Shown one piece after another: positions 1 through 64,000 of a stretch of DNA of 64,000 nt (positions within the stretch are counted from its first letter, which is position 1; every line of letters starts with the position of its first letter). The notes under the pieces were generated by a model. That model was not told the origin of the DNA and did no database searches. It saw only the letters and a list, made by a program, of their open reading frames with translations. Source of the stretch: Yuukianura sp. NJ FZ-2021. Its lineage: Eukaryota. Both the position numbers and the translations under genes were made by a program. The stretch spans positions 12,338,001 to 12,402,000 of the forward strand of contig CM102285.1 in NCBI GenBank assembly GCA_046563655.1, written 5' to 3'.

Positions 1-1459
1 TCTTTGCAAAATAAACAGCCGAATTCAACAAACACATCGCCACTTTCACTCTCACGCCTCTCGAAATTCGAAAGTTGATGGTTCTAAGGAAATTATTTTT
101 AGGATTTCTCATTTAAGCTGTAAGAGATTTCTCCGAAATTTACGATCCCGCAAGTTCCAGCCTCTTGAAATCCTAGTTGATGCCTCAGCCTAGCTAAGTT
201 CAGACCCCGCCAATTCCAGTCTCCGTTTCCATTTGAATGCCGTTAAGTAATGGGTGATACCACGCTAAAAACCTTTAGTCAATTTCCTCTCAGGATTCGT
301 AGATTTAGGGAGAGAAACGTAGACCTAACAGGAACACGGGGAGAAAGGCGTGTCAAGCCAAAAAGGCTATGACTTTAAGTTGGTTCTAGTGGAGCGAACA
401 GTGTTCTGGCTCGTTGAATTGCCGCCTGCTAAGGTGATGATAAATGCGAATCCGCCTCAACTCATTTTCGGATAGCACGAAAAATCATGAAATGACGCAA
501 ACGCATTACCTTAAGTGCAACTTTTAAAAGAAAGTAGCAAGTATAATGCTACTCACTTTCTCCCGTTACTATTCTAAAAGAAACGTAATCAGAAATTGTG
601 TTCATGAAATTCCCTTAAGCTGTACAGTGCCCTGGCCCTATTACCTTCTAAAGCTTATCTAACTCAGACTGTCATGTTGCGGTTTTACACCGAAAGCCAC
701 TAAAACACTGCCCAAAACGCAAACAAAAATTATCAACAAAAATTACGTCCACAAAATTTCCCTAAACAAACAACAACAAAACATCCGACACAAAATTGCA
801 CAAAATCAGTCAACAACTAAACAGAATTTCACAGTTTTGCATCAACGTCACTTCATTTAAACTCCGAATTCCGTTATATGACACAGATTTTCGAAGCAGT
901 TATCAATTCACGAAAACTTTGAGAAAATTGACTTAATTTTCCCCTAAACTTTTTCTATGTGTTTTTCTTTTTTTGCTCAAAAACTTGTCAAATTCTGATG
1001 CCAATTTGTGTCTTTGAAATGCTTGTAAAAATGTGTTGATGAAATTTACGCAGACCTTTTTGTTTTAGTTAGCGAACTCTGGTGACGAAAACTTGCCATC
1101 TACACTCCCTCAAAATGTTCAATTACATTGTATCATGCTGTGAAACACTTAAAGAACCTTAGCTTGTTAACTTTCCTGCACAAAATGATAGAACAACTTA
1201 TGGGAATTGCAAACTTTTTACACTTACAAAGAATATAGGCTGCCTATTTTCCTTCCCTACTGCGAAAGAATCGACACAACTAATCCTGCTTTCTCCATTC
1301 CTTCAACTTTCAATTTCAATTGAAGTGACTACGTGATCCTCAACTAAGCCACCACGTTACCCCATATCCCCCTTCATTTGGAACCAACTCCAACATTCAC
1401 TTATACTCCCCAGCATCCAGCAGTACATACGACAATTTTTAGCGGATCAATGACTTTAC

Positions 1460-11220
<9,761 letters not shown>

Positions 11221-14200
11221 TTAATAACACTATCACTGTCACTTGGTCCTGTGGCCATCAAGACTAAAGGTTAGCGTTGTGTCCTCAAACTTTTCCTGGC
11301 CGTGGTAGTTCCAAAACTGAGTCTGAAATTCTTGATGCGAGACTCCGAATTCGGAGGCAGGCGGAATTAAGTCTAAAGTGCAGCAACGGGAGCAGAGAGA
11401 GTCACATTCTCCAAACAGTCATGTTTTGCCAACCTCCTTTTTTCTTAAATGGCAACGTCTGTCTTGAACCACGCGAAGAGACGAAGATTTTTTAGCGGAG
11501 CTCCACCGAACAACTTTTGTTTTTTGGCAATCAGTGCCAAAATTATTCATTCGGGATGTTCAGCCCATGGTGGAAGAAGACTGGGGGAAAAACGGCTAGG
11601 ATTTTTGCCAGTTTAGTTTCTAGACACCGAATTCGGATTCCTTGGTGAGGTTTAGGTGCCTATAGCATGATCATCGCCAGAGTCGAAGGAACTTTGGTCT
11701 GGGCATGGAGATGAGGTATGACGACGAGCCGGCGGCAACTTCCCTCCCGGTTACAAGGAGGTTTGGAACGTCCGGGACCATGATGCTGATGCTTGATGCT
11801 GGGTGATGCTGAGCCTCTGTTCCAATTATATCATCAACTTCCCCTCGTCTCTTCTTCTTCCTTCACCAAACACACAGGGAAAGCACACCTCCATCTCCTG
11901 AACAGAAATGAATTTGGAAATGGCACTGGAAGAATCGTTTTGAAGATGCTCCGGAAAAGAATTTGTACTTTTTAAGCATCGTTTCATCAATCGGATAGTT
12001 CTGGATACTTCTTTCTCTTCATGTCCTAAACCAATAAACAATTAAAATGAGCCAATCAATGATCATGTTACAATTGTTATGCTGGAGAAATGATCAAAAG
12101 AACCAAAATAAAGTTTCAAAATTTTAGATAAATTGGAAAAATAGTCACTACCAATTAAAACACTCACTCAAATTTCCACGCCATTCGCAACTTTTTTAAA
12201 TACTGTCTTCCAAGAAACAAGGCATTGTGCTTAAGTTTTGTCGGTTTTGTCCTATTGTTATTTGCCAAAATCGAAAATTTGAAATTTCAAAAATTGTAGT
12301 AAAAAGATGACCGTCTTTTCAAAAATTCAAACGTAGCAACGTTTTTTCAAACACTTTAAAAAAATTGAAAACAAACGCAAATTTTCCTGGAAATTCTTAT
12401 AAAACAAAGTTCGAATTTTACGAAAAAAGTTCAAAAACTTGCAAAATTGGTCTCTCAGTACACAATCAAAACGTTTCGTTTGTCTTTTATAAACGAACAC
12501 GCTTGGATTTGTTTTAGAACAAACTTTCCAACTAAAATCGTTCTGCATTTGCAAAAGAACTTAATAGCAAAGGCTTACAATTTTTTGTCTTGGTTATTTG
12601 AACAGTAAAGTGGTGAGAAAATCTTCTTTTTGTTTTTGGAACGTGTAAAAGTTGTGAAGAAGAAAAAGAGAAAGGAAGAGACGCTAAAGAAGAAGATCTT
12701 CTCTCTCCATTGCCCCGACTTTTTATGTTTCTCAAATCCCCGAATCCGGGAACTAAAACCCGCCTGAGAGCAACCCCGAAATTCCACAAGGCATACCAAA
12801 ACTCTTTTTTTCGGGTATTTCCATAAGACATGCGCTTCCAAACTTCTCACTTTACTCGCACCTTAACAACAATGTTTCCTCAACGCAAGGTTTTCATCTG
12901 CGTCATTGTTGTTGCAAAAAAATTCATTTGAATAAAATATAATTAAATCTTATACAAATCATAACCATTCATCTTCCTTCTTTTCCCCCAAAATGCAAAT
13001 TTTACAAATAAAGCAACTCATCTTCATCTTGTGTAACCTTGCATCCTTAAAGTAACTTTTTGACAAAAGTGCCAAAAAGTAAGGATCAGGTCACGAGGTC
13101 ATTGTTAATTTTCTGGTTATATGCAGAAAAAAGATGAAGATACACAAAAAAAAATCCTTTGCATATCTCATTACATCTTTGCATCACCCAATTATCGTTT
13201 CTAGGAATCAAACGATCTTCCTGCCAAGGAGAACTACTAATACGACCATGTTGTGTCACTCACGACGTTAAATGAAGCAAGGAAACAAGTTAAAAGTAAT
13301 TCAAAAGTTAACATTTTAGTGTCTACCCCTCTGAGCAATTAATAACACCCCTTCAAAACCACTTTACACGCGTAAACTTCACTCATTGTCTCTTTTCAAC
13401 TGCCTTTCAAGAATTCTCGAGAATAACCAAAACCTATTAAATTTACATAAATTGCATTTGTACAGTTACAGTTACGTAGGCGGAAGATTTCTTGCGATTT
13501 CTTCAAAATCGACTGTAAAAGAGTTACATTTTGTGCTAATTTACACAACTTTATTACGTTATACCGAATGTACTAAAAAGAACCAACTGATGAATGCAAG
13601 TGTGAATCATTTGCTTTGCCAAATTGCATCTCAAGAGTTATGTTCCGTGTGCTTATGTCACTCTAATGATGATTTGCAGTATTTGAGTTGCAGATTGCAA
13701 ATTATTTTTAACTAACAAGTCCATTTCTTTCTACTGCTAACGATGGAACAGACAAAATTTCACTTCAGTACGCTGCATTTCTGCAAATCTTTTGCACGTT
13801 TTGAAAATTACAAACCTAAAATCAATGAAATTGAAAAAGAAATTTTGGGGGTTCTTACTAAATAACTAAATAACAAAAAATGGGGATATTTAATTCAATA
13901 ACAGAAAAAGTAGAGATTTTAATTAAATAACACACAAAAGTGGGGATTTTTATAAATGCAATAACAAAATGCATTTTTGAAAGTTCAATTGAAAAGTTAA
14001 TTATAGCAATTACGGATCATGTTTTTTCTTTGTCCTATCAAAATTGAAATGAAATCATAGTTATTTTGTCTAGTCAGACAGATGCAGTTCACCTTGTAAC
14101 TGACACCTTAGTCATAAATCCCACTATGTCCTGATCTTCCCTAACCCCTAAGGGCATCAACTTGCACTTAGAAGTCTCTACAATTCGCAAGTGCAAAAAA

Positions 14201-14581
14201 GTGTCGATACATCTTAATTGGTTTAGTTAATGCCTAAGGTTTCCAATTTAACGCTCTTAAAAGTACAAATGTAAAAGAGGCTATTGGATTCAAGGAGTAC
14301 TTGAAAGATTTTTTGGATGTACGCCTCTTGAATGGGACGAGCCTAATAATGTCCCCACAAGACACACTCCAAAATTCGCAAATTGCAAAGTATCGCTTTT
14401 CCTTTTCCCCATTTTTTGCAAATTTGGTTAACTGAATCTCCTGCAATCAAGATTTGGAGATTCAACAAAGGGAGAATCCGTCCTTCACAAAATTGTGTTT
14501 AAAAAGAAGACACGAGGCCCTTGGAAGGCATCACTCTCATCTTGACTCTTCCTTTCAGTGGACCACTTTAGGAAACTCAAC

Positions 14582-15334
14582 ATGAATCTTATCACGGTAA
14601 GTTACCAATTCTTGATTTAAATTGGCAAAGTACATCAAAAACATAGCTTGCAATTTCGAAGCATTTTTGAAATTCGAATTTCGATTTCTAAATAAAAAAA
14701 ATTTTGAATTTCCAAAAAAAAAAATAAGACCGAATATTGGAATTCGAATCCAAATTCCAATTTGCGACCCCTACAGACGCCCAGGAAGCAAATTTTGGGA
14801 AACACATTAAAAATTAACTAATGAAATTTATAGATCGTGGGGCTTACCGTAGCAATGGCTGCTCTGTCGTCCGCCCGTCCACAGGGCTTTGGATTTGACG
14901 ACTCCCAGGCTGCTTACCGTGGAGCCGGACCTCTGTCGGTAAACTGCCAGCCTCAGGAAGTATCTCCAGGCGTCTACAAGTTCAACTGCGTAGGAGTTAA
15001 CCCCAAAGACATCACCCTCAGTTCTGAACACATTCTGTGGCTCCGCGGAGCCGACGGAGAGGCTCAGCAATTGGACATTGTTGTGCCCAACTACCGAGTA
15101 GAAGAGCTGATCCGAGCGGCCCTTAAGGCTTCCAAGGGAGGATCTACAAACATTAACATTCTGCTTAAGAAACCAGACACCGTGTACGATGTTCAAGCTC
15201 AAGAAGGTGGACAAATACCAGGGGCCAAACCACAGGTTAACTTGCAGTATGAACAGGTTGACCGACCAGTCTCTCTCCATTACCCCACCGACAAGCAGTA
15301 CAGCCCTCTGTCTGGACCAATCCGAGAACCTTAA
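14582..15334 (+). CDS. Secreted Tweedle/DUF243-like cuticle protein (~171 aa; exons 14582-14596, 14834-15334)
   Basis: Short first exon MNLIT plus signal peptide IVGLTVAMAALSSA-RPQ. Blocks HILWLRGA, TNINILLKKPD and KPQVNLQY resemble the Tweedle blocks FIKAP, KTxxYVLxKKP and KPEVxFxKY. Confidence 0.65.
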
Positions 15335-17775
15335 ATTGCCAAACCAAAGTGGAAACATTAATATTTTTTATACAGATCAAAAAATTTTTGGAAAAACAAA
15401 ATTACTCAAACTATCTTCATGTTTATCCAATAAATTATGGCCAATCCTTGATCAAGCAATCAAAAAGTGAAATTAGAAGCTCAAAATTAAAAAAAAAGCA
15501 AATCCAACATCTTATAAAATTAAAAAAAAAAGCGTTTAGCATCATAAACTATTTCTTAAAAAATTCACAATTTTGTTGACGTAGTAAACAGATACACAGA
15601 ACTACATCAGCAAGCGCAAACTAAATAAAAAGGCAAAGTTATAACATTTTTAATTCCGAGCGGCGTCGAAGCAAACAAAAAATTGATGCAAAATTGGCGT
15701 TTTTGTTCCTTTTTTTTTTCAAAATTTTTTTCTTTTTAAATAATAGCAATTTTTTGAGCAGTAAAATTCGACCTGCTCCTGCAGACCTAATTTGAAACAA
15801 GTTATCATGGATTTGGCTCGTGCAAAAACTACTAATTCGCAAATGAGACAGTAGTTTTGGATGAATTAAAGGAAAACATATTATCACATGAAATATCACT
15901 TCTAGTCCGTTGTGTCTCAAATCTGGACTAGTGACCCTTGGCCTCTTTCAATAAATCACAACTTTACGATTGCTTTTAAAAAACAAAGTGACACATCAAT
16001 GGTCCTGCTTATAATTTGACCTTGTAAAATTATACACCGTGTTGCGTAAGTAAAGCAAATACTAGTTAATTACAGGTGTTAACTATGCTTAAGAAGCTTA
16101 AACAAAATAAATACTGTTTAAATGACCAAGGAAATTTCATGCGACAACTCGTTTCTCAGATATGCACAAATTGCAGAAATTAAAAAATTTAAAAAAAAAA
16201 AAGACTTGCACAAAGCATTTGATCCATAAAAAACGAAAATTAATAAAATACAAATTTCCAGATGCAAAAACCATTTAAGAAATTAATTGCCAATTTTCGT
16301 CAACCAAAAATCTAACTATTGGTTAGTAAGGTCAAAGCGTATGAAATTTAACGCATGCTGTTGCGAATACTTGCGCAAATGCAAGATACAGTTAAGCCAA
16401 AGCTAATACTAAAAGCAGCAATCCAAATCTCAGAAGCTAGTTTAGGTTAAACTGCGACCTAAGTCTAAAGTGTCATCAAGCAGAAAATTAATTGTTTTGT
16501 TGAATATTTGAAATTTTGGGCATTTTGAATCCATTTGAAAAATAATTCAGCTCAGCAAACATGCTTTTTAAAGTTTTTAAGTTTGCGGGATGATTTGCAG
16601 TCATGAAGATACTGTCATGTTTTCAAAATTCAGCAAATTTTTTCCAAAATTCGTATAAAAGATTTCCAGTACGCAGTATAATTCGTCAGTTGGCGCGCAA
16701 ATTCTTAGCTTTCAAGGAAAGAGCGTCAATGGCAAATTCCTTTTAGTCCATGACGTCCACCATTAATGCGTTCTGCGAACTTGTAACAAGATGCCTCAAT
16801 TGCTTCGAATAATTTTTGTTACTAAAAAAAATTAAACACCCAAAGCTGTTTACGAGTAACTGAATGATAACTGAACGGATAACCCAGTCTGATCTTTCAG
16901 GAAATGAAGCGGAAAAATGTGGTTCAACTTTGACATTCCTAGTCCTAGTAAAAAAGAAAACTTCTGAGTATTTTCCTCGTTTGCCTAGAAAGATTTGTGT
17001 TAATTGTAATTAAGAGTGTTTACAAAACACTTTTAATTACGTAGATTGCTACAAATTAATGTGGATTGAGAAAGATGGAAAGTCCCAACATGAAATGTGT
17101 TTATGAGACGTGTGGCCTTAATAGTCACCTCGTCTAGCGCATTTCTCTCACTTTTGAAGTCCACTTCCATCTCCAAACTCTTGGAAAGATGATTGATGAT
17201 CACTTTTAGTAGTTAGTGATAACTTCTGAATCAAATTTCATCATATTATTTTTCGGCTTTTTGTGATGTGAATTTTTTCACAAACTGCGGATAAGCTTTT
17301 CAGTAGCAAAAAACCATTGAGGAGGCATATATTATGACAGCCTCGGACTCGAAACGAGATCAGTTCTTAAAGCAATTCAAGTACCGTTTGACTCTCGAAG
17401 CAAAAAGGTCACGAGAAAAGCAAAACCAGAAGTTAAAACTAAAAAGCTTACCACACTTACAGATTAAGTGCTGGAAGAAAGTGGCAAAAAGGAAGAAGCC
17501 ATAAAACTGCAATCCAAACTCACGTACATTTTTCCATAAAGTCTTCTCGTCATTACTATTAAAAGTGCAAACGAAACCTTTCAAATGGTCAAATTTTGGA
17601 CTAAAATATCAAAGTGGAAATTTTTCAGTGACAAAAAAAGTTAAAATTATCATTTAAAGCCAGCAGATACGCAGAAAAAGCGGCAAACGAAGAGGAAGAC
17701 AAGCAAAGTCGTGGGCACAAGTGAAAGTTAAAGCAGAAAAAGAAAGTTGTTGAAAAATTTCCTCACAAAACGAAA

Positions 17776-18805
17776 ATGAATACGACGTTTAAACTACAGG
17801 TACTAACAGGCGAGGCGAAATTCTAATAAAAAAACTAAATACTGTACTTAAAAAAACGCTTTAAAAAACATCAAAATTTTAAGAACTGCTAATCTAAAAA
17901 CACTTTTTCAAAAATTCAAAAATTTCACAGCTTTCACTTATTGGGGCCAAAGTGAAACAAGCGTTTATATCAAGTTGTCCGATTGACATCAGAGCCAACA
18001 GCCTTTCGAGCGCTGATTTGCGGCCCTTCAGCTCCCTTCCAGCCAATCCCAAGGGCTACTCGCCTGGAAGTGACAATGGCGACGACGCCTTAAGCGATTC
18101 CAGTTCATTGGGTAGCAATTTACCAGTGTTCAGCCTCAAAGAAGTTCTCATGCATGATACCCCCGATGACTGCTGGATCATCATCTACGACAGAGTGTAT
18201 GACCTCACAGATTTCTTGTACAAGGTAACCCCGAACTTAAAAAATTAGAGTAAAAAACTCGAAAAAATAATTTACACACCTAGTTTTAGTTTTAATTTGG
18301 AATGCTACAGATAGGGGTGTAAATGCGTCCACGATTTCGTATTTCGACGGATGTTGAATCTGAAATCCGAATTTAAATCCGGATTTCAGAATAGTACATA
18401 CGATTTGGCATAGAATTTTTTTTGTTTGGGATTTTCAAAATCCAAAACTGGGACGAAAAATCCGCCGAAATCAAAATAAAAATCCGGATTGAATTTTTTC
18501 AAAATCCGGTTTTCGAGGAATCCGAATCCGAATCCGCTAATCCGGAATAAAAATCCGGATTTACACCCCTAGCTCTAGACTTATGTTCTGGCAGAGCTTT
18601 GACCTTTGACCTTTTTTCACTTTAGCACCCTGGCGGAGATGACATTTTACTAGAGTATGCTGGGCGTGACGGTACTTTGGCCTTCCGAAGTGTAGGTCAT
18701 AGTCAACTGGCTGAGGCAGCCCTTGACCCCTACCTCATTGGAGTACTACAGGACAAAGATCGACTGTGGATTGACCACTGGGGACTCAGGCGTAGCTCTC
18801 GTTGA
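17776..18805 (+). CDS. Cytochrome b5-like heme-binding protein (exons 17776-17799, 17931-18224, 18626-18805), no C-terminal TM anchor
   Basis: FSLKEVLMHDTPDDCWIIIYDRVYDLTDFLYK|HPGGDDILLEYAGRDGTLAFRSVGHS contains both heme-ligand histidines (HPGG, GHS). Confidence 0.9.
18312..18571. mobile_element. Non-autonomous hAT-like MITE in cytochrome b5 intron 2
   Basis: 13-bp perfect TIRs TAGGGGTGTAAAT/ATTTACACCCCTA. Flanks GCTACAGA/GCTCTAGA (6/8 match) look like a decayed 8-bp TSD. Many internal AAATCCGGA-type subterminal repeats. Confidence 0.75.
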
Positions 18806-19486
18806 AAAACAACTAACCTCAGCATTTGAAGATGGAAATCACAAGTAGTAAATTAAAATTTCAGTTTAGGTAAAATTTTAATTTTAATTTTACAGTATGT
18901 GATTCAGCAGTGTCGTCAGACTTCCGTATATCTTAGTATTTCAACTGAGTGTTCACTAGCTCTTTGTCAAATTAGTTTGCAAATTTTGCATATCCTTTTT
19001 TTTTACTTAAGCTAAGTAATTGTAGTAGTAATTAACTTGATTATTTTATAACATATACCTCATATACTTAATAAATTCATAATAAACAAGTAAAAAATCA
19101 TTACATTTTTAACCCATGTCTAACAAATCATAAATCCTACCACGCAATCACTTTGACAGAGTTAAAAAACGAAAATGCCTTTTTTGCAAATCTGGCAGTT
19201 TGGAAAACTTTAAAGTAATGCTGACACTATGACTATACTAAACTAGAATTAATTAAACTTCCCAGAGAGTTCCTCAAAAAATTCTAAAAATGAAATAAAA
19301 AGAGATGACAGCAGCAAAGCTAAAGCTTAGAAGTATCAAAAATTAAGAGCCACGCCTACCGCTCACGCCACGAAATAGGAGATGACCGTAGAAAACAAGA
19401 TTAGGAAAATCGAGAAGAAAAATAAGCTGTATAGATAAAGGATGGCATAAAAGGATAAATCGCTGCAAAATTTTGTGGGGGTCAAT

Positions 19487-21375
19487 TCAGTGCTTAATAT
19501 AAGAATATCCAGCCCAGAAAGTTAGCAGAATAACAATTAATTTCGCATTGGGTAAAATGGTTCTTCGACTTACTTTTGGAATATATCCGCCAGTCATCAG
19601 TAGTACAAACCATGCTCCAATGTAGTAGAAGTGTATTACAGTTGTTTCTGTTGGTAAATAGCATTTGGATAGGTCGAAAGTGTCCTTCGTGAAGTGACCC
19701 TGGACAAAAACAAAAACAAATAACAGTGTCAACGTCAAGAATTGCATGAAAATCAACAATAATCATATAAATCCTGCATATTTGTCTGTCACTAACCAGG
19801 AAAAAGCTAGGATTATCACGATTTCTCCAACTGAATGATGGGACGGAATATTCTGGAACCGTAGAGATTGAAGAATCACTGTCAAAGGTCACAGGGTGAT
19901 GGAACAAACAACCATGGTGGGTGTGTCCAGAAAGGACCAATCTGGGCTCAAACTTTTTAAGTAGAAGTTGACTAGAGGATGAGGAAATGCAGTCCATTTT
20001 TTCACGAAATGGCACATCCTTCTCTTTTTCTGGAGCTGCGTCGTCTCCTGTACAACTCTGATCGGATTTTCGATACAGAGGAAAATGCTGGAATGAAAAC
20101 AAAATTTGATTGTTAACTTTGAACCACATAACCATACCATAAGCATCTTGCGAAAAGTTTGATAGTGCTTACCTGTAATAGAATGGGACGACTGTAGACT
20201 TTCACATTAGAAGCACAATCTGTTCTAGTTCTTTCGCAATCCAGGTCTCCTAAAATTCGAACCAAATAAGCATTCGAAGTTTTGAAAACTGACTTCCAAG
20301 ATAGCAATCAAAATCAATGAGGTGGGAACTAACCAGAAATTTTCAAGATTCGTTTCAACGCTGGTTTGCACAAGAAACATCCATCTTGTTCCATAGCCAT
20401 ACTGTTGATGAGGATAAAGTTGTTGTCTTTTAAACGAATCCGGCGTATTGCTGAGGAATTGAAGGCACGTTCGAATCTGTTCTTCAGTGTTGGATTTATC
20501 CTATTGAATACAAAGCAGAAGTTTTTAAATTCAGCTCTACGGTACTCGCATGGGATTCTAGATCTTAAAAGTACCAGTAATGAAATCCAATGTCATGATT
20601 CCCAACAATGATGTAACTCTTCGTGGCAGGAGGGACACTGAACAGCTCATAAAAGCGACTGACGTAACCACTAAAATAAACGTTCGACACAATCTCGCCT
20701 TCGTCGAAGATGTCACCTGTTAATGAAAAGAAAAACCGAAAATTAGACATTATTGACAACAACTTCCTCTTCCTAACAGAACTAAAGTTTAGATTACGGT
20801 TACGGAAGACCTCTTACCCAGGAAGAACACAACTTCGGGATTGAAAATTTGGATGGCAGTTTGAAAACTTCGGTACATTTGCCACTCCCTGTATTTCAAA
20901 ACAGAAACAGCTAGTAAACTAAATGAAGTGGAAGCAATTCAATAATTAACGTTGAGTTTTTCGTTCGTTTATCTTCGATCTAATAGTCTTAGTATGTCCA
21001 TATGTCCATGTCGTACCTCCTCAGCTTGTCAAACCAATGACCACGTACAGGACCAAGCAAGTGAGTGTCCGCCACAAACATGGCTGTAAGGATACGGCTA
21101 CTTTCAGCTCCATCACCGCTCAAATCCGAGTTCCGTTCCGACGAGCCAGGCCATGAACACTGCAAACCGAATTCAACGACAAAGAACTTTGTAAAACACC
21201 GATCAGCATCAAAAATCCACTCACTAACTTCTTTTCGTATTTTATGCACCAATTACGAATGGATTTGATCGCATTTTACCTGAAATATAGCAACGTAGTA
21301 GACTGCAAATTCACAAAACAAAAACAGCGCAAAGGTCAACAAGCAAAAAACCTTCAACCTTCTCTTGATCCTCAT
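19487..21375 (-). CDS. MPPE1: Metallophosphoesterase 1 (MPPE1/PGAP5), 8 exons; 3' end uncertain
   Basis: N-terminal TM (FCEFAVYY), ADTHLLG...[42 protein letters not shown]-terminal TM. Exons join in frame with GT-AG introns. Confidence 0.92.
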
Positions 21376-22020
21376 AATCGCTTAATACAGACACAGAAAC
21401 TGTTGAATTCAACAAAGTACATCAATTTCAACACCTCGCACTACCTTAACTAAGAATTAACAACTAATTAACCTGTAACTAACATTTATGAAGAAATTGT
21501 TTACCTTTTTCATTGAAATCAGCTGAGTGAGTGACTAACTGTAAATTTACCGCTGCACTCTTTTCAAACGGAGAGAAAAAAATAACAACAAACACGTACT
21601 AACAGCGGGAATTATTTTAAAAACTTATGACTTTTCACGATTGATTTTTTTGTCAGGAGAAGAGCAGGGTTGATACTAAGTTTGGCATCTCAACAAGCTG
21701 GAAAGGAATCAATTGAACTAATTAATTGGGTTAATTAGTTAATTTCTTTTTTCTTACTTCTTCCACCTTGTGATTTCGTTTCGGTGAAGCTTTATTCGTA
21801 CTGCTGGAGAAGGCAAGCTACTAATCTTGGAATGCTTTCTTTCATTTCTTCGTACTTTTTTTAGGAAATACGAATACGATTACAATTTCGGGCATGGAAA
21901 TTAGTTTTTAATTGAATCGTTTCGTTACCTTTTAGATCGGTCGCTACAGCTTTGCAGATCCTGCCCTGAGTTAATGCTCGATACTACGGGTGGTACCGCT
22001 GACCTTTGACACTTAGAGCG

Positions 22021-23823
22021 ATGTCTGAAAATTTTGGAAAGATTAATTTCCCAGTGTATGCTGTGGCCCCGTTATCTTGCAACCATGTCATTGTAGCTGG
22101 AGGTGGAGGATCCAGCAACACTGGTGTTTTCAATGGATTTGTAAGTTGGCTGATCAATCAAATATGGAGGACAACGTTCCTTGATGTATTCATTGTCGTG
22201 TTGATGTCGCAGGCAGTAATGGAGATTGGATACGAAAACAACGAATATGTGGCCTACGAAGTACAGCGACACAGCACCAGCTCGTCAGCAGTTATGAATT
22301 GTGCCGTGGGTTCACTAAATAATGGAAAACGAATGTTTCTTGCTGCTGGACAAGAAGAAAATTGTCATGTTTATCAACTCCGCCTTGGCACAAAAGGTAC
22401 TCCAAAAGAACAGGAAGTTAGCGCTGCAGCTACTGGCAGTAGTGGTAAGTTTTAGTTCTAAATCTCTAGTATCATTGTCGCAAACTAATCCATCGTTTGA
22501 TTGCAGATGACACATCGCCTGAGTCTAATATGAGGAAGCGGAAGGGTAGTGGCCTTACCAATGGTGAAGCTTCGAAAAAGACAACACCAGTGAAACGGAG
22601 TGCAGAAAACACGGAATTCGTATTCGATATCAAGGCTTTGGAGTTCGCACAAACAGATTTTAGGCAAGTATCGGTGATACTGTATCACTTACTTACTCCA
22701 AGTATTATGTAAACTCGCGGCTCCACCTAACCATTGAATGCTATCGTTTAGTCCTAAAGATCCCTGCCAGAACACAGTCGTTTTCAGTCAAGATTCGCGT
22801 TTGGTTCTGACTGGCGGAGCTGACGGTTTTCTACGCATATGGAACTTTCCCGAGATGAAGGTCAAGTCCAAAATTGAAATATCCAAGAAGGAAATCGCGG
22901 ATATCGATATAAGCGCAGACAAGAAATACGTAATTAGAAAAAAGGATTCGGATTTTGAACTTCTGAATTACGTTAATACAGATTAATTTTCCCAATTAGG
23001 TTTCTTGCGTATCGAAGGATGGGAAATGCAAAATCTGGAATGTCGCTGATGGAAAACTAAATTGCAGCTTGGATTTGCCAGCCGAAGATGAACAGAGATT
23101 TATGTACAAACGCTGCAAGTAAGGCCAGTACAAATGTTTCTCTCAACGAGAAACGCTGCTTTACTTGTTCTACACTTAACGCTTTATGTTTCAAAGGTTT
23201 GGAGTTGTAGAAGACAAGCGTAATACGGACCGTGTGTTTGTCATTGTGAATCCAAAGAATTACAAAAAGGACAAATCGTACATTCAGCACTGGACTGGAC
23301 CATTGTTTTCATTGACAAAAGTTGCAGCAGTGGGAGAAACTTTATCAGCACTAGCAGTTAGTCGTTGTGGAAAGTATTTGGCTGTGGGATCAATGTCAAA
23401 TGGTGACATTGACATTTACATCAGTTTCAGCCTTCAGGTACTTCATCATTTTAATAAGTTAACAAAACCAATTAAACTTTCTGAAAAACGTTGTCCCACT
23501 TCAAATGTTTGCAGCGTCTCAAGCATATCCCACAAGTTCACAAGACATTCGTCACTGGCCTTACATTCCTACCACCAGCTCAGCCTAATGAAGAGTCAGT
23601 ACTGGCTAACTGTGATGCAGCAGTGGTTAGCATTTCAATTGATAACCAGATCAAGGTTCACTGCATTGAGAAAACCGGTAAGGTGATGCCCAGACCAACG
23701 TTATTTAAGAAAATTCTAAATCTGGTTTTGATTTCAGTTGGCGTTTCAATGTGGTTAGCTGTTGTCCTAGTCATAATTGTGCTCGTGGGAACCTTCATCA
23801 TGTGCAGTTACTTTGACTTGTAA
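22021..23823 (+). CDS. PREB: Prolactin regulatory element-binding protein / SEC12 (Sar1 GEF), multi-exon WD40 protein with C-terminal TM
   Basis: NFPVYAV...VAGGGGSSNTG (Sec12 K-loop), QTDF, TGGADGFLRIW, HKTFVTGLTF, SISIDNQ and a terminal hydrophobic helix. Confidence 0.88.
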
Positions 23824-24245
23824 TGAATCAAGCTACTGAATTGTGTCACTGAAGTGCTGAAGGTTAGTTGGACATGCTGACCGGTGATTTGTTTTCTTTA
23901 CGAATTTCTTCGAAGAAAGACAGAACACTGAACACGCCGTCAAATATTGAATATTTTTTGCACTTATTACTCAATATCGCAAAAATTATGTAACACTGCA
24001 GGTTATTGAACAAAGTAATCATGAATTTGAAGTGTGTTAGGGAAAGTATGAAATAAACCTCAAATCATAATCATGGATTACTTCTGACTTTAATTGTTGC
24101 GCGTAATTTATCGTTCCTTTAATGGAGCGGTGTAAACCTTTTGATCTGACCTTGACCTTACTTTTAGTAGTATATTTCGGATATTACAGGCAGTTCTTAC
24201 CTTACCACTACAACTGCACAGTGACTAAGATGGTAGAAATGAAAC

Positions 24246-24873
24246 TCAACGCGACGAGGATTTCGGTTTTGGAGGAACCCATGATTCGATTTTGGGTTTT
24301 GTTGTTGTATAGGGCACGTACTGATCGGATGTCCCTGACTTGTTTTCGGTGTGGTCAATTATCCAGTCGTATTTGACTCGAGGCTTAACTGTTGGTGGTA
24401 AATCGGTTTTGTAGTGAAGCCAGCCATACCATTCAGCTGGAACCATACTTCCGTCATAGTCCACTCCATGCTTCACGTTGTAATCCACCCATCGGTTCCT
24501 CCCTATGAATTTGACATGAAATGAAACAAAAGTCACCGATTGACCTCATCCATGTAAAGCAAAGAGAAAACGTACGAAATTGGTTTCAATGTCATAATAT
24601 TGAGTTATTACCGTAGAAGTATGCGTTATTTTCGTAGTACTTGTTTCCATACTTGTCTTCTCCAATCAATGTCCCAATCTTCAGTTCTTCGGTCCTGTAA
24701 CACAGTTCAAAACATTTAAATTACTTGAACAATTAAGTTAAAACTGAAGTTAAACATTGAATTAGTAAATTTCGGACTTACCGATATAACGTTTTGAAAG
24801 AATTCCAAACTCCACCATTGGCCCTCACTATTCTAAAGAATTTCGAAACTTTATCCAAGCCAAGCAACGACAT
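24246..24873 (-). CDS. NDUFA12: NADH dehydrogenase 1 alpha subcomplex subunit 12 (3 exons)
   Basis: MSLLGLDK...[25 protein letters not shown]...GRNRWVDY...[15 protein letters not shown]...[17 protein letters not shown]. Confidence 0.95.
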
Positions 24874-25543
24874 TTTCCGACAAACGTTTAGAAAGTATCA
24901 GTAGAAATCGAATCGAAGCAATTCTTAAATTCAAATTCAAAAGAAAACAATTTTAAACTTTTTTTTTGAAATTTTGAATTTTGAAAAATATTATTTTGAA
25001 ATTGCAAATCAAAATACCACTCCCGCCTTTTTGTTTCCGTCGTGTCACGTTCGAACTTCTGCATCTCGGTTTCCACGAACAATAACTGGTAATCGTTCGG
25101 AAAAATATGGAAAGCATAATTAAAAATTATGAAAATGCAATAATTAATTAAAATTAATTAATTTGTCAAAATCTTTCTTTAAAAATTTTTGTACAAATTC
25201 TTACTTACCTTTACAAATTAATTAGTAGACGAAAGCTCAACCACAGCTACAGCGCAGCAGTGTCTCGGACACAAAACTAAAATTCCATTGTTGCTTTTAA
25301 AACAAAGCGTGGGTCAGCTTTGACACTTTAAAATTAATTAATTAATCCCCGAAAACCTCAAAAAAAAAAGAAGATTAGTCAAATTTTGACCCGGAAAAGC
25401 AACTTTACATCGAGTCAGCCAAAATTGCAAAACATACTTTTTAATTTACAAGAAACTGATTAAAACAATGTATGGTCGTAATTAAAAAGTACTGCCAAGT
25501 CCCAGCTTGGAGTTAATAAGGGTGTTGACACTTAACGACTCAT

Positions 25544-25847
25544 AACTGTGGCGGTGACTTGTGGTCCACATTCGGGGAATTACAGGCGTCTATATGTTGA
25601 CCTTAGCAATAGATTGCACTGTCCTGACCTTGAGGAAGTCCCTATGACTAAAGTGGAAGCCGAGTTGCCTATCCCTAAGTTCCCTTCGCTTCCCCAGCGA
25701 ACACCCCCCCCCTACTTCCCCTCGTCAAAATTACCATCCCCCTCCCCACGACCAACCCCCCCCCCACTAGCTATAGGGTAGGGGGTCACCGAACTCGGTA
25801 ACTAAATCGGGATTTACACCAAGTCACTGCCACTAAGTTTTTTTTTT
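25544..25847 (+). ncRNA. RNase MRP-like RNA copy 1 (S-domain deleted, C-rich P19)
   Basis: P1 GTGGCGGTGACTTG (25548-61)/CAAGTCACTGCCAC (25820-33); P2 TCCAC/GTGGA; CR-I GGAAGTCCC; P19 CCGAGTT/AACTCGG; CR-V AACTAAATCGGGATTTAC; T10 terminator; upstream PSE-like element at 25469. Confidence 0.7.
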
Positions 25848-26221
25848 GTGGAAAGTAATAGCTTAGAAATTGTAGCGTAAACGGAAAAAATATGAATCGA
25901 TTTTTGAAATTTTTTGAGATTATGAAAAATTATAAAGCTGTCACAGTAGTTTAAAATTTTTGTTAAAAATGTTTTTCCAGTAGAAGGAAAACCAGAAAAC
26001 GTCACGGGTTTTTTTTCTTCGCTAATTTTCTTCTTAATTAATTTAAAAAAAAATCATAGGTTTGACAAATACAAAACTAAATCACACATTTTACATGACA
26101 AAAGGACCAACGAACTCAACAGGAACTCATGATTTCAATTAAAGTTTTTATATGGTCAAATGTGAAAAGTACAAGTGAGAATAAGGTTGGCGTAAATTGG
26201 AACTTTTAGCGGGGAAAGTTT

Positions 26222-26562
26222 GAATGTGGAAGTGATTTGTATTCCACTTTCGGGGCATATGGGAAGTAGGGTAACCTGGTTAAGGTAACCCGCGAATAAG
26301 CACTTGACCCGGGGAAAGTCCCTAGGCATGGGGGTTAGAGATAACCTTTGGGTACTTAAGGGCTCCATTAAGCCGTGACGTTTAAGAATTGAGCTGGGAT
26401 GACCTTAAGTGGCCCATTTGCCATAGTTTCAGAACCATGTGGAAGCCTCACGATGCTCGACTGCCAAATGCCAGTGCTGACAACACCCAAAATCAAAATA
26501 AGTCTTGTTTGTGAGGTAACTAAATGGGGATTTACACCAAGTCACTTCCACTCAATTTTTTT
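26222..26562 (+). ncRNA. RNase MRP-like RNA copy 2
   Basis: P1 GTGGAAGTGATTTG/CAAGTCACTTCCAC; CR-I GGGGAAAGTCCC; P8-like GGTTA-GAGA-TAACC; CR-V AACTAAATGGGGATTTAC; T7 terminator; PSE-like element at 26149. Confidence 0.82.
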
Positions 26563-26949
26563 ACAACTATTTCCATGAAGAAAACGTAAATAAAAGCAAG
26601 AAAATTATTACCTGATGGGAAGCTAGTACAATAAAGTTTTTGCTAAAAGTTTTTTTTGGTAAAAATTTTGTTAATTTTTGCTAAAAGTTTGATCAAATCT
26701 TTACTAACTGCTTGCAGTGGAAGAAAGTAGAGACACCGAGACAGACATGACAAGTGAAAGGTTTCTCTTTTTTTTTTAAATCGGTTCACCGTAAATTTAA
26801 ATATAAATGGGTTTGACAAATAAACATGAAAAAAATGTTTTGATCACAAAAAGACTAAAAAGCTGGCGTGGTCATGCATGAGTGGAAAGCAAAAGTGAAA
26901 ATACGGTTTAGTATAAATTGGAACTTTTAGCATTTATCAGGGAAAGTTG

Positions 26950-27022
26950 GAATCTGGCGGAGATTTGTATTCCTCATTCGGGGTAAATGCATTTGGTAAG
27001 TTAGTAAATGACTTCCGGCAAA
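26950..27022 (+). pseudogene. 3'-truncated RNase MRP-like copy (degenerate promoter plus first ~70 nt)
   Basis: Degenerate PSE and TATAAAT at 26912, then a 5' segment similar to copy 5 (ATTCGGG...AGTAAATGACTT.CCGGCAAA) that stops before CR-I. Confidence 0.7.
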
Positions 27023-27209
27023 TTAAAATTAAAATTTGGCGAATTTGTAATTTTAACGAGAAGGAATACTGTATTTCGGACCAGTAAAAATTGCAAAACA
27101 TAGTTTTTAATTTAAAGGAAACTGGTTAAAACAGTGTATGGTCGTAATTAAAAAGTACAACCAAGTTCTAGCTTGGTGTTAATAAGGGAGTTGACACTTA
27201 AGGGTCCTT

Positions 27210-27715
27210 AAGTGTGGGGGTGACGGGTGGTCCACTTTCAGGGATTTACAAAGCTGCCTATTGCAAACCGCGTAGGCAGCGCAGTTCTGCCTGTTGTTGT
27301 CCTGAGGAAGTCCCCAGGCATAGAGGTGTAGCATACCCTGGGCCCTTAAAGGGTCCAGTCCACTTGACTTGGACTCCATAGGCTATGACAATTAGCAGCG
27401 GGTGTTAATTGAGCTGGGAAGTCTAAGTGGTGGAATTGCCTTAGTTGAGACTAATGTGGAAGCCGAGTTGCCCACGTCCATCATCGAGAAACGGCCGGAC
27501 CGGCCTAGGCTAGGAGGAACTAGGAAGATCCTAGGTGGAATGCTTAGGGCTAGTACAGTTCCTCTCCCTAAGTACCCTCCCCTTCGTCCAAACCACGCTG
27601 CCGAGCGTACCCCCTCCCCCCTCTGCGACAGCCGACCTGGCTATAGGGTAGGGGACACCGCACTCGGTAACTAAATGGGGATTTACACCAAGTCACTTCC
27701 ACTCAATTTTTTTTT
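27210..27715 (+). ncRNA. RNase MRP-like RNA copy 3 (longest, 205-nt P19 domain)
   Basis: P1 with G.U pairs; P3 TCAGG/CCTGA; CR-I GGAAGTCCCC; P19 CCGAGT/ACTCGG; CR-V; T9 terminator; PSE-like element at 27135. Confidence 0.78.
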
Positions 27716-28106
27716 CCAAAATTTTGACGTAAACGTCGCAGCAACAAACTGAAAAATTACGGTACGGAACAAACTGACGGTAAACTTGCACAAGACTTTT
27801 TAAAGAATTAAATACATATATGAATCAAAAATTTGGTAAAAGCTGCAGTAAGAAAAAGCGGAAAGATAGAAATGGCACGCCCAACTTTTTTTCTTCGTCG
27901 ATAGTTTTGTTCTTTAGCGTAAATTAAAATATAATTATGGGGTTCACAAATATGAATAGAAAATTAAATTCTAAATTTTCGATGACAAAAGTACTGCGGA
28001 ACTCAACAAAAATGGTTTTTTAATTAAAGTTTGTGTATGGTCGTATGTTAAAAGTGCAAATGAAAATAAAGTTGGTGTAAATTGGAACTTTCAGCGAGGA
28101 AAGTTT

Positions 28107-28492
28107 GAATGTGGAGGTGATTTGTGGTCCACTTTCGGGGCAATTGCGATGAAAGGAAGCCCAGTAGGGAAACCTAGCACTTGACCCGGGGAAAGTCCCT
28201 AGGCATGGGGGTTAGAGATAACCTTTGGGTACTTAAGGGGTCCATTAAGCCGTGACATTAAGAATTGAGCTGGGATGACCTTAAGTAGTCCACATCACAT
28301 GCCATAGTGTCAGAACCATGTGGAAGCCTCACGATGCTCGATTGCCATTACAAACAACAACCAAACACCAAACTCACTGAACTCACGTTCAGTGAATACA
28401 AAACTCACGTCAGTGAATACTACAAAACACAGTCTTGTTAGTGAGGTAACTAAATGGGGATTTACACCAAGTCACTTCCACTCAATTTTTTT
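28107..28492 (+). ncRNA. RNase MRP-like RNA copy 4
   Basis: Same core as copy 2; A/C-rich 120-nt P19 with an internal duplication; T7 terminator; PSE-like element at 28034. Confidence 0.82.
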
Positions 28493-28902
28493 ACAACTAT
28501 TTACATGGAAAAATGCGAGATCAGAAACCAGAAAATTACCAACCGATGGCAAACTTTTTTGCTAAAAGTTTTATTAATTTTTTGCTGAAAGTTTTATTCA
28601 ATTTTTGCTAAAAGTTTGATTAAATTTTTACTGTTTGTAGTAGAAGAAAGCAGAGAAACGGAAGCGGAAACGACAGGTCAAACGATTCTCCTTTTTCAGT
28701 TCGATTCATCGCAAATTAAAATATAATTAAGGGTTTGACAAATGAGCATGCAAACTATTAATTACACCTCTTTTGACAACAAAAGGACTAAAAAGCTTAG
28801 TTAAAATGCACATTTTCAACTAAATATTGTTTATGGTCATACGTGAAAAGTGCATGTCAAAATACCATTGCTTTAAATAGGAACTTTTAACAGGGGAAGT
28901 TC

Positions 28903-29315
28903 GAGTGTGGAGGTGATTTGTGTTCCACATTCGGGTAATTGCGTAGCGAGGGTTTAGTCAGTAAATGACTTGCCGGCAAAACTAACCCGAGGACAGTCCC
29001 CAGGCATGGGGGTTAGGGATAACCTTGGGGACACTAAGGACACTAGTTAAGCTGGGACACTTTACGTTGAGCTGGGTGACCCTTAAGTGGCCCACTTGCC
29101 ATTGCACAGGACGATGTGGAAGCCTTACGATGCATGGTGACGGGTGCTCACTGAAGGGGCAGGGTGCACTTGTGGGGATTGCCGTGCCTCACATCTGTGA
29201 AGTGCGGAAGTCGGCGTACGACGACTTCCATCACGAGGCCTTTGTGCAAGGGAGGTCTCTATTCGTGAGGCAACTCAATGGGGACTTACATCAAGTCACT
29301 TCCACTAATATTTTT
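28903..29315 (+). ncRNA. RNase MRP-like RNA copy 5
   Basis: CR-I variant GGACAGTCCCC pairs with CR-V variant TGGGGACTTAC; structured 148-nt P19; T5 terminator; PSE-like element at 28830. Confidence 0.8.
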
Positions 29316-29387
29316 GCAATTTAAAAATTTTAGAAACTATAAATATGTGTATTAGTTACAACTTTATAGAAAAAGTGAAAGCTTTAC

Positions 29388-29587
29388 TATAGTTGGGGCA
29401 ACCAAAATAGACCCAAGTTTTTCTAGAGGATACTCGCACTCACGCCCTTCTCCAACTGGCACCCGCTTCTCCACTCAACTCCAAAATGAACCTCCCATCT
29501 AAGAAGAGACTGCCAGAAGCTTTACAGAGGTGTGAGTGCGAGTATCCTCTAGAAAAACTTGGGTCTATTTTGGTTGCCCCAACTATA
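29388..29587. mobile_element. Tc1/mariner-like MITE with 56-bp perfect inverted arms (including TA ends)
   Basis: 29388-29443 is the exact reverse complement of 29532-29587. It begins and ends with TA (probable TSD) and has an 88-bp non-coding core. Confidence 0.8.
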
Positions 29588-29863
29588 CAAATAAATATAA
29601 TACCCCAACTATACATATACAAAGAAACACCTTTACTTTCCTTTTCACCACACAGATCTATTAGACGCAAATAGAAAATTCAAACAATTGGAAAAATTTA
29701 TAATTGAAAAGTTAGCTTTTTTCTTTCACGCAAAGAAAGAAAAGTTAGTAGATTCTTTCACGGACTAGCCTCAGTCTCTTTTAAATGTAGTGGATGGTCG
29801 TCTGTGAAAAGTACATGTAAAGATTCCACTGGTTTAATTACGAACTTTTATCAGGGAAAGTTT

Positions 29864-30139
29864 GAGTGTGGAAGTGACTTGTGTTCCATGTTCGGGGCAG
29901 GCTCTGATACTGCGAACTTTCCAGTAGAGAAAGTTTGCTGGAAATTGACCCGAGGAAAGTCCCCAGGCATGGGATTAGAGATAATCTTGGGGGGTACTTA
30001 AGGGTTCCGCTAAGCTGTGATATGCAAATTGAGCTGGGGTGACCTTAAGTGGACCATTTGCCATAGTTAATACACATGTGGAAGCCTAAAGAAGGTAACT
30101 GAATGGGGATTTACACCAAGTCACTTCCACTCAATTTTT
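29864..30139 (+). ncRNA. RNase MRP-like RNA copy 6 (minimal P19)
   Basis: Perfect P1 GTGGAAGTGACTTG/CAAGTCACTTCCAC; CR-I GGAAAGTCCCC; P8-like GATTA-GAGA-TAATC; P19 CCT-AAAGA-AGG; T5 terminator; PSE-like element at 29791. Confidence 0.83.
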
Positions 30140-30454
30140 ATAAAATTGTTTTCATGAATGAGAATTAGCGAAAAAGTGAGAAAATTATCAACCGGCGATT
30201 AACTAAATGATTTCCAAAGTTTCTTTTTCTCAAAATATCTTTTTCGTAATAAATTAAAACTAACAGTGAGCTTATAACAAATAATATTACAGAAATAATA
30301 TAAATATTACAGAAACATTGTAATTAAATTGTCTAATCCGGACCAGAGTTTGATTAAAAAGCATATTTTCATTAAGTTCGGTGTATGGGCATCAGTGGAA
30401 AGTACAGGTGAAAATGACGCTGGGATAAATAAGAATTGAAAGCGTGAAAAATCT

Positions 30455-30787
30455 GAATGTGAAAGTGACTTGTGTTCCACTAACGGGGCAATTGCATGGA
30501 TCGGGATCAAGTGCCATTGAGTGGCTCTCGATCCGTGCAACGACTCCGAGGAAGGTCCCCAGGCATGGAGGTTAGAGATAACCTTGGAGACACTTAAGGG
30601 CACCACTTAAGCTGGGACACTAAGTTGAGCTGGGTGACCATTAAGTGGCCCGCTTGCCATTGCACAGGAAGTTGTGGAAGCTTCACGACGTCAGTGAAGT
30701 CGAAAGTTAATCGGCTTCTCGACTGGTTTAAATCGTGATGGGTAACTCAATGGGGATTCACACCATGTCACTTTCTATTTAATTTTT
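30455..30787 (+). ncRNA. RNase MRP-like RNA copy 7
   Basis: P1 GAAAGTGAC/GTCACTTTC; 15-bp P3 extension TTGCATGGATCGGGA/TCTCGATCCGTGCAA; CR-I GGAAGGTCCCC; CR-V AACTCAATGGGGATTCAC; T5 terminator; PSE-like element at 30382. Confidence 0.8.
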
Positions 30788-31004
30788 GTTAAATTAAGAC
30801 TATAATAAATGAAACAAAAACTCAAAGTTTAAAGTGCATCACATTCACAATTTCAAAGTTTTTTTTTGCAAGGACTTTTGGGAATAGGGCGAACAAATCA
30901 ATTATTATAAATTATAAAAATATAGTAGGAAATGAAATTTCAACATAAAATGGCATATTATCTTAAGGTTCATAGTCCAAAGATGCATATTAAATTAAAT
31001 ATTG

Positions 31005-31051
31005 TGTATGGTCATATGTGAAAAGTACAGGTGAGGATTGCTGATTATAAA
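31005..31051 (+). promoter_or_regulatory. Type-3 Pol III promoter (PSE-like 25-mer plus TATA); representative copy, repeated before every RNA in the array
   Basis: Consensus TGTATGGTCRTNNGTGAAAAGTACA starts 76-79 bp before the P1 helix in all nine copies. An AT-rich TATA-like box lies ~30 bp before the inferred start. Confidence 0.75.
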
Positions 31052-31076
31052 GTAGGATCTCAAAGCAGCGAAATTT

Positions 31077-31498
31077 AAGTGTGGATGTGACTTGTGTTCC
31101 ACTTTCGGGGTATGGGCGTCTGGGCCAAGGATTGCCCTGTAGAGGCAATCTTCTGCTGTCGGACGCCAAAAACCCGGGGAAAGTCCCCAGGCAAGGGGGT
31201 TAGAGATAACCTTGGGACACTTAAGGGCTCCATTAAGCTGGGACACTTAAAGTTGAGCTGGGATGACCTTAAGTGGCCCACTTGCCATAGCACAGGACGA
31301 TGTGGAAGCCTCACGATGCATGGTGATGGGTGCTCACCGTAGAGGCACGGGGCATCTGTGGGAAGTACCGTGCCTTCCCGGATAGAAGATTTAAGAGACG
31401 GCTTGCCGTCTTAAGACCTTGGCCTTCGGGTAAAGAGGTCTGTATTCGTGAGGTAACTAAATGGGGATTTACATCAAGTCACGTCCACTTAATTTTTT
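31077..31498 (+). ncRNA. RNase MRP-like RNA copy 8
   Basis: P1 GTGGATGTGACTTG/CAAGTCACGTCCAC; CR-I GGGGAAAGTCCCC; multi-hairpin 145-nt P19; T6 terminator; PSE-like element at 31005 and TATAAA at 31046. Confidence 0.83.
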
Positions 31499-31998
31499 GA
31501 AAAAGTTAAACAAAGTTAAAAAAAATTTCATTTTCTAACTAAAAGTAAAATATTAACTATTTTAACTAATATTAACTATTTTACTTTTACCCTCATTAAA
31601 AAATGAAATTTTTTAACTTGCCAATTCGGGTTAATTGAATTTACTATTTTTAAAGCACAAAATGAAAGGCGGAAGGCCCATTTATGTTTTTCTTTCTTTG
31701 GAGCGGCTGTTATGTAATGAAAATCAAGTGCTATGCAAAATGCAAGGGGAGATTTTACTGGTAGAAAATAAAAATAACCTTGTTAAAGGTAATTTACTTG
31801 AAACTGTACCATTTAATTAAAATTATTTTTAAACAAATTCATAAAAATAAGAATAGAAAGTTTCTGCTGAGTGGAATTAAAGTTAAGCAAGAAAGGTCAA
31901 GTCAGGTCAATTTGTCAAAAGCTATGTATGGTCATGCAGGGAAAGTCAGTGAAGTGTATGTGTTGGTACAAATAGGACAGGGAGAAAAGGTGAAACTA

Positions 31999-32273
31999 AA
32001 ATGGAAGTGACCTGTGTTCCACTTTCGGGTTGTTGTCTAACAGTCATGTGTTGACAGTTGGGTTAACCTGGGGAAAGTCCCCGGGCATCTAGGTAGAAAT
32101 ACCCTGGACACTCCGTGTTCAGCCCAATCACCCCAATGCTTTCTTATAGGCTGGGACAAATAATTGAGCCGGGAAGATGTGGGTGTAGGGTTAGCCATAG
32201 CACAGTTTAATGTGGAAGCCTTTAATTAGGTAACTCAATGGGGATTATACCAGGTCAATTCCATTAATTTTTT
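31999..32273 (+). ncRNA. RNase MRP-like RNA copy 9 (most divergent from the others, closest to canonical size)
   Basis: P1 ATGGAAGTGACCTG/CAGGTCAATTCCAT; CR-I GGGGAAAGTCCCCGG; P8-like GGTA-GAAA-TACC; CR-V AACTCAATGGGGATTAT; T6 terminator; PSE-like element at 31925. Confidence 0.82.
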
Positions 32274-32744
32274 GAACTAACACGGTATTTAACGGGAAAA
32301 GCGATTCATGACTTACGTTTTCGGGGTATGGCGGCGTCCTTGGATTGTCGCGAAGGTTTAACAATCCATGTCATAGCACATTGAAGTTGAAGTCGATGTG
32401 TTGATGTTGCAGCAGAATTTCAGGAAACTGGAAAAGTTGACGCGCCCACAAAAAAAATTGAGATGCTGAAGTTCGCTTAACCGAATTTAAACGTGTTTGT
32501 TGGATAACGCATATATCAACATGGAGTTTAATTTAAATTCGGTATTAAATGAATTAACTAACTAAAAATGTTAAAGATCTTACAGGTAGGTGTATCGTTA
32601 CAAACAAACACATGCTCTCAGTCTCTGTGAACAAAAACAAACGCACAAAATTAGTCCAAAATCCAACAATGGCGAAGTTCTAGAAAACGTTAGTTTCAAA
32701 CGTTTCTTGAAGGAGGAAAAACTAACATTTACGAACAGGAACTC

Positions 32745-34250
32745 TTAGCTCTGGATAATTTGTGTCGTAGAGGTTTGGCCAGGGGATGACATTATTGTGC
32801 CTGTTGCTGGCCCTGCCTGGATCACCACTTGTTGATTGCCTTGTCCTCCAGTGGCTCCCTGGAGTTGCATTCGCAGCATCTGCATTTGGTTAGCTGTCAG
32901 TTGGATTGGAACGTTCTGAACTTCTCCGTTGGGTCCAATAACTTGTTGAACCAATTGCAAACTTTGCTGCTGCGGTTGTGGTGCTGTCTGGAACTACAGA
33001 AAGAGGAAAAGAAAAAGATGTAAGTTTGGTATCCAGAATACGGATTGCAATTAATTCAATAGTTGCTGGATTATTGATATTTACCTGAGTACCACCAAGT
33101 AAAACAGTCTGTTGCGGTGCAGTGACCATTGGCTGCTGCAAAACCTAAAAAAATATAAATAATTTAGCACTGAAAACACAAAAACTTTCAGAGAAAAAAA
33201 TGTTTTGGTTAAATTGCGTCCCTAACCTGCCCAGCTCCAGATTGAACCAATTGGTAAGTCTGGAGTCCATTCGGGAGCGTCTGCTGGAGAACTTGCATCC
33301 CACCGGTAGTTGCTTGCTGCAACTGCAAAGCGGTTTGCTGGTGAGCTGCTAACTGAAGGTAGTACTGAAGCTGCAAATATAAAGGAAAACGCGATTTTTT
33401 GTTTATAAGCACTGAGACTTCCAAATAAATACATAAATGGCACAGTGAGTTAGTACTGCGTATCTTACCGGATCAGTGCCAAGAACATTGATTGTTGTTT
33501 TAGTGTCGTCCTTCTTAGCTGGTTTCAATTCATCCCTTGGAACAATGTCGATCAGAAAGTCGAACTGATCGTACTTGGTTATGGCCATTGCGATATCGTT
33601 TCTCTAAAAAAAATCAAAAGAAAATGAAAATTCAATTTCAAATCTGTTTGCTATGATTATTACAGAAAATGAAGATTCATACCTGGAGCGTCCTACGTTT
33701 ATTGTCTTCCGTGTGAATCCAAGCCCTAAGAGTAAGTTCATGTATAAATATTTCGGCAGCTTTTGCAAATAACACGGGCGCTTCAGCACTGATCATCTTC
33801 ACATCCTCGTCCAACTTCATTATTTTCTTGATACGGGCCAGTGGAAGTTCTTGTACCCGTAAATCACTCTGCAAAAATCAAATTAGATTAATCAGAAACG
33901 GAAAGACAAGGTGACATTGACATGAACTAGTCCATGCATCTTTGACGCCGGCACGGCACTTGTCGGAAACAAAGGTCACGACCTTGTCACAGCTGTTCCT
34001 TGATGTTCAACAAATCTACCGCCAAACATTACAACGAGAACGACGATGAGAATCAACTAACTATAGTTATCAATATCGTCTCTCGTCAGAACATTTATTT
34101 TACGAAAGTTTATGATTTACTTACGTGTGTCAGGTTCTTGACTTCCTTTGTGACAGTTGGCCAAAAGTCTTTAAGTTGTTGATGAGCATCGTTCTGCTGG
34201 TTTTGCTGGGATGTTCCGGCAGCTGATGTCGACGGTGTAGGCTGTGCCAT
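32745..34250 (-). CDS. NFYC: Nuclear transcription factor Y subunit gamma
   Basis: [57 protein letters not shown]...[17 protein letters not shown] histone fold, followed by a Q-rich tail. ATG at 34250 (MAQPTPS...FWP). Confidence 0.95.
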
Positions 34251-34886
34251 TTGATTTACTGTTGACCTTGGATGTCAACAAAGTGGACACATGGACTTTG
34301 TTTACAATTTGTAAATTGACTTGACGAGATGTTCCTCCAAGAGATCGGATTGACCAAAATTGGACCAATGAGTCGAATGGCACAGCGTCACTTCCTCCAA
34401 TCTCCGATTTACGCCACTTCCATCGACCAACCAGCCAAAGCCCAAGCCCCCCACCAACACCCACAAAATACATCAGCTGATCACAAGAGCGCCCATTTCA
34501 AATGCAAACTTTCCCTTTTGTCTAATTTGCTTATCTTTTTACCGTTACTTCTTATCACTGTCACTTACTGCGGTAATGAGCCTGTCACGAGGTGACAGGT
34601 GACTCATTCATTTCACAGTCAGCTGAATTCCATTCTAAAGTTCATTCTAAATTAACTTCCAAACTAAATTAACTTCTAAATTACCGGTAAGATCAAGGTC
34701 AAGTGGGGACATTATCGTCCTTCCGTCCACTGTTCCCTGGAGGAATTTCCACAATATTTCTTACCAAGAATTAGTTCAGGTGTGCCTGCTATTTCTAGTT
34801 TACATTCACTGCTATGCTGAACTGAAATTGCATGATTAATTGAATACAGAGAAAATCGTTTGTTACAGCTGGAGTGATTGCACAAG

Positions 34887-37296
34887 ATGGCAGAGTCGTA
34901 CGATAACTTGATATTGTAAGACTTTTGTTTTTGGATGTTTTTGCGATTTCCAGTTTGCCACTGTTCGCTGTATTTAAACTCATGAATTTTTTGTTTTAGG
35001 GTGGAAACTGCTGATAAACTGTTTATACATCCTGGGAATCAGACGAGTAGTTCAAGGTTTCTGGTGATTAATCGTGTAACAGATGAAATTAGTTTAGGAA
35101 GTAAGACTTCATTCACGTTCGATTGTTGAATTGGGTAGGATCGATGATAATGTTTTCTTCTGCTTCTTTTCAGCGGACATCAATACGATTCCCGATTCCG
35201 GGCGGATACGAACGGAGTATATAGCTGGTGTAATTGGTGTAATACGGCTAATTGCTGGTCCGTATTTAGTTCTTGTCAAGACAGCTACGCGTGTTGGTGA
35301 ATTCAATAGTCATGTTATTTGGCAAATGAAACAGCATGAAGTTATTCCATTCAAGAGATCAGATCTGCACATGACAGTTCAGCAGGTAGGACGATCCGAA
35401 CAATCCTTGTAGAAAAGTGGATCAATTCAATTAAAGGAAGAAGTAATTAAGTTTTGTTATTTTCTTTTAGCGCCAATTCAACCAATCGTACCTGGAAATG
35501 CTTGACTCTGTACTATCTACACCTTACTTCTATTACTCCCATACTTACGACCTCAGCCACAATTTACAGTCGCTGAATTTCAATTCTCCGGATTTCTTCC
35601 AGGTATGGGTTTACACTGAAGCGTGCAGTGAATTTCATAATCGCTATGTTTTATATTCGTAGCAATCTGTAGTTGCACGGGCAGACGAAAGATACGTTTG
35701 GAATACATCACTTATCCGAGAATTCCCGGCCAAATCCGAATTCCATAACTTTTGCATCGCGCTGATTCATGGATGTAAGTTTCAAGTGTTTTCACTTTTC
35801 AACTGCTGTATTCCTCACTTTTTGTGATTGTTTTGATATTTTTAGTTGTGTCTATAAGTGATGTGACTGTGAATTCTCGTCGGCTCAAGCTAATACTCAT
35901 CTCTCGTCGCAGTTCCCGACGTCCAGGCACTCGGTACTTCTCTCGGGGAATTGATTCCGACGGCAGTGTTTCAAATTTTGTAGAAACGGAGCAGATCGTG
36001 GACTGTAGCGGCGAAATGTCATCTTTTGTTCAAATTCGCGGCTCTATTCCACTGTACTGGACACAGAAGCCTAACCTACGTTACAAACCCAAACCCACCG
36101 TGGTGCCAGCCAATCATTCCGATGCATTTGCGAAGCATTTTGAAGACCTTGTTCTACGTTATAACCGGATCGTGTGTATTGACCTTGTGAACCAAACAGG
36201 ATCAGAAGCAGTACTCGAGACAGCATTTAGCCAACAAGTTCAGTCTGCCGGCCTACCCAATATTAGATACGAAGCGTTCGACTTCCACCACGAATGTGCG
36301 AATATGAAATGGCACCGTCTTGACATCCTCACCAATCGCCTAACAAATGAACTGGACGATTTTGGATATTTTCTGCAACTAAGAGGTCAGAGGCAGCAGT
36401 CGCAAGAAGGCATTTTCAGAACCAATTGTATTGACTGTCTCGACCGAACTAACGTCGTACAGGGCATGCTGGCGAAAATCAATTTAGAAAAAGTTCTTCA
36501 AGTAAGTGCAAAATTCGTTGATTTCACGCTTTTTCTTTATAAGTTATGGAAAATGGTGATAATGATAATTTTTCTTTGCCAATTTCTCCAGAGATTTGGA
36601 ATTCTTCGTGACCATGAGAAAATCTCGGATCACTCGCACTTTGAATATTTGTTCAAAAACGTTTGGGCTGACAACGGAGACATTGTGAGCATTGAGTATT
36701 CTGGAACGGGTGCACTGAAAAGTGATTTTACAAGAACCGGAAAGCGGAACTTCGCTGGAGTTATGCGGGACGGGTACAACTCTGGCGTCAGATACTTAAA
36801 AAATAATTTCAGTGATGGACATAGACAGGTTCGTGAAGCTTCGATCTCCATTTGCATTTCCATTCCAAATTATTGAATTATGTTAACAATGGTTTCTGTT
36901 TTTGTGGTAGGATGCTATCGATTTGTTTCTTGGCAACTACTCGGTTGATTCAGACGAAGGTAACGCTGTTGTCTGCCCACTGGATAAAAATCGTGATTGG
37001 AAATTCTATTCGGTATAAAATCAACTTGCCTTCGATTTAAATCGATCAGAACGCTAAAGTTGAAGCACTTATTGATTGTATTTCTTGAATTTCAGCTTCC
37101 ACTGCTCCTTTTGGTATCGCTGATAATGACGACCATGCTGGCAATTCTTCCAGCGGAGTACAGCACGGAGAATTTGATGTACCTTCTCTTTTGGGGATCG
37201 ATGTTTCTTGCGTCTGGTGCAGTAATTCTCGCTTTCGGAAGAGACTATGTGGATAACCCTGTGTTATGTCCAGGAAACGACCCGACGGACCATTGA
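34887..37296 (+). CDS. SACM1L: Phosphatidylinositide phosphatase SAC1
   Basis: LISRRS...GTRYFSRGID...NFVETEQ, SFVQIRGSIPLYW, catalytic RTNCIDCLDRTNVVQ, YSGTGALKSDFTRTGKR, and two C-terminal TM helices. Confidence 0.95.
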
Positions 37297-37774
37297 CTAG
37301 GAACAATTGTATGACATTCGCTTCACTTAATTTCCAAACTTTAGTTTCACCTTGAAATTCTGTCTTGCTATTCTAACGCTAACGTATTGTTCGAAATTCC
37401 TTGGTTGGTTTGACCTGTTAATGGTGCTCTGATGCTCATTGAGCTAAAATTTAAAATTATCAAGATTACTGTAATTATGATACGCTCACTTCAAATATAA
37501 ATTCGAGATCACAACAATTAACCAATACCAAAGACGTAGTAAGTTCAAATCAACATTTTTGTCAAGCTAACCTATTTCAGTATCAGTATCAGTATCTTCG
37601 GAAGAGAAAATTAGTAAACGTTTACCGATATTTATTGTGTTTACGCGCAATTCTACGTGTTATCTTTGACTAAGCGTTATTACATGGCTGGCAGTTGTAC
37701 AGCGCTACATATGTAAGTTGAGTTTCAGTGTCAGGCTGACACTGTCAACGCATTTGGGTGTATTGGTTATAATC

Positions 37775-38152
37775 TTAGTGACCTCCTCCATGACCATGCT
37801 GTTTTTCTTGATAGTCAAAGTAGAAGGTAAGGGCGGTAGTGAAAATGGCCGCCACAAATCCGTACCCGCATCCTCGAAAAATTCCTTTCGTAACAATGTC
37901 TCGCCTCGACCATGTTCCGTATTTCCAGACCTCGTTTCTGTAACAAAGTATGTAGATTCCGTTAAATTTATAGTTAAAACAATCAGCTAAATGATTAATG
38001 TTATTCTAAATTTACCTTAGCCAAGGGTCTTTCAATCCTTCTGATGCCAGGACACGTTGGACTCTCACCAAATCCGGAACGTTTTCCACTTTATAAATTC
38101 TGTAATCCGGAATTTTGTAAGGTGGTGCATGTCCATGTCCACCGCCACCCAT
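37775..38152 (-). CDS. NDUFB3: NADH dehydrogenase 1 beta subcomplex subunit 3 (99 aa; exons 38152-38016, 37937-37775)
   Basis: Manual translation gives MGGGGHGHAPPYKIPDYRIYKVENVPDLVRVQRVLASEGLKDPWLR|NEVWKY...FRGCGYGFVAAIFT...HGHGGGH*. GLKDPWLRNEVW is the NDUFB3 signature. Confidence 0.92.
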
Positions 38153-38911
38153 ATTTGCCTTGGGTTAGTACTAATTTGCTGTGAATTAAACAACAATTAA
38201 CTTCAACGAACGCAGTCAGCTGACACTACCTTGCTTGAAAACCCGTTATGTGTTTATCGATGGATGAAAAAACGAAATTTTAATGCAAATCAGCAGGAAA
38301 AAAAAACAAACACAAATCAAGTTCTCACTTTCAAACGTTGGCGCCACGAATCTAGGATTCGAATTATGCAAATGAACAGTGTACTAATACAAACGTCAAA
38401 AAATTGATACAACGAAGGAAACTTTTTGTCAGACCGACTTTCTAAGCTTGATTTTAATTTTCAAATTTTTCAGTTTGCCTTTTAAGTTTGGTAATTACTT
38501 ATTAAAAATTAAACATTTAAATCGCAGTTATACAAAATCCTTAAAAGTTTGTTTGTAAAAGTTAGCTGTTAGTTTAATTTAACATTCGGAAGTTTTTAAC
38601 ATAGCTTTGCATTGTATCAATGTTGGTTGTTAGTTTAAATGCCCTACTCTAGTGGGTGAATTTTTATATGAATTTTGAGTTTCCTGCGTCTGTCTCTCCC
38701 CCCAAACCCCTCCTTGCCTAGTATTTTTCGAGAAGGCAGAAATTTCTATCCTCATCTTCATCTCTTCATCTCTGTAAAATACAAATTCCCTTTCGCTGGG
38801 ATCTAGATTAATAAATTTTAGAGTTAGACAGTTAAATGAGCATAGGATAACGGGATTCTTGGATTGGCAACTGGCACTACCCGCTTTAACAACTTTAAAC
38901 AGTGAATAACA

Positions 38912-40205
38912 ATGGGAGCTGAACAGATGCTGAAGATTGAGCCCGAACATGAGCTCAGATTCAAGGGTAAGTTTGGACAATTCTACATCTGCTTAGATTC
39001 TTCTGTCATCTGTCTCTTTCGGATTAGCAGATTGGTATTAAACAATGAAACAGCTGATTGATGTAATTTTTACAAATAGGTCCGTTCACTTCATCTACTA
39101 CATCGTTTCTGAAGCTTGTCAATCCAACGGATAAACTGATTTGTTTCAAAATCAAAACTACTGCACCCAAACGGTATTGCGTTCGTCCAAATGCAGGAAT
39201 CCTGAAACCGGGCAGTCACCTTAGTATTGCAGGTAGGTAGGAGATCGGCTACCTATTGAAGTAAAACGGGTTCCGTTAATGCAAAGTGTTTTCGTTTCAG
39301 TTGTGCTACAACCGTTTGATGTGGACCCAGCAGCGAACAAGCATAAGTTCATGGTGCAGGCCATTTTCGCACCAGATGGAGAAATAAATCAGGATGAGCT
39401 GGTGCGTTTCGTTCTGAATACGTAGATTAGTTTATTACAAAAGCATTTGAATAACTTTTTTGTTTCTTTTGGTCTGTAGTGGAAGAATACATCTGCTTCG
39501 AGCGTAATGGAAACCAAGCTTCGGTGTACCTTTGATGTCCCATCTGAGGCAACTAACGATCAGGCTCACCACATTGGAACACAGGAAGAGAAGGTCACTC
39601 GGACAAGAGACAAGGCCGAGTACGAAGCCACTAAACCAGTGCGTTCTAGTGATGTAAGTTTTAGATGACGTTATGATTTAGATGAGTTTTCTGGAGAGTT
39701 GATTGGGGGCTGAATGTGGATGAAGAATTGATTGCGTGACACTTATAGCGCAATGGTTGCCATTGTTTTAAATAATTATGATTGTGATGGTTAGGCTTAC
39801 CACAATCTAATCCTTTTGTATCTTCATTTATAGCCACAACCTACGGAGGAATTGAATGGCGAAGAAATGGAGCGAAAATTGTTGCAGGAGAACATACAAC
39901 TTAAGGTATGCGTTAATTATGATTTTAACGTAATTAGCTACCTATCAAACCTATGTATATCTGCAACCAAACAATCAAGATCAAGGAAATGCACGACACA
40001 AATAACACATTTCATTTGTGGTGTGTAGGAAGAGGTTGCGAGACTCCAGCGAAAGATGAAGAGCCAGAGCCGAGCCGGTACCGGTGGTGAAGTCGTCATG
40101 CAGTCGTCAGTGTCCCAATCTCCGCAGTCGAACTTGATGCTATTCTTTGTCGTGGCCATCCTTATGGCCATGGCCGGACTGCTTGTAGGGAAGTTCGTTC
40201 TCTAA
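38912..40205 (+). CDS. VAP: Vesicle-associated membrane protein-associated protein (VAP-A/B, VAP33), multi-exon
   Basis: [22 protein letters not shown]...[19 protein letters not shown] (MSP consensus), KHKFMVQ, coiled coil, C-terminal TM ([11 protein letters not shown]). Confidence 0.93.
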
Positions 40206-40618
40206 CGCTATGGAACTCAGCTCTCTCTGCACTTCCCTTCTCACAATCTGATTATTTGGGCGTCAAGTTTACCGTGGTTCAGTGGAGTTTAAAACGTAAT
40301 ATTAACATTGCAATTTCCCAAGTTGTCTCTTTTTCTTCACATTCTCCTCCTGCCATTCTTGTAGTAGAGACAATTGATGATTAACTCTTAAGGATTCGAA
40401 GCGCATTTGCTGCATATAATAAGTGATAAGGATTTGATTGAACCTCAATTTCACAATTACTCTCCTCTTTTCAGTTCATTAGCCGGCAGAATTATTTAAC
40501 TCTAGTAAATTAAACAATACGAAAGTCATCAAACTTAAACCGCATTACAATCTTTGGTATTTGCATTCGTCGGCTGTATTTTTGCTTCCTTTATCAATTA
40601 TCAAACGATTAGTTAATT

Positions 40619-42998
40619 TCATACCGAGAATGATGTTGTCGTTGAGTTGATGGCATTGTAGATAAGCGTGTTATCCAACGGGATGTATTGAGACGTAACG
40701 ATTTTAATCACTTCCTGCGCAGCACATCCTCCTAAAAGAGAAAATACTTCCAGTACTTGCAAAATACTTCCACGTACGGGCAACGCTGAACTGTACACCT
40801 TTTGTTCGTGAATCTGAATATGAACGTACCGATAAATGCAGCGACAGACGGAACTTCAGCTCCTCCTGAACGACAGATTTCGTGAATGAAATCTTCTTTG
40901 ATTGTTAGCGAAGAGTTCCATTCATTGAGCAACTTGGCAATCAATTGCTGTTGGAAAGAAGAGATTTTGTACCTTTGCTGAGACTCAACACTTTAGCATA
41001 GTGAAATGCAAACATTGCGATAATGATAAGGGAGTTTAACTTACCTTGAATCTAATTATATCTGGTTCGTAATCGGCCAATGCTCCAGGAAAAGTGTTGT
41101 ACTCCGAGAAGAATCTTAATGTTGCACGTAGAATGAGGTAGTACATCTTGTCTTCCTCGCAATCTTCAGAGTTTTGTGCTAAAAATGCAGAAAGACATGC
41201 ATTAAGATAATGTTTTGCAGCTAATATGTTAAATGTCATACTGTTTTACATAGTTCGTGCAGTAGAGTTGTGGGACTAGACTCCAATTCTTCGTAAATCG
41301 GTGTTCCCCGAATTAAAGCTAGGTTGTAGGCCTCTTTGCAGAATAAGCGCATATCATCATGTCGAAGTGTTAGTTGATTATTGGGACCAGAACGCTGAAT
41401 TACTTGTTGACAGTATCCGAAAACGTCATCGACGTCTTTGCTTGCCTTCTCTCGAAACCTGCAAACGAAATTGCAAAATTAAGCTTTTGTATATTTTAAG
41501 CTTACTAATGCAAACATTGATAACACGATTGAAAGCTTACACATTTTGTAGTGAAATGTATTTTTGCGACTCTGCTGTCATGTCCGGTAATGTGCCTCTC
41601 AATGGTAACTGACCATTTACCGCTACGAATTCCTTGAGGCCGTAACACATTGTCCAAAACTTTGATTTCTGAAATAGTATTCACATCGTAGTTTACTTTG
41701 ATTTGATGAAACGAATTACTCGATGAGATTCACGATCTTACTTTGCTTATTGCTTACCTCTGGAACGCTGCTGACTTTCGAGTCACTTAAAATGTTTTGC
41801 ACTGTGGTCGGAATTTCAGTTGTGTGCAAGGCAGTATTCACGGCATGAAGCGTTTCTTCGAAAGATTCATCGCCATCGTGCAGACCAAGGTCTTGTAAAT
41901 CTGAAAAATAAAGTTTCATTTCATCTTAATCATAGACTAATTCGTAATATGTCATTCATAACTTACATTTTCTCAGAAACTCCTTGAATTTCCGCTTCTG
42001 ACTGCTAGGCATGCGGGAAGGATGAACTTTGTCTACGGTGTCCATCATGGAGTTTCCGTTGTTCTTTTGTTCGGGGTCGTCATTATGCCCTTCGGCCATG
42101 TAGGACTCAATACCTTTGTAGAGCAAAACCAACCACGGAGTCTTCACAACGTCCTCTCGATCAGACAACTGAATACTTTTCATGTAATCGACAAGTTCGG
42201 GAAATGGAATGTCCAGTCTCAGGTCGTCAATTGTATTGTCCGGATGGGATTCGATAACTGGGTGCTCGTTCAACTGAACCCGAATCCATCCAACTAATCC
42301 AATGCAGTGGCAGTAAATTAGTGGCACTTTTTCCTTCCAAAGAGCTTTTGACAGCAATAGTAAAGTTCTGCAAAGTAAAAGAACATGAAAAGTTGATTTT
42401 CACGAAACTAAGCGAAGTTTTTTGTGCTTACGCTTACTTTTCAGACAACTGAGATCCAATCACTGCACTAAAACTGGAGAAAAAGTTTGGGTCTTGAGCG
42501 AGAATATTCTCTGGAGTGTTGTCAATTGATTCACCACTGACATCAGGATTCAATTCGAGTAAAAGCTGAGTAGCACTCTCACCGCGGTTCTTCCCAAGGC
42601 AATCGATATCCAGGAAGAAGCTTCAAAGTAACAAAAGAAAACGATGACGTTCCTTCAAAATTATCGACAAACTCAACTTGTAGTGCTTTACTTGTTGCCA
42701 ATATCTTCGTGGTTAACAGTCCTCGGGTCAACAATGGTGAAAGATCCGCATCCCGGAAGAATCAGAGCCTTAAGAATTTCCGTTCCAGTGGCATTGGCGT
42801 TGATGAGACAGATTCGGCTGCCCTCGAGTCGAAATTGTCCATGGTCGCCCCATAACCTATAAGCAAAACAATTCATTCAAATAAAAACCAAAATGAAAAA
42901 TGTTGTTTTTTGAATTCCAATTACCTCAATTGACGATCATACTTCTTGGACTTCTCTGAAAGTTCTGGAGATTTTGGAGACGGGGATGCTGAGGCCAT
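40619..42998 (-). CDS. NAE1: NEDD8-activating enzyme E1 regulatory subunit (APPBP1)
   Basis: [17 protein letters not shown]...[31 protein letters not shown]...[14 protein letters not shown]...[18 protein letters not shown]. Confidence 0.93.
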
Positions 42999-44016
42999 CG
43001 TATTTGCCACCGGTATATCCACCTTCGATGATATCCTCAGTTTGTGACAAAAGAGTGTCGAATCAGTTTATCTCCGTTCCTTAGCAGTGGTGGTATGGGT
43101 CAAAGATTAGATTATCGTGACCAGGAAATTTTAACGTCCCTTAATGATTTTTCGGTGGAATTGAATTAACTTTGACTTGTAATGTCACTCACCAACCAAA
43201 AGCCTAAAAAAAAATACAGAAATCAGCAGATTATGAATTTGAATCATCAAATTACCGGCGATTGCAAACCTTTCTAAAGCAGCGCATTGTCTTCACTTAC
43301 AAGCATGGAGTATGTGAACTAATTCATATAATAATCAACTATAATCTTATGTTAATTATTTTACCTTCGCCAGTGACGACACGACAATCAGTGAGATGAG
43401 AGAGAGCAGTGCTTCTTTTTCCTTTCTTATTTTTTTTAGCCAAAAAAAGGAATTTATATTTTTGAAATTTTCAAATTCAACTTTTTCCCGCCGCTGACTC
43501 CCTACCCAGTGAGGGTAGGAACCTTTTTAGTTCGCATAATCTCCGGATTACGGAATACCCCTAGTCGACTTCGAAGTTCGAAGCCCGAGATCCGCGTCGT
43601 GGGGACCCTGTAAACACCGCCGCACCAACCACACGGAAAACACTGTTACCAATACTGCATGATTAACGATTACAATTTTTATAATGATGAGGATTAATAA
43701 TTAATATGACACTCATCAGTGTTCTTATACCGTACAATTTAACTTTCAGCTCATGATTTTAAGACAAAGCGAAAGCAACAATAACTAAAAGTCATTGCAC
43801 AAGCGATACCCGAATCGGATTTAATTGTACAAAATTGCCGTAAAAAGTGAAACGATGTGTCAAGTTCTACAAAAGATAAAGTTTTCAGAATACAATTAAA
43901 AAATATTTTTAAATTCGTAATTTTCAAATTTGCAACAAGTGTTTCTAACGAAGGTTAAAATAAGTTAAACGTGAAAAGCACGATTACGGATTGCACCGAA
44001 TGTATAAAGGTCACAC

Positions 44017-46203
44017 TTAAATTGTGTCGATTCTTTTCTTGAGATTGTACATTTTGAGCAACATGGCTGCAATAATCTGTAAATCAATCCATCATTGTTC
44101 AATGAACCAAAAATTCATAAAATCAGAACATTTGAGAATAAGCCGGAAATTGAATCGCAGTTACTTACGACTAGTGTCGCTAATCCAATAATGAACAGCG
44201 TTCCCATACGAAATCCAACTTCGTCGTACAAGATGCCTGACACGGTGGGTCCAATGGTATTTCCCAAAGAAAATGTAGCAATGTACAAACTGGACACCAA
44301 GCCGTAAGTGCTTGAGTCATCAGGAAATCCTTCCGCACTAATCAAAAACTACTGTTGAATTTTTTCAAACTATTTTTTTTTTGAAAAATACAGCTGAATT
44401 AAATATTGCAATTCTTACATCGCTGCCTCCAGTGCATGGTGGTAAGCAGTCATAATCGCACCACCAATTCCAATGTTCATCACAGAGTGACCTACAAATC
44501 CTGTCCAGGCAGCACTGGCAAAATAAATACAAAATTTTGAAAATTCTACATTAAAATTTTCAATTTTTGAATTTTCAAATTGATTGAAAATTTTTGATGT
44601 TACGTACGATTCATAAGGAATGAATGGCAGTGGACCAAGGAACGAGTATCCGACAATCAGAATCAGTGCAGCGATCATCATAATGTTGGATTTGGAAATG
44701 ATGCGATGATCTGCCAGGTAGCCCCAAAGTGGACAAAATACTGTATACACGGCAGTACCGCTTGAAAATAAAGCTCCCATTAAACTTGCACTGAGGTAAC
44801 TGTACTGAAATTTTGAAAATCCACAAATTAGACATTTGGCATCATCCAGGACCTTTGACCTTTTGATTACGTGAAGTGAAAGTGTAGCAGTAACAAATCC
44901 GATTGAAGCTGATGTCGTTGACAAGCTAAAAATGACTAGCAGAACTGTCGGAATGGTCAGCAGCTTTCGAAAACCTGGACGACCAATCCCCGGAAGTGTT
45001 TGACTGTCAGCTACTTCCGAATCATCAGAATTCAGCGTTTCAGCGCTGACGGAGTTCCGCTGTACTTTGGGCACAAAGAGGAAAATTGCTACACCAGATG
45101 CAATGATACAGAATCCTAAAATTGCGTAGGTCATGGTGAATCCTATGGTCTATCAAAACAAAATTTGAAGTACATAAAGAAATTTTGAAAACCTAATTTT
45201 CAGAGTTTCGAAAAATTTGAAAAATTCTTTCTTTTTAACTCACTTCCATAAGGATTCCACATACAGCAGGACCAAGAATTGCTCCAATTCCGAAAAATAC
45301 TTCGAAAATTGCCTAAAATATTAAAAAAAAAATGAGAATCTTTTTGCAATTAATTTGGAATTTTGAATAATTTTGACTAGACAAAATTACGACTGCTGTT
45401 GAGATTAATCCAGGAGCCTCCATGGAGTAAATTGTGAAACATGCTGGATAGATTCCTCCATCGAAAATTCCAGTTACGACTCTCACTAAAATTGACGCTC
45501 CTACGAACAACGTCCGATTTTGTATCAACGCGGTGCATCTGTTTTGAAAAACGAAAAACAACTACTTTGAAAAAAAAAACATGTTACATTTAAAAAAAAA
45601 ACAACTAATTTAACACCGAAAATTCTTACCCGAATAATACAGCACAAATTCCAATTCCTAGAAACGAAATTGTAACAACCCTTTGCGGTCCAATTGTGTT
45701 TAGCTAAACCGAAAATCAAATAGTATTTTTCGAACCTTCAGCAAAATTTTGTTTTAAAACTTTCAAAATTTCAATTTTTCTGAAAAGCTTACCAGTTTCT
45801 TTCCATAAAGAAAAGACACGCAAAATATAGTAAAATCTTGAGATGCAAATACAATTCCAATTTCAGTTGCTGTTGCTCCTTTCTCACTTGCCTTCAAGTT
45901 CAACAAAAATTGGAATTTTCAAAATCACAAATACTCCGAACACTTCAAACAATCCAAATTTAAAGTAAAAAATCAAACTTTTAAATTTTTAGACGTTTAA
46001 CGAACCAGTGGTGGATAGAATGGGCCGCCAATGAGTACCACCGCAGCTCTGAAGATATTTGCCAATCCATAAAACGCGAAAATCACAATTTGCTTTTTCG
46101 TAAATTTCATGACGACTGCATCCTTGACACGTTTTGCTCCAGAATTTTTGGATTCCTCTGTTCGTATACTTTGCTTTACAATTTCTGTTTCCATTTCTAG
46201 CAT
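44017..46203 (-). CDS. MFS-type transporter, SLC18B1-like, multi-exon
   Basis: Multiple TM segments; GPFYP, GPAVCGILME, PLWGYLAD, FLGPLPF, GFPDDSSTYGLVSSL...LGNTIGPTVSGILYDEVGF. Confidence 0.8.
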
Positions 46204-46969
46204 TGGCTAACTTCGTTTGCTTTTCCACTTCAGTTGTACACAATCTTATGAATATAATCCTGATTGCCGGAGGCACTTGCACAAGTGCAACTGAATTTTA
46301 AATAAGAATTAGTATTTGTTTTTGAACTGTGAGCACAATAATACGATGGCACATGTGGTGTATCTTCAACTTATAAAATAAGTGAGTGCAGAGTGTAAAA
46401 ACCAAAACAATACTATTTATACAAAGTTAAGTATCTGCTGCAAGTATCCGCTGCTAAGCTGGTTATTCTGCTGATAGTTAATTTTCCAGGAGTGAAACTA
46501 GCAATTGAGATAATATCCAAGTTAATGACACTTTGCTTTCCATTTTGTCAGTTTTCGACATGTAGGGTGTAGCGTCTGCGTCGCACTGGTTATATAAAAA
46601 TTTTATTGAGCTGGATCAGTACTCAGCACAATAAGTTCAGAACTTACTTAGTACTGCTGAACTATGCAAAATGAAAAATAATCGGCACTCAAAGGATTTT
46701 ATTTGCTTTTGGAATTTGCAGATTGCGAATTTGACAAAAACAATGCTGAGTTTGACACTTGTGAAACAGGTTTCATAAAGGTATTCGAAATGAATACTTA
46801 AGCTGATGCGGAAGCCGATTACGAATAAGCTAAAGTACTCAACAACGTGCCATAGGTCAAACGTGATCAATTTCAAAAGCACGGTCTGAAATGCAAAATT
46901 TTAGAAATTGATGTGAAGGAATTTCCATTTAAAATACTGACGAACGCAGAATCACGTACAATTTCAGCA

Positions 46970-49029
46970 CTAGTGATCAAAACAGAAACAGTAATTTCTG
47001 AGAAACGCTTGAACACAAGAACTTTGACCTCCATAGGAATTGACTCGATTAATTTCACCAAAAAATGACCAATCAGTTCCGTTTTCAACAAGCAGCGTCG
47101 CTTCAAACACGCCATTTCCCGGTAACGTTTCAATCATAATCAAAAGTTTATGAATTTTGGAAATTATATCATCACTTTTTTGAAAAGAATCCATTTTGAG
47201 TAAAACGTCAGCACTCAGCACTTGACTCAATTGAAGCTTAGCACACTGTCGAGATGCAGATACAATTGAATTGATTTGGTCCAGAACGACCTTTGACCCG
47301 GCTTTGGCCAACTGATGATCCAGTGGAAGTGGCTGAAAAGCAGCTCCATCTTGATCACAAATGCACCAAGTAGAGTCTATTCCAGCGTCTTCGCAATGTC
47401 TATTCCACGGAATTCGGCTGAAATGACTTCTTCCTTTACCTCTGCTATTACCATCAGGATAGACTAAACGCTTTTCATGATCCAGAAGGTCACGCAAAGT
47501 TTCGTGAAGGTCAAATGGAGAACTGAGACGTTGACGATTAACTCTAAGATTTGTGACAGCTTTGGGATATTTTTCGATAAACCATTTTGGTAAAACGAAA
47601 AACAGAAATGGCATTTTCACTTCCAGTGCTCCTTGTTTCGTCTGTCGAAATTTTCCATAACGTTGTCCATGGTCACTCACGAAAATCAGCGCTGTCCGGG
47701 TCAAGTGACCTTGACCTTCGAACCACTTCAATGCTTCTAAAAGTACTTCGTCTGCAGAACTAGGGAAATCCAATCGCTCATGAAATCCAGCAGTAGCCCA
47801 AAGGAGTTGAAAATATGGCTGGCCTAACTTGGTCATTTGATTCGCGAATTTCATAGCATAGTCTAACAACATTTCAAGGCCAAGACGCGGTCCAAAGCAA
47901 AACGGGAAACCGTTGACACCGGAGTGGCCCATTTTCCGGTCCATGAGATCCATCAAGTCACGGACATAGTCAAGTGTCGGTTTTTTACCAAATCCTTTTT
48001 TGTCATATTCAAACATGCCTTGTCGAACGATATCCTCAAGAAAACTAGTGACATAGCCTTTTGCAGCATAGTCCGACCAGATGAAGTGACATTCGTCAAA
48101 AGTACTGCCAGTAGTGGGCCAACATATGTCTTTGAGCTGGTCCACACTCTGACCTGAAAGAATTGGCACAAGATTTGGAAAAGTTTCGGAAGCTACGTTA
48201 ACATAAGATTCCATTTCAATCGCTGACAGATTCGTTTTAAGGTAGTCGTATGTCAAAGGCATGTGACGAATCAAGTTCATGTGAGACACCGAATCCAGTC
48301 CAAGCAAGATTACATTCAAAATGTTGTTGTGCTGCTGACCTTTGACCTTGCTTTCGCCCTCAAAACGCAAGAGCAGCAACATGTCAACCAGATTTTGAGC
48401 TTCCGAGTCTTTTTCATCAGAACAAAATATTGAAATGAGTTTAACTTCTCCCGAAATTGGCGTGAAATTGGCAATTAGCGGAACACAATCATCTCTGAAA
48501 ACAAATGTTTGAAAAGACAAAGATTTCTACTGTGCCAGTAGGGTAAGTTCAAAACTTAAGTTAATTATTTTCTGCTTTAATTAAAATTTAATAATATGAA
48601 GTTAACTCACAGTATCATAGGAGGAAATGCTTTGTAGCAACAGTTGAACCATCCAACTTCTTCCGGTTCACGCAGAACAACTAAATTCGAATCCAAATCA
48701 GTTCCGAAAATTTTCTTCCACCGTTGTCCCTCACAGATGACTCGGTCACTTTGCAAAAAATCATTATCCACGCCCAAAAATGCATCCAAACGAGGCAAGC
48801 GACAGGTTAAGTCATTAACCTCTATATTGCTTAGAGTTTCTTCTGAAAAGTCCACAGTAACAGTTTCAATATTCCAAGAAATCAAAAAATAACACTTACC
48901 TGACCGATTTGAGTTAAAAACCACTGATTTTCGGGAATTTGGAAAAATTGTATATAGGGTGTATAATGTCAGTAGCGCGACCAACAGTACAAAAAATGAT
49001 AATCGCCTTCCGTCAGCTTTCAGTAGCAT
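46970..49029 (-). CDS. DUF229 / alkaline-phosphatase-superfamily membrane protein (3 exons)
   Basis: N-terminal TM anchor; LNVILLGLDSVS...HMPLTY, ETFPNL, FVSDHGQRYG, RLSSPFDLHETL, RHCEDAGI...WCIC, GNGVFEAT, RVNSYG...YCFC. Confidence 0.85.
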
Positions 49030-49589
49030 TTTTGTCACTTTTAATCCATACTATTTGGCTAATCTAAAATTGAAGCGTCGGTCAATAAAAACGAGAGTTA
49101 GTGTTGCTTTAATCCACTAGTTCATTATGCTTTTGAGCTTAAACTATACTGGCAATATTTCGAGTCGAAATTTTCGACTACGAATTGATGCTTAAGTTTT
49201 TGCAAAAGTAGGCCAAGCTTTTGTGATCAGTTTGAACAGAAAAAGTTAGTGTAGAATTCAGCACTTACTAGAACTTTCTTTTATCGTGCGACACGATAGC
49301 TGTGGATAATTTAGTAATTTCTTCTGCTTCAAACATTTAGTTTGATCAATTAGCCCAAAAGTTTAGACATGCTGATCATGAAAGCATGGATCTTTTAAAA
49401 AATTGATTCCTAGTTGTAGCGGTTTTCAGCGTACCAAGGAAACGATTTATTTGAATTTAAACAAAAACGATTATCAGATACTTGCCAACAATCTTTCAAG
49501 TTTTGAAATTTCATTTTTAGCAAGAAGCGAAATTTAAAATTTTGAAAAACTCAAACAGCAGCCCAGGCAGATCTTCGTCAACATTCAAA

Positions 49590-50913
49590 ATGACCTCGGC
49601 AGAAACAATGAACTGGGTAGAATCGTATCTTCCCACAATAATCTACGAACACTTACAAATTTTCAACAACTCAAAAGCGGGTAACTCGGTTTTCCAAATT
49701 CCAATTTCACTTTGAAATTCGAAATTTTGTTTTCCAAGACTTTGAAAAATTTGATTCAGGAAAAGAATTCATGGCCACAATTCTTCCAGTTATTCTCATC
49801 TCATCCGTTTTTGTGGTTTACTTCTACTGGAACGTCGTCGTAATTCCAGAACTGCTTCAAACTTTTGATTTTGGTGGATTCTGCGCAGTGGCTCTGCGCA
49901 TCTTGTTTCACGGCGTTGCAGCCTACCTGTTCCATGGCATCTGTTGTCACTACTACCTTGTCATCGTCCGGAAGTCATGTTTGACGCAAGACGACTTTGT
50001 GCCTTTCACTATTGACAATTCACAGGGTCTGGTTGACGATGGACGTCAAAAGTTTTCGGATCAGTTGTCGTGCATGACGGTTTTCGAAGAAGGTGGATTA
50101 GCCCCGCCCAAAGATTCTGACCAATGGCATCCCTGCTTCGAATGTCATGCCTACGGTAATCATGTGACTCTTGACATGTCAACTGGCAACTACTAACGTT
50201 AATATCAACTTTTTGTCTCAGTTTGCCCCAAGGCGTTCCACTGTAAGGAATGTCAACGGTGTGTTCTAAGACGTGACCATCACTGCTCCTACACCAGAAC
50301 TTGCATTGGACTAGAAAATCATGTCAATTTTATTGGATTCGTTGTTCATATTTCTGTCGGCTCAACCTTGGCTTTCTTAACTGGATTTCTTCTGGATTAC
50401 CAAACTTACGTGAGCTAAATTTCAAAAAGTTAGATTCAAATTTTCAAAAATAAATTCAAAAACTTCAATTTTTGGAACCAGGGCTTGATTAACGGTGCTT
50501 GGAACATATTCAAGCCAATGGGATTCTGGGTTGGCATCATCTACGGATCAGAATTTCGGCCGCACTATGTTCTCGTCCAGTTGACTTTGGTTGGCATCCT
50601 AATTTCAATTCTCTATTTGAAAAAGTGTATCCAGATGTGTTCCAGAGGTCAAACTTGTTTTGAAGTCAAGCGTGAAACTTACCTCAAATTGGCCAGCCCA
50701 GACTCATCTTACTACAAATTTGAACAATTCCTTGGACCGAATGCGATTTTCAAAATTTTGTTTCCGCTTTACCGCGGTACAACTTCCGCAGCAGCGTCGA
50801 CGTCCAATGATCGCCGTGGATTCATCGATGGATTTAATTCGTTTAAAGAAAGTTCAAACCAAAAGGTTTGTGTTTCACTTTGCACTGAGCAAAACACACC
50901 ACAATGGTTGTAA
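49590..50913 (+). CDS. DHHC palmitoyltransferase (4 exons)
   Basis: HPCFECHAY|VCPKAFHCKECQRCVLRRDHHCSYTRTCIGLENH cysteine-rich DHHC domain, flanking TM helices and a GQTCFE (TTxE-like) motif. Confidence 0.85.
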
Positions 50914-53900
50914 ATGTTATAAAAAATTATATTATTCCATATAAATATTTCAGCATTGACCTTGCCTAATTCCAACATGGCTGAATTTTGACAAACATTT
51001 CAAAGCATATTTTATTCGATATATTTTTTGGCATATTTCATTACAATTGGCATCACAAACATTACTTTAGTTTTAACATCTTACATAAAAAGCACATTGT
51101 CTGGCCACGTCACAGATAACATTTTTAAAGCTTTGTAGAATTTGCAACTTTCTAACATTCTTCTACTTTTCTACAATTTTCTAAAAACTAATTCCTTAAA
51201 TACTAATTTGTTAACCTAGAAGTTTGTAAGCGTCAACCTATATTCTCCCATTTTCAATTTTGTTTTTAGAAAAACAGAGTTTCAAACAAAACTCTTACGA
51301 ATTTTAGCTCATTTTGAAACCCACAAGTGTTCAATCCGTAACGCATCGCTAAAACTTTAGCTGTAAAGTTTGGTTTTTAGATTTTTGGTTTTCGTGGCGA
51401 AAATTGAAGTTTCCCTCGGCCAGGGTTGTAGCAATCTGTCTGTGAATTGAAGTGGAAGTGAAAGTGGAACTGACATTCCATTTAATTTCCGTCTGATCTT
51501 ATTTTCTCTTTAGACTCTTTTGAACTTTGTAACTTTGGTGATTTTTTCTGGATTCGAACTTCGACCTAGCACCACTTCAGGAAAAAGTAATTGTCGAGGA
51601 GGGAAGGATGTGGTAGGAAAACTGTAATGTTTATTTTTGATACTCGAATGGACAGTTGGGAAAATGTTTTCTCTCTGTTTTCCCTAGAGAAAGTTAGACT
51701 TTTCTTTTTGAACTGAAAATAGACTTTGAACTTTTAAACATACTTTGAATCTAAACAATTGATTTTTACGAAGAAAAAGCTAAATGTAAATATTAGAGCA
51801 AATTGGAACAAGAGGGAGGTCAAAGTTGAAAATTCAGGCCGAGTTTTGTATTCAGGCCAAACAGAAGTTAATATGATTCAAAAACAACTGAGAAGGATCA
51901 TCATTAGACTTTTGGGATCAAAAATTCGAGTTTCGGAATATGAATTCTTTAAAATGCCAAATTTTTTGAAGCATTACGTTAAATGAAGCTGAAAGAATTT
52001 TGAAAAGTGGTTTTTATTTTTGCTAAAGAAAAATAGCTTTATCGAGATGACAGGAGAAAGTGGAAAGAAAAATCTAGTCAGAAATGAAGGATGTAAAAAA
52101 TGTAAAACTGAAGATTGCTTTTGGCTTCCTTTCGTTTGAAAGTTAAAGTGTCACTTTCACTTCCTCAACTTAAGAGAGACGTGACGTTTCATTTTCTCTT
52201 TGTTTTAAAAGGGAACAGTGATGTTAATTAATTTGAAAGCTTTTTAGGCGTCTTTTTTTTTGAAGGAAAAGAGAAAACATGTACTTTTGAAATCTCCCTT
52301 CTCTGCCCATCCTTTTTGTGTCTTGCTTTCTGCGATGAAAGCTTTCCATTTTGAAAAAAAAAAGTAATAATTTTGACATTGAAACCCGTCTATCAATTAC
52401 ATTTTGACTTTCATCAAACCGTATTAAAGGCTTTTCAATATTTGGTCCCTCACTTTATCTATATTACATTTTATCCTATACCAAAAAGCCTCATCTTCAA
52501 AGAAAGTACTACTTTGAAGTTTTTCAAAATATGAGGTCAACTTTTTCAATCTTCGACATACTTTTTCGCTTTTCAAAAATTTCAATTTTAGTAAGTTCTC
52601 GAGGTTTCTAAAAGCTTTCATAGCGTTCTCAGAACCTAAACAAGGATCTCATTCATTTTAAAATTTGGAAAATATAAACAAAAATTAGATTTTAATGAAT
52701 TAATTTTAAATTTAAAAACCTAACGTAGTAGCTAAATTTTAGTCACACTTTTAAAATCTGCTGCTTATATCTGTATGGAAGTAGAAAACGTTGATAAATT
52801 TCATGCTTTCACCGCTAACCAAAGGAAATTGTACTTTAGTGTTGTTGCTTTCTAGTCAATTTGCCAATATTACTCTTTTACTCCTTGAGTTGAAATTAGA
52901 CTGTAGTGGTTTGCATGCAACCTTAAAAGGAAACTGGAAAGGTCAAAAGGTTACTTCAAACGAAATGGTCTGTGAAATTGGATTTTTACACGAATCTGTG
53001 TTTCACAGCAGCTTCTTTCATTTGTTCATTTCACGAATCATCAGTAGCCGCAGTAAAACACAAAAGAAAGCAAATGCAAACCAATTTTTTATTTCTTCAG
53101 CAGTAGTTGAAGATGCGGCATTTTTAAAATTTGAATTTTAAAAGCTTTCAAATGCATATACCATGCGGTGATACAACCACCAAAATTTTCCTATCGTCTA
53201 GACTTTCACCAGGGAATGCATGAGCTAAAAATTAGCCGCTAAAATCTAAATCTAGAAAATTTTGATTCTAAAAATCTTTTTTCCTTTTCTTCTAATTCTG
53301 GAAATCTACTTAAAGAACAAGCGTCATGGTACTTTCCCCAAGTTCTAATTCTATTTAGTCACTAGCCTATGCTTTTTAGATAAAGTTAGAACAGTTTTAG
53401 TAAAAACTACTTCTGTGTACTAATTTTTTTGGGAAGTGTTCTAATTTTCCTTGTTGTAAAACTTCAAAGATCAGTGCTGTGCCACTTCTAAAGTTCTACA
53501 AAATTAGACCTAAAATTTCAACTAATTAACACCATTCTCTTGTCTTTGAAGGAAGTAGTTCCAAGGTGTAGAATTACGAATTACGCGCTAGGTTGGAAGG
53601 AAGCAGTTGAACTTGAGAAGGAGAAGCGGGAATTTTGTCATTAAAAACTGGAAGAAATTCCTCAATTCTCTTCATCCATTCAATAAACTTCCCACTTCAA
53701 CTTTCTTCTTCAATTTCAAAGCCTTTTACTTTCGCTTTCACAACTTTCTCTTGTCTCCGAAATTCTTTAGAGAGTAATTTAAGCTCTTTTTAGTTTTCTT
53801 TTTCTCAGATTTAAAAAAAAAGGCTTCAAAAGAATTGAAAAATGAAGTTGTGAGACTCTAAAGTTCTGATAGTGAAAGTTCTCGGGAAAGCTTTTCTCTT

Positions 53901-55260
53901 TTTTTCAAAAAAAAGCAGGAGCATTTAAGTTACTGGAAGGGTCAACTGTTCTTATTTGCTTTGAACTTGAATCAAATGTAACAAGGATTGAATGTTATCG
54001 TTTTCCATTTCATAAAGTAAACAAGAAAAATAGAGTTTACTATGTTGGAGTAAGGAAGCAGTAAATCCTAGATTCAATTTTCCACATTTTCTAATTTGAT
54101 GGTTTCACTCAAGCACTTGGAACTTTCTTTCTTTTTTGAAAAACAAGCAGCAGGACGGCACCGTGGGAAAGAGACTCCAAGGAGAGTCATGCCTTGGAAT
54201 AAATTAATAGCAAAAGAGAAAGTCGTACGTGATTTGGAAACTTTGAGTTGGATTTTCTTGTGCTTTTAAAGTTACTCTCGGTTTTTGAAAAAAAAATTCT
54301 AAAAAAGAAAGGCTCTACAGGTGAAGAAAGTTTCAAAACTTTCTCTTTTGACAATTGTTCCTTTCCCAACAAATGCTTTTGTTGGCAAAAATTAGAATAA
54401 ACAAAGTTTGCAGAATTAAATTTTATGCGAAAGGCAATTCGTGCGGAATTGTTTTTCAGTGGAGAAAGTAATATTTAAAGCTTTTAAGAACAAACTGCGG
54501 GAGTTCTGTTTTGTTTTTGAGTAAAAACAAGGACACCTTCCAGGAACCTTCACAATTGACGTCATGCTTGCTTTGTTATTGGGTCAAATCCGAATCTCTC
54601 AAGATTAAGTAGATTAGACTTTGGGTTTGCAATAAGGTTTAGGTTTAAGCCTTAAATCCAAATAACGAACTCAACTTTATTTGTTTCTACAAAAAGCTTT
54701 CGCAAAAAGCTAAAACGAAAAGTGCGAAAACAAGAAAAATTCAAGTTGACTAGAGTAAGAGTTTGTTCCTTCTACAAATTTTGGAGATTTGACAAATTCT
54801 TTAGGCTTTTAACGGTAAGTCAAGTTTTTGAGCAAAAAGTTTTAAAGAGTTGCAGTTCTACTTTACCGCTTTTCCAAAATTGCCTCTGTACAGATTAGAG
54901 TACAAGTCCATTTTACGCCCAAATTGCGTGGTCCGAGTCAGTATTTTTTGAAAAAGCAACAGAGCCGCTTCCAACGGCATTATCAAATGAAATTCGTCCT
55001 GCTTTCACCTTACTCCCTGCAGTATACTGTACTTCTCCCACTGATAAAAACCCCTAACCCAAAGGGAGCAATGACCATCAGCTTTTGAAGTCTTGTACTG
55101 TCTATGTTTTGATTAGGGTAGGACTTTGTTCTGTTCATATTGAATTTCCAACAAGGGATTTGCATTATGGAAAAAGGAATTATTTCATATAAGTTTTAGT
55201 CTCTATGAGAAATAATTGGATCCTCACAGGGTTTGTGTTGAAACCATGAAAGTGGAAAGT

Positions 55261-55388
55261 GAAAGCAAAACTAAAATACTAGGAGAATCTAGAAAGTAGA
55301 AAACTAAAATACGAGAACCTGGAAAGTAGAAAACTAAACTAGGAGAATCTAGAAAGCAGAAAACTAAAATAGTAGGAGAATCTAGGAA
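55261..55388. repeat. ~30-33-bp minisatellite (GAAAGTAGAAAACTAAAATACTAGGAGAATCTA-like, 4 units)
   Basis: Direct repeats visible in the sequence. Confidence 0.75.
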
Positions 55389-56289
55389 GAGAGAGAGAGA
55401 GTAGGCTAACTTAAGTAAACTAACCAAAAGACATGGGTCATCCGCAGGGAGTTTAGTATTAGATGAAGCCCTATAAATAGAAAGCATAGTTTCCTAGTGT
55501 CTAGCTACCATTTCTGAGCTACTTCCAACATCAATTCTCTCCAGGAGCAGAAAATATTGACAAAAATTTTGTTGTCTGTTGAAAGAGAAAGTCTTGTTGA
55601 ATGGGGTGGGCGTGGATCATCATTCATTTCCACTTTGGATCACCTTTCCTCTTCAAACGCAAAGTAATCTAAAATTAGATTTCTAAACTCTTTTAGTTTT
55701 GACTCTTAGCAACTTGCAAAATCAATTTCTCGAATTTCCGAACTTGAAAACAACTTCACTCCTATTTTTATCATTTTTACACACAAACTTTCTCCTGGGA
55801 AATCTCCAGAAGACGAAAAGCAGCAAATTAAGAAATCCGCGTTTTGGCATTTTCAAAACCAAAAAAATTATGTAGCACCTCGATTTTTTACAAATTACGG
55901 TTAACGATCATGGAAAAAATGTATTGTTTGAAGCCACAATTGAAACTGTTTCAACTTTCACATCTTAGAGTCAAAAACAACTTGTTTTTGTTATCGAAAT
56001 TTCGATTTGCTCGTGTGAATTTTTTTTTTCAAAGAGCCATTTTCAGTATTTTTTGAGTTACAAAGTTTTGCGTCATTGAAAATATAGGATCAAGCGGAAA
56101 TTGTTTTTTTGTGTCAACTTCTCAAAAAATGACTGATACTTTTCTCTTGCGGGGAAAGTTGATCGATGGCCTTTTTAGTCTATTTTCAACCTTTTTCAAG
56201 ATTGTCTTACCTTTAGACTATTTTCGCTAAATTTCTTCTAGTCCTTTAATATTTTTCATATCAAAATTCGTTAAATTCGTCTTCAAAAA

Positions 56290-59200
56290 TTAAAGCTCGT
56301 ACACATCCCTCTGTTTGTAGTTCATCCGAAGTGGACTACATTTGATATTAAATCGAGTCTGTAGAGTTGAAGAAGCCACTTCATTACTTCCTCCTGTTGA
56401 TGAACTGTACATGTTATATCCCGGAATAATATGAACACGAACATCACTTCCAGCTCTCAATGGATCTCTTGGTCTCCGGGTCAGAGCCACCGAAGTTTTA
56501 CAGCAACAGTAATGAAATAACTGGACATAGCACCGTCGAAAGTCGCGATTCGCCAAGAGATTCACAACACTTGACAAGCAGGAGGGAAGAATAGCTGGCC
56601 AAATGATCAAGCGTTGCAAGTTGAGAAATGGATCGGCCGGAAGTGGGGTCACGGGAGACGTGGAGGCCGTTGTCATTAGGAAGTGGCGATGCTGGAAGTC
56701 CAGGGATCTCGTTTCTGATTGGTTAAGAATACTTAGAAGTGTTGCAACAAAGGACGGAAGCCATATAAGAAGTCGCACAAGCCAGTTCCATCCGTTTGTA
56801 GCCACAAGAGCAAATTCTCTGGACGTTAAAAATGGTTTCGGTTTTTTCCAGGCTCGCATGATACAAAGTGTTTTTAGAAATCCAAATCCACCGAGGATTA
56901 CAAAAGAAAGCGTACAAATTCCATAGACGGTGAGTGATTCAAATAGGAGTTGATCATTGAGACGATGATTTGTCATAGCTGGAGGTGATTTTGGTTTCTC
57001 ACAAATTGCCACCATGATTTGTGGCATAAATAAAAAATGGACTAGGACAATAATGCCTGCCAGAAGCCAAACAGTTAGATTGAGAACCGTAACTTGCCAA
57101 ACTGAACAAATCGGTTCTTTGCGAACAAACATCGTTTGGGGAGGTAAAAGTAGAAGTGATGGTGGATATGACTGATGATGGTTTTGGAAACTGGTAACAG
57201 TCTGTTGCTGAAATTGATTTGAGGAATGTGCTGTTCCAGTTTCGGATGCTGATGCTGGCATAGGGTAGTGTCCTACGTGAGAATGTTGTGAAGGAGTCTG
57301 GAACAGTTGGCGGTCTCGCTGTTGATCAGCGAGGCGTATGGATTTGAGGCGTAAAAAATTTTCAATTCCAATAATGGCTGTAAACATGGCGGCGGTGAGA
57401 CAAGACACAGAGCCAAAACCATACTGGAGTCGACAAATATTCTCTGAATCTTCCATTTCGCCGAGTACAGCTACTGAAGATGCTGGAAGAACTATGCCAG
57501 TGATAAGGAGGTCAGCTAGAGTGATGCTGGCTAGAAACGAGTTACCTGAAAATAAGGAAAGCCAAAGGTCAAAGGTCAAGCCGAGAAAATCATTCACCTG
57601 GAATACTATTTTGTTATACTTTCAGTCTTGCGTCTTTCGGCACTTCTTTTTAGGACGTCAAACGAGTAACAGAAAACATAGTTTTTAAAAAACGTCAGCA
57701 GGCAAACCTTGGCAGTGGAGAAAGTTTATCTAGCTTTGGTTGTTTTTTGAAAGCTTGAACATAGTAAAAGCCTATGTCGACAAATTTTGAAATATTCATT
57801 GCATATAAGTTGAAAGCCAGTCTCACAAAGTTCAAACATGTCAAAGGTCATTTCGTAAATAAATTTCAGATTTCGACCCACCATCCATTCATTATTCGAC
57901 AATACAGCTTTAGGCGGCTTTAGGCAAGGATTCAGAAATAAGCATTAAGGAGGTTGTCATTGATTAAGCAATTAAAAGATGAGTCGTGCTAAACCGCATC
58001 AATTTTTCATTCGGGTTCTCGGAACTTTCGAATAGAGGTGAAAGCTGTTGTTTGAAAATTCGCGTGATTTTGGTAATTTCCTGTTAAATGAGTAATAGGC
58101 TACCTGAAACAGGTTTCCAGTGATTCACGCAGTAAGAATACTTTGTGTTGTTTTCCAAAACCTCAGAAGGTACAATTATGACTAACCCTTGGATCCCAAA
58201 ATCGAAGCTATTGACTTTTCTATCCGATTCATGACAGCTTCATCTATTATTAACAAGCTTTCAAAAGCCAAAAAGTTACTGCCAAAGTTTGAACTTTTAG
58301 AGATAGAGTGCTGTGCGACAGGAAAAGGCATGACCTTTGACCTCTCTCGGGACTGTAGAGGTCACGCATGAAATTGAAAGGTCAATAATCAATATTCGAT
58401 TAATGGAAACAAGTAACCAATAAATATGTGTAAAACACGCTCCAAAATATTCAAAATTCTTTTCTGGTAAAGTTCAATGCCGGCTGAAAAAAAGCACAAA
58501 TCGGCTAAGATAAAATTTTGTAATTTTCTTTTTAATTTTTTGATTTGCCGCAGTGAAGGTAACTCCGAGATTTGTTTTAAAATCTTATGACAAAAAAAAA
58601 CTTTAAAAAGTTGATCCAATGCTAATTAATTTTTCAAAATCTCTTTTAAAAAAATGTTTTTTTTTTTAAAATGCGGACGTTTTTGTGAGGAAAATCACGG
58701 ACCAATGAGTTCCTTAACTGGAAAATCCGCACATTTTTTAAAAGTCAATTTTAAAATAATTTGCCTTTGTCTAACAAAACCTTTAGTAATGCCTCTGTGC
58801 ACTCCAGGAGCTCCAATATTTTAAAATTTCCTACTTTCCAAAAAAAGGAAAATCAAACCTTAAAAAAAAGGAGCTAGTGAAAACCGAAAGTTCCTTTAGT
58901 TGATCCACTTCTGGGAAATTTCCACTCCAAATCATTATTGCAGTCAAGTGAAAAGAGTCTTTCACCAAAAATCATTTCATTCTTCCAATTCATAATCCAG
59001 GAGTTGACTAGATCCTCGAAAGCCAAGGAAAAGTTCATGAACTTTGACATTCTCCGATTTGGCTTTCTTTTCATTAAGTTTCTGGAAGATATTTCTTTGA
59101 AATAAAAACCAGTTAAAATCTTCTCCTGAAATTGAACTGGAAGAAATGAGTTTTTCTGGTATAAAGCCATAGCGGGAAATATTGGGAATGGAATGAGGAC

Positions 59201-62200
59201 GTGAAATCTTCGGAGAATTCAACCCGGGTAGAAGTTGTAATTCGAAGAGTTCAAAATATTGGAAAATTTGAAATAAAAATGCCGGATAAGTTTCAGAAAA
59301 TTAAAACATGAAATTCGAGTATTTTTTTTTGCTTGCTGAAGTTTGACACCGACAGAAATTTTTCTTGTCTAAATTATGATTTTTGATTAACTCAATTTTC
59401 CTTTAAATTGCGACTGGCTTTAAGTCACTGCAAGTTTTGAAAGTTTTCAAAATTCAAAATTTTGTGTAAAAATAAAGTAACGCTTGGTATGAAACGTGTT
59501 TAAAACTAATGAGTGTGTTGAGATGACCTTAATTTTTGGAAATTTCGAGTTCCTTGAGTCTCAGTTTTGTTGGTTCTGCCTCTGCGTTGAATCAAATCAA
59601 GTAAACTTCTAGCGACATCGCACTTTCAAGTTGCAAGAAAGTTTCTAAAATTGAAGTTTCTTGAGTACTTACAGCTAAGGCTAGTTGTTATTTTTAGATA
59701 GACTAAAAGGACTATAAAAAGTTTGGTTCCTAATATTTTTAGTGTTGGATGTTCCATTTGGATGACCACCAACTTTCGGTTGGTCCAACAAATTCCCAAG
59801 GGACATAAACCCTACCTTTGTTTCTCAAACCCAAAGCATAAAGTTTGTCCTCCTTTCTCTATCATTTCTCACAACCAAACCACTTACAAAAGTCCCACTA
59901 GAGTTGAAGCGACGTAAGGTTCCTGTTCAAATAAAATGTCATCGTGCTTTTCCAACACTTGAAACAAGGGAGCAGCTTCACCTTTCACTACCTAACCCGC
60001 AATTCCAAGATCCGAAGGCATTTACATATTGTTAAGAGTTGAAATTTACGAGTAGTGACAGGGCTCATACAGCCCTGCTGTGTCCCTGTCACATGAATCA
60101 TGGAATGTTCATGCTTCTGGGTCCACACGAGTCCCTTGGGAAAGTCAAGGTGGTGTAGGGTAACGGTGGTAAAATCCAATCCACTTCTAATCCAGAATCC
60201 ACAATCCACAGGGAAAGTGTTAGGGTTGTGGAGCATCACTCATATTAGTCAAGCCTGGAGAGCTACCTTCAGTGGAAACAGAAATTGAAGGAGGAAAAGG
60301 CGGTGAAGCGGATTAAAAAAAAGTCCAACTTTCTCTTGTTTCGAACAGCCATAACTTTTAATAAGGATTTTGCTATTGGATACGCCCGGATTTCAAGTCT
60401 TTTGAAGAAAAGGATACTCGAAATGGAACACGATATTTAGAAAGCTACTTTCACCACTTTACTCAAAATTCTACAACATTTGACATGAAAAGGTTCCAAT
60501 GTTTTTTGCTATTAATTTCACAAGCAAATTTTGTTGACTTGTTTTTGTCATCTTATTTGTTGTTTTATGATTTTCGAATGGATTCACATTTGAAAAAAAT
60601 CCTGAAATTGCTTGCAACATATTGGATTTAGTGTTAGGGTGAAAGGTCAGGGCACAAAAGAAAACTACTTAGAGCAGACTAATAAAAACCTGAAGAATTG
60701 GAGTTTGAAGAATGGGCAACGGAACGTGTGGGAGAGCTTAGCGTGAATTCAAGTGGGAGAAAGTGTGGACTTGTGTCTAGAGAACCCAAATTATTTTATT
60801 TTCTTAGCTCTCTGCTCCTAACTTCTAAAAATCTACTACCCTATTTTTTTTCTTCACACTTTCTCTTTTGCCACACTGTCAATAACTTCTCAATGTTTTT
60901 TTAGGTTACGTATCTAACCTAACGATAGTGCTCTAGACGATTCCAGGTTTTGAGAAATGGGTTTTGGGTGAAAGCAGAGAAGCGTCCAGAAGGAGACACT
61001 TGAAGGAATTGAAGTTTCCCACTTTCTCCTTCCAGATGCTGACGTCCATCATCCTTTGCGTTTATGGGCTGGTGGTTTAGGCTTTCCATCTTCCAGGTTT
61101 CCAGGTTTTCTAGAATTTTGCTTCTAGCTTTCCTACTAAGACGAATTTTTATTAACGTCTCTCGTAGACCAACCAACCACGATTCCAACTTTCTCTTTCT
61201 GCAGGATATCAAAAAAGATGGATTCGAAGTGAAAGTGGAAATGAAGGAAAGACGGAATTTGGAAGAAAAAAGAAAGTGGAGTTCCAGAATAAATATTCTC
61301 CTTCTTCTGCAAATAATCTAGTCCAACATGATCCAAAAGGTAAGAAAGTGAGCTTTAGCTGAAGGCGCACAAAGCTCATTCGATTGCGATGGGATAAAGA
61401 ATGAAATGGGCCTTAGAGACGTCGAAATTGCCGCCAAGAAAAGTTTTACTTTACTTTTCGATAATAATGGTTCACTAAAGAAAGCATTCCTTCCGGAAAT
61501 TTTGTCAACTTCAGTGAAAGCTAAGATGCTGCTGGAAGGAATATTCCAGAAAGTGATTTTCGGAAAAGTTCAAAGCTACAAGTATGCATAAAAAATAAAA
61601 ATCGACACTACTCTTATTTTCGATGCGTTTTTTGTGGAGAAAGTTTTGAATTTTTTCCGCCTCCAGTTGAATCATGCTCATAAACAGTACTATAGGAGAA
61701 AGTCTATTAATTTGAAAGTCGTTTCGGCTGATTTATGACTGAAGCGTGACTTTATGGGTCACCCACGAGGAGCAATTTTGATGAGCAAGGACATGAAATT
61801 CTTTTCAAGAATTTTTTTCTTACACCCCTTACGATCTAAATGCTAAAGAGCAAGATGCTGGATGCTTCCGGGCTTAGGTCAGAGGTCACTGACCTACTTT
61901 ATGAAACGTAATGAATAATGCAGCAGAGAGTGAGGCAATAACTGAACATTTGAAGTTGTGTCGGGGAAAGTGAATTGGATGGTCTTCCAACCTGTTGAAC
62001 CCCACAGTCCTAAAAAGTTGGCAGCGATTCAATGAAAGTGTAATGAATAGGGTTGGGGAAAGCTTTTACTACTTGGCTTGACGTTTTGCACTTTCGTATT
62101 TTGAGCTTATTCAGCACATTTCAGGACAAAATGCAACAGGGTTTTGTGCGTTTCCGCTTCACTTTCACTTTACTTTTTAAAAATGTCCAGCGCTCAAGCG

Positions 62201-63337
62201 ATAAACTCAAAAGTCATGTCCTCAGGTCCACAATTTCAAAGTCCAGTAATTAAAATGAACAGTATTATGGAAACAAAACGTGTTTGAAAATGGAGGGTAA
62301 ACACCAACACCGTAAAATATTAACGGTTTCCAACAAAGTAAATAGAATACTGGTCTCCAAATAGGGTTTCCAAAAGTCCTGGAGGAGTGATCAAAATTTT
62401 GGTGAAAGTTTATCCTTTCATGAATAACAAAAGCCTAGAGGGATAGAGGTCATTTTTTATCGCAGCTCCAGTCCATCTGTCTATTCTTCAGAATCAACAG
62501 ACAACCGTGTTCTGGAATGACTTGTTTTTCTGGAAAATTTTGTGTAAACTGATTATCTCTTCACCAGAAGCACGAACTAAACTGGAGCTGGAACGTTACT
62601 GCGGAGAAAGTTTCAATTAGAACAATTGGATTTCGTAGCCTCAGGTTAGACACACTTCTAGTCGGGTTTAATTGGGTCAATCCACTTTACTATAAAAAAA
62701 ATCCAAATTCTGGAAGAGCCAAAGCGATGATTAATAAAGGAAGTCCAAGTTTTTAGAAAATCGCAAAACTAATATCCGTATTTCGAGTGGAAATTTAAAA
62801 AAATTATCAATTTTAGGAAAAGCGCAAAAAAAGTCCGAAAAAAATCCACAATTGTAGTAGAAAATCTAAGAAAGTCGGAAAGTTGGGAGAAAGCTGCAAG
62901 TGTTTCTTGTTTGATTTTGGATTTTGCAGAAAATGTACAAAGCCTTTCATTACGTTGGATAAAAATTGAAGTTGTGTGATCAATAATGCCTTGAAGGGAA
63001 AGCAAAAATTGATTAATAAGAAAGAGCGGAAGCGGAGGGTTTAGCCTAACCCAAAGCAAAATCATTCAACATTGCGCAGAAGTTGGTTGGACTGACCTTT
63101 CTTCCTCAAAAGGTCATCAACAATGATGGCACTGATCGTGAAGATATTTCCCATAGTCGTAAGTGTAGCCACACCAGAAATGAAGACTAGTCGAAAGACT
63201 CTGCCCCAGTCTTGCTCGTAATCATCCGTGACACGGACGTGTTGTCCCTTTTCCCCTGGGTCTCTCCAGCCTTCACTCGTCGCTGGAATCAGTAGAAGCG
63301 ACACCAGCGAAACGACGCTGATTTCCACCCGCACCAT
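56290..63337 (-). CDS. Orphan rhodopsin-like (class A) GPCR, ~498 aa (exons 63337-63097, 57545-56290)
   Basis: Signal-like N-terminus, TM1 GN (TMGNIF), TM2 LADL, Cys at the start of TM3, seven hydrophobic segments and helix 8 NRDFRR. Exons join in frame across a 5.5-kb GT-AG intron. Confidence 0.8.
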
Positions 63338-64000
63338 TCTGGATCAGTGCACTGGACATGGAGAGAGACCCATAAGAACACTAGACTTTGTTCTCCAGTG
63401 TTCTCCAATTGAAATTGGACAAAAGAGCTTCAGCAAAAAACGATTCCAGAAGATCCACTGAGTGCCTGGAACCACGGAACGTGCTTCCAGAATTTCTAGA
63501 TTATTTTTATATCTTCACAAAAATTCATCGCCAAAATGAGCTTTTTTCTCTCGATTGCTCCGGAAGTCGGAATCTTTTATCAAAACCGTGAAAAAATCCG
63601 CCATTGTTTCCGAGTTTCTTCAGTTTCAGAATTTTTCAAATTTCATTTCCATGTGTATCCTGAAATTTAGATAAAATTGAAAATTAGATCACTGGAGCAA
63701 AATTGCATTTTGAGAAGGCCAAATTGAATTGTCTATTGACGAATAGCTTTAGTAGTTCTATAAAAAGGATTTGGAAAGTAGAGCTCGGAAGTTCATGAGA
63801 ACTGGAACAGAACTGTCGTGTCACATTGAATTTAAGCCTGGATTACCTTTCCCTCTCTTTCCCCTTAACGAAAAGCAGCGCTCTTTTTACTTCTGTCCTT
63901 GTTTTCAATTGGACAATTTCTAGGACTTTGACAGAAGGGGATTTGAAAAACCGTGAGACATGGACGAACTTTCTCTATTTCTAGTTTGACCAAACACTGG

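Follow-up and report, generated by a model that had tools for sequence, protein, structure and literature searches.

An array of nine RNase MRP RNA-type genes lies in tandem on the plus strand at positions 25472-32273 of the window, the whole 64,000-nucleotide stretch of DNA analysed here. RNase MRP is an rRNA-processing enzyme whose RNA core is normally encoded by one gene. The observation of the nine tandem genes is confirmed, and we consider it rather probable that MRP RNA genes have undergone birth-and-death evolution between NDUFA12 and NFYC, with derived copies that would form variant particles. The host is probably a springtail or another hexapod of an early-branching lineage.

The preliminary description had placed nine plus-strand units between these two flanking genes. 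All nine are present, and both neighbours were recognized on the minus strand by their protein domains; a tenth, truncated copy (26954-~27067, with a member of repeat family D6 at 26955) also lies inside the array. The features are as follows.

24246..24545, minus strand: NDUFA12 exon, left flank (PF05071, E 2.8e-22)
25472..25847, plus strand: U1, RNA body 25548-25833 (286 nt), PSE-like box to T-run
26152..26562, plus strand: U2, RNA body 26226-26551 (326 nt); RF00030, pairing, PSE, T7
26868..27067, plus strand: truncated tenth copy; promoter remnant, 5' strands of P1 and P2, part of P3
27138..27715, plus strand: U3, RNA body 27214-27702 (489 nt); RF00030, pairing, PSE, T9, tree
28037..28492, plus strand: U4, RNA body 28111-28481 (371 nt); RF00030, pairing, distance to U2
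28833..29315, plus strand: U5, RNA body 28907-29305 (399 nt); pairing, P19 fold
29388..29587, no strand: MITE-like insertion in the U5-U6 spacer; inverted arms, contig depth
29794..30139, plus strand: U6, RNA body 29868-30130 (263 nt), the shortest copy; RF00030, pairing, PSE, T5
30385..30787, plus strand: U7, RNA body 30459-30777 (319 nt); RF00030, pairing, X4 contig
31008..31498, plus strand: U8, RNA body 31081-31488 (408 nt); RF00030, pairing, P3 and P19 z-scores
31928..32273, plus strand: U9, RNA body 32001-32264 (264 nt); RF00030, L001 orthologue
33680..33874, minus strand: NF-Y subunit C (NFYC) histone-fold exon, right flank (PF00808, E 1.9e-15)

The RNA bodies of the nine units, taken from the first to the last base of P1, measure 263-489 nt. 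When the units were compared by blastn with the 64-kb window, none of the 156 hits fell outside the array.

Family membership and conserved fold

The assignment to RNase MRP was borne out by Rfam, RF00030 matching seven of the nine units. Three exceeded the gathering score (U9, 82.5 bits; U2, 53.3; U6, 52.2), and four lay below it with E-values from 2e-8 to 1.4e-4: U4 (38.5 bits, E 2e-8), U3 (31.3 bits, E 3.6e-6), U7 (30.3 bits, E 7.4e-6) and U8 (26.2 bits, E 1.4e-4). The search reported neither U1 nor U5 at E<=1. RF00030 was the sole significant Rfam family over the array, the other match being a chance-level mir-722 row (E 0.48), and no RNase P model was among the matches listed there, in which overlapping matches of the same clan are hidden. 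A pattern combining CR-I and L8 gave 5 hits against 0.00 expected in 100 shuffles.

The common ordered elements noticed earlier are real: a 14-bp helix P1 (GTGGAAGTGACTTG/CAAGTCACTTCCAC), P2 (TTCCAC/GTGGAA), P3 (stem, internal loop, stem), and then CR-I, the L8 hairpin, P19, CR-V and the T-run. In an alignment of 66 pairs (A3), 92.3% of the cells were paired. With U6 as the structural reference (66/66), the pairs kept were 65/66 in U2, 52/65 in U3, 64/66 in U4, 61/66 in U5, 59/66 in U7 and 65/66 in U8. Both sides had changed at 16 of the 66 pairs, whereas shuffling gave 3.5±1.6 (0/500) and the slid controls never exceeded 7; the shuffle control keeps relatedness in, and the structure was derived from the same sequences.

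These data support conservation of the P4 pseudoknot, as proposed from CR-I and CR-V, and of the other helices, with compensatory changes present. P4 was paired in 95.8% of cells, and its uridine and four C-G pairs were almost invariant. Compensatory changes in P1 affected five columns, in U1 (where P1 pairs 14/14), U7 (an A-U), U8 and U9. The P3 hairpins beat dinucleotide shuffles in all nine units (z -1.3 to -4.8; U8, -4.44), and the six P19 arms tested gave z from -1.75 to -4.6. Among these, the arms of U5 (-3.89) and U8 (-4.59) have 37 pairs in common, none of them broken, at 66% identity.

The signature motifs proved less uniform than first described. CR-I and CR-V are shared by all units, but CR-I deviates in U1 (GGAAGTCCCT), U3, U5 (GGACAGTCCCC) and U7 (GGAAGGTCCCC), being one A shorter in U1 and U3, and CR-V deviates in U1 (AATCGGGA). 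Likewise, the GARA-type hairpin ascribed to the units was found in 6/9; U5 has a GGGA L8 loop, the loop of U3 is not of GNRA type, and U1 has no L8. The ATAG motif reads ATTG in U5 and U7 and TTAG in U3; it is kept in the five other copies having the region and in the orthologue of U9 described below. Every signature tested is kept in U2, U4, U6 and U8.

Architecture also differs between copies. The P9 hairpin is absent from U2 and U4-U8 and kept in U9, in U3 (P9-like) and in the orthologue. U1 does lack the middle domain, as had been reported: the region from CR-I to the 3' strand of P2 is missing, leaving a mini copy without the specificity domain. P19 is long and C-rich in U1, longest in U3 (207 nt), A/C-rich in U2 (73 nt), multi-branched in U5 (150 nt) and U8 (147 nt) and minimal in U6, and the distal P3 differs among all of U2 and U4-U8. 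U9 is a canonical RNase MRP RNA with a P9 hairpin and a GAAA L8.

Gene signals, divergence and the U9 orthologue

Each gene has its own predicted promoter and terminator. The proximal element, TGTATGGTCaT...AAAGT, lies ~74 nt upstream of the RNA start, this PSE-like box being found at -73 to -76 in all nine units (U1 and U3, -76; U2 and U6, -74) and at -73 in the orthologue of U9 from another species. In all nine, a TATA-like box is also present near -30, and the end of P1 is followed 3-5 nt later by a run of 5-10 T (U1, T10; U2, T7; U3, T9; U6, T5); the RNA would start with GTGG. This fixed spacing agrees with the preliminary description, in which each unit was independently promoted and ended in such a run, as far as sequence motifs can indicate. 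By contrast, the PSE of the truncated tenth copy has moved out to -86, and there are additional bases between its TATA-like box and start. The RNA bodies (3125 nt in total) were free of T4+ runs; composition-matched shuffles had 7.6±2.6, with none of 1000 reaching so low a count, and the spacers had 15.7 per kb. Together with RF00030 and the kept fold, these signals support the earlier suggestion that a family of RNase MRP-type RNA genes has expanded and diversified here.

U9, a canonical MRP RNA gene of the ordinary kind, is probably the ancestral copy: its orthologue in another species is a U9-like gene (RF00030, 101.4 bits) that adjoins NFYC on a diverged metagenome contig (L001). U9 groups with this gene with support of 99/98. 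Between L001 and the window, NFYC protein identity is 94-98% (98% for the histone-fold exon) and DNA identity is 73.5%. No derived class was found in other species, the one metagenome scan giving only the U9-type gene, on a contig that begins 167 nt upstream of it. Independent support at the DNA level comes from contigs ~2-5% diverged, from a run with another organism label and study (X4), which cover U7 (8 differences in 359 nt), U8, U9 and the 3' end of U2. In run X1, depth over the units was 157-431, like that of the flanks.

The tree places U3 with U1 (clade B); clade C comprises U2, U4, U5, U6, U7 and U8, with U4 as the sister of U2. Core p-distances are 0.05 for U2/U4 and 0.13 for U1/U3, and reach 0.32 across copies. 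The duplicated spacers, which belong to one duplicated block with these genes, are 70-71% identical (U1-U2 versus U3-U4, and U2-U3 versus U4-U5), and spacer pairs involving any of the four rightmost spacers gave no detectable similarity. In the U2/U4 pair, most of the P19 insert cannot be aligned (67% identity), and the distal P3 is also very different; the rate of change of both is close to that of the spacers. At least these expansions seem to be tolerated and not functional, and this speaks against specialised modules. U2, U3, U4 and U6 are identical at the 3' end, trailer included (repeat families D2/D3), and gene conversion acting on the core alone could imitate some of the contrast between core and spacer rates. 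The truncated tenth copy is cut off by the block carrying U3, and the upstream block common to U1 and U3 (D11) begins at 27068. While U1 and this fragment look degenerate, most copies look, from their sequences, to be kept by selection.

Known systems and competing explanations

The claim that no such system had been described agrees with our literature search, which found at most 2-3 MRP RNA genes described per organism and no comparable radiation of RNase MRP RNA. Compared with canonical animal MRP RNA (RF00030; human RMRP, Drosophila), U9 and its orthologue match the full model, and all units have CR-I/CR-V, the P1-P2-P3-P19 layout and the PSE, TATA and T-run signals. Unlike it, there are nine divergent tandem genes here, one class is without P9, P19 arms reach 207 nt, and L8 has a 4-nt GARA loop instead of the 5-nt GARAR. 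Clustered Pol III small-RNA families, variant snRNA genes among them, are likewise tandem, have their own PSE-type promoters and evolve by birth and death, as this array would; their RNAs, however, are not ribozymes.

MRP RNA genes from 26 insects are reported to have the arrangement of PSE, TATA and T-run (PMC4287351). Genomes with multiple MRP RNA genes are also on record: Arabidopsis MRP1/MRP2, a highly similar pair, both expressed, three RNA species in Nicotiana, two wheat variants and two Trichoplax loci (PMC3439889, PMC2655684). As these reports give them, such duplicates number 2-3 copies, whereas the nine here differ in domain architecture and have core distances as high as 0.32. Arthropod RNase P RNA genes, also of the P/MRP ribozyme family, are likewise described as locally duplicated, as a tandem pair in a Tribolium intron and several copies in crustaceans (PMC4287351); in that account the copies lie inside Pol II genes and lack Pol III signals, whereas the genes here are MRP-type with Pol III signals of their own.

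The explanation that we favour builds on the observed family membership, gene signals, structure conservation and contrast between spacer and core rates. The nine would be RNA polymerase III type-3 genes, each with a PSE, TATA-like box, GTGG start and T5-T10 terminator, and each RNA would fold into the MRP catalytic domain (P1, P2, P3, the CR-I/CR-V pseudoknot P4, and P19), with a specificity domain in all except U1. Three putative classes result: U9, the ancestral housekeeping MRP RNA; U1 and U3, with a long C-rich P19; and U2 and U4-U8, which would have lost the P9 hairpin, several with P19 expansions up to 150 nt. U2-U8 would be transcribed in full, with the core under purifying selection, and most likely join the shared P/MRP proteins to form variant RNase MRP particles. 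Such particles would vary in their substrate-side domain and might accordingly vary in substrate range or expression; U1 and the truncated copy would be decaying. The copies may have ribozyme activity and specialised substrates or expression. Counting against this explanation are the gathering score, reached by only three of nine units, the deviant CR-I and ATAG motifs, the L8 of U3 and the loss of P9 in U2 and U4-U8.

It seems unlikely that the array merely provides dosage or redundancy, with intact copies interchangeable in housekeeping ITS1 processing and the differences in P3, P19 and specificity domain representing neutral drift tolerated by shared proteins. Homogenisation is usual in arrays maintained for dosage (5S, snRNA, tRNA), whereas core p-distances here reach 0.12-0.32; one class lacks the P9 helix that U9, U3 and the orthologue keep, and the elaborate P19 fold of U5 and U8 is intact. 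Such redundancy would nevertheless agree with conservation confined to catalytic core, promoter spacing and terminators, with the spacer-like rate of the U2/U4 P19 insert and distal P3, and with the poor conservation of MRP RNA between animals noted in PMC2655684.

That U9 alone is functional, U1-U8 being tandem pseudogenes that look gene-like through youth or through gene conversion by their neighbours, is improbable. Only U9 scores high on RF00030 and has a detected orthologue, six of nine units are under the gathering score, U1 and the tenth fragment are clearly damaged, and the shared 3' ends of U2, U3, U4 and U6 would fit; yet relics would hardly show compensatory changes at sixteen pairs, RNA bodies free of T4+ runs, exact PSE spacing in all nine units beside drift in the dead fragment, or ~30% divergence of duplicated spacers against 5% for the U2/U4 cores, and conversion from U9 cannot account for class-specific features without a U9 counterpart. 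We give still less credence to derived copies that are transcribed but have ceased to be endonuclease RNAs, having been co-opted to scaffold or sequester P/MRP proteins as decoys or to yield smaller RNAs from the expanded arms. The nearly invariant P4 and the complete signatures of U2, U4, U6 and U8 speak against this, and no positive sign of another role was seen, although the CR-I and ATAG deviations among U5, U7 and U3, the loss of P9 in one class, the length of the P19 arms, and a U1 retaining P1, P3, P19 and promoter without a specificity domain would suit it.

Outside the gene family, the MITE-like insertion between U5 and U6 has 59-nt inverted arms that are 98% complementary, and contig depth over it was 3182, compared with ~200 around it.

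Layout and flanks of the array

Sequence reading of 25000-32800, motif scans and repeat finding all recovered the nine tandem units that the preliminary description had placed on the + strand. The RNA bodies, delimited by the two ends of helix P1, are as follows.

RNase MRP RNA-type units (limits are the P1 ends)
25548-25833, + strand: U1
26226-26551, + strand: U2
27214-27702, + strand: U3
28111-28481, + strand: U4
28907-29305, + strand: U5
29868-30130, + strand: U6
30459-30777, + strand: U7
31081-31488, + strand: U8
32001-32264, + strand: U9

Motif scans and repeat finding also revealed a tenth, truncated unit from 26954. The RNAs are 263-489 nt long, with a G+C content of 46-55% versus 24-36% in the spacers. 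No further copies were found in the 64-kb window by blastn with the units (0 of 156 matches outside the array), and no tRNA genes were found in it. The array does lie between NDUFA12 and NFYC, as proposed earlier, with an exon of NDUFA12 on one side and an NF-Y histone-fold exon on the other, each on the - strand. Pfam searches of stop-to-stop ORFs identified the other genes of the window.

Other genes in the window (Pfam)
3713-4018: FMN reductase
10849-11220: MORN-repeat protein
35779-36876: SacI-domain phosphatase
44415-45149: MFS transporter
46970-48526: DUF229
50203-50418: DHHC palmitoyltransferase
56290-57621: rhodopsin-type receptor

The SAC1 exon of the window is 67% identical to a protein of the springtail Orchesella dallaii and 73% and 70% identical to two environmental proteins, with at most 60% identity to other arthropods. 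On this single protein, the host is probably a springtail or another early hexapod.

The window was compared with contigs from two sequencing runs, X1, which may be the source sample, and X4, the latter carrying another organism label and coming from another study. In X1, contig depth over the units is similar to that over the flanks. X4 contigs cover four parts of the array, and the neighbouring genic DNA shows 13/557 to 67/1522 differences between X4 and the window.

X4 contig cover of the array
26516-26862: 16 differences from the window in 347 nt
30365-30723: 8 differences in 359 nt
31024-31435: 8 differences in 412 nt
31801-32295: 18 differences in 495 nt

The array is also present, then, in a second, slightly diverged genome. 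An assembly artefact was rejected because depth is flank-like and the copies are carried by this second organism. The lower X4 divergence of U7 and U8 hints weakly at constraint. Some low-depth X1 contigs link U5 with U8 (29116/31444 and 31238/28980) and the end of U2 with the region upstream of U4 (26562/27889). These joints may be unequal-crossover variants altering copy number, or assembly-graph artefacts arising through shared words.

Family membership and RNA structure

The assignment of the units to RNase MRP RNA, which is both catalytic and essential, had been made earlier from their motifs and was set against covariance models: in a search of all Rfam at E≤1, RF00030 (RNase_MRP; gathering score 50 bits) matches seven of the nine units. 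Three reach the gathering score (U9, 82.5; U2, 53.3; U6, 52.2 bits) and four are significant below it (U4, 38.5; U3, 31.3; U7, 30.3; U8, 26.2 bits; E 2e-8 to 1.4e-4), while no RF00030 match at E≤1 was obtained for U1 or U5. Annotation at the gathering score would therefore report three of the nine genes. The model alignments contain long insertions in P3 and in P19, the hairpin before CR-V, and those of U2 and U6 delete the model's P9 hairpin; the low scores go along with these large insertions and with the P9 deletion. RNase_MRP is the sole significant Rfam family over the array, the other match being a chance-level mir-722 in a spacer (E 0.48). Nuclear RNase P RNA was rejected in favour of MRP, as originally proposed, since the unit matches listed are to RNase_MRP only and the P models of clan CL00002 score lower at best. 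A coding function of the C-rich P19 was also rejected, as ORFs are present with no other support.

The MRP-type strands CR-I (GAAAGUCCCC) and CR-V (AC...AAUGGGG) were confirmed as a P4 pseudoknot formed across P2, with eight pairs and 95.8% of cells paired over the nine units; its core C-G pairs and U are almost invariant in A3, the nine-row alignment of the units. CR-I is exactly GGAAAGTCCC in five of the nine units and varies in U1, U3, U5 (GGACAGTCCCC) and U7 (GGAAGGTCCCC). CR-V reads AATGGGGA in all units except U1, which has AATCGGGA. Between the specificity domain and the 3' strand of P2 lies an A-AG motif (RF00030 consensus AuAGUUAu), which we take to be CR-IV; it is ATAG in U2, U4, U6, U8, U9 and L001 (the U9-like MRP RNA gene locus beside NFYC on a metagenome contig of another species), ATTG in U5 and U7, TTAG in U3, and deleted in U1. 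The GARA hairpin of the preliminary description stands in six of the nine, with a 4-nt loop of GAGA or GAAA; U5 has GGGA, the loop of U3 is not of GNRA type, and P8 is missing from U1. The L8 loop of L001 is likewise a 4-nt GARA tetraloop. Unlike the L8 consensus, given as GARAR in excerpts of an arthropod survey (PMC4287351), the loops found here have no fifth position, even in U9 and L001.

Every checked signature is kept in U2, U4, U6, U8 and U9. U1 is without the specificity domain and its CR-I is shortened, ending CCCT, though its P1 is still perfect, its promoter spacing is intact and it ends in a T10 terminator. U1 and the truncated copy are apparently decaying.

RNAalifold, applied to four units, chose P4 over P2, because pseudoknots cannot be drawn; the MRP fold, P4 pseudoknot included, was therefore written by hand from these same sequences, and its pairs were counted on A3. 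Among its 66 pairs, 92.3% of cells are paired. Sixteen pairs are changed on both sides, compared with 3.5±1.6 in 500 shuffles, which ignore relatedness and never reached this value (0/500), and with 2-7 in six slid controls. The counts for U1 and U3 are lowered because MAFFT misplaces the middle of U1 and shifts both units by one column at the base of P3.

Pairs of the hand-written fold kept by each unit (A3)
U6 (reference): 66 of 66
U2: 65 of 66
U8: 65 of 66
U4: 64 of 66
U5: 61 of 66
U7: 59 of 66
U9: 56 of 63
U3: 52 of 65
U1: 31 of 38

The remaining helices of the preliminary description (P1, P2, P3, and P19 before CR-V) are borne out by these pair counts and by P3 folding. Paired cells amount to 95.2% in P1, 95.8% in P2, 91.1% at the P3 base and 100% at the P19 base. 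P1 is a 14-bp helix in every copy, with both-side changes in five columns (U1, U7, U8 and U9). In each of the nine units P3 consists of two stems around an internal loop and outscores its dinucleotide shuffles (z between -1.3 and -4.8; in seven units at most 3 of 200 shuffles are equally good), and the distal P3 arms are unalignable between copies. Six P19 arms give z values of -1.75 to -4.6 against dinucleotide shuffles. Between U5 and U8 the 150-nt P19 arms show 66% identity and have 37 pairs in common: 26 are alike, 8 differ on one side and 3 on both sides, and none is broken. At 29889, in the 5' strand of U6 P2, X1 contigs have C where the window has T (TTCCAC versus TTCCAT), turning a U-G pair into C-G.

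According to excerpts of a review (JBC, PMC10966300), P3-P2-P19 form one coaxial stack and P8-P9 lie in the helical core. With this arrangement, P19 and distal P3 fit the role of outward-pointing sites able to grow, and the loss of P9 counts as a real architectural change.

Pol III signals of the units

A box with ATGGKC occurs in all nine units at -73 to -76, with the PSE-like consensus TgTATGGTCaT...TgaAAAGTaca, and a TATA-like box near -30 is equally general. The terminal T-run noted earlier was recovered in every unit as 5-10 T starting 3-5 nt past P1. The L001 orthologue has its PSE-like box at -73; in the truncated copy the box sits farther out, at -86, and additional bases precede the start. 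Thus the type-3 Pol III organisation (PSE, TATA box and T-run) is found, as sequence motifs, in all units, and for 26 insects the arthropod survey describes MRP RNA genes that carry a PSE, a TATA box and a poly-T tract (PMC4287351).

Runs of four or more T are absent from the 3125 nt of RNA bodies, versus 7.6±2.6 expected from composition-matched shuffles (0/1000 reach zero), and occur at 15.7 per kb in the spacers. This absence, which includes the long P19 inserts, fits selection for Pol III read-through, as an indirect sign of it.

Retroposed pseudogenes or SINE-like elements were considered and rejected, since the copies are tandem and co-oriented, with an external promoter at a kept spacing and a T-run instead of an A-tail; such a reading is also contradicted by the absence of dispersed copies elsewhere in the window. 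Most copies look alive as Pol III genes for RNAs of MRP type, and the proposal of an expanded, diversified MRP RNA family has support from sequence, structure and gene signals.

U2, the truncated copy, U4 and U5 are each preceded, at a distance of ~120-200 nt, by a conserved GTAAATTAAAATATAATTATGGGTTTGACAAAT-like block, 60-78% identical (26032-26081, 26785-26834, 27913-27962 and 28705-28754, respectively). This block may be a distal promoter element or mere leftover spacer homology.

Classes, the canonical copy and duplication history

In an unrooted tree, U9 groups with L001 (support 99/98), U1 with U3 (96/90), U5 with U7 and U8 (96/98) and U2 with U4 (83/89), U6 standing alone; with one orthologue and no outgroup, the tree does not fix the order of duplications relative to the species split. 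U2 and U4 differ by a core p-distance of 0.05, and U1 and U3 by 0.13; among U2 and U4-U8 the values are 0.12-0.24, and U9 stands 0.23-0.31 away from the others. The P9 hairpin is present in U9, L001 and U3 and absent from U2 and U4-U8.

L001 came from one exact-pattern scan of metagenome contigs for CR-I plus L8, a pattern that matches five units in the window. This single U9-type locus was the only return; none of the derived classes was returned by the one scan, which is weak evidence of their absence elsewhere. Its MRP RNA gene scores 101.4 bits and has the same promoter layout, with NFYC histone-fold exons downstream on the opposite strand. Compared with the window, these exons are 94-98% identical in protein and 73.5% in DNA; for the MRP gene plus promoter, identity to U9 is likewise 73.5% (core p-distance 0.18). 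Since L001 carries a U9-like gene beside NFYC, U9 is the ancestral, syntenic and ordinary MRP RNA gene. The L001 contig starts 167 nt upstream of this gene, so that any further copies there are out of view. In L001 (168-418 and 489-593) the MRP RNA gene ends only ~60-70 nt from the NFYC histone-fold exon; in the window the two are separated by ~1.2 kb, including glutamine-rich NFYC exons. The L001 gene may lie inside NFYC, or the NFYC exon layout may be different there.

Excerpts of the literature report two expressed MRP RNA genes in Arabidopsis, three MRP RNA species in Nicotiana and two variants in wheat (PMC3439889), two MRP RNA loci in Trichoplax (PMC2655684), and more than one copy of RNase P RNA in Tribolium and in crustaceans (PMC4287351). 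In these sources MRP RNA genes number one, at most two or three, per organism, whereas nine diverged copies occur here. Full-text searches of the literature returned no account of a large, diverged MRP RNA family, in keeping with the earlier claim that none had been described; the Holacanthella genome paper states that RNase MRP was found and nothing further. The array also fills a gap, as the arthropod survey of P/MRP RNA genes dates from a time when Entognatha genomes were lacking (PMC4287351).

It is possible, although we regard it as rather doubtful, that the MRP RNA of this hexapod lineage has diversified into at least three structural classes, canonical (U9), long-P19 (U1 and U3) and P9-less (U2 and U4-U8), which would be co-expressed and form distinct MRP-type ribonucleoprotein enzymes with one shared protein set and differing substrate ranges or expression programmes. 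If true, gene duplication would have diversified a trans-acting ribozyme in nature, as it does protein enzymes. Nine diverged copies in which the catalytic core is kept, the substrate-side domain is different and the arms are much expanded would offer a natural experiment on ribozyme tolerance and the use of duplication, would test which RNA parts the shared proteins truly require, and would help to check whether alternative MRP particles exist.

Spacer homology detected by blastn is confined to the four left-hand spacers: U1-U2 versus U3-U4 is 70.7% identical over 147 nt, U2-U3 versus U4-U5 70.1% over 324 nt, and three further matches are shorter (34-79 nt). Spacer pairs that include any of the four rightmost spacers gave no alignable similarity. 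The left-hand matches show a duplication of a two-gene block. Within it, the spacers have diverged by ~30%, versus 5% for the U2/U4 cores and 13% for the U1/U3 cores, a rate contrast that suggests purifying selection or core-limited gene conversion. The P19 inserts of U2 and U4 look neutral, because they are 67% identical and mostly unalignable. The U3-bearing block, starting at 27068, cuts off a U5-like copy; the array evolves by birth-and-death.

The spacers after U2 (26637-26669) and U4 (28556-28629) contain short tandem repeats built on a TTTTTGCTAAAAGTTT-type unit, with periods of 16 and 23. The U5-U6 spacer holds a MITE-like element (29388-29587) with 59-nt terminal inverted repeats, 98% complementary and 82 nt apart; its contig depth of ~3182, versus ~200 nearby, marks it as a multi-copy repeat in this genome.

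Follow-up and report, generated by a model that had tools for sequence, protein, structure and literature searches.

The RNA of RNase MRP (Rfam RF00030) is normally encoded by a single-copy gene. In the stretch of DNA analysed here, 64,000 nucleotides long and called the window below, positions 25548-32264 on the forward strand carry paralogues of this gene in tandem: nine diverged full-length copies and one that is truncated. The array is 6.7 kb in length and is flanked by the genes for NDUFA12 and for a SacI-domain protein. Its host is a pancrustacean arthropod, from a poorly sampled group. The array is also present as DNA in sequencing contigs from two organisms: contigs of run X1 span its gene-spacer junctions with 0-4 differences, and contigs of run X4, from the second organism, carry copies 7, 8 and 9 with their flanks. 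No orthologous array was recovered in other species. The features are as follows, each copy with its score against RF00030 where there is one and with the PSE-like box upstream of it.

25548..25833, + strand: copy 1, RNase MRP-like RNA gene that lacks the central domain (P5, P8, P9, P12, CR-IV); box 25471-25492
26226..26551, + strand: copy 2, RNase MRP RNA gene lacking P9, 53.3 bits; box 26151-26172
26954..27025 (end approximate), + strand: truncated tenth copy, limited to a P3-like stretch and, of P1 and P2, the 5' strands; marked by direct-repeat families D4 and D6
27214..27702, + strand: copy 3, RNase MRP-like RNA gene in which P19 carries an insert of 205 nt, P9 forms a hairpin (at 27338) and the P8 loop is degenerate, 31.3 bits; box 27137-27158
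28111..28481, + strand: copy 4, RNase MRP RNA gene with copy 2 as its sister, 38.5 bits; box 28036-28057
28907..29305, + strand: copy 5, RNase MRP-like RNA gene whose core is altered and whose P19 has an insert of 148 nt; box 28832-28853
29868..30130, + strand: copy 6, compact RNase MRP RNA gene whose P1 follows the consensus, 52.2 bits; box 29793-29814
30459..30778, + strand: copy 7, RNase MRP-like RNA gene whose core is altered, 30.3 bits; box 30384-30405, 3 mismatches
31081..31488, + strand: copy 8, RNase MRP RNA gene whose P19 has an insert of 145 nt, 26.2 bits over a partial alignment; box 31007-31028, 0 mismatches
32001..32264, + strand: copy 9, of all copies the closest to a canonical RNase MRP RNA gene, with P9 (hairpin at 32104) and a short P19, 82.5 bits, E 2.6e-21, full model 1-266; a more diverged box from -74, at about 31927
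25471..31028, + strand: span of the PSE-like boxes of copies 1-8, consensus TATGGTCRTANGTGAAAAGTRC, one box 74-77 nt upstream of each copy

The family was assigned by cmscan with competition within clan CL00002, where MRP was retained as the best family at all seven matches. Three of the nine copies score above the Rfam gathering threshold of 50 bits for RF00030 and four fall below it, while copies 1 and 5 give no Rfam match at E<=1. These scores are lowered by the long P3 and P19 inserts. The anatomy of the genes is nevertheless legible helix by helix. P1 pairs at all 14 positions in copies 1, 2, 4, 5, 6 and 8, entirely by Watson-Crick pairs in copy 6. Copy 3 has lost two pairs (12/14), copy 9 has one G/A mismatch, and copy 7 has one U/U mismatch and a bulged U at the end of the helix; the range over the nine copies is 12-14 of 14 if that bulge is counted, and copy 7 has 11/14 without it. 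The 3' strand of P1 is identical in copies 2-6. P2 pairs at 5-6 of 6 positions throughout. The P4 pseudoknot, formed by CR-I (GAAAGUCCCC) with CR-V (AAUGGGG...), is complete at 8/8 in copies 2 (including one U.G), 3, 4, 6 and 8, and has 7/8 in copies 1, 5, 7 and 9. CR-I keeps its consensus in copy 8, has one A fewer in copies 1 and 3, and reads GGACAG in copy 5 and GGAAGG in copy 7, the substitutions of the last two falling within the GAAAG motif. One nucleotide past CR-I (GUCCCC) lies P5, which is GGCA/TGCC in copies 2-8 (5 bp in copy 3), GGC/GCC in copy 9 and missing in copy 1.

The loop of P8 is GAGA in copies 2, 4, 6, 7 and 8, GAAA in copy 9 and GGGA in copy 5; in copy 3 it is AGC, so that the purine loop is lost, and copy 1 has no P8. 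The loop is followed by a U that is able to pair with the A in front of the loop; the loop is purine-rich, and a strict GARAR pentaloop is present in no copy, copy 9 included. Between P5 and P2 there are 15-16 nt with two AG candidates for CR-IV, and the register is ambiguous. ATAG stands directly 3' of P5 in five of eight copies, TTAG in copy 3 and ATTG in copies 5 and 7. On the other side, AGNNNNAT adjoins P2 in six of eight copies (AG, with an A two nucleotides before P2), and in seven of eight the distance from a conserved AG to the 3' strand of P2 is 8 nt instead of 6. Aligned by Infernal, copy 9 needs a 2-nt insertion at CR-IV, with low posterior probability. P3 folds as a hairpin in all nine copies (z -2.3 to -5.8), its distal sequence being unalignable. 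A base helix of P19, 3-8 bp, is likewise found in all nine, with a P19 length from 11 to 205 nt and a mere 3-bp hairpin in copy 6. P9 is kept only in copies 3 and 9, and six copies are without it. Two members are plainly reduced. Copy 1 keeps P2, P3, CR-I, P19 and CR-V, and P4 with one mismatch, but only 9 nt separate its CR-I from the 3' strand of P2, and everything normally in between is missing. The truncated copy is cut off after P3 and has PSE-like and TATA-like boxes of its own upstream; 3' of it, from 27068 onward, the sequence and the 5' flank of copy 1 are homologous (repeat D10).

Is each copy laid out as a gene of its own? At up to 3 mismatches, TATGGTCRTANGTGAAAAGTRC matches the 64 kb eight times, where 0.00 matches are expected; every match is on the + strand and lies upstream of a copy. 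With the diverged box of copy 9, a conserved upstream box is found at -74 to -77 in 9/9 copies, together with an A/T-rich box near -30. Downstream of P1 there is a run of T5 to T10 in all nine full copies, T10 in copy 1 and T6 in copy 9. Within the nine genes (3126 nt) no T4 run occurs, where 7.66 are expected in shuffled sequences (P=0.0004); seven A4 runs lie inside the genes, and T4 runs occur at 16 per kb in the spacers. An upstream PSE with a TATA-like box, an oligo-T end and the lack of internal T4 make up the sequence signature of an snRNA-type (type 3) Pol III gene, which can do without an internal promoter, and all of these are found here. The layout is that of genes transcribed by RNA polymerase III from snRNA-type promoters, and the boxes would be the promoter elements.

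The copies are far from uniform. Over 228 core columns they are 55-91% identical, that is, they differ by 9-45%, while the flanks of non-sister copies are 38-63% identical and the spacers are unique. Copies 2 and 4 reach 91% identity over these columns, with flanks at 81% and 73%. The tree of the copies is poorly resolved, five of its six inner branches being open. Its longest branch (0.54) belongs to copy 1, and copies 5 and 7, both with ATTG, group together with support of 85/88. Gene conversion may contribute to the similarity of the cores, to judge by the identical 3' strand of P1 in copies 2-6.

Were the helices maintained after the copies separated? A curated set of 40 pairs, or 339 cells across the nine copies, contains 7 cells compensated on both sides, 23 changed on one side but compatible with pairing, and 12 broken. 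Two null models, each of which keeps every copy's own number of substitutions, give means of 1.27 and 1.03 compensated cells, and under neither do any of 20000 simulations reach 7. Broken cells number about 30 under the nulls, so that the observed count is under half of expectation. The covariation across copies that had been proposed from the sequence therefore exceeds both nulls. Each of the seven two-sided changes is found in one copy only, which indicates that they arose after duplication; the number of independent events is approximate because the tree is poorly resolved. Part of the count rests on the curated register, namely the P3 strand of copies 1 and 3 and the bulge in copy 7. In an uncurated MAFFT alignment, 16 pairs are altered on both sides against 3.1±1.5 after shuffling (0 of 500 shuffles), and controls with the partner strand slid along the alignment give 1-7. 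In the same raw alignment 93.6% of cells are paired, against 30-54% with slid partners. More covariation is seen in P12, where U-A became A-U in copies 5 and 7, and in P9 between copies 3 and 9. What is more, the P19 arms of the sisters copy 5 and copy 8 keep 36/36 predicted pairs in both, with none broken. As far as can be judged from sequence, these results support selection on the helices after duplication in most lineages.

Most of the individual changes listed in the sequence-only reading are indeed in the DNA. The P1 strands lie where that reading placed them: with up to 3 mismatches allowed, the window has 28 matches where 6.05 are expected, and 25548-32264 accounts for 17 of the 28. 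In P1, pair 5 is changed from A-U to C-G in copy 1, and in that copy only, and pair 4 from G-C to A-U in copy 7; copy 9 has two compensated pairs, pair 1 (G-C to A-U) and pair 12 (U-A to C-G). The proposed U.G at pair 6 of copy 8 is true of the window sequence. Position 31086 is T there and G in contigs of both X1 and X4, so this pair may be polymorphic. P8 does read GATTA/TAATC in copy 6, a G-C to A-U change. The TCAGG/CCTGA form of P3, in which a G-C at the base becomes A-U, is present in copy 3, but it needs the 3' strands of copies 1 and 3 to be shifted by one column relative to MAFFT, whose raw alignment has no two-sided change in P3. The contrast in P19 between CCGAGT/ACTCGG in copies 1 and 3 and CCTCAC/GTGAGG is likewise real, yet it may reflect one segment replacement and not point covariation, because the whole insert differs. 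One item does not hold: TTAAG/CTTAA in copy 8, offered as a compensatory change, is a palindromic stem, the outer P12 helix common to several copies. The TTAA flanking copy 8 is out of register, which rules it out as an extension of P1. Finally, the reading had concluded that most paralogues were functional after duplication and are not decaying pseudogenes. The selection on helices behind the first part is borne out, and "not decaying" is too strong in view of copies 1, 3, 5, 7 and the tenth. It had missed the loss of the central domain in copy 1, the truncated copy itself, and the 12 broken cells, among them P1 pairs 12 and 13 of copy 3, 12 of copy 7 and 7 of copy 9.

These observations are probably best explained by a tandem family of RNase MRP RNA genes, specific to this lineage, that evolved by birth and death while selection kept the helices intact. 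Each copy would be a small transcription unit of its own, with the PSE-like box at about -75, the A/T-rich box at about -30, an RNA start at P1 and an oligo-T terminator. The RNAs would share a catalytic-domain scaffold of P1, P2, P3, the P4 pseudoknot (CR-I with CR-V), P5, P8, P12 and P19, on which the distal P3 arm and P19 would be free to vary among copies. Copy 9 would be the canonical gene. Copies 2, 4, 6 and 8, which have an intact core and probably form a clade that lost P9, are plausible active genes, and copies 3, 5 and 7 have kept the helices with conserved core nucleotides changed. Copy 1 is probably dead or strongly derived, and it and the truncated copy would be dead or have lost the role of an RNase MRP RNA. 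The sequence itself shows which family the copies belong to, how the genes are built and that substitutions which preserve pairs are in excess, and from this we infer transcription, assembly into RNPs and activity today.

Could a single working gene account for the array? Copy 9 might be the only one that works and the other eight non-functional DNA duplicates, in which the helix pattern is ancestral or due to gene conversion or chance. Its 82.5 bits stand against at most 53.3 for any other copy, it alone keeps P9 with copy 3, several copies have lesions in the core, and decay is plain in copy 1 and the fragment; moreover, most species are described in PMC1796607 as having one MRP RNA gene, with pseudogenes in human. 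However, duplicates free of constraint would hardly collect seven copy-specific compensated pairs, a number never reached in the simulations matched for substitution load, nor would they show the deficit of pair-breaking changes, or keep promoter boxes and the absence of T4 in nine copies while the flanks of non-sister copies became near-random. We regard this explanation as unlikely. A similarly low probability goes to the proposal that sub- or neo-functionalisation has turned the copies into isoforms, of which several would be co-expressed as distinct RNPs: the P9-less clade, the clade of copies 5 and 7 with an altered catalytic core, and copy 1 as a non-catalytic scaffold or decoy. Compensation is indeed found even in copies with core lesions (P1 of copy 7, P12 of copies 5 and 7, P1 of copy 1), the P3 and P19 arms differ strongly and yet each folds, and the shared ATTG and the grouping of copies 5 and 7 suggest that their lesion is older than later changes that preserved structure. 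On the other hand, the compensation may predate the lesions, and the long branch of copy 1 is expected under relaxed constraint.

Tandem genes under helix selection also fare better than two readings that dispense with selection or with the array. Template switching at the DNA level between the arms of inverted repeats is known for close quasi-palindromes, and P1 does form a 14-nt inverted repeat in the DNA, so paired changes might arise in this way. Yet the arms are 235-460 nt apart, compensation is found in P3, P8, P12 and P9 too, and the one-sided changes are mostly compatible with wobble pairing, unlike what a copying mechanism predicts; we consider this very improbable. Still less credible is an assembly artefact in which haplotypes or scattered copies were stitched together. 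Logan contigs do join paralogues (29116 to 31444, and 31238 back to 28980), and these joints could be variants or graph artefacts, but core differences of this size, unique spacers, the X1 contigs over gene-spacer junctions and the X4 contigs with copies 7, 8 and 9 and their flanks argue against it.

How does the array compare with known systems? In variant snRNA families and tandem snRNA arrays, too, each small-RNA gene has a promoter of its own and the fold is preserved among the variants; the array here differs from them in being of another RNA class. In the literature searched, no comparable family of RNase MRP RNA variants in an animal was found. More than one MRP RNA gene per genome has been noted, according to Woodhams et al. 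2007 (PMC1796607), in plants, with data in reference 34 of that paper, and in Strongylocentrotus purpuratus, with five closely related sequences that are possibly assembly artefacts. Whereas the sea-urchin copies are close relatives, those in the 6.7-kb array are structurally distinct and old, the flanks of non-sisters being unalignable. Extra, partly defective copies like copy 1 and the truncated one recall the human RMRP pseudogenes mentioned in the same source (PMC1796607). Unlike these, the array copies have their own upstream boxes and terminators, which implies that they arose by tandem duplication at the DNA level, and most of them keep all helices by compensation.

With RNase MRP RNA (RMRP / NME1; RF00030, CL00002) the copies share P1, P2, P3, the P4 of CR-I and CR-V, a P5 adjacent to CR-I, a purine loop in P8, P12 and P19, as well as the layout of upstream promoter and oligo-T. 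They differ from it in their number, nine in diverged tandem, in the six that are without P9, and in a P19 of up to 205 nt. The hallmarks given in PMC13184271 are a P5 next to CR-I, a P8 pentaloop 5'-GARAR-3' and a six-nt CR-IV with conserved A1, G2 and A7; in the array the P8 loop is a tetraloop-like GAGA or GAAA followed by U, and the AG spacing is 8 nt, not 6, in seven of eight copies. Nuclear RNase P RNA, of the same clan, has in common with the copies the pseudoknot core of CR-I, CR-IV (a candidate in the copies) and CR-V, P1-P4 and P19, and its 8-nt CR-IV (PMC13184271) resembles the 8-nt AG....AU spacing seen here. It differs in what sets the array apart as MRP: besides the preference of cmscan at all 7 matches, the P5-type stem at CR-I and the purine-rich P8 loop are MRP hallmarks in the same source (PMC13184271).

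Across the nine tandem copies of the RNase MRP RNA gene (c1 to c9), there is a significant excess of helix-preserving substitutions. What kind of genes are these copies? The Rfam scan of the window gives three matches to RF00030 (RNase MRP RNA) above the gathering score, and four more, all sub-threshold, come from a permissive scan of 24-34 kb; at all seven, the best clan member kept is MRP and not RNase P. No Rfam match for c1 or c5 was returned by the permissive scan of 24-34 kb, and both can be aligned to the other copies across helices P1, P2 and P19 and conserved regions CR-I and CR-V. The unit borders come from a repeat finder and from a search with the P1 motif of an earlier sequence-only reading of this DNA. 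There are nine full-length units, all on the forward strand, and a truncated tenth copy:

25548-25833, forward strand, c1, full-length unit
26226-26551, forward strand, c2, full-length unit; RF00030 match at 26229-26547, forward strand, 53.3 bits, above gathering score
~26954-27025, forward strand, tenth copy, truncated; P1 and P2 5' strands and a P3-like stretch only
27214-27702, forward strand, c3, full-length unit; RF00030 match at 27217-27698, forward strand, 31.3 bits, sub-threshold
28111-28481, forward strand, c4, full-length unit; RF00030 match at 28114-28477, forward strand, 38.5 bits, sub-threshold
28907-29305, forward strand, c5, full-length unit
29868-30130, forward strand, c6, full-length unit; RF00030 match at 29871-30126, forward strand, 52.2 bits, above gathering score
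30459-30778, forward strand, c7, full-length unit; RF00030 match at 30461-30774, forward strand, 30.3 bits, sub-threshold
31081-31488, forward strand, c8, full-length unit; RF00030 match at 31151-31469, forward strand, 26.2 bits, sub-threshold
32001-32264, forward strand, c9, full-length unit; RF00030 match at 32004-32260, forward strand, 82.5 bits, above gathering score

The truncated copy has its own upstream boxes and a P3 similar to that of c5. It breaks off against DNA that starts at 27068 and shares homology with the 5' flank of c1; this suggests that a segmental duplication of the c1 unit landed inside it. Judged by its sequence, the array is a family of RNase MRP RNA genes with multiple copies that have diversified in structure.

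The TATGGTCRTANGTGAAAAGTRC box has eight matches with at most three mismatches in the 64 kb, against 0.00 expected, and all of them lie upstream of c1-c8. A conserved upstream box is found at -74 to -77 in all nine full copies, the c9 version being more diverged, and each full copy has an A/T-rich box at about -30 and a run of 5-10 T directly downstream. Inside the nine genes, T runs of at least four are absent from 3126 nt, compared with a shuffle mean of 7.66 (P=0.0004); such runs number 16 per kb in the spacers, and seven A4 runs occur inside the genes. Upstream boxes, an oligo-T end and the lack of internal T4 are the known signature of snRNA-type RNA polymerase III units. The layout of each copy matches what would be expected of such a unit.

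How well does each copy keep the features of an RNase MRP RNA? According to the available text of PMC13184271, the hallmarks are a short P5 right after CR-I, a GARAR purine-rich P8 pentaloop, a six-nucleotide CR-IV (called universal) and an invariant pseudoknot. P5 is present in c2-c9 as GGCA/TGCC (GGC/GCC in c9), and P4, the CR-I/CR-V pseudoknot, has 7-8 of its 8 pairs in every copy. An RNAalifold fold of the central domain, pairing CR-I with the region before CR-IV, was rejected, the P4 pseudoknot and P5 being preferred. The strict GARAR pentaloop is found in none of the copies; the P8 loop is GAGA in five, GAAA in c9, GGGA in c5 and AGC in c3. CR-I has its consensus in c6, c8 and c9, ends in U (a U.G pair) in c2 and c4, is one A short in c1 and c3, and contains GGACAG in c5 and GGAAGG in c7. 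Directly after P5 stands ATAG, but TTAG in c3 and ATTG in c5 and c7. Among c2-c9, the 8 nt preceding the P2 3' strand match AGNNNNAT in six of eight copies (32204-32211 in c9), and an AG 8 nt before P2 and an A 2 nt before P2 are each conserved in seven of eight. By motif there are two AG candidates for CR-IV, the ATAG beside P5 or the AG 8 nt before P2; the span of the latter to P2, 8 nt, is the CR-IV length given for RNase P and not the six of MRP, as far as the available text of PMC13184271 goes. P9 occurs in c3 and c9 only, and the other six copies run P8 straight into P12. In c1, which has a P4 mismatch, only 9 nt separate CR-I from the P2 3' strand, and P5, P8, P9, P12 and CR-IV are therefore missing. 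As far as such features tell, c9 is the canonical copy, and c2, c4, c6 and c8, with their cores intact, are plausibly active. The structure of c3, c5 and c7 seems maintained, and they are doubtful catalysts, while c1 and the truncated copy are read as dead as RNase MRP RNAs.

The sequence-only reading had pointed to compensatory base changes across copies as a sign of selection on RNA structure. This observation is confirmed and is statistically sound. In P1, the window strands contain the listed changes of c1 (pair 5, A-U to C-G), c7 (pair 4, G-C to A-U) and c9 (pair 1, G-C to A-U; pair 12, U-A to C-G), and the U.G at pair 6 of c8 is in the window as well. At 31086, in c8, the window has T, and G is found in the main contig of run X1 (depth 66.9 of 85.8) and in the contig of run X4, from a second organism; either the pair is polymorphic and compensated, or the other haplotype has a mismatch here (partner at about 31483). 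The other helices gave TCAGG/CCTGA at the P3 base of c3, GATTA/TAATC in P8 of c6, and CCGAGT/ACTCGG in P19 of c1 and c3 against CCTCAC/GTGAGG. The TTAAG/CTTAA proposed for c8 is no compensatory change: it is the outer P12 stem common to several copies, or flanking TTAA, and as a P1 extension it was rejected, since the register of P1 is not kept. P1 also has mismatches that the list had passed over (c3 pairs 12 and 13, c7 pair 12, c9 pair 7), and that of c7 has in addition a bulged U near its end. The two P1 substitutions that are c1's own are exact partners, so the P1 pairing of c1 was once selected, after its split from c3.

Does the number of such changes exceed chance? The curated set has 40 pairs (P1 14, P2 6, P3 base 5, P4 8, P8 7), or 339 cells, a cell being one base pair in one copy. 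Both bases are changed with pairing kept in 7 cells (two-sided), one base is changed with pairing kept in 23, and 12 are broken. When the 3' letters were shuffled within columns, 1.27±1.0 two-sided cells were obtained and 7 was reached in 0/20000 shuffles. A second null, in which the transition and transversion numbers of each copy were kept and scattered over its own stem positions, gave 1.03 two-sided cells, never more than 6, while 29.5±3.0 cells were broken; 12 or fewer broken cells occurred in 0/20000 simulations. Because the curated register favours pairing, the count was redone on the raw MAFFT alignment (A1; 54 pairs, 7 helices, 453 cells). Here 93.6% of the 453 cells are paired against 89.8±0.5 in shuffles (0/500), and 16 pairs are changed on both sides against 3.1±1.5 (0/500). 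When partners were slid by 1-3 columns, 30-54% of cells were paired and 1-7 pairs were two-sided. The raw alignment misses the two-sided change in P3, since c1 and c3 are one base short and MAFFT sets the gap in CR-I, not at the P3 junction as in the curated register; in its helices 5 and 6, some cells are supplied by c1 even though c1 lacks homologous sequence in that part. In view of both flaws, the robust core is P1 (5 pairs), P3 (1), P8 (1) and P19 (4), the four P19 pairs being one lineage. In addition, P12 changes from U-A to A-U in c5 and c7, and in P9 several pairs differ between the hairpins of c3 and c9, each of which forms 8 bp. The P19 extension of c5/c8 has 36 predicted pairs, none of them broken and 7 with one-sided, wobble-compatible changes. 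The P3 arm, whose distal sequence is unalignable between copies, closes as a hairpin in 9/9 copies (z -2.3 to -5.8 vs mononucleotide shuffles). On past structural selection the sequence-only reading was right; on present function it was overstated.

Between non-sister copies, the flanks on both sides have 33-63% identity in global alignment, near the level of unrelated AT-rich DNA, whereas the core (228 columns) has 55-91% identity between copies. Terminal branches reach 0.54 in c1, 0.43 in c9, 0.23 in c3 and 0.22 in c7, with 0.15 in c5 and c6 and about 0.05 in c2, c4 and c8. Near-random flanks beside similar cores, together with the long branches, indicate that the family is old. Sister pairs are c1/c3 (flank 85%) and c2/c4 (flanks 81% and 73%, core 91%); c5 and c7 are grouped with tree support of 85/88, and the remaining tree is unresolved. 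In all nine copies the core and the promoter boxes have been kept, and internal terminators have stayed absent. In the metagenome contigs, the CR-I...P2 pattern had no match; the CR-V pattern gave 89 loci and no orthologues, and the two loci with a CR-I-like word upstream looked like chance, without P1 or CR-V context.

Could the array be one functional gene with eight dead duplicates? This is disfavoured, as the compensations are copy-specific, broken pairs are in deficit, the promoter boxes are conserved and T4 runs are lacking. A DNA-level template switch might also produce paired changes, but the arms are 235-460 nt apart and wobble-compatible one-sided changes dominate, which makes it unlikely. 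An assembly artefact is unlikely too, because contigs of two organisms (X1, X4) carry copies with their flanks; the array DNA is present in both, with at least a few differences. Some X1 contigs link c5 and c8 across 2.3 kb in both directions (29116/31444 and 31238/28980), and these joints stem either from copy-number variation in the array or from artefacts where the de Bruijn graph meets shared words.

Going by what is established for RNase MRP, any RNA expressed from the family would be expected to adopt the P1-P4 pseudoknot core, to associate with the shared P/MRP proteins and to cut pre-rRNA within ITS1, and the array would supply several RNA variants differing in the P3 arm, the P19 arm and P9. 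Sub- or neo-functionalised isoforms would be allowed by the data. We think it improbable, taken as a whole, that one array expresses distinct MRP RNA isoforms (a P9-less clade; c5/c7, with core nucleotides changed and helices still selected; c1, without the central domain) and that the family may carry the RNase P-like 8-nt CR-IV spacing. If it were so, an animal would have sub- or neo-functionalised its RNase MRP RNA, giving for instance stage- or substrate-specific RNPs, or non-catalytic scaffolds competing for the shared P/MRP proteins.

The RNA of RNase MRP is catalytic and essential, and its RNP is not known to contain more than one RNA. In the available text of Woodhams et al. 2007 (PMC1796607), the gene is single-copy in most species examined, plants have multiple genes, and humans have one true gene and pseudogenes. 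Mutations of the human gene lead to cartilage-hair hypoplasia, according to the accessible part of PMC8814244. In contrast to the single copy of most species, here are nine individually promoted paralogues in an old array. No report of a diverged tandem MRP array in an arthropod was found in the literature searched, and none appears in the available portions of PMC1796607, PMC13184271, the springtail genome paper PMC5644144 or the schistosome ncRNA paper PMC2770079; Piccinelli et al. 2005 and Dávila López et al. 2009 may hold copy-number data. The nine old paralogues make a natural mutagenesis series for RNase MRP RNA, with helices that must pair (P1, P2, P3 base, P4, P5, P8, P12, P19 base) and tolerant parts (distal P3, the P19 insert, and P9, gone in six copies). 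If several copies are expressed, the series would offer rare isoform diversity in the RNase MRP RNP and would allow one to test in what way a shared P/MRP protein set is tuned by peripheral RNA domains. If c9 alone is active, it would still be a clean birth-and-death example for a polymerase III gene.

The array is intergenic, with an NDUFA12-like exon on one side and a SacI-domain gene on the other. The neighbouring genes are:

24246-24545, reverse strand, NDUFA12-like exon
35098-36876, forward strand, SacI-homology phosphatase, several exons, gene start near 35.1 kb
44415-45134, reverse strand, piece of an MFS transporter
46970-48520, reverse strand, DUF229 protein, 516-aa ORF
56290-57597, reverse strand, rhodopsin-type GPCR

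The best named homologues of the DUF229 ORF are from the springtail Allacma fusca (39% identity) and from beetles, bugs, cockroach and crayfish (33-39%); identity to the spider mite homologue is 25%. This spread of homologues points to a pancrustacean arthropod of a thinly sampled lineage as the host. In the c5-c6 spacer, a foldback element at 29388-29587 consists of two 59-nt arms with 98% complementarity, separated by 82 nt. In both runs the summed contig depth over it is about 25-fold higher than in the adjoining bins (X1: 5148 vs about 200). Several contigs bypass it, among others by a joint from 29388 to 29636; in appearance it is a MITE-like repeat of polymorphic presence. The spacers 3' of c2 and c4 contain, at 26645-26705 and 28548-28632, a short repeated motif, TTTTTTGCTAAAAGTTTTATTAA-like and about 23 nt long, which is tandemly doubled after c4 (repeat families D16 and D19). 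C-rich low-complexity tracts with runs of 9-10 C, at 25700-25770 and 27575-27625, lie inside the P19 inserts of c1 and c3 and in no other copy.

Follow-up and report, generated by a model that had tools for sequence, protein, structure and literature searches.

In the RNAs of RNase P and RNase MRP, helix P4 has a bulged uridine that is considered invariant and that contacts a catalytic metal. A P4 mutant in which this U is paired with an inserted A has been engineered. In bacterial RNase P, U52 is described as unstacked from P4 with its O4 binding metal M1, and the U52C substitution brings a loss of about 13-fold; the same account calls the U 'not irreplaceable' (PMC3488217), so that pairing it need not abolish activity. 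P4 mutations that shift the position of the bulged U69 are reported to reduce catalysis dramatically (PMC11221534). RNase MRP and RNase P have catalytic centres that are described as practically identical (PMC7351766; PMC13184271) and as embedded in protein (PMC7351766). In a survey of 26 insect species, the MRP RNA genes are presented as Pol III genes in their own right, equipped with PSE, TATA box and poly-T run (PMC4287351).

The window analysed here is a stretch of 64,000 nt from Yuukianura sp. NJ FZ-2021. A Python scan of the window revealed, between 25.5 and 32.3 kb on the + strand, nine RNase MRP-like RNA genes arranged head-to-tail and one 5' fragment:

25551 to 25831, + strand: copy 1, MRP-like but degenerate; CR-I is GAGGAAGTCCCT, CR-V is CGGGATTTA and the entire S-domain is lacking; a T10 run lies downstream
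26229 to 26549, + strand: copy 2, MRP-like gene with CR-I GGGGAAAGTCCCT and CR-V GGGGATTTA; 53.3 bits to RF00030
26868 to 27025, + strand: 5' fragment, the start of a copy-5-like gene with P1, P2 and P3 only and promoter-like elements of its own
27217 to 27700, + strand: copy 3, MRP-like gene with CR-I GAGGAAGTCCCC and CR-V GGGGATTTA; P19 region of 206 nt and two G.A mismatches in P1
28114 to 28479, + strand: copy 4, MRP-like gene close to copy 2, with CR-V GGGGATTTA; 38.5 bits to RF00030
28910 to 29303, + strand: copy 5, with P1, P2, P3 arm, CR-I, P8 with a GGGA cap, S-domain stem, P2', a 149-nt P19 arm, CR-V (GGGGACTTA) and P1'
29871 to 30128, + strand: copy 6, compact, of the derived subfamily, with CR-V GGGGATTTA; 52.2 bits to RF00030
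30462 to 30776, + strand: copy 7, with CR-I GAGGAAGGTCCCC and CR-V GGGGATTCA; 30.3 bits to RF00030
31084 to 31486, + strand: copy 8, with CR-V GGGGATTTA and a P19 arm of 146 nt; 26.2 bits to RF00030
32004 to 32262, + strand: copy 9, canonical-looking MRP RNA gene with CR-I GGGGAAAGTCCCCGGGCA (AGTCCCC at 32076-32082) and CR-V GGGGATTA (32240-32247), retaining the hairpin after P8

Membership in RNase MRP was judged against the Rfam model RF00030, which has a gathering score of 50 bits. Copy 9 scored best (82.5 bits, E 2.6e-21), its match at 32004-32260 covering the full model, and copies 2 and 6 also reached the gathering score. Copies 4, 3 (31.3 bits), 7 and 8 scored below it. Copy 5 matched positions 1-266 of the model over 28910-29301 at 28.4 bits (E 1.6e-6), a match detected only when its region was searched alone and missed in the whole-window search, and Rfam returned no RF00030 match for copy 1. 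The array resembles RNase MRP RNA (RF00030; human RMRP, yeast NME1) in its P1-P2-P3 order and in the P4 pseudoknot between CR-I and CR-V, and further in a P8 loop of GNRA/GARAR type, a long S-domain stem, a P19 hairpin and putative Pol III-type signals. When the nine copies were aligned with L079, a metagenomic MRP RNA (n=10 sequences), 93.1% of the cells of P1, P2, P3 and the P4 pseudoknot (CR-I GAAAGUCCCC with CR-V AAUGGGG...) were paired in the real register, against 27.7-53.4% in slid controls, and 7 of the 10 pairs of P1 showed changes on both sides. The array departs from RF00030 in four respects: an A in place of C after GGGG in all copies; a P4 3' strand that is longer by one base in copies 1-8, giving the U a partner; the lack of a hairpin after P8 in copies 2-8, with P19 arms of 63-206 nt except in copy 6 (12 nt); and the copy number, nine in tandem.

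All nine copies carry a block of the form tatggtc.t..gtgaaaagtac at about -78 to -57 and a block aaat(a/t)ggaac at about -38 to -29, and in all nine a terminator-like run of T5-T10 begins 6-10 nt past P1. For copy 5 these signals are:

28832 to 28884, + strand: promoter-like elements, recognized from sequence only; the PSE-like one, tatggtcatacgtgaaaagtgc, spans about -78 to -57, and the TATA-like one, tttaaatagg, about -38 to -29
29311 to 29315, + strand: T5 run resembling a Pol III terminator, 8 nt past P1

Since the same upstream blocks and T runs are found at every copy, the copies appear to be DNA-level tandem duplicates with Pol III-type signals of their own. An origin as retrocopies was considered and rejected, each copy carrying the same upstream blocks. 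The putative layout of PSE, TATA box and poly-T run, as well as mCR-I, mCR-V and the purine loop L8, agrees with the insect MRP genes as described in PMC4287351; the P8 loop differs, being GARAR in all 26 insects there and a four-base GAAA in copy 9 and L079. This GAAA cap lies at 32090-32101 in copy 9 and at about 686-697 of the - strand in L079; the P8 cap is GAGA in copies 2, 4, 6, 7 and 8 and GGGA in copy 5.

A preliminary description of this locus, made from the sequence alone, had proposed that P4 pairs away its catalytic uridine, and drew attention to an A directly after the G run of CR-V. The canonical pairing it relied on, AG-U-CCCC with GGGG-CU, agrees with the Rfam consensus, in which CR-V reads AAUGGGGCUUA, and the A was found in nine of nine copies. 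We also recovered the variation in CR-I that it reported, namely GACAG in copy 5, GAAG in copies 1 and 3 and GAAGG in copy 7. Beyond what it noticed, CCCT replaces CCCC in copies 1, 2 and 4, and CR-V of copy 1 reads CGGG, not GGGG. The window contains the string AATGGGGA 12 times where 1.78 occurrences would be expected, and 8 of these 12 fall within the array. Because the copies are homologous, their nine A's count as one inherited state and not as nine independent events. A literature search with the literal CR-V strings returned primers only, and the supplement tables of PMC13184271 held no MRP RNA sequences.

The base after GGGG was then compared in MRP RNAs from metagenomes. A scan with the CR-I pattern GRGGAAAGTCCCCRGRC matched at least 120 loci; from the matches listed, 19 loci with a downstream P8-like GCAGARA motif were taken and, together with L012, 20 were sent to Rfam. 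Among the matches listed, 17 of these 20 were RF00030 matches at or above the gathering score (62-147 bits), the exceptions being L008, L111 and L012. The sample is selected for a canonical CR-I and a P8-like motif, so that its frequencies are rough, and MRP RNAs with odd P8 loops are missed by it because that motif was required. In these 17 MRP RNAs, among the matches listed, the base after GGGG was C in 11 and A in 6. The six carriers of GGGGAUUA (L022, L056, L006, L093, L106 and L079) score 92-144 bits and fall, by similarity grouping, into two of eight lineages among the matches listed. One of these lineages comprises the first five sequences, and its P1 3' strand varies among the four full-length members; compensatory P1 changes are seen among the GGGGA carriers themselves. 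The other is L079 (100.9 bits). In the Rfam alignment of the metagenomic carriers, the A is placed under the C of the model at top posterior probability.

The form GGGG-A-UU-A keeps the canonical strand length, and it is the form present in copy 9, which thus matches the metagenomic MRP RNAs with GGGGAUUAC (L079; L022, L056, L006, L093, L106) both in the C-to-A change and in strand length. Copies 1-8 differ from these RNAs by an extra base that none of them has. L079 also shares the hairpin after P8, the GAAA loop and the 3' half of copy 9. An 18-row tree, from which copy 1 and L104, L085, L018, L014, L019, L106 and L024 were left out, grouped L079 and the window copies as a single clade (support 100/99). 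Of the two A lineages outside the window, only L079 was shown to be close to the arthropod family of the window. The tree and the alignments show the C-to-A change to be ancestral to the array, and GGGG-A-UU-A to be an inherited, recurrent and tolerated natural variant of what look like bona fide MRP RNAs. Since GGGGA is also found in copy 9 and in 6 of the 17 metagenomic MRP RNAs among the matches listed, it is not by itself a sign of inactivity, and on these comparisons the A after GGGG alone is no evidence of an inactive centre. The preliminary description had named a common occurrence of GGGGA in bona fide MRP RNAs as the observation that would speak against its proposal, and for GGGGA as such this is largely what the sample contained (6/17 sequences and 2/8 lineages, among the matches listed). 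Annotation of MRP genes should accordingly not treat GGGGA, which is widespread, as a defect.

Some loci met in the course of these searches lie outside the MRP family. Among 38 prokaryote-contig loci and 1 viral-contig locus with the CR-I and P8 pattern, a regex for a downstream CR-V-like GGGG recovered no MRP-like loci. Seven Fibrobacter contigs (L134, L138, L140, L150, L152, L155 and L157) share an identical GGAAAGTCCCCGGAC...AGAAAA stretch, which may be RNase P RNA with a CCCC/GGGG P4. On L063, a box C/D snoRNA (Z159/U59, 46.8 bits) occupies positions 121-216, about 400 nt upstream of the MRP RNA gene of that contig.

The second change in P4 is confined to copies 1-8. From the G run to the conserved A, all eight of these copies read GGGG-A-Y-U-Y-A, with five bases, as against the four bases of GGGG-N-U-Y-A in copy 9 and in 17 of 17 metagenomic MRP RNAs; among the matches listed, the five-base form occurs in none of the 17. 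Infernal marked a base insertion at the P4 3' strand in copies 2 and 6, and it aligned copy 5 as GGGG-a-CUUA, that is, the canonical CUUA plus an inserted a. The base replaced by the C-to-A change is ordinarily the pairing partner of the G on the 5' side of the bulged U. The extra base puts the A exactly opposite the U, with G.U (G-C in copy 5), A-U and A-U remaining in the canonical register, and P4 of copies 1-8 can be written as an uninterrupted helix of 7-8 bp. In copy 5 the strands are:

28995 to 29001, + strand: 5' strand of P4, AGUCCCC, with the U that is normally bulged at 28997
29280 to 29288, + strand: 3' strand of P4, GGGGACUUA; A29284 lies opposite U28997 and C29285 pairs with G28996

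The sequence does allow the uninterrupted P4 that had been proposed for copy 5, AGUCCCCA/UGGGGACU being perfect complements (AGTCCCC at 28995-29001 with its complement at 29280-29286), and flanking A/T extends this match to 8 bp without a break (AGTCCCCA/TGGGGACT). The U of copy 9 that is equivalent to U28997 is base 32078.

Over the nine copies and L079, 97.1% of cells were paired in a continuous P4, compared to 82.9% in the register with a bulged U. In that bulged register the G-A position was paired in none of the nine copies, the canonical G-C partner being A, so that the copies, as judged from sequence and secondary structure, do not show a single bulged U with its 5' G-C and A-U pairs. 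Changes on both sides of a P4 pair were seen in neither register, and covariation does not discriminate between them; the sole informative change in P4, U to C in copy 5, is one-sided. Nearest-neighbour energies favour the continuous helix over the bulge with its G.A by about 5.3 kcal/mol: -14.1 against -8.8 kcal/mol in copy 5, -13.1 against -7.8 kcal/mol in copies 6 and 8, and -12.2 against -6.8 kcal/mol in copy 9 and L079. The Rfam consensus P4 favours the bulge (-10.4 kcal/mol, against -7.8 kcal/mol for the continuous form). A third drawing, which pairs U with A and bulges out the G, falls between the two (-8.4 to -9.8 kcal/mol).

Calculated energies alone would thus allow the U-A pair even in RNAs of the copy 9 type. 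In copy 9, though, the pair needs a register slip of the distal pairs, and copies 1-8 need none. The proposed pairing of the uridine would therefore be available to copies 1-8, in which the U has an in-register Watson-Crick partner, and to copy 9 only by way of that slip. The wider proposal, an altered or inactive centre throughout the family, fares in a similar way: it loses its footing as a statement about all copies, GGGGA being found in copy 9 and in 6 of 17 metagenomic MRP RNAs among the matches listed, and in a narrower form, that of an altered centre, it is plausible for copies 1-8, because the extra base puts the A opposite the U and because the same copies show other changes in core and domains. 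Were GGGGA nevertheless disabling in the whole family, copy 9 included, a canonical GGGGCU (GGGGCUUA) MRP gene would be expected elsewhere in the genome. The preference for the U-A pair in the energies of copy 9 and the absence of a positive score for A at this site in the Rfam match line would agree with such a gene arrangement; however, six independent MRP RNAs of high score carry GGGGAUUA, P1 varies among the four full-length sequences of one GGGGA lineage, and copy 9 is otherwise canonical, all of which leaves this explanation very improbable.

In the same tree copies 2-8 formed one clade (95/96 support) on a long stem branch. Their alignments to the model delete its second hairpin after P8, leaving only the GNRA-capped one, and copy 9 and L079 have both. 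We take the lost hairpin to be P9 of human RMRP. Human P9 is described as stacking on P8 (PMC13184271). The P19 arms, which are mostly long in copies 2-8, measure 12-13 nt in copies 6 and 9, and the longer ones fold stably (z -1.5 to -4.9). That of copy 5 is an example:

29123 to 29271, + strand: P19 expansion of copy 5, an arm of several hairpins with its homologue in the arm of copy 8; MFE -64.8 kcal/mol (z -3.37), equalled by 1 of 200 shuffles

The P3 arms are dissimilar in sequence and also fold stably, with z of -1.5 to -5.3 and 0 of 200 shuffles as good in four of eight. In their P19 regions, copies 1 and 3 have in common an insert that is rich in C and resembles proline codons (25640-25800 and 27465-27660).

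Conservation within the array is concentrated in the core, which runs from CR-I through the P2 3' strand; its identity is 95.5% between copies 2 and 4, 93.0% between copies 5 and 8 and 87.0% between copies 6 and 8. The flanks of copies 5 and 8 share 58-61 matches per 100 bases and their promoter regions 74; under the same aligner, unrelated 100-mers of the window averaged 49 matches and reached at most 67. CR-I, CR-V and their flanking unpaired bases are nearly invariant in copies 2-8, and P1 has changed on both sides in copies 1, 8 and 9. The core does vary in places: CR-I shows C, G or deletion variants in copies 5, 7, 1 and 3, and the AG of CR-IV, inspected by eye, is altered in copy 6. Degenerate-looking members are copy 1 (no S-domain, CGGG), copy 3 (two G.A mismatches in P1 and a P8 loop that is not GNRA) and the 5' fragment. 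Copy 1 passes from CR-I directly to the P2 3' strand. The position of the 5' fragment between copies 2 and 3 (26868-27025), taken with the similarity between the flanks of copies 2 and 4, suggests that a unit of copy-2-type and copy-5-type genes was duplicated as a segment.

These degenerate members, together with the five copies that fall below the Rfam gathering score and the failure of Rfam to detect copy 1, are what one would expect if copies 1-8 were neutrally drifting pseudogenes, the change in P4 being one lesion of many and copy 9 the only gene that matters. Neutral drift does not, however, readily account for cores that remain 87-95% identical between flanks at or near background, for promoter elements and terminators kept in all copies, for compensatory changes in P1 or for lineage-specific arms that fold stably. 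Gene conversion between tandem copies could have produced part of this pattern instead of selection, and to that extent the conservation counts less against drift; we nonetheless regard pseudogenes as an improbable explanation. The conserved core beside near-background flanks, the retained signals, the two-sided changes in P1 and the stable arms together argue for maintained paralogues over neutral decay.

The reading that we favour, to which we give a probability of roughly 45%, is that copies 2-8 derive from MRP RNA as maintained paralogues whose P4 has been remodelled, and that copy 9 is the standard MRP gene. The C-to-A change preceded the array, with strand lengths still canonical; the P4 3' strand of copies 1-8 is longer by one base, which brings the A to face the U and would make the helix continuous. 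Pol III would transcribe copies 2-8, whose RNAs would fold to give MRP-like RNPs with the metal-binding U paired and stacked in their ground state. The A-G-U metal-binding geometry would thereby be changed and catalysis weakened or altered in these copies, with copy 9 providing the standard RNase MRP, and copy 1 and the 5' fragment would have decayed. As judged from sequence, an altered catalytic centre is plausible for copies 1-8. The same metal-binding bulged uridine is perturbed in the engineered P4 mutants of bacterial RNase P (U69/U52, moved bulge), as far as those are described in PMC3488217 and PMC11221534. Those mutants are laboratory-made RNase P, whereas the array consists of natural, conserved MRP paralogues.

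Opening an A-U pair costs little, so that extrusion of the U by the RNP could still occur. All copies, including copies 1-8, might accordingly be catalytically competent, with the U flipped to the metal in the RNP, the A stacked or unpaired, the extra base harmless and only the peripheral arms different. Near-invariant CR-I and CR-V in copies 2-8 fit a working catalytic core as well as they fit protein binding; that these motifs and the conserved unpaired bases persist across old duplicates, that the U-to-C change in copy 5 restores a canonical G-C beside the U, and that MRP and P are described as having practically identical centres embedded in protein (PMC7351766) all suit competent copies. 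Against them stand the advantage of about 5.3 kcal/mol of the continuous helix over the bulged register, the missing hairpin after P8, the further core changes in some copies (CR-I C, G or deletion) and the large loss of activity reported for bacterial P4 mutants with a moved bulge (PMC11221534). A U that is still extruded by the RNP is the main rival to our reading, and we hold it to be somewhat unlikely; pseudogenes and a family-wide inactive centre are both less likely than this.

Maintained paralogues with a remodelled P4 could go further and represent a class, not described before, of Pol III RNAs derived from MRP whose catalytic U lies in a continuous helix (U-A beside G.U or G-C), either as bulge-free natural RNase P/MRP-type RNAs or as silent RNPs; from the sequences we consider such a class doubtful. 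No description of a tandem MRP-derived family of this kind (eight genes that provide the U with a partner, lack the hairpin after P8 and have large P19 arms) was found among the papers listed in the literature searches, a search that fell short of key comparative MRP papers. If the class is real, its members would on the first option be the first natural RNase P/MRP-type RNAs to work without a bulge, for instance with the metal at the U-A/G.U step; on the second they would be silent RNPs that share the P/MRP proteins and regulate or compete with the enzyme of copy 9. A maintained family with a Watson-Crick partner for the U would be a ready-made test of whether the bulge is essential, and the array would exemplify a catalytic RNA gene duplicating and diverging within an animal genome.

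Other elements of the window lie between or beside these genes. Between copies 5 and 6 there is an inverted repeat of 59 nt (29388-29446 and 29529-29587), 98% complementary and with a spacer of 82 nt, which looks like a MITE-type insertion or a hairpin element. The array is flanked by an exon with SacI homology (Syja_N) at 35824-36876 on the + strand. Farther along, on the - strand, a DUF229 ORF at 46970-48520, by which the genome was placed among the arthropods, has its best named matches in springtail, beetles, bugs and crayfish at 33-39% identity, and a weak match to a rhodopsin-type receptor lies at 56290-57597.
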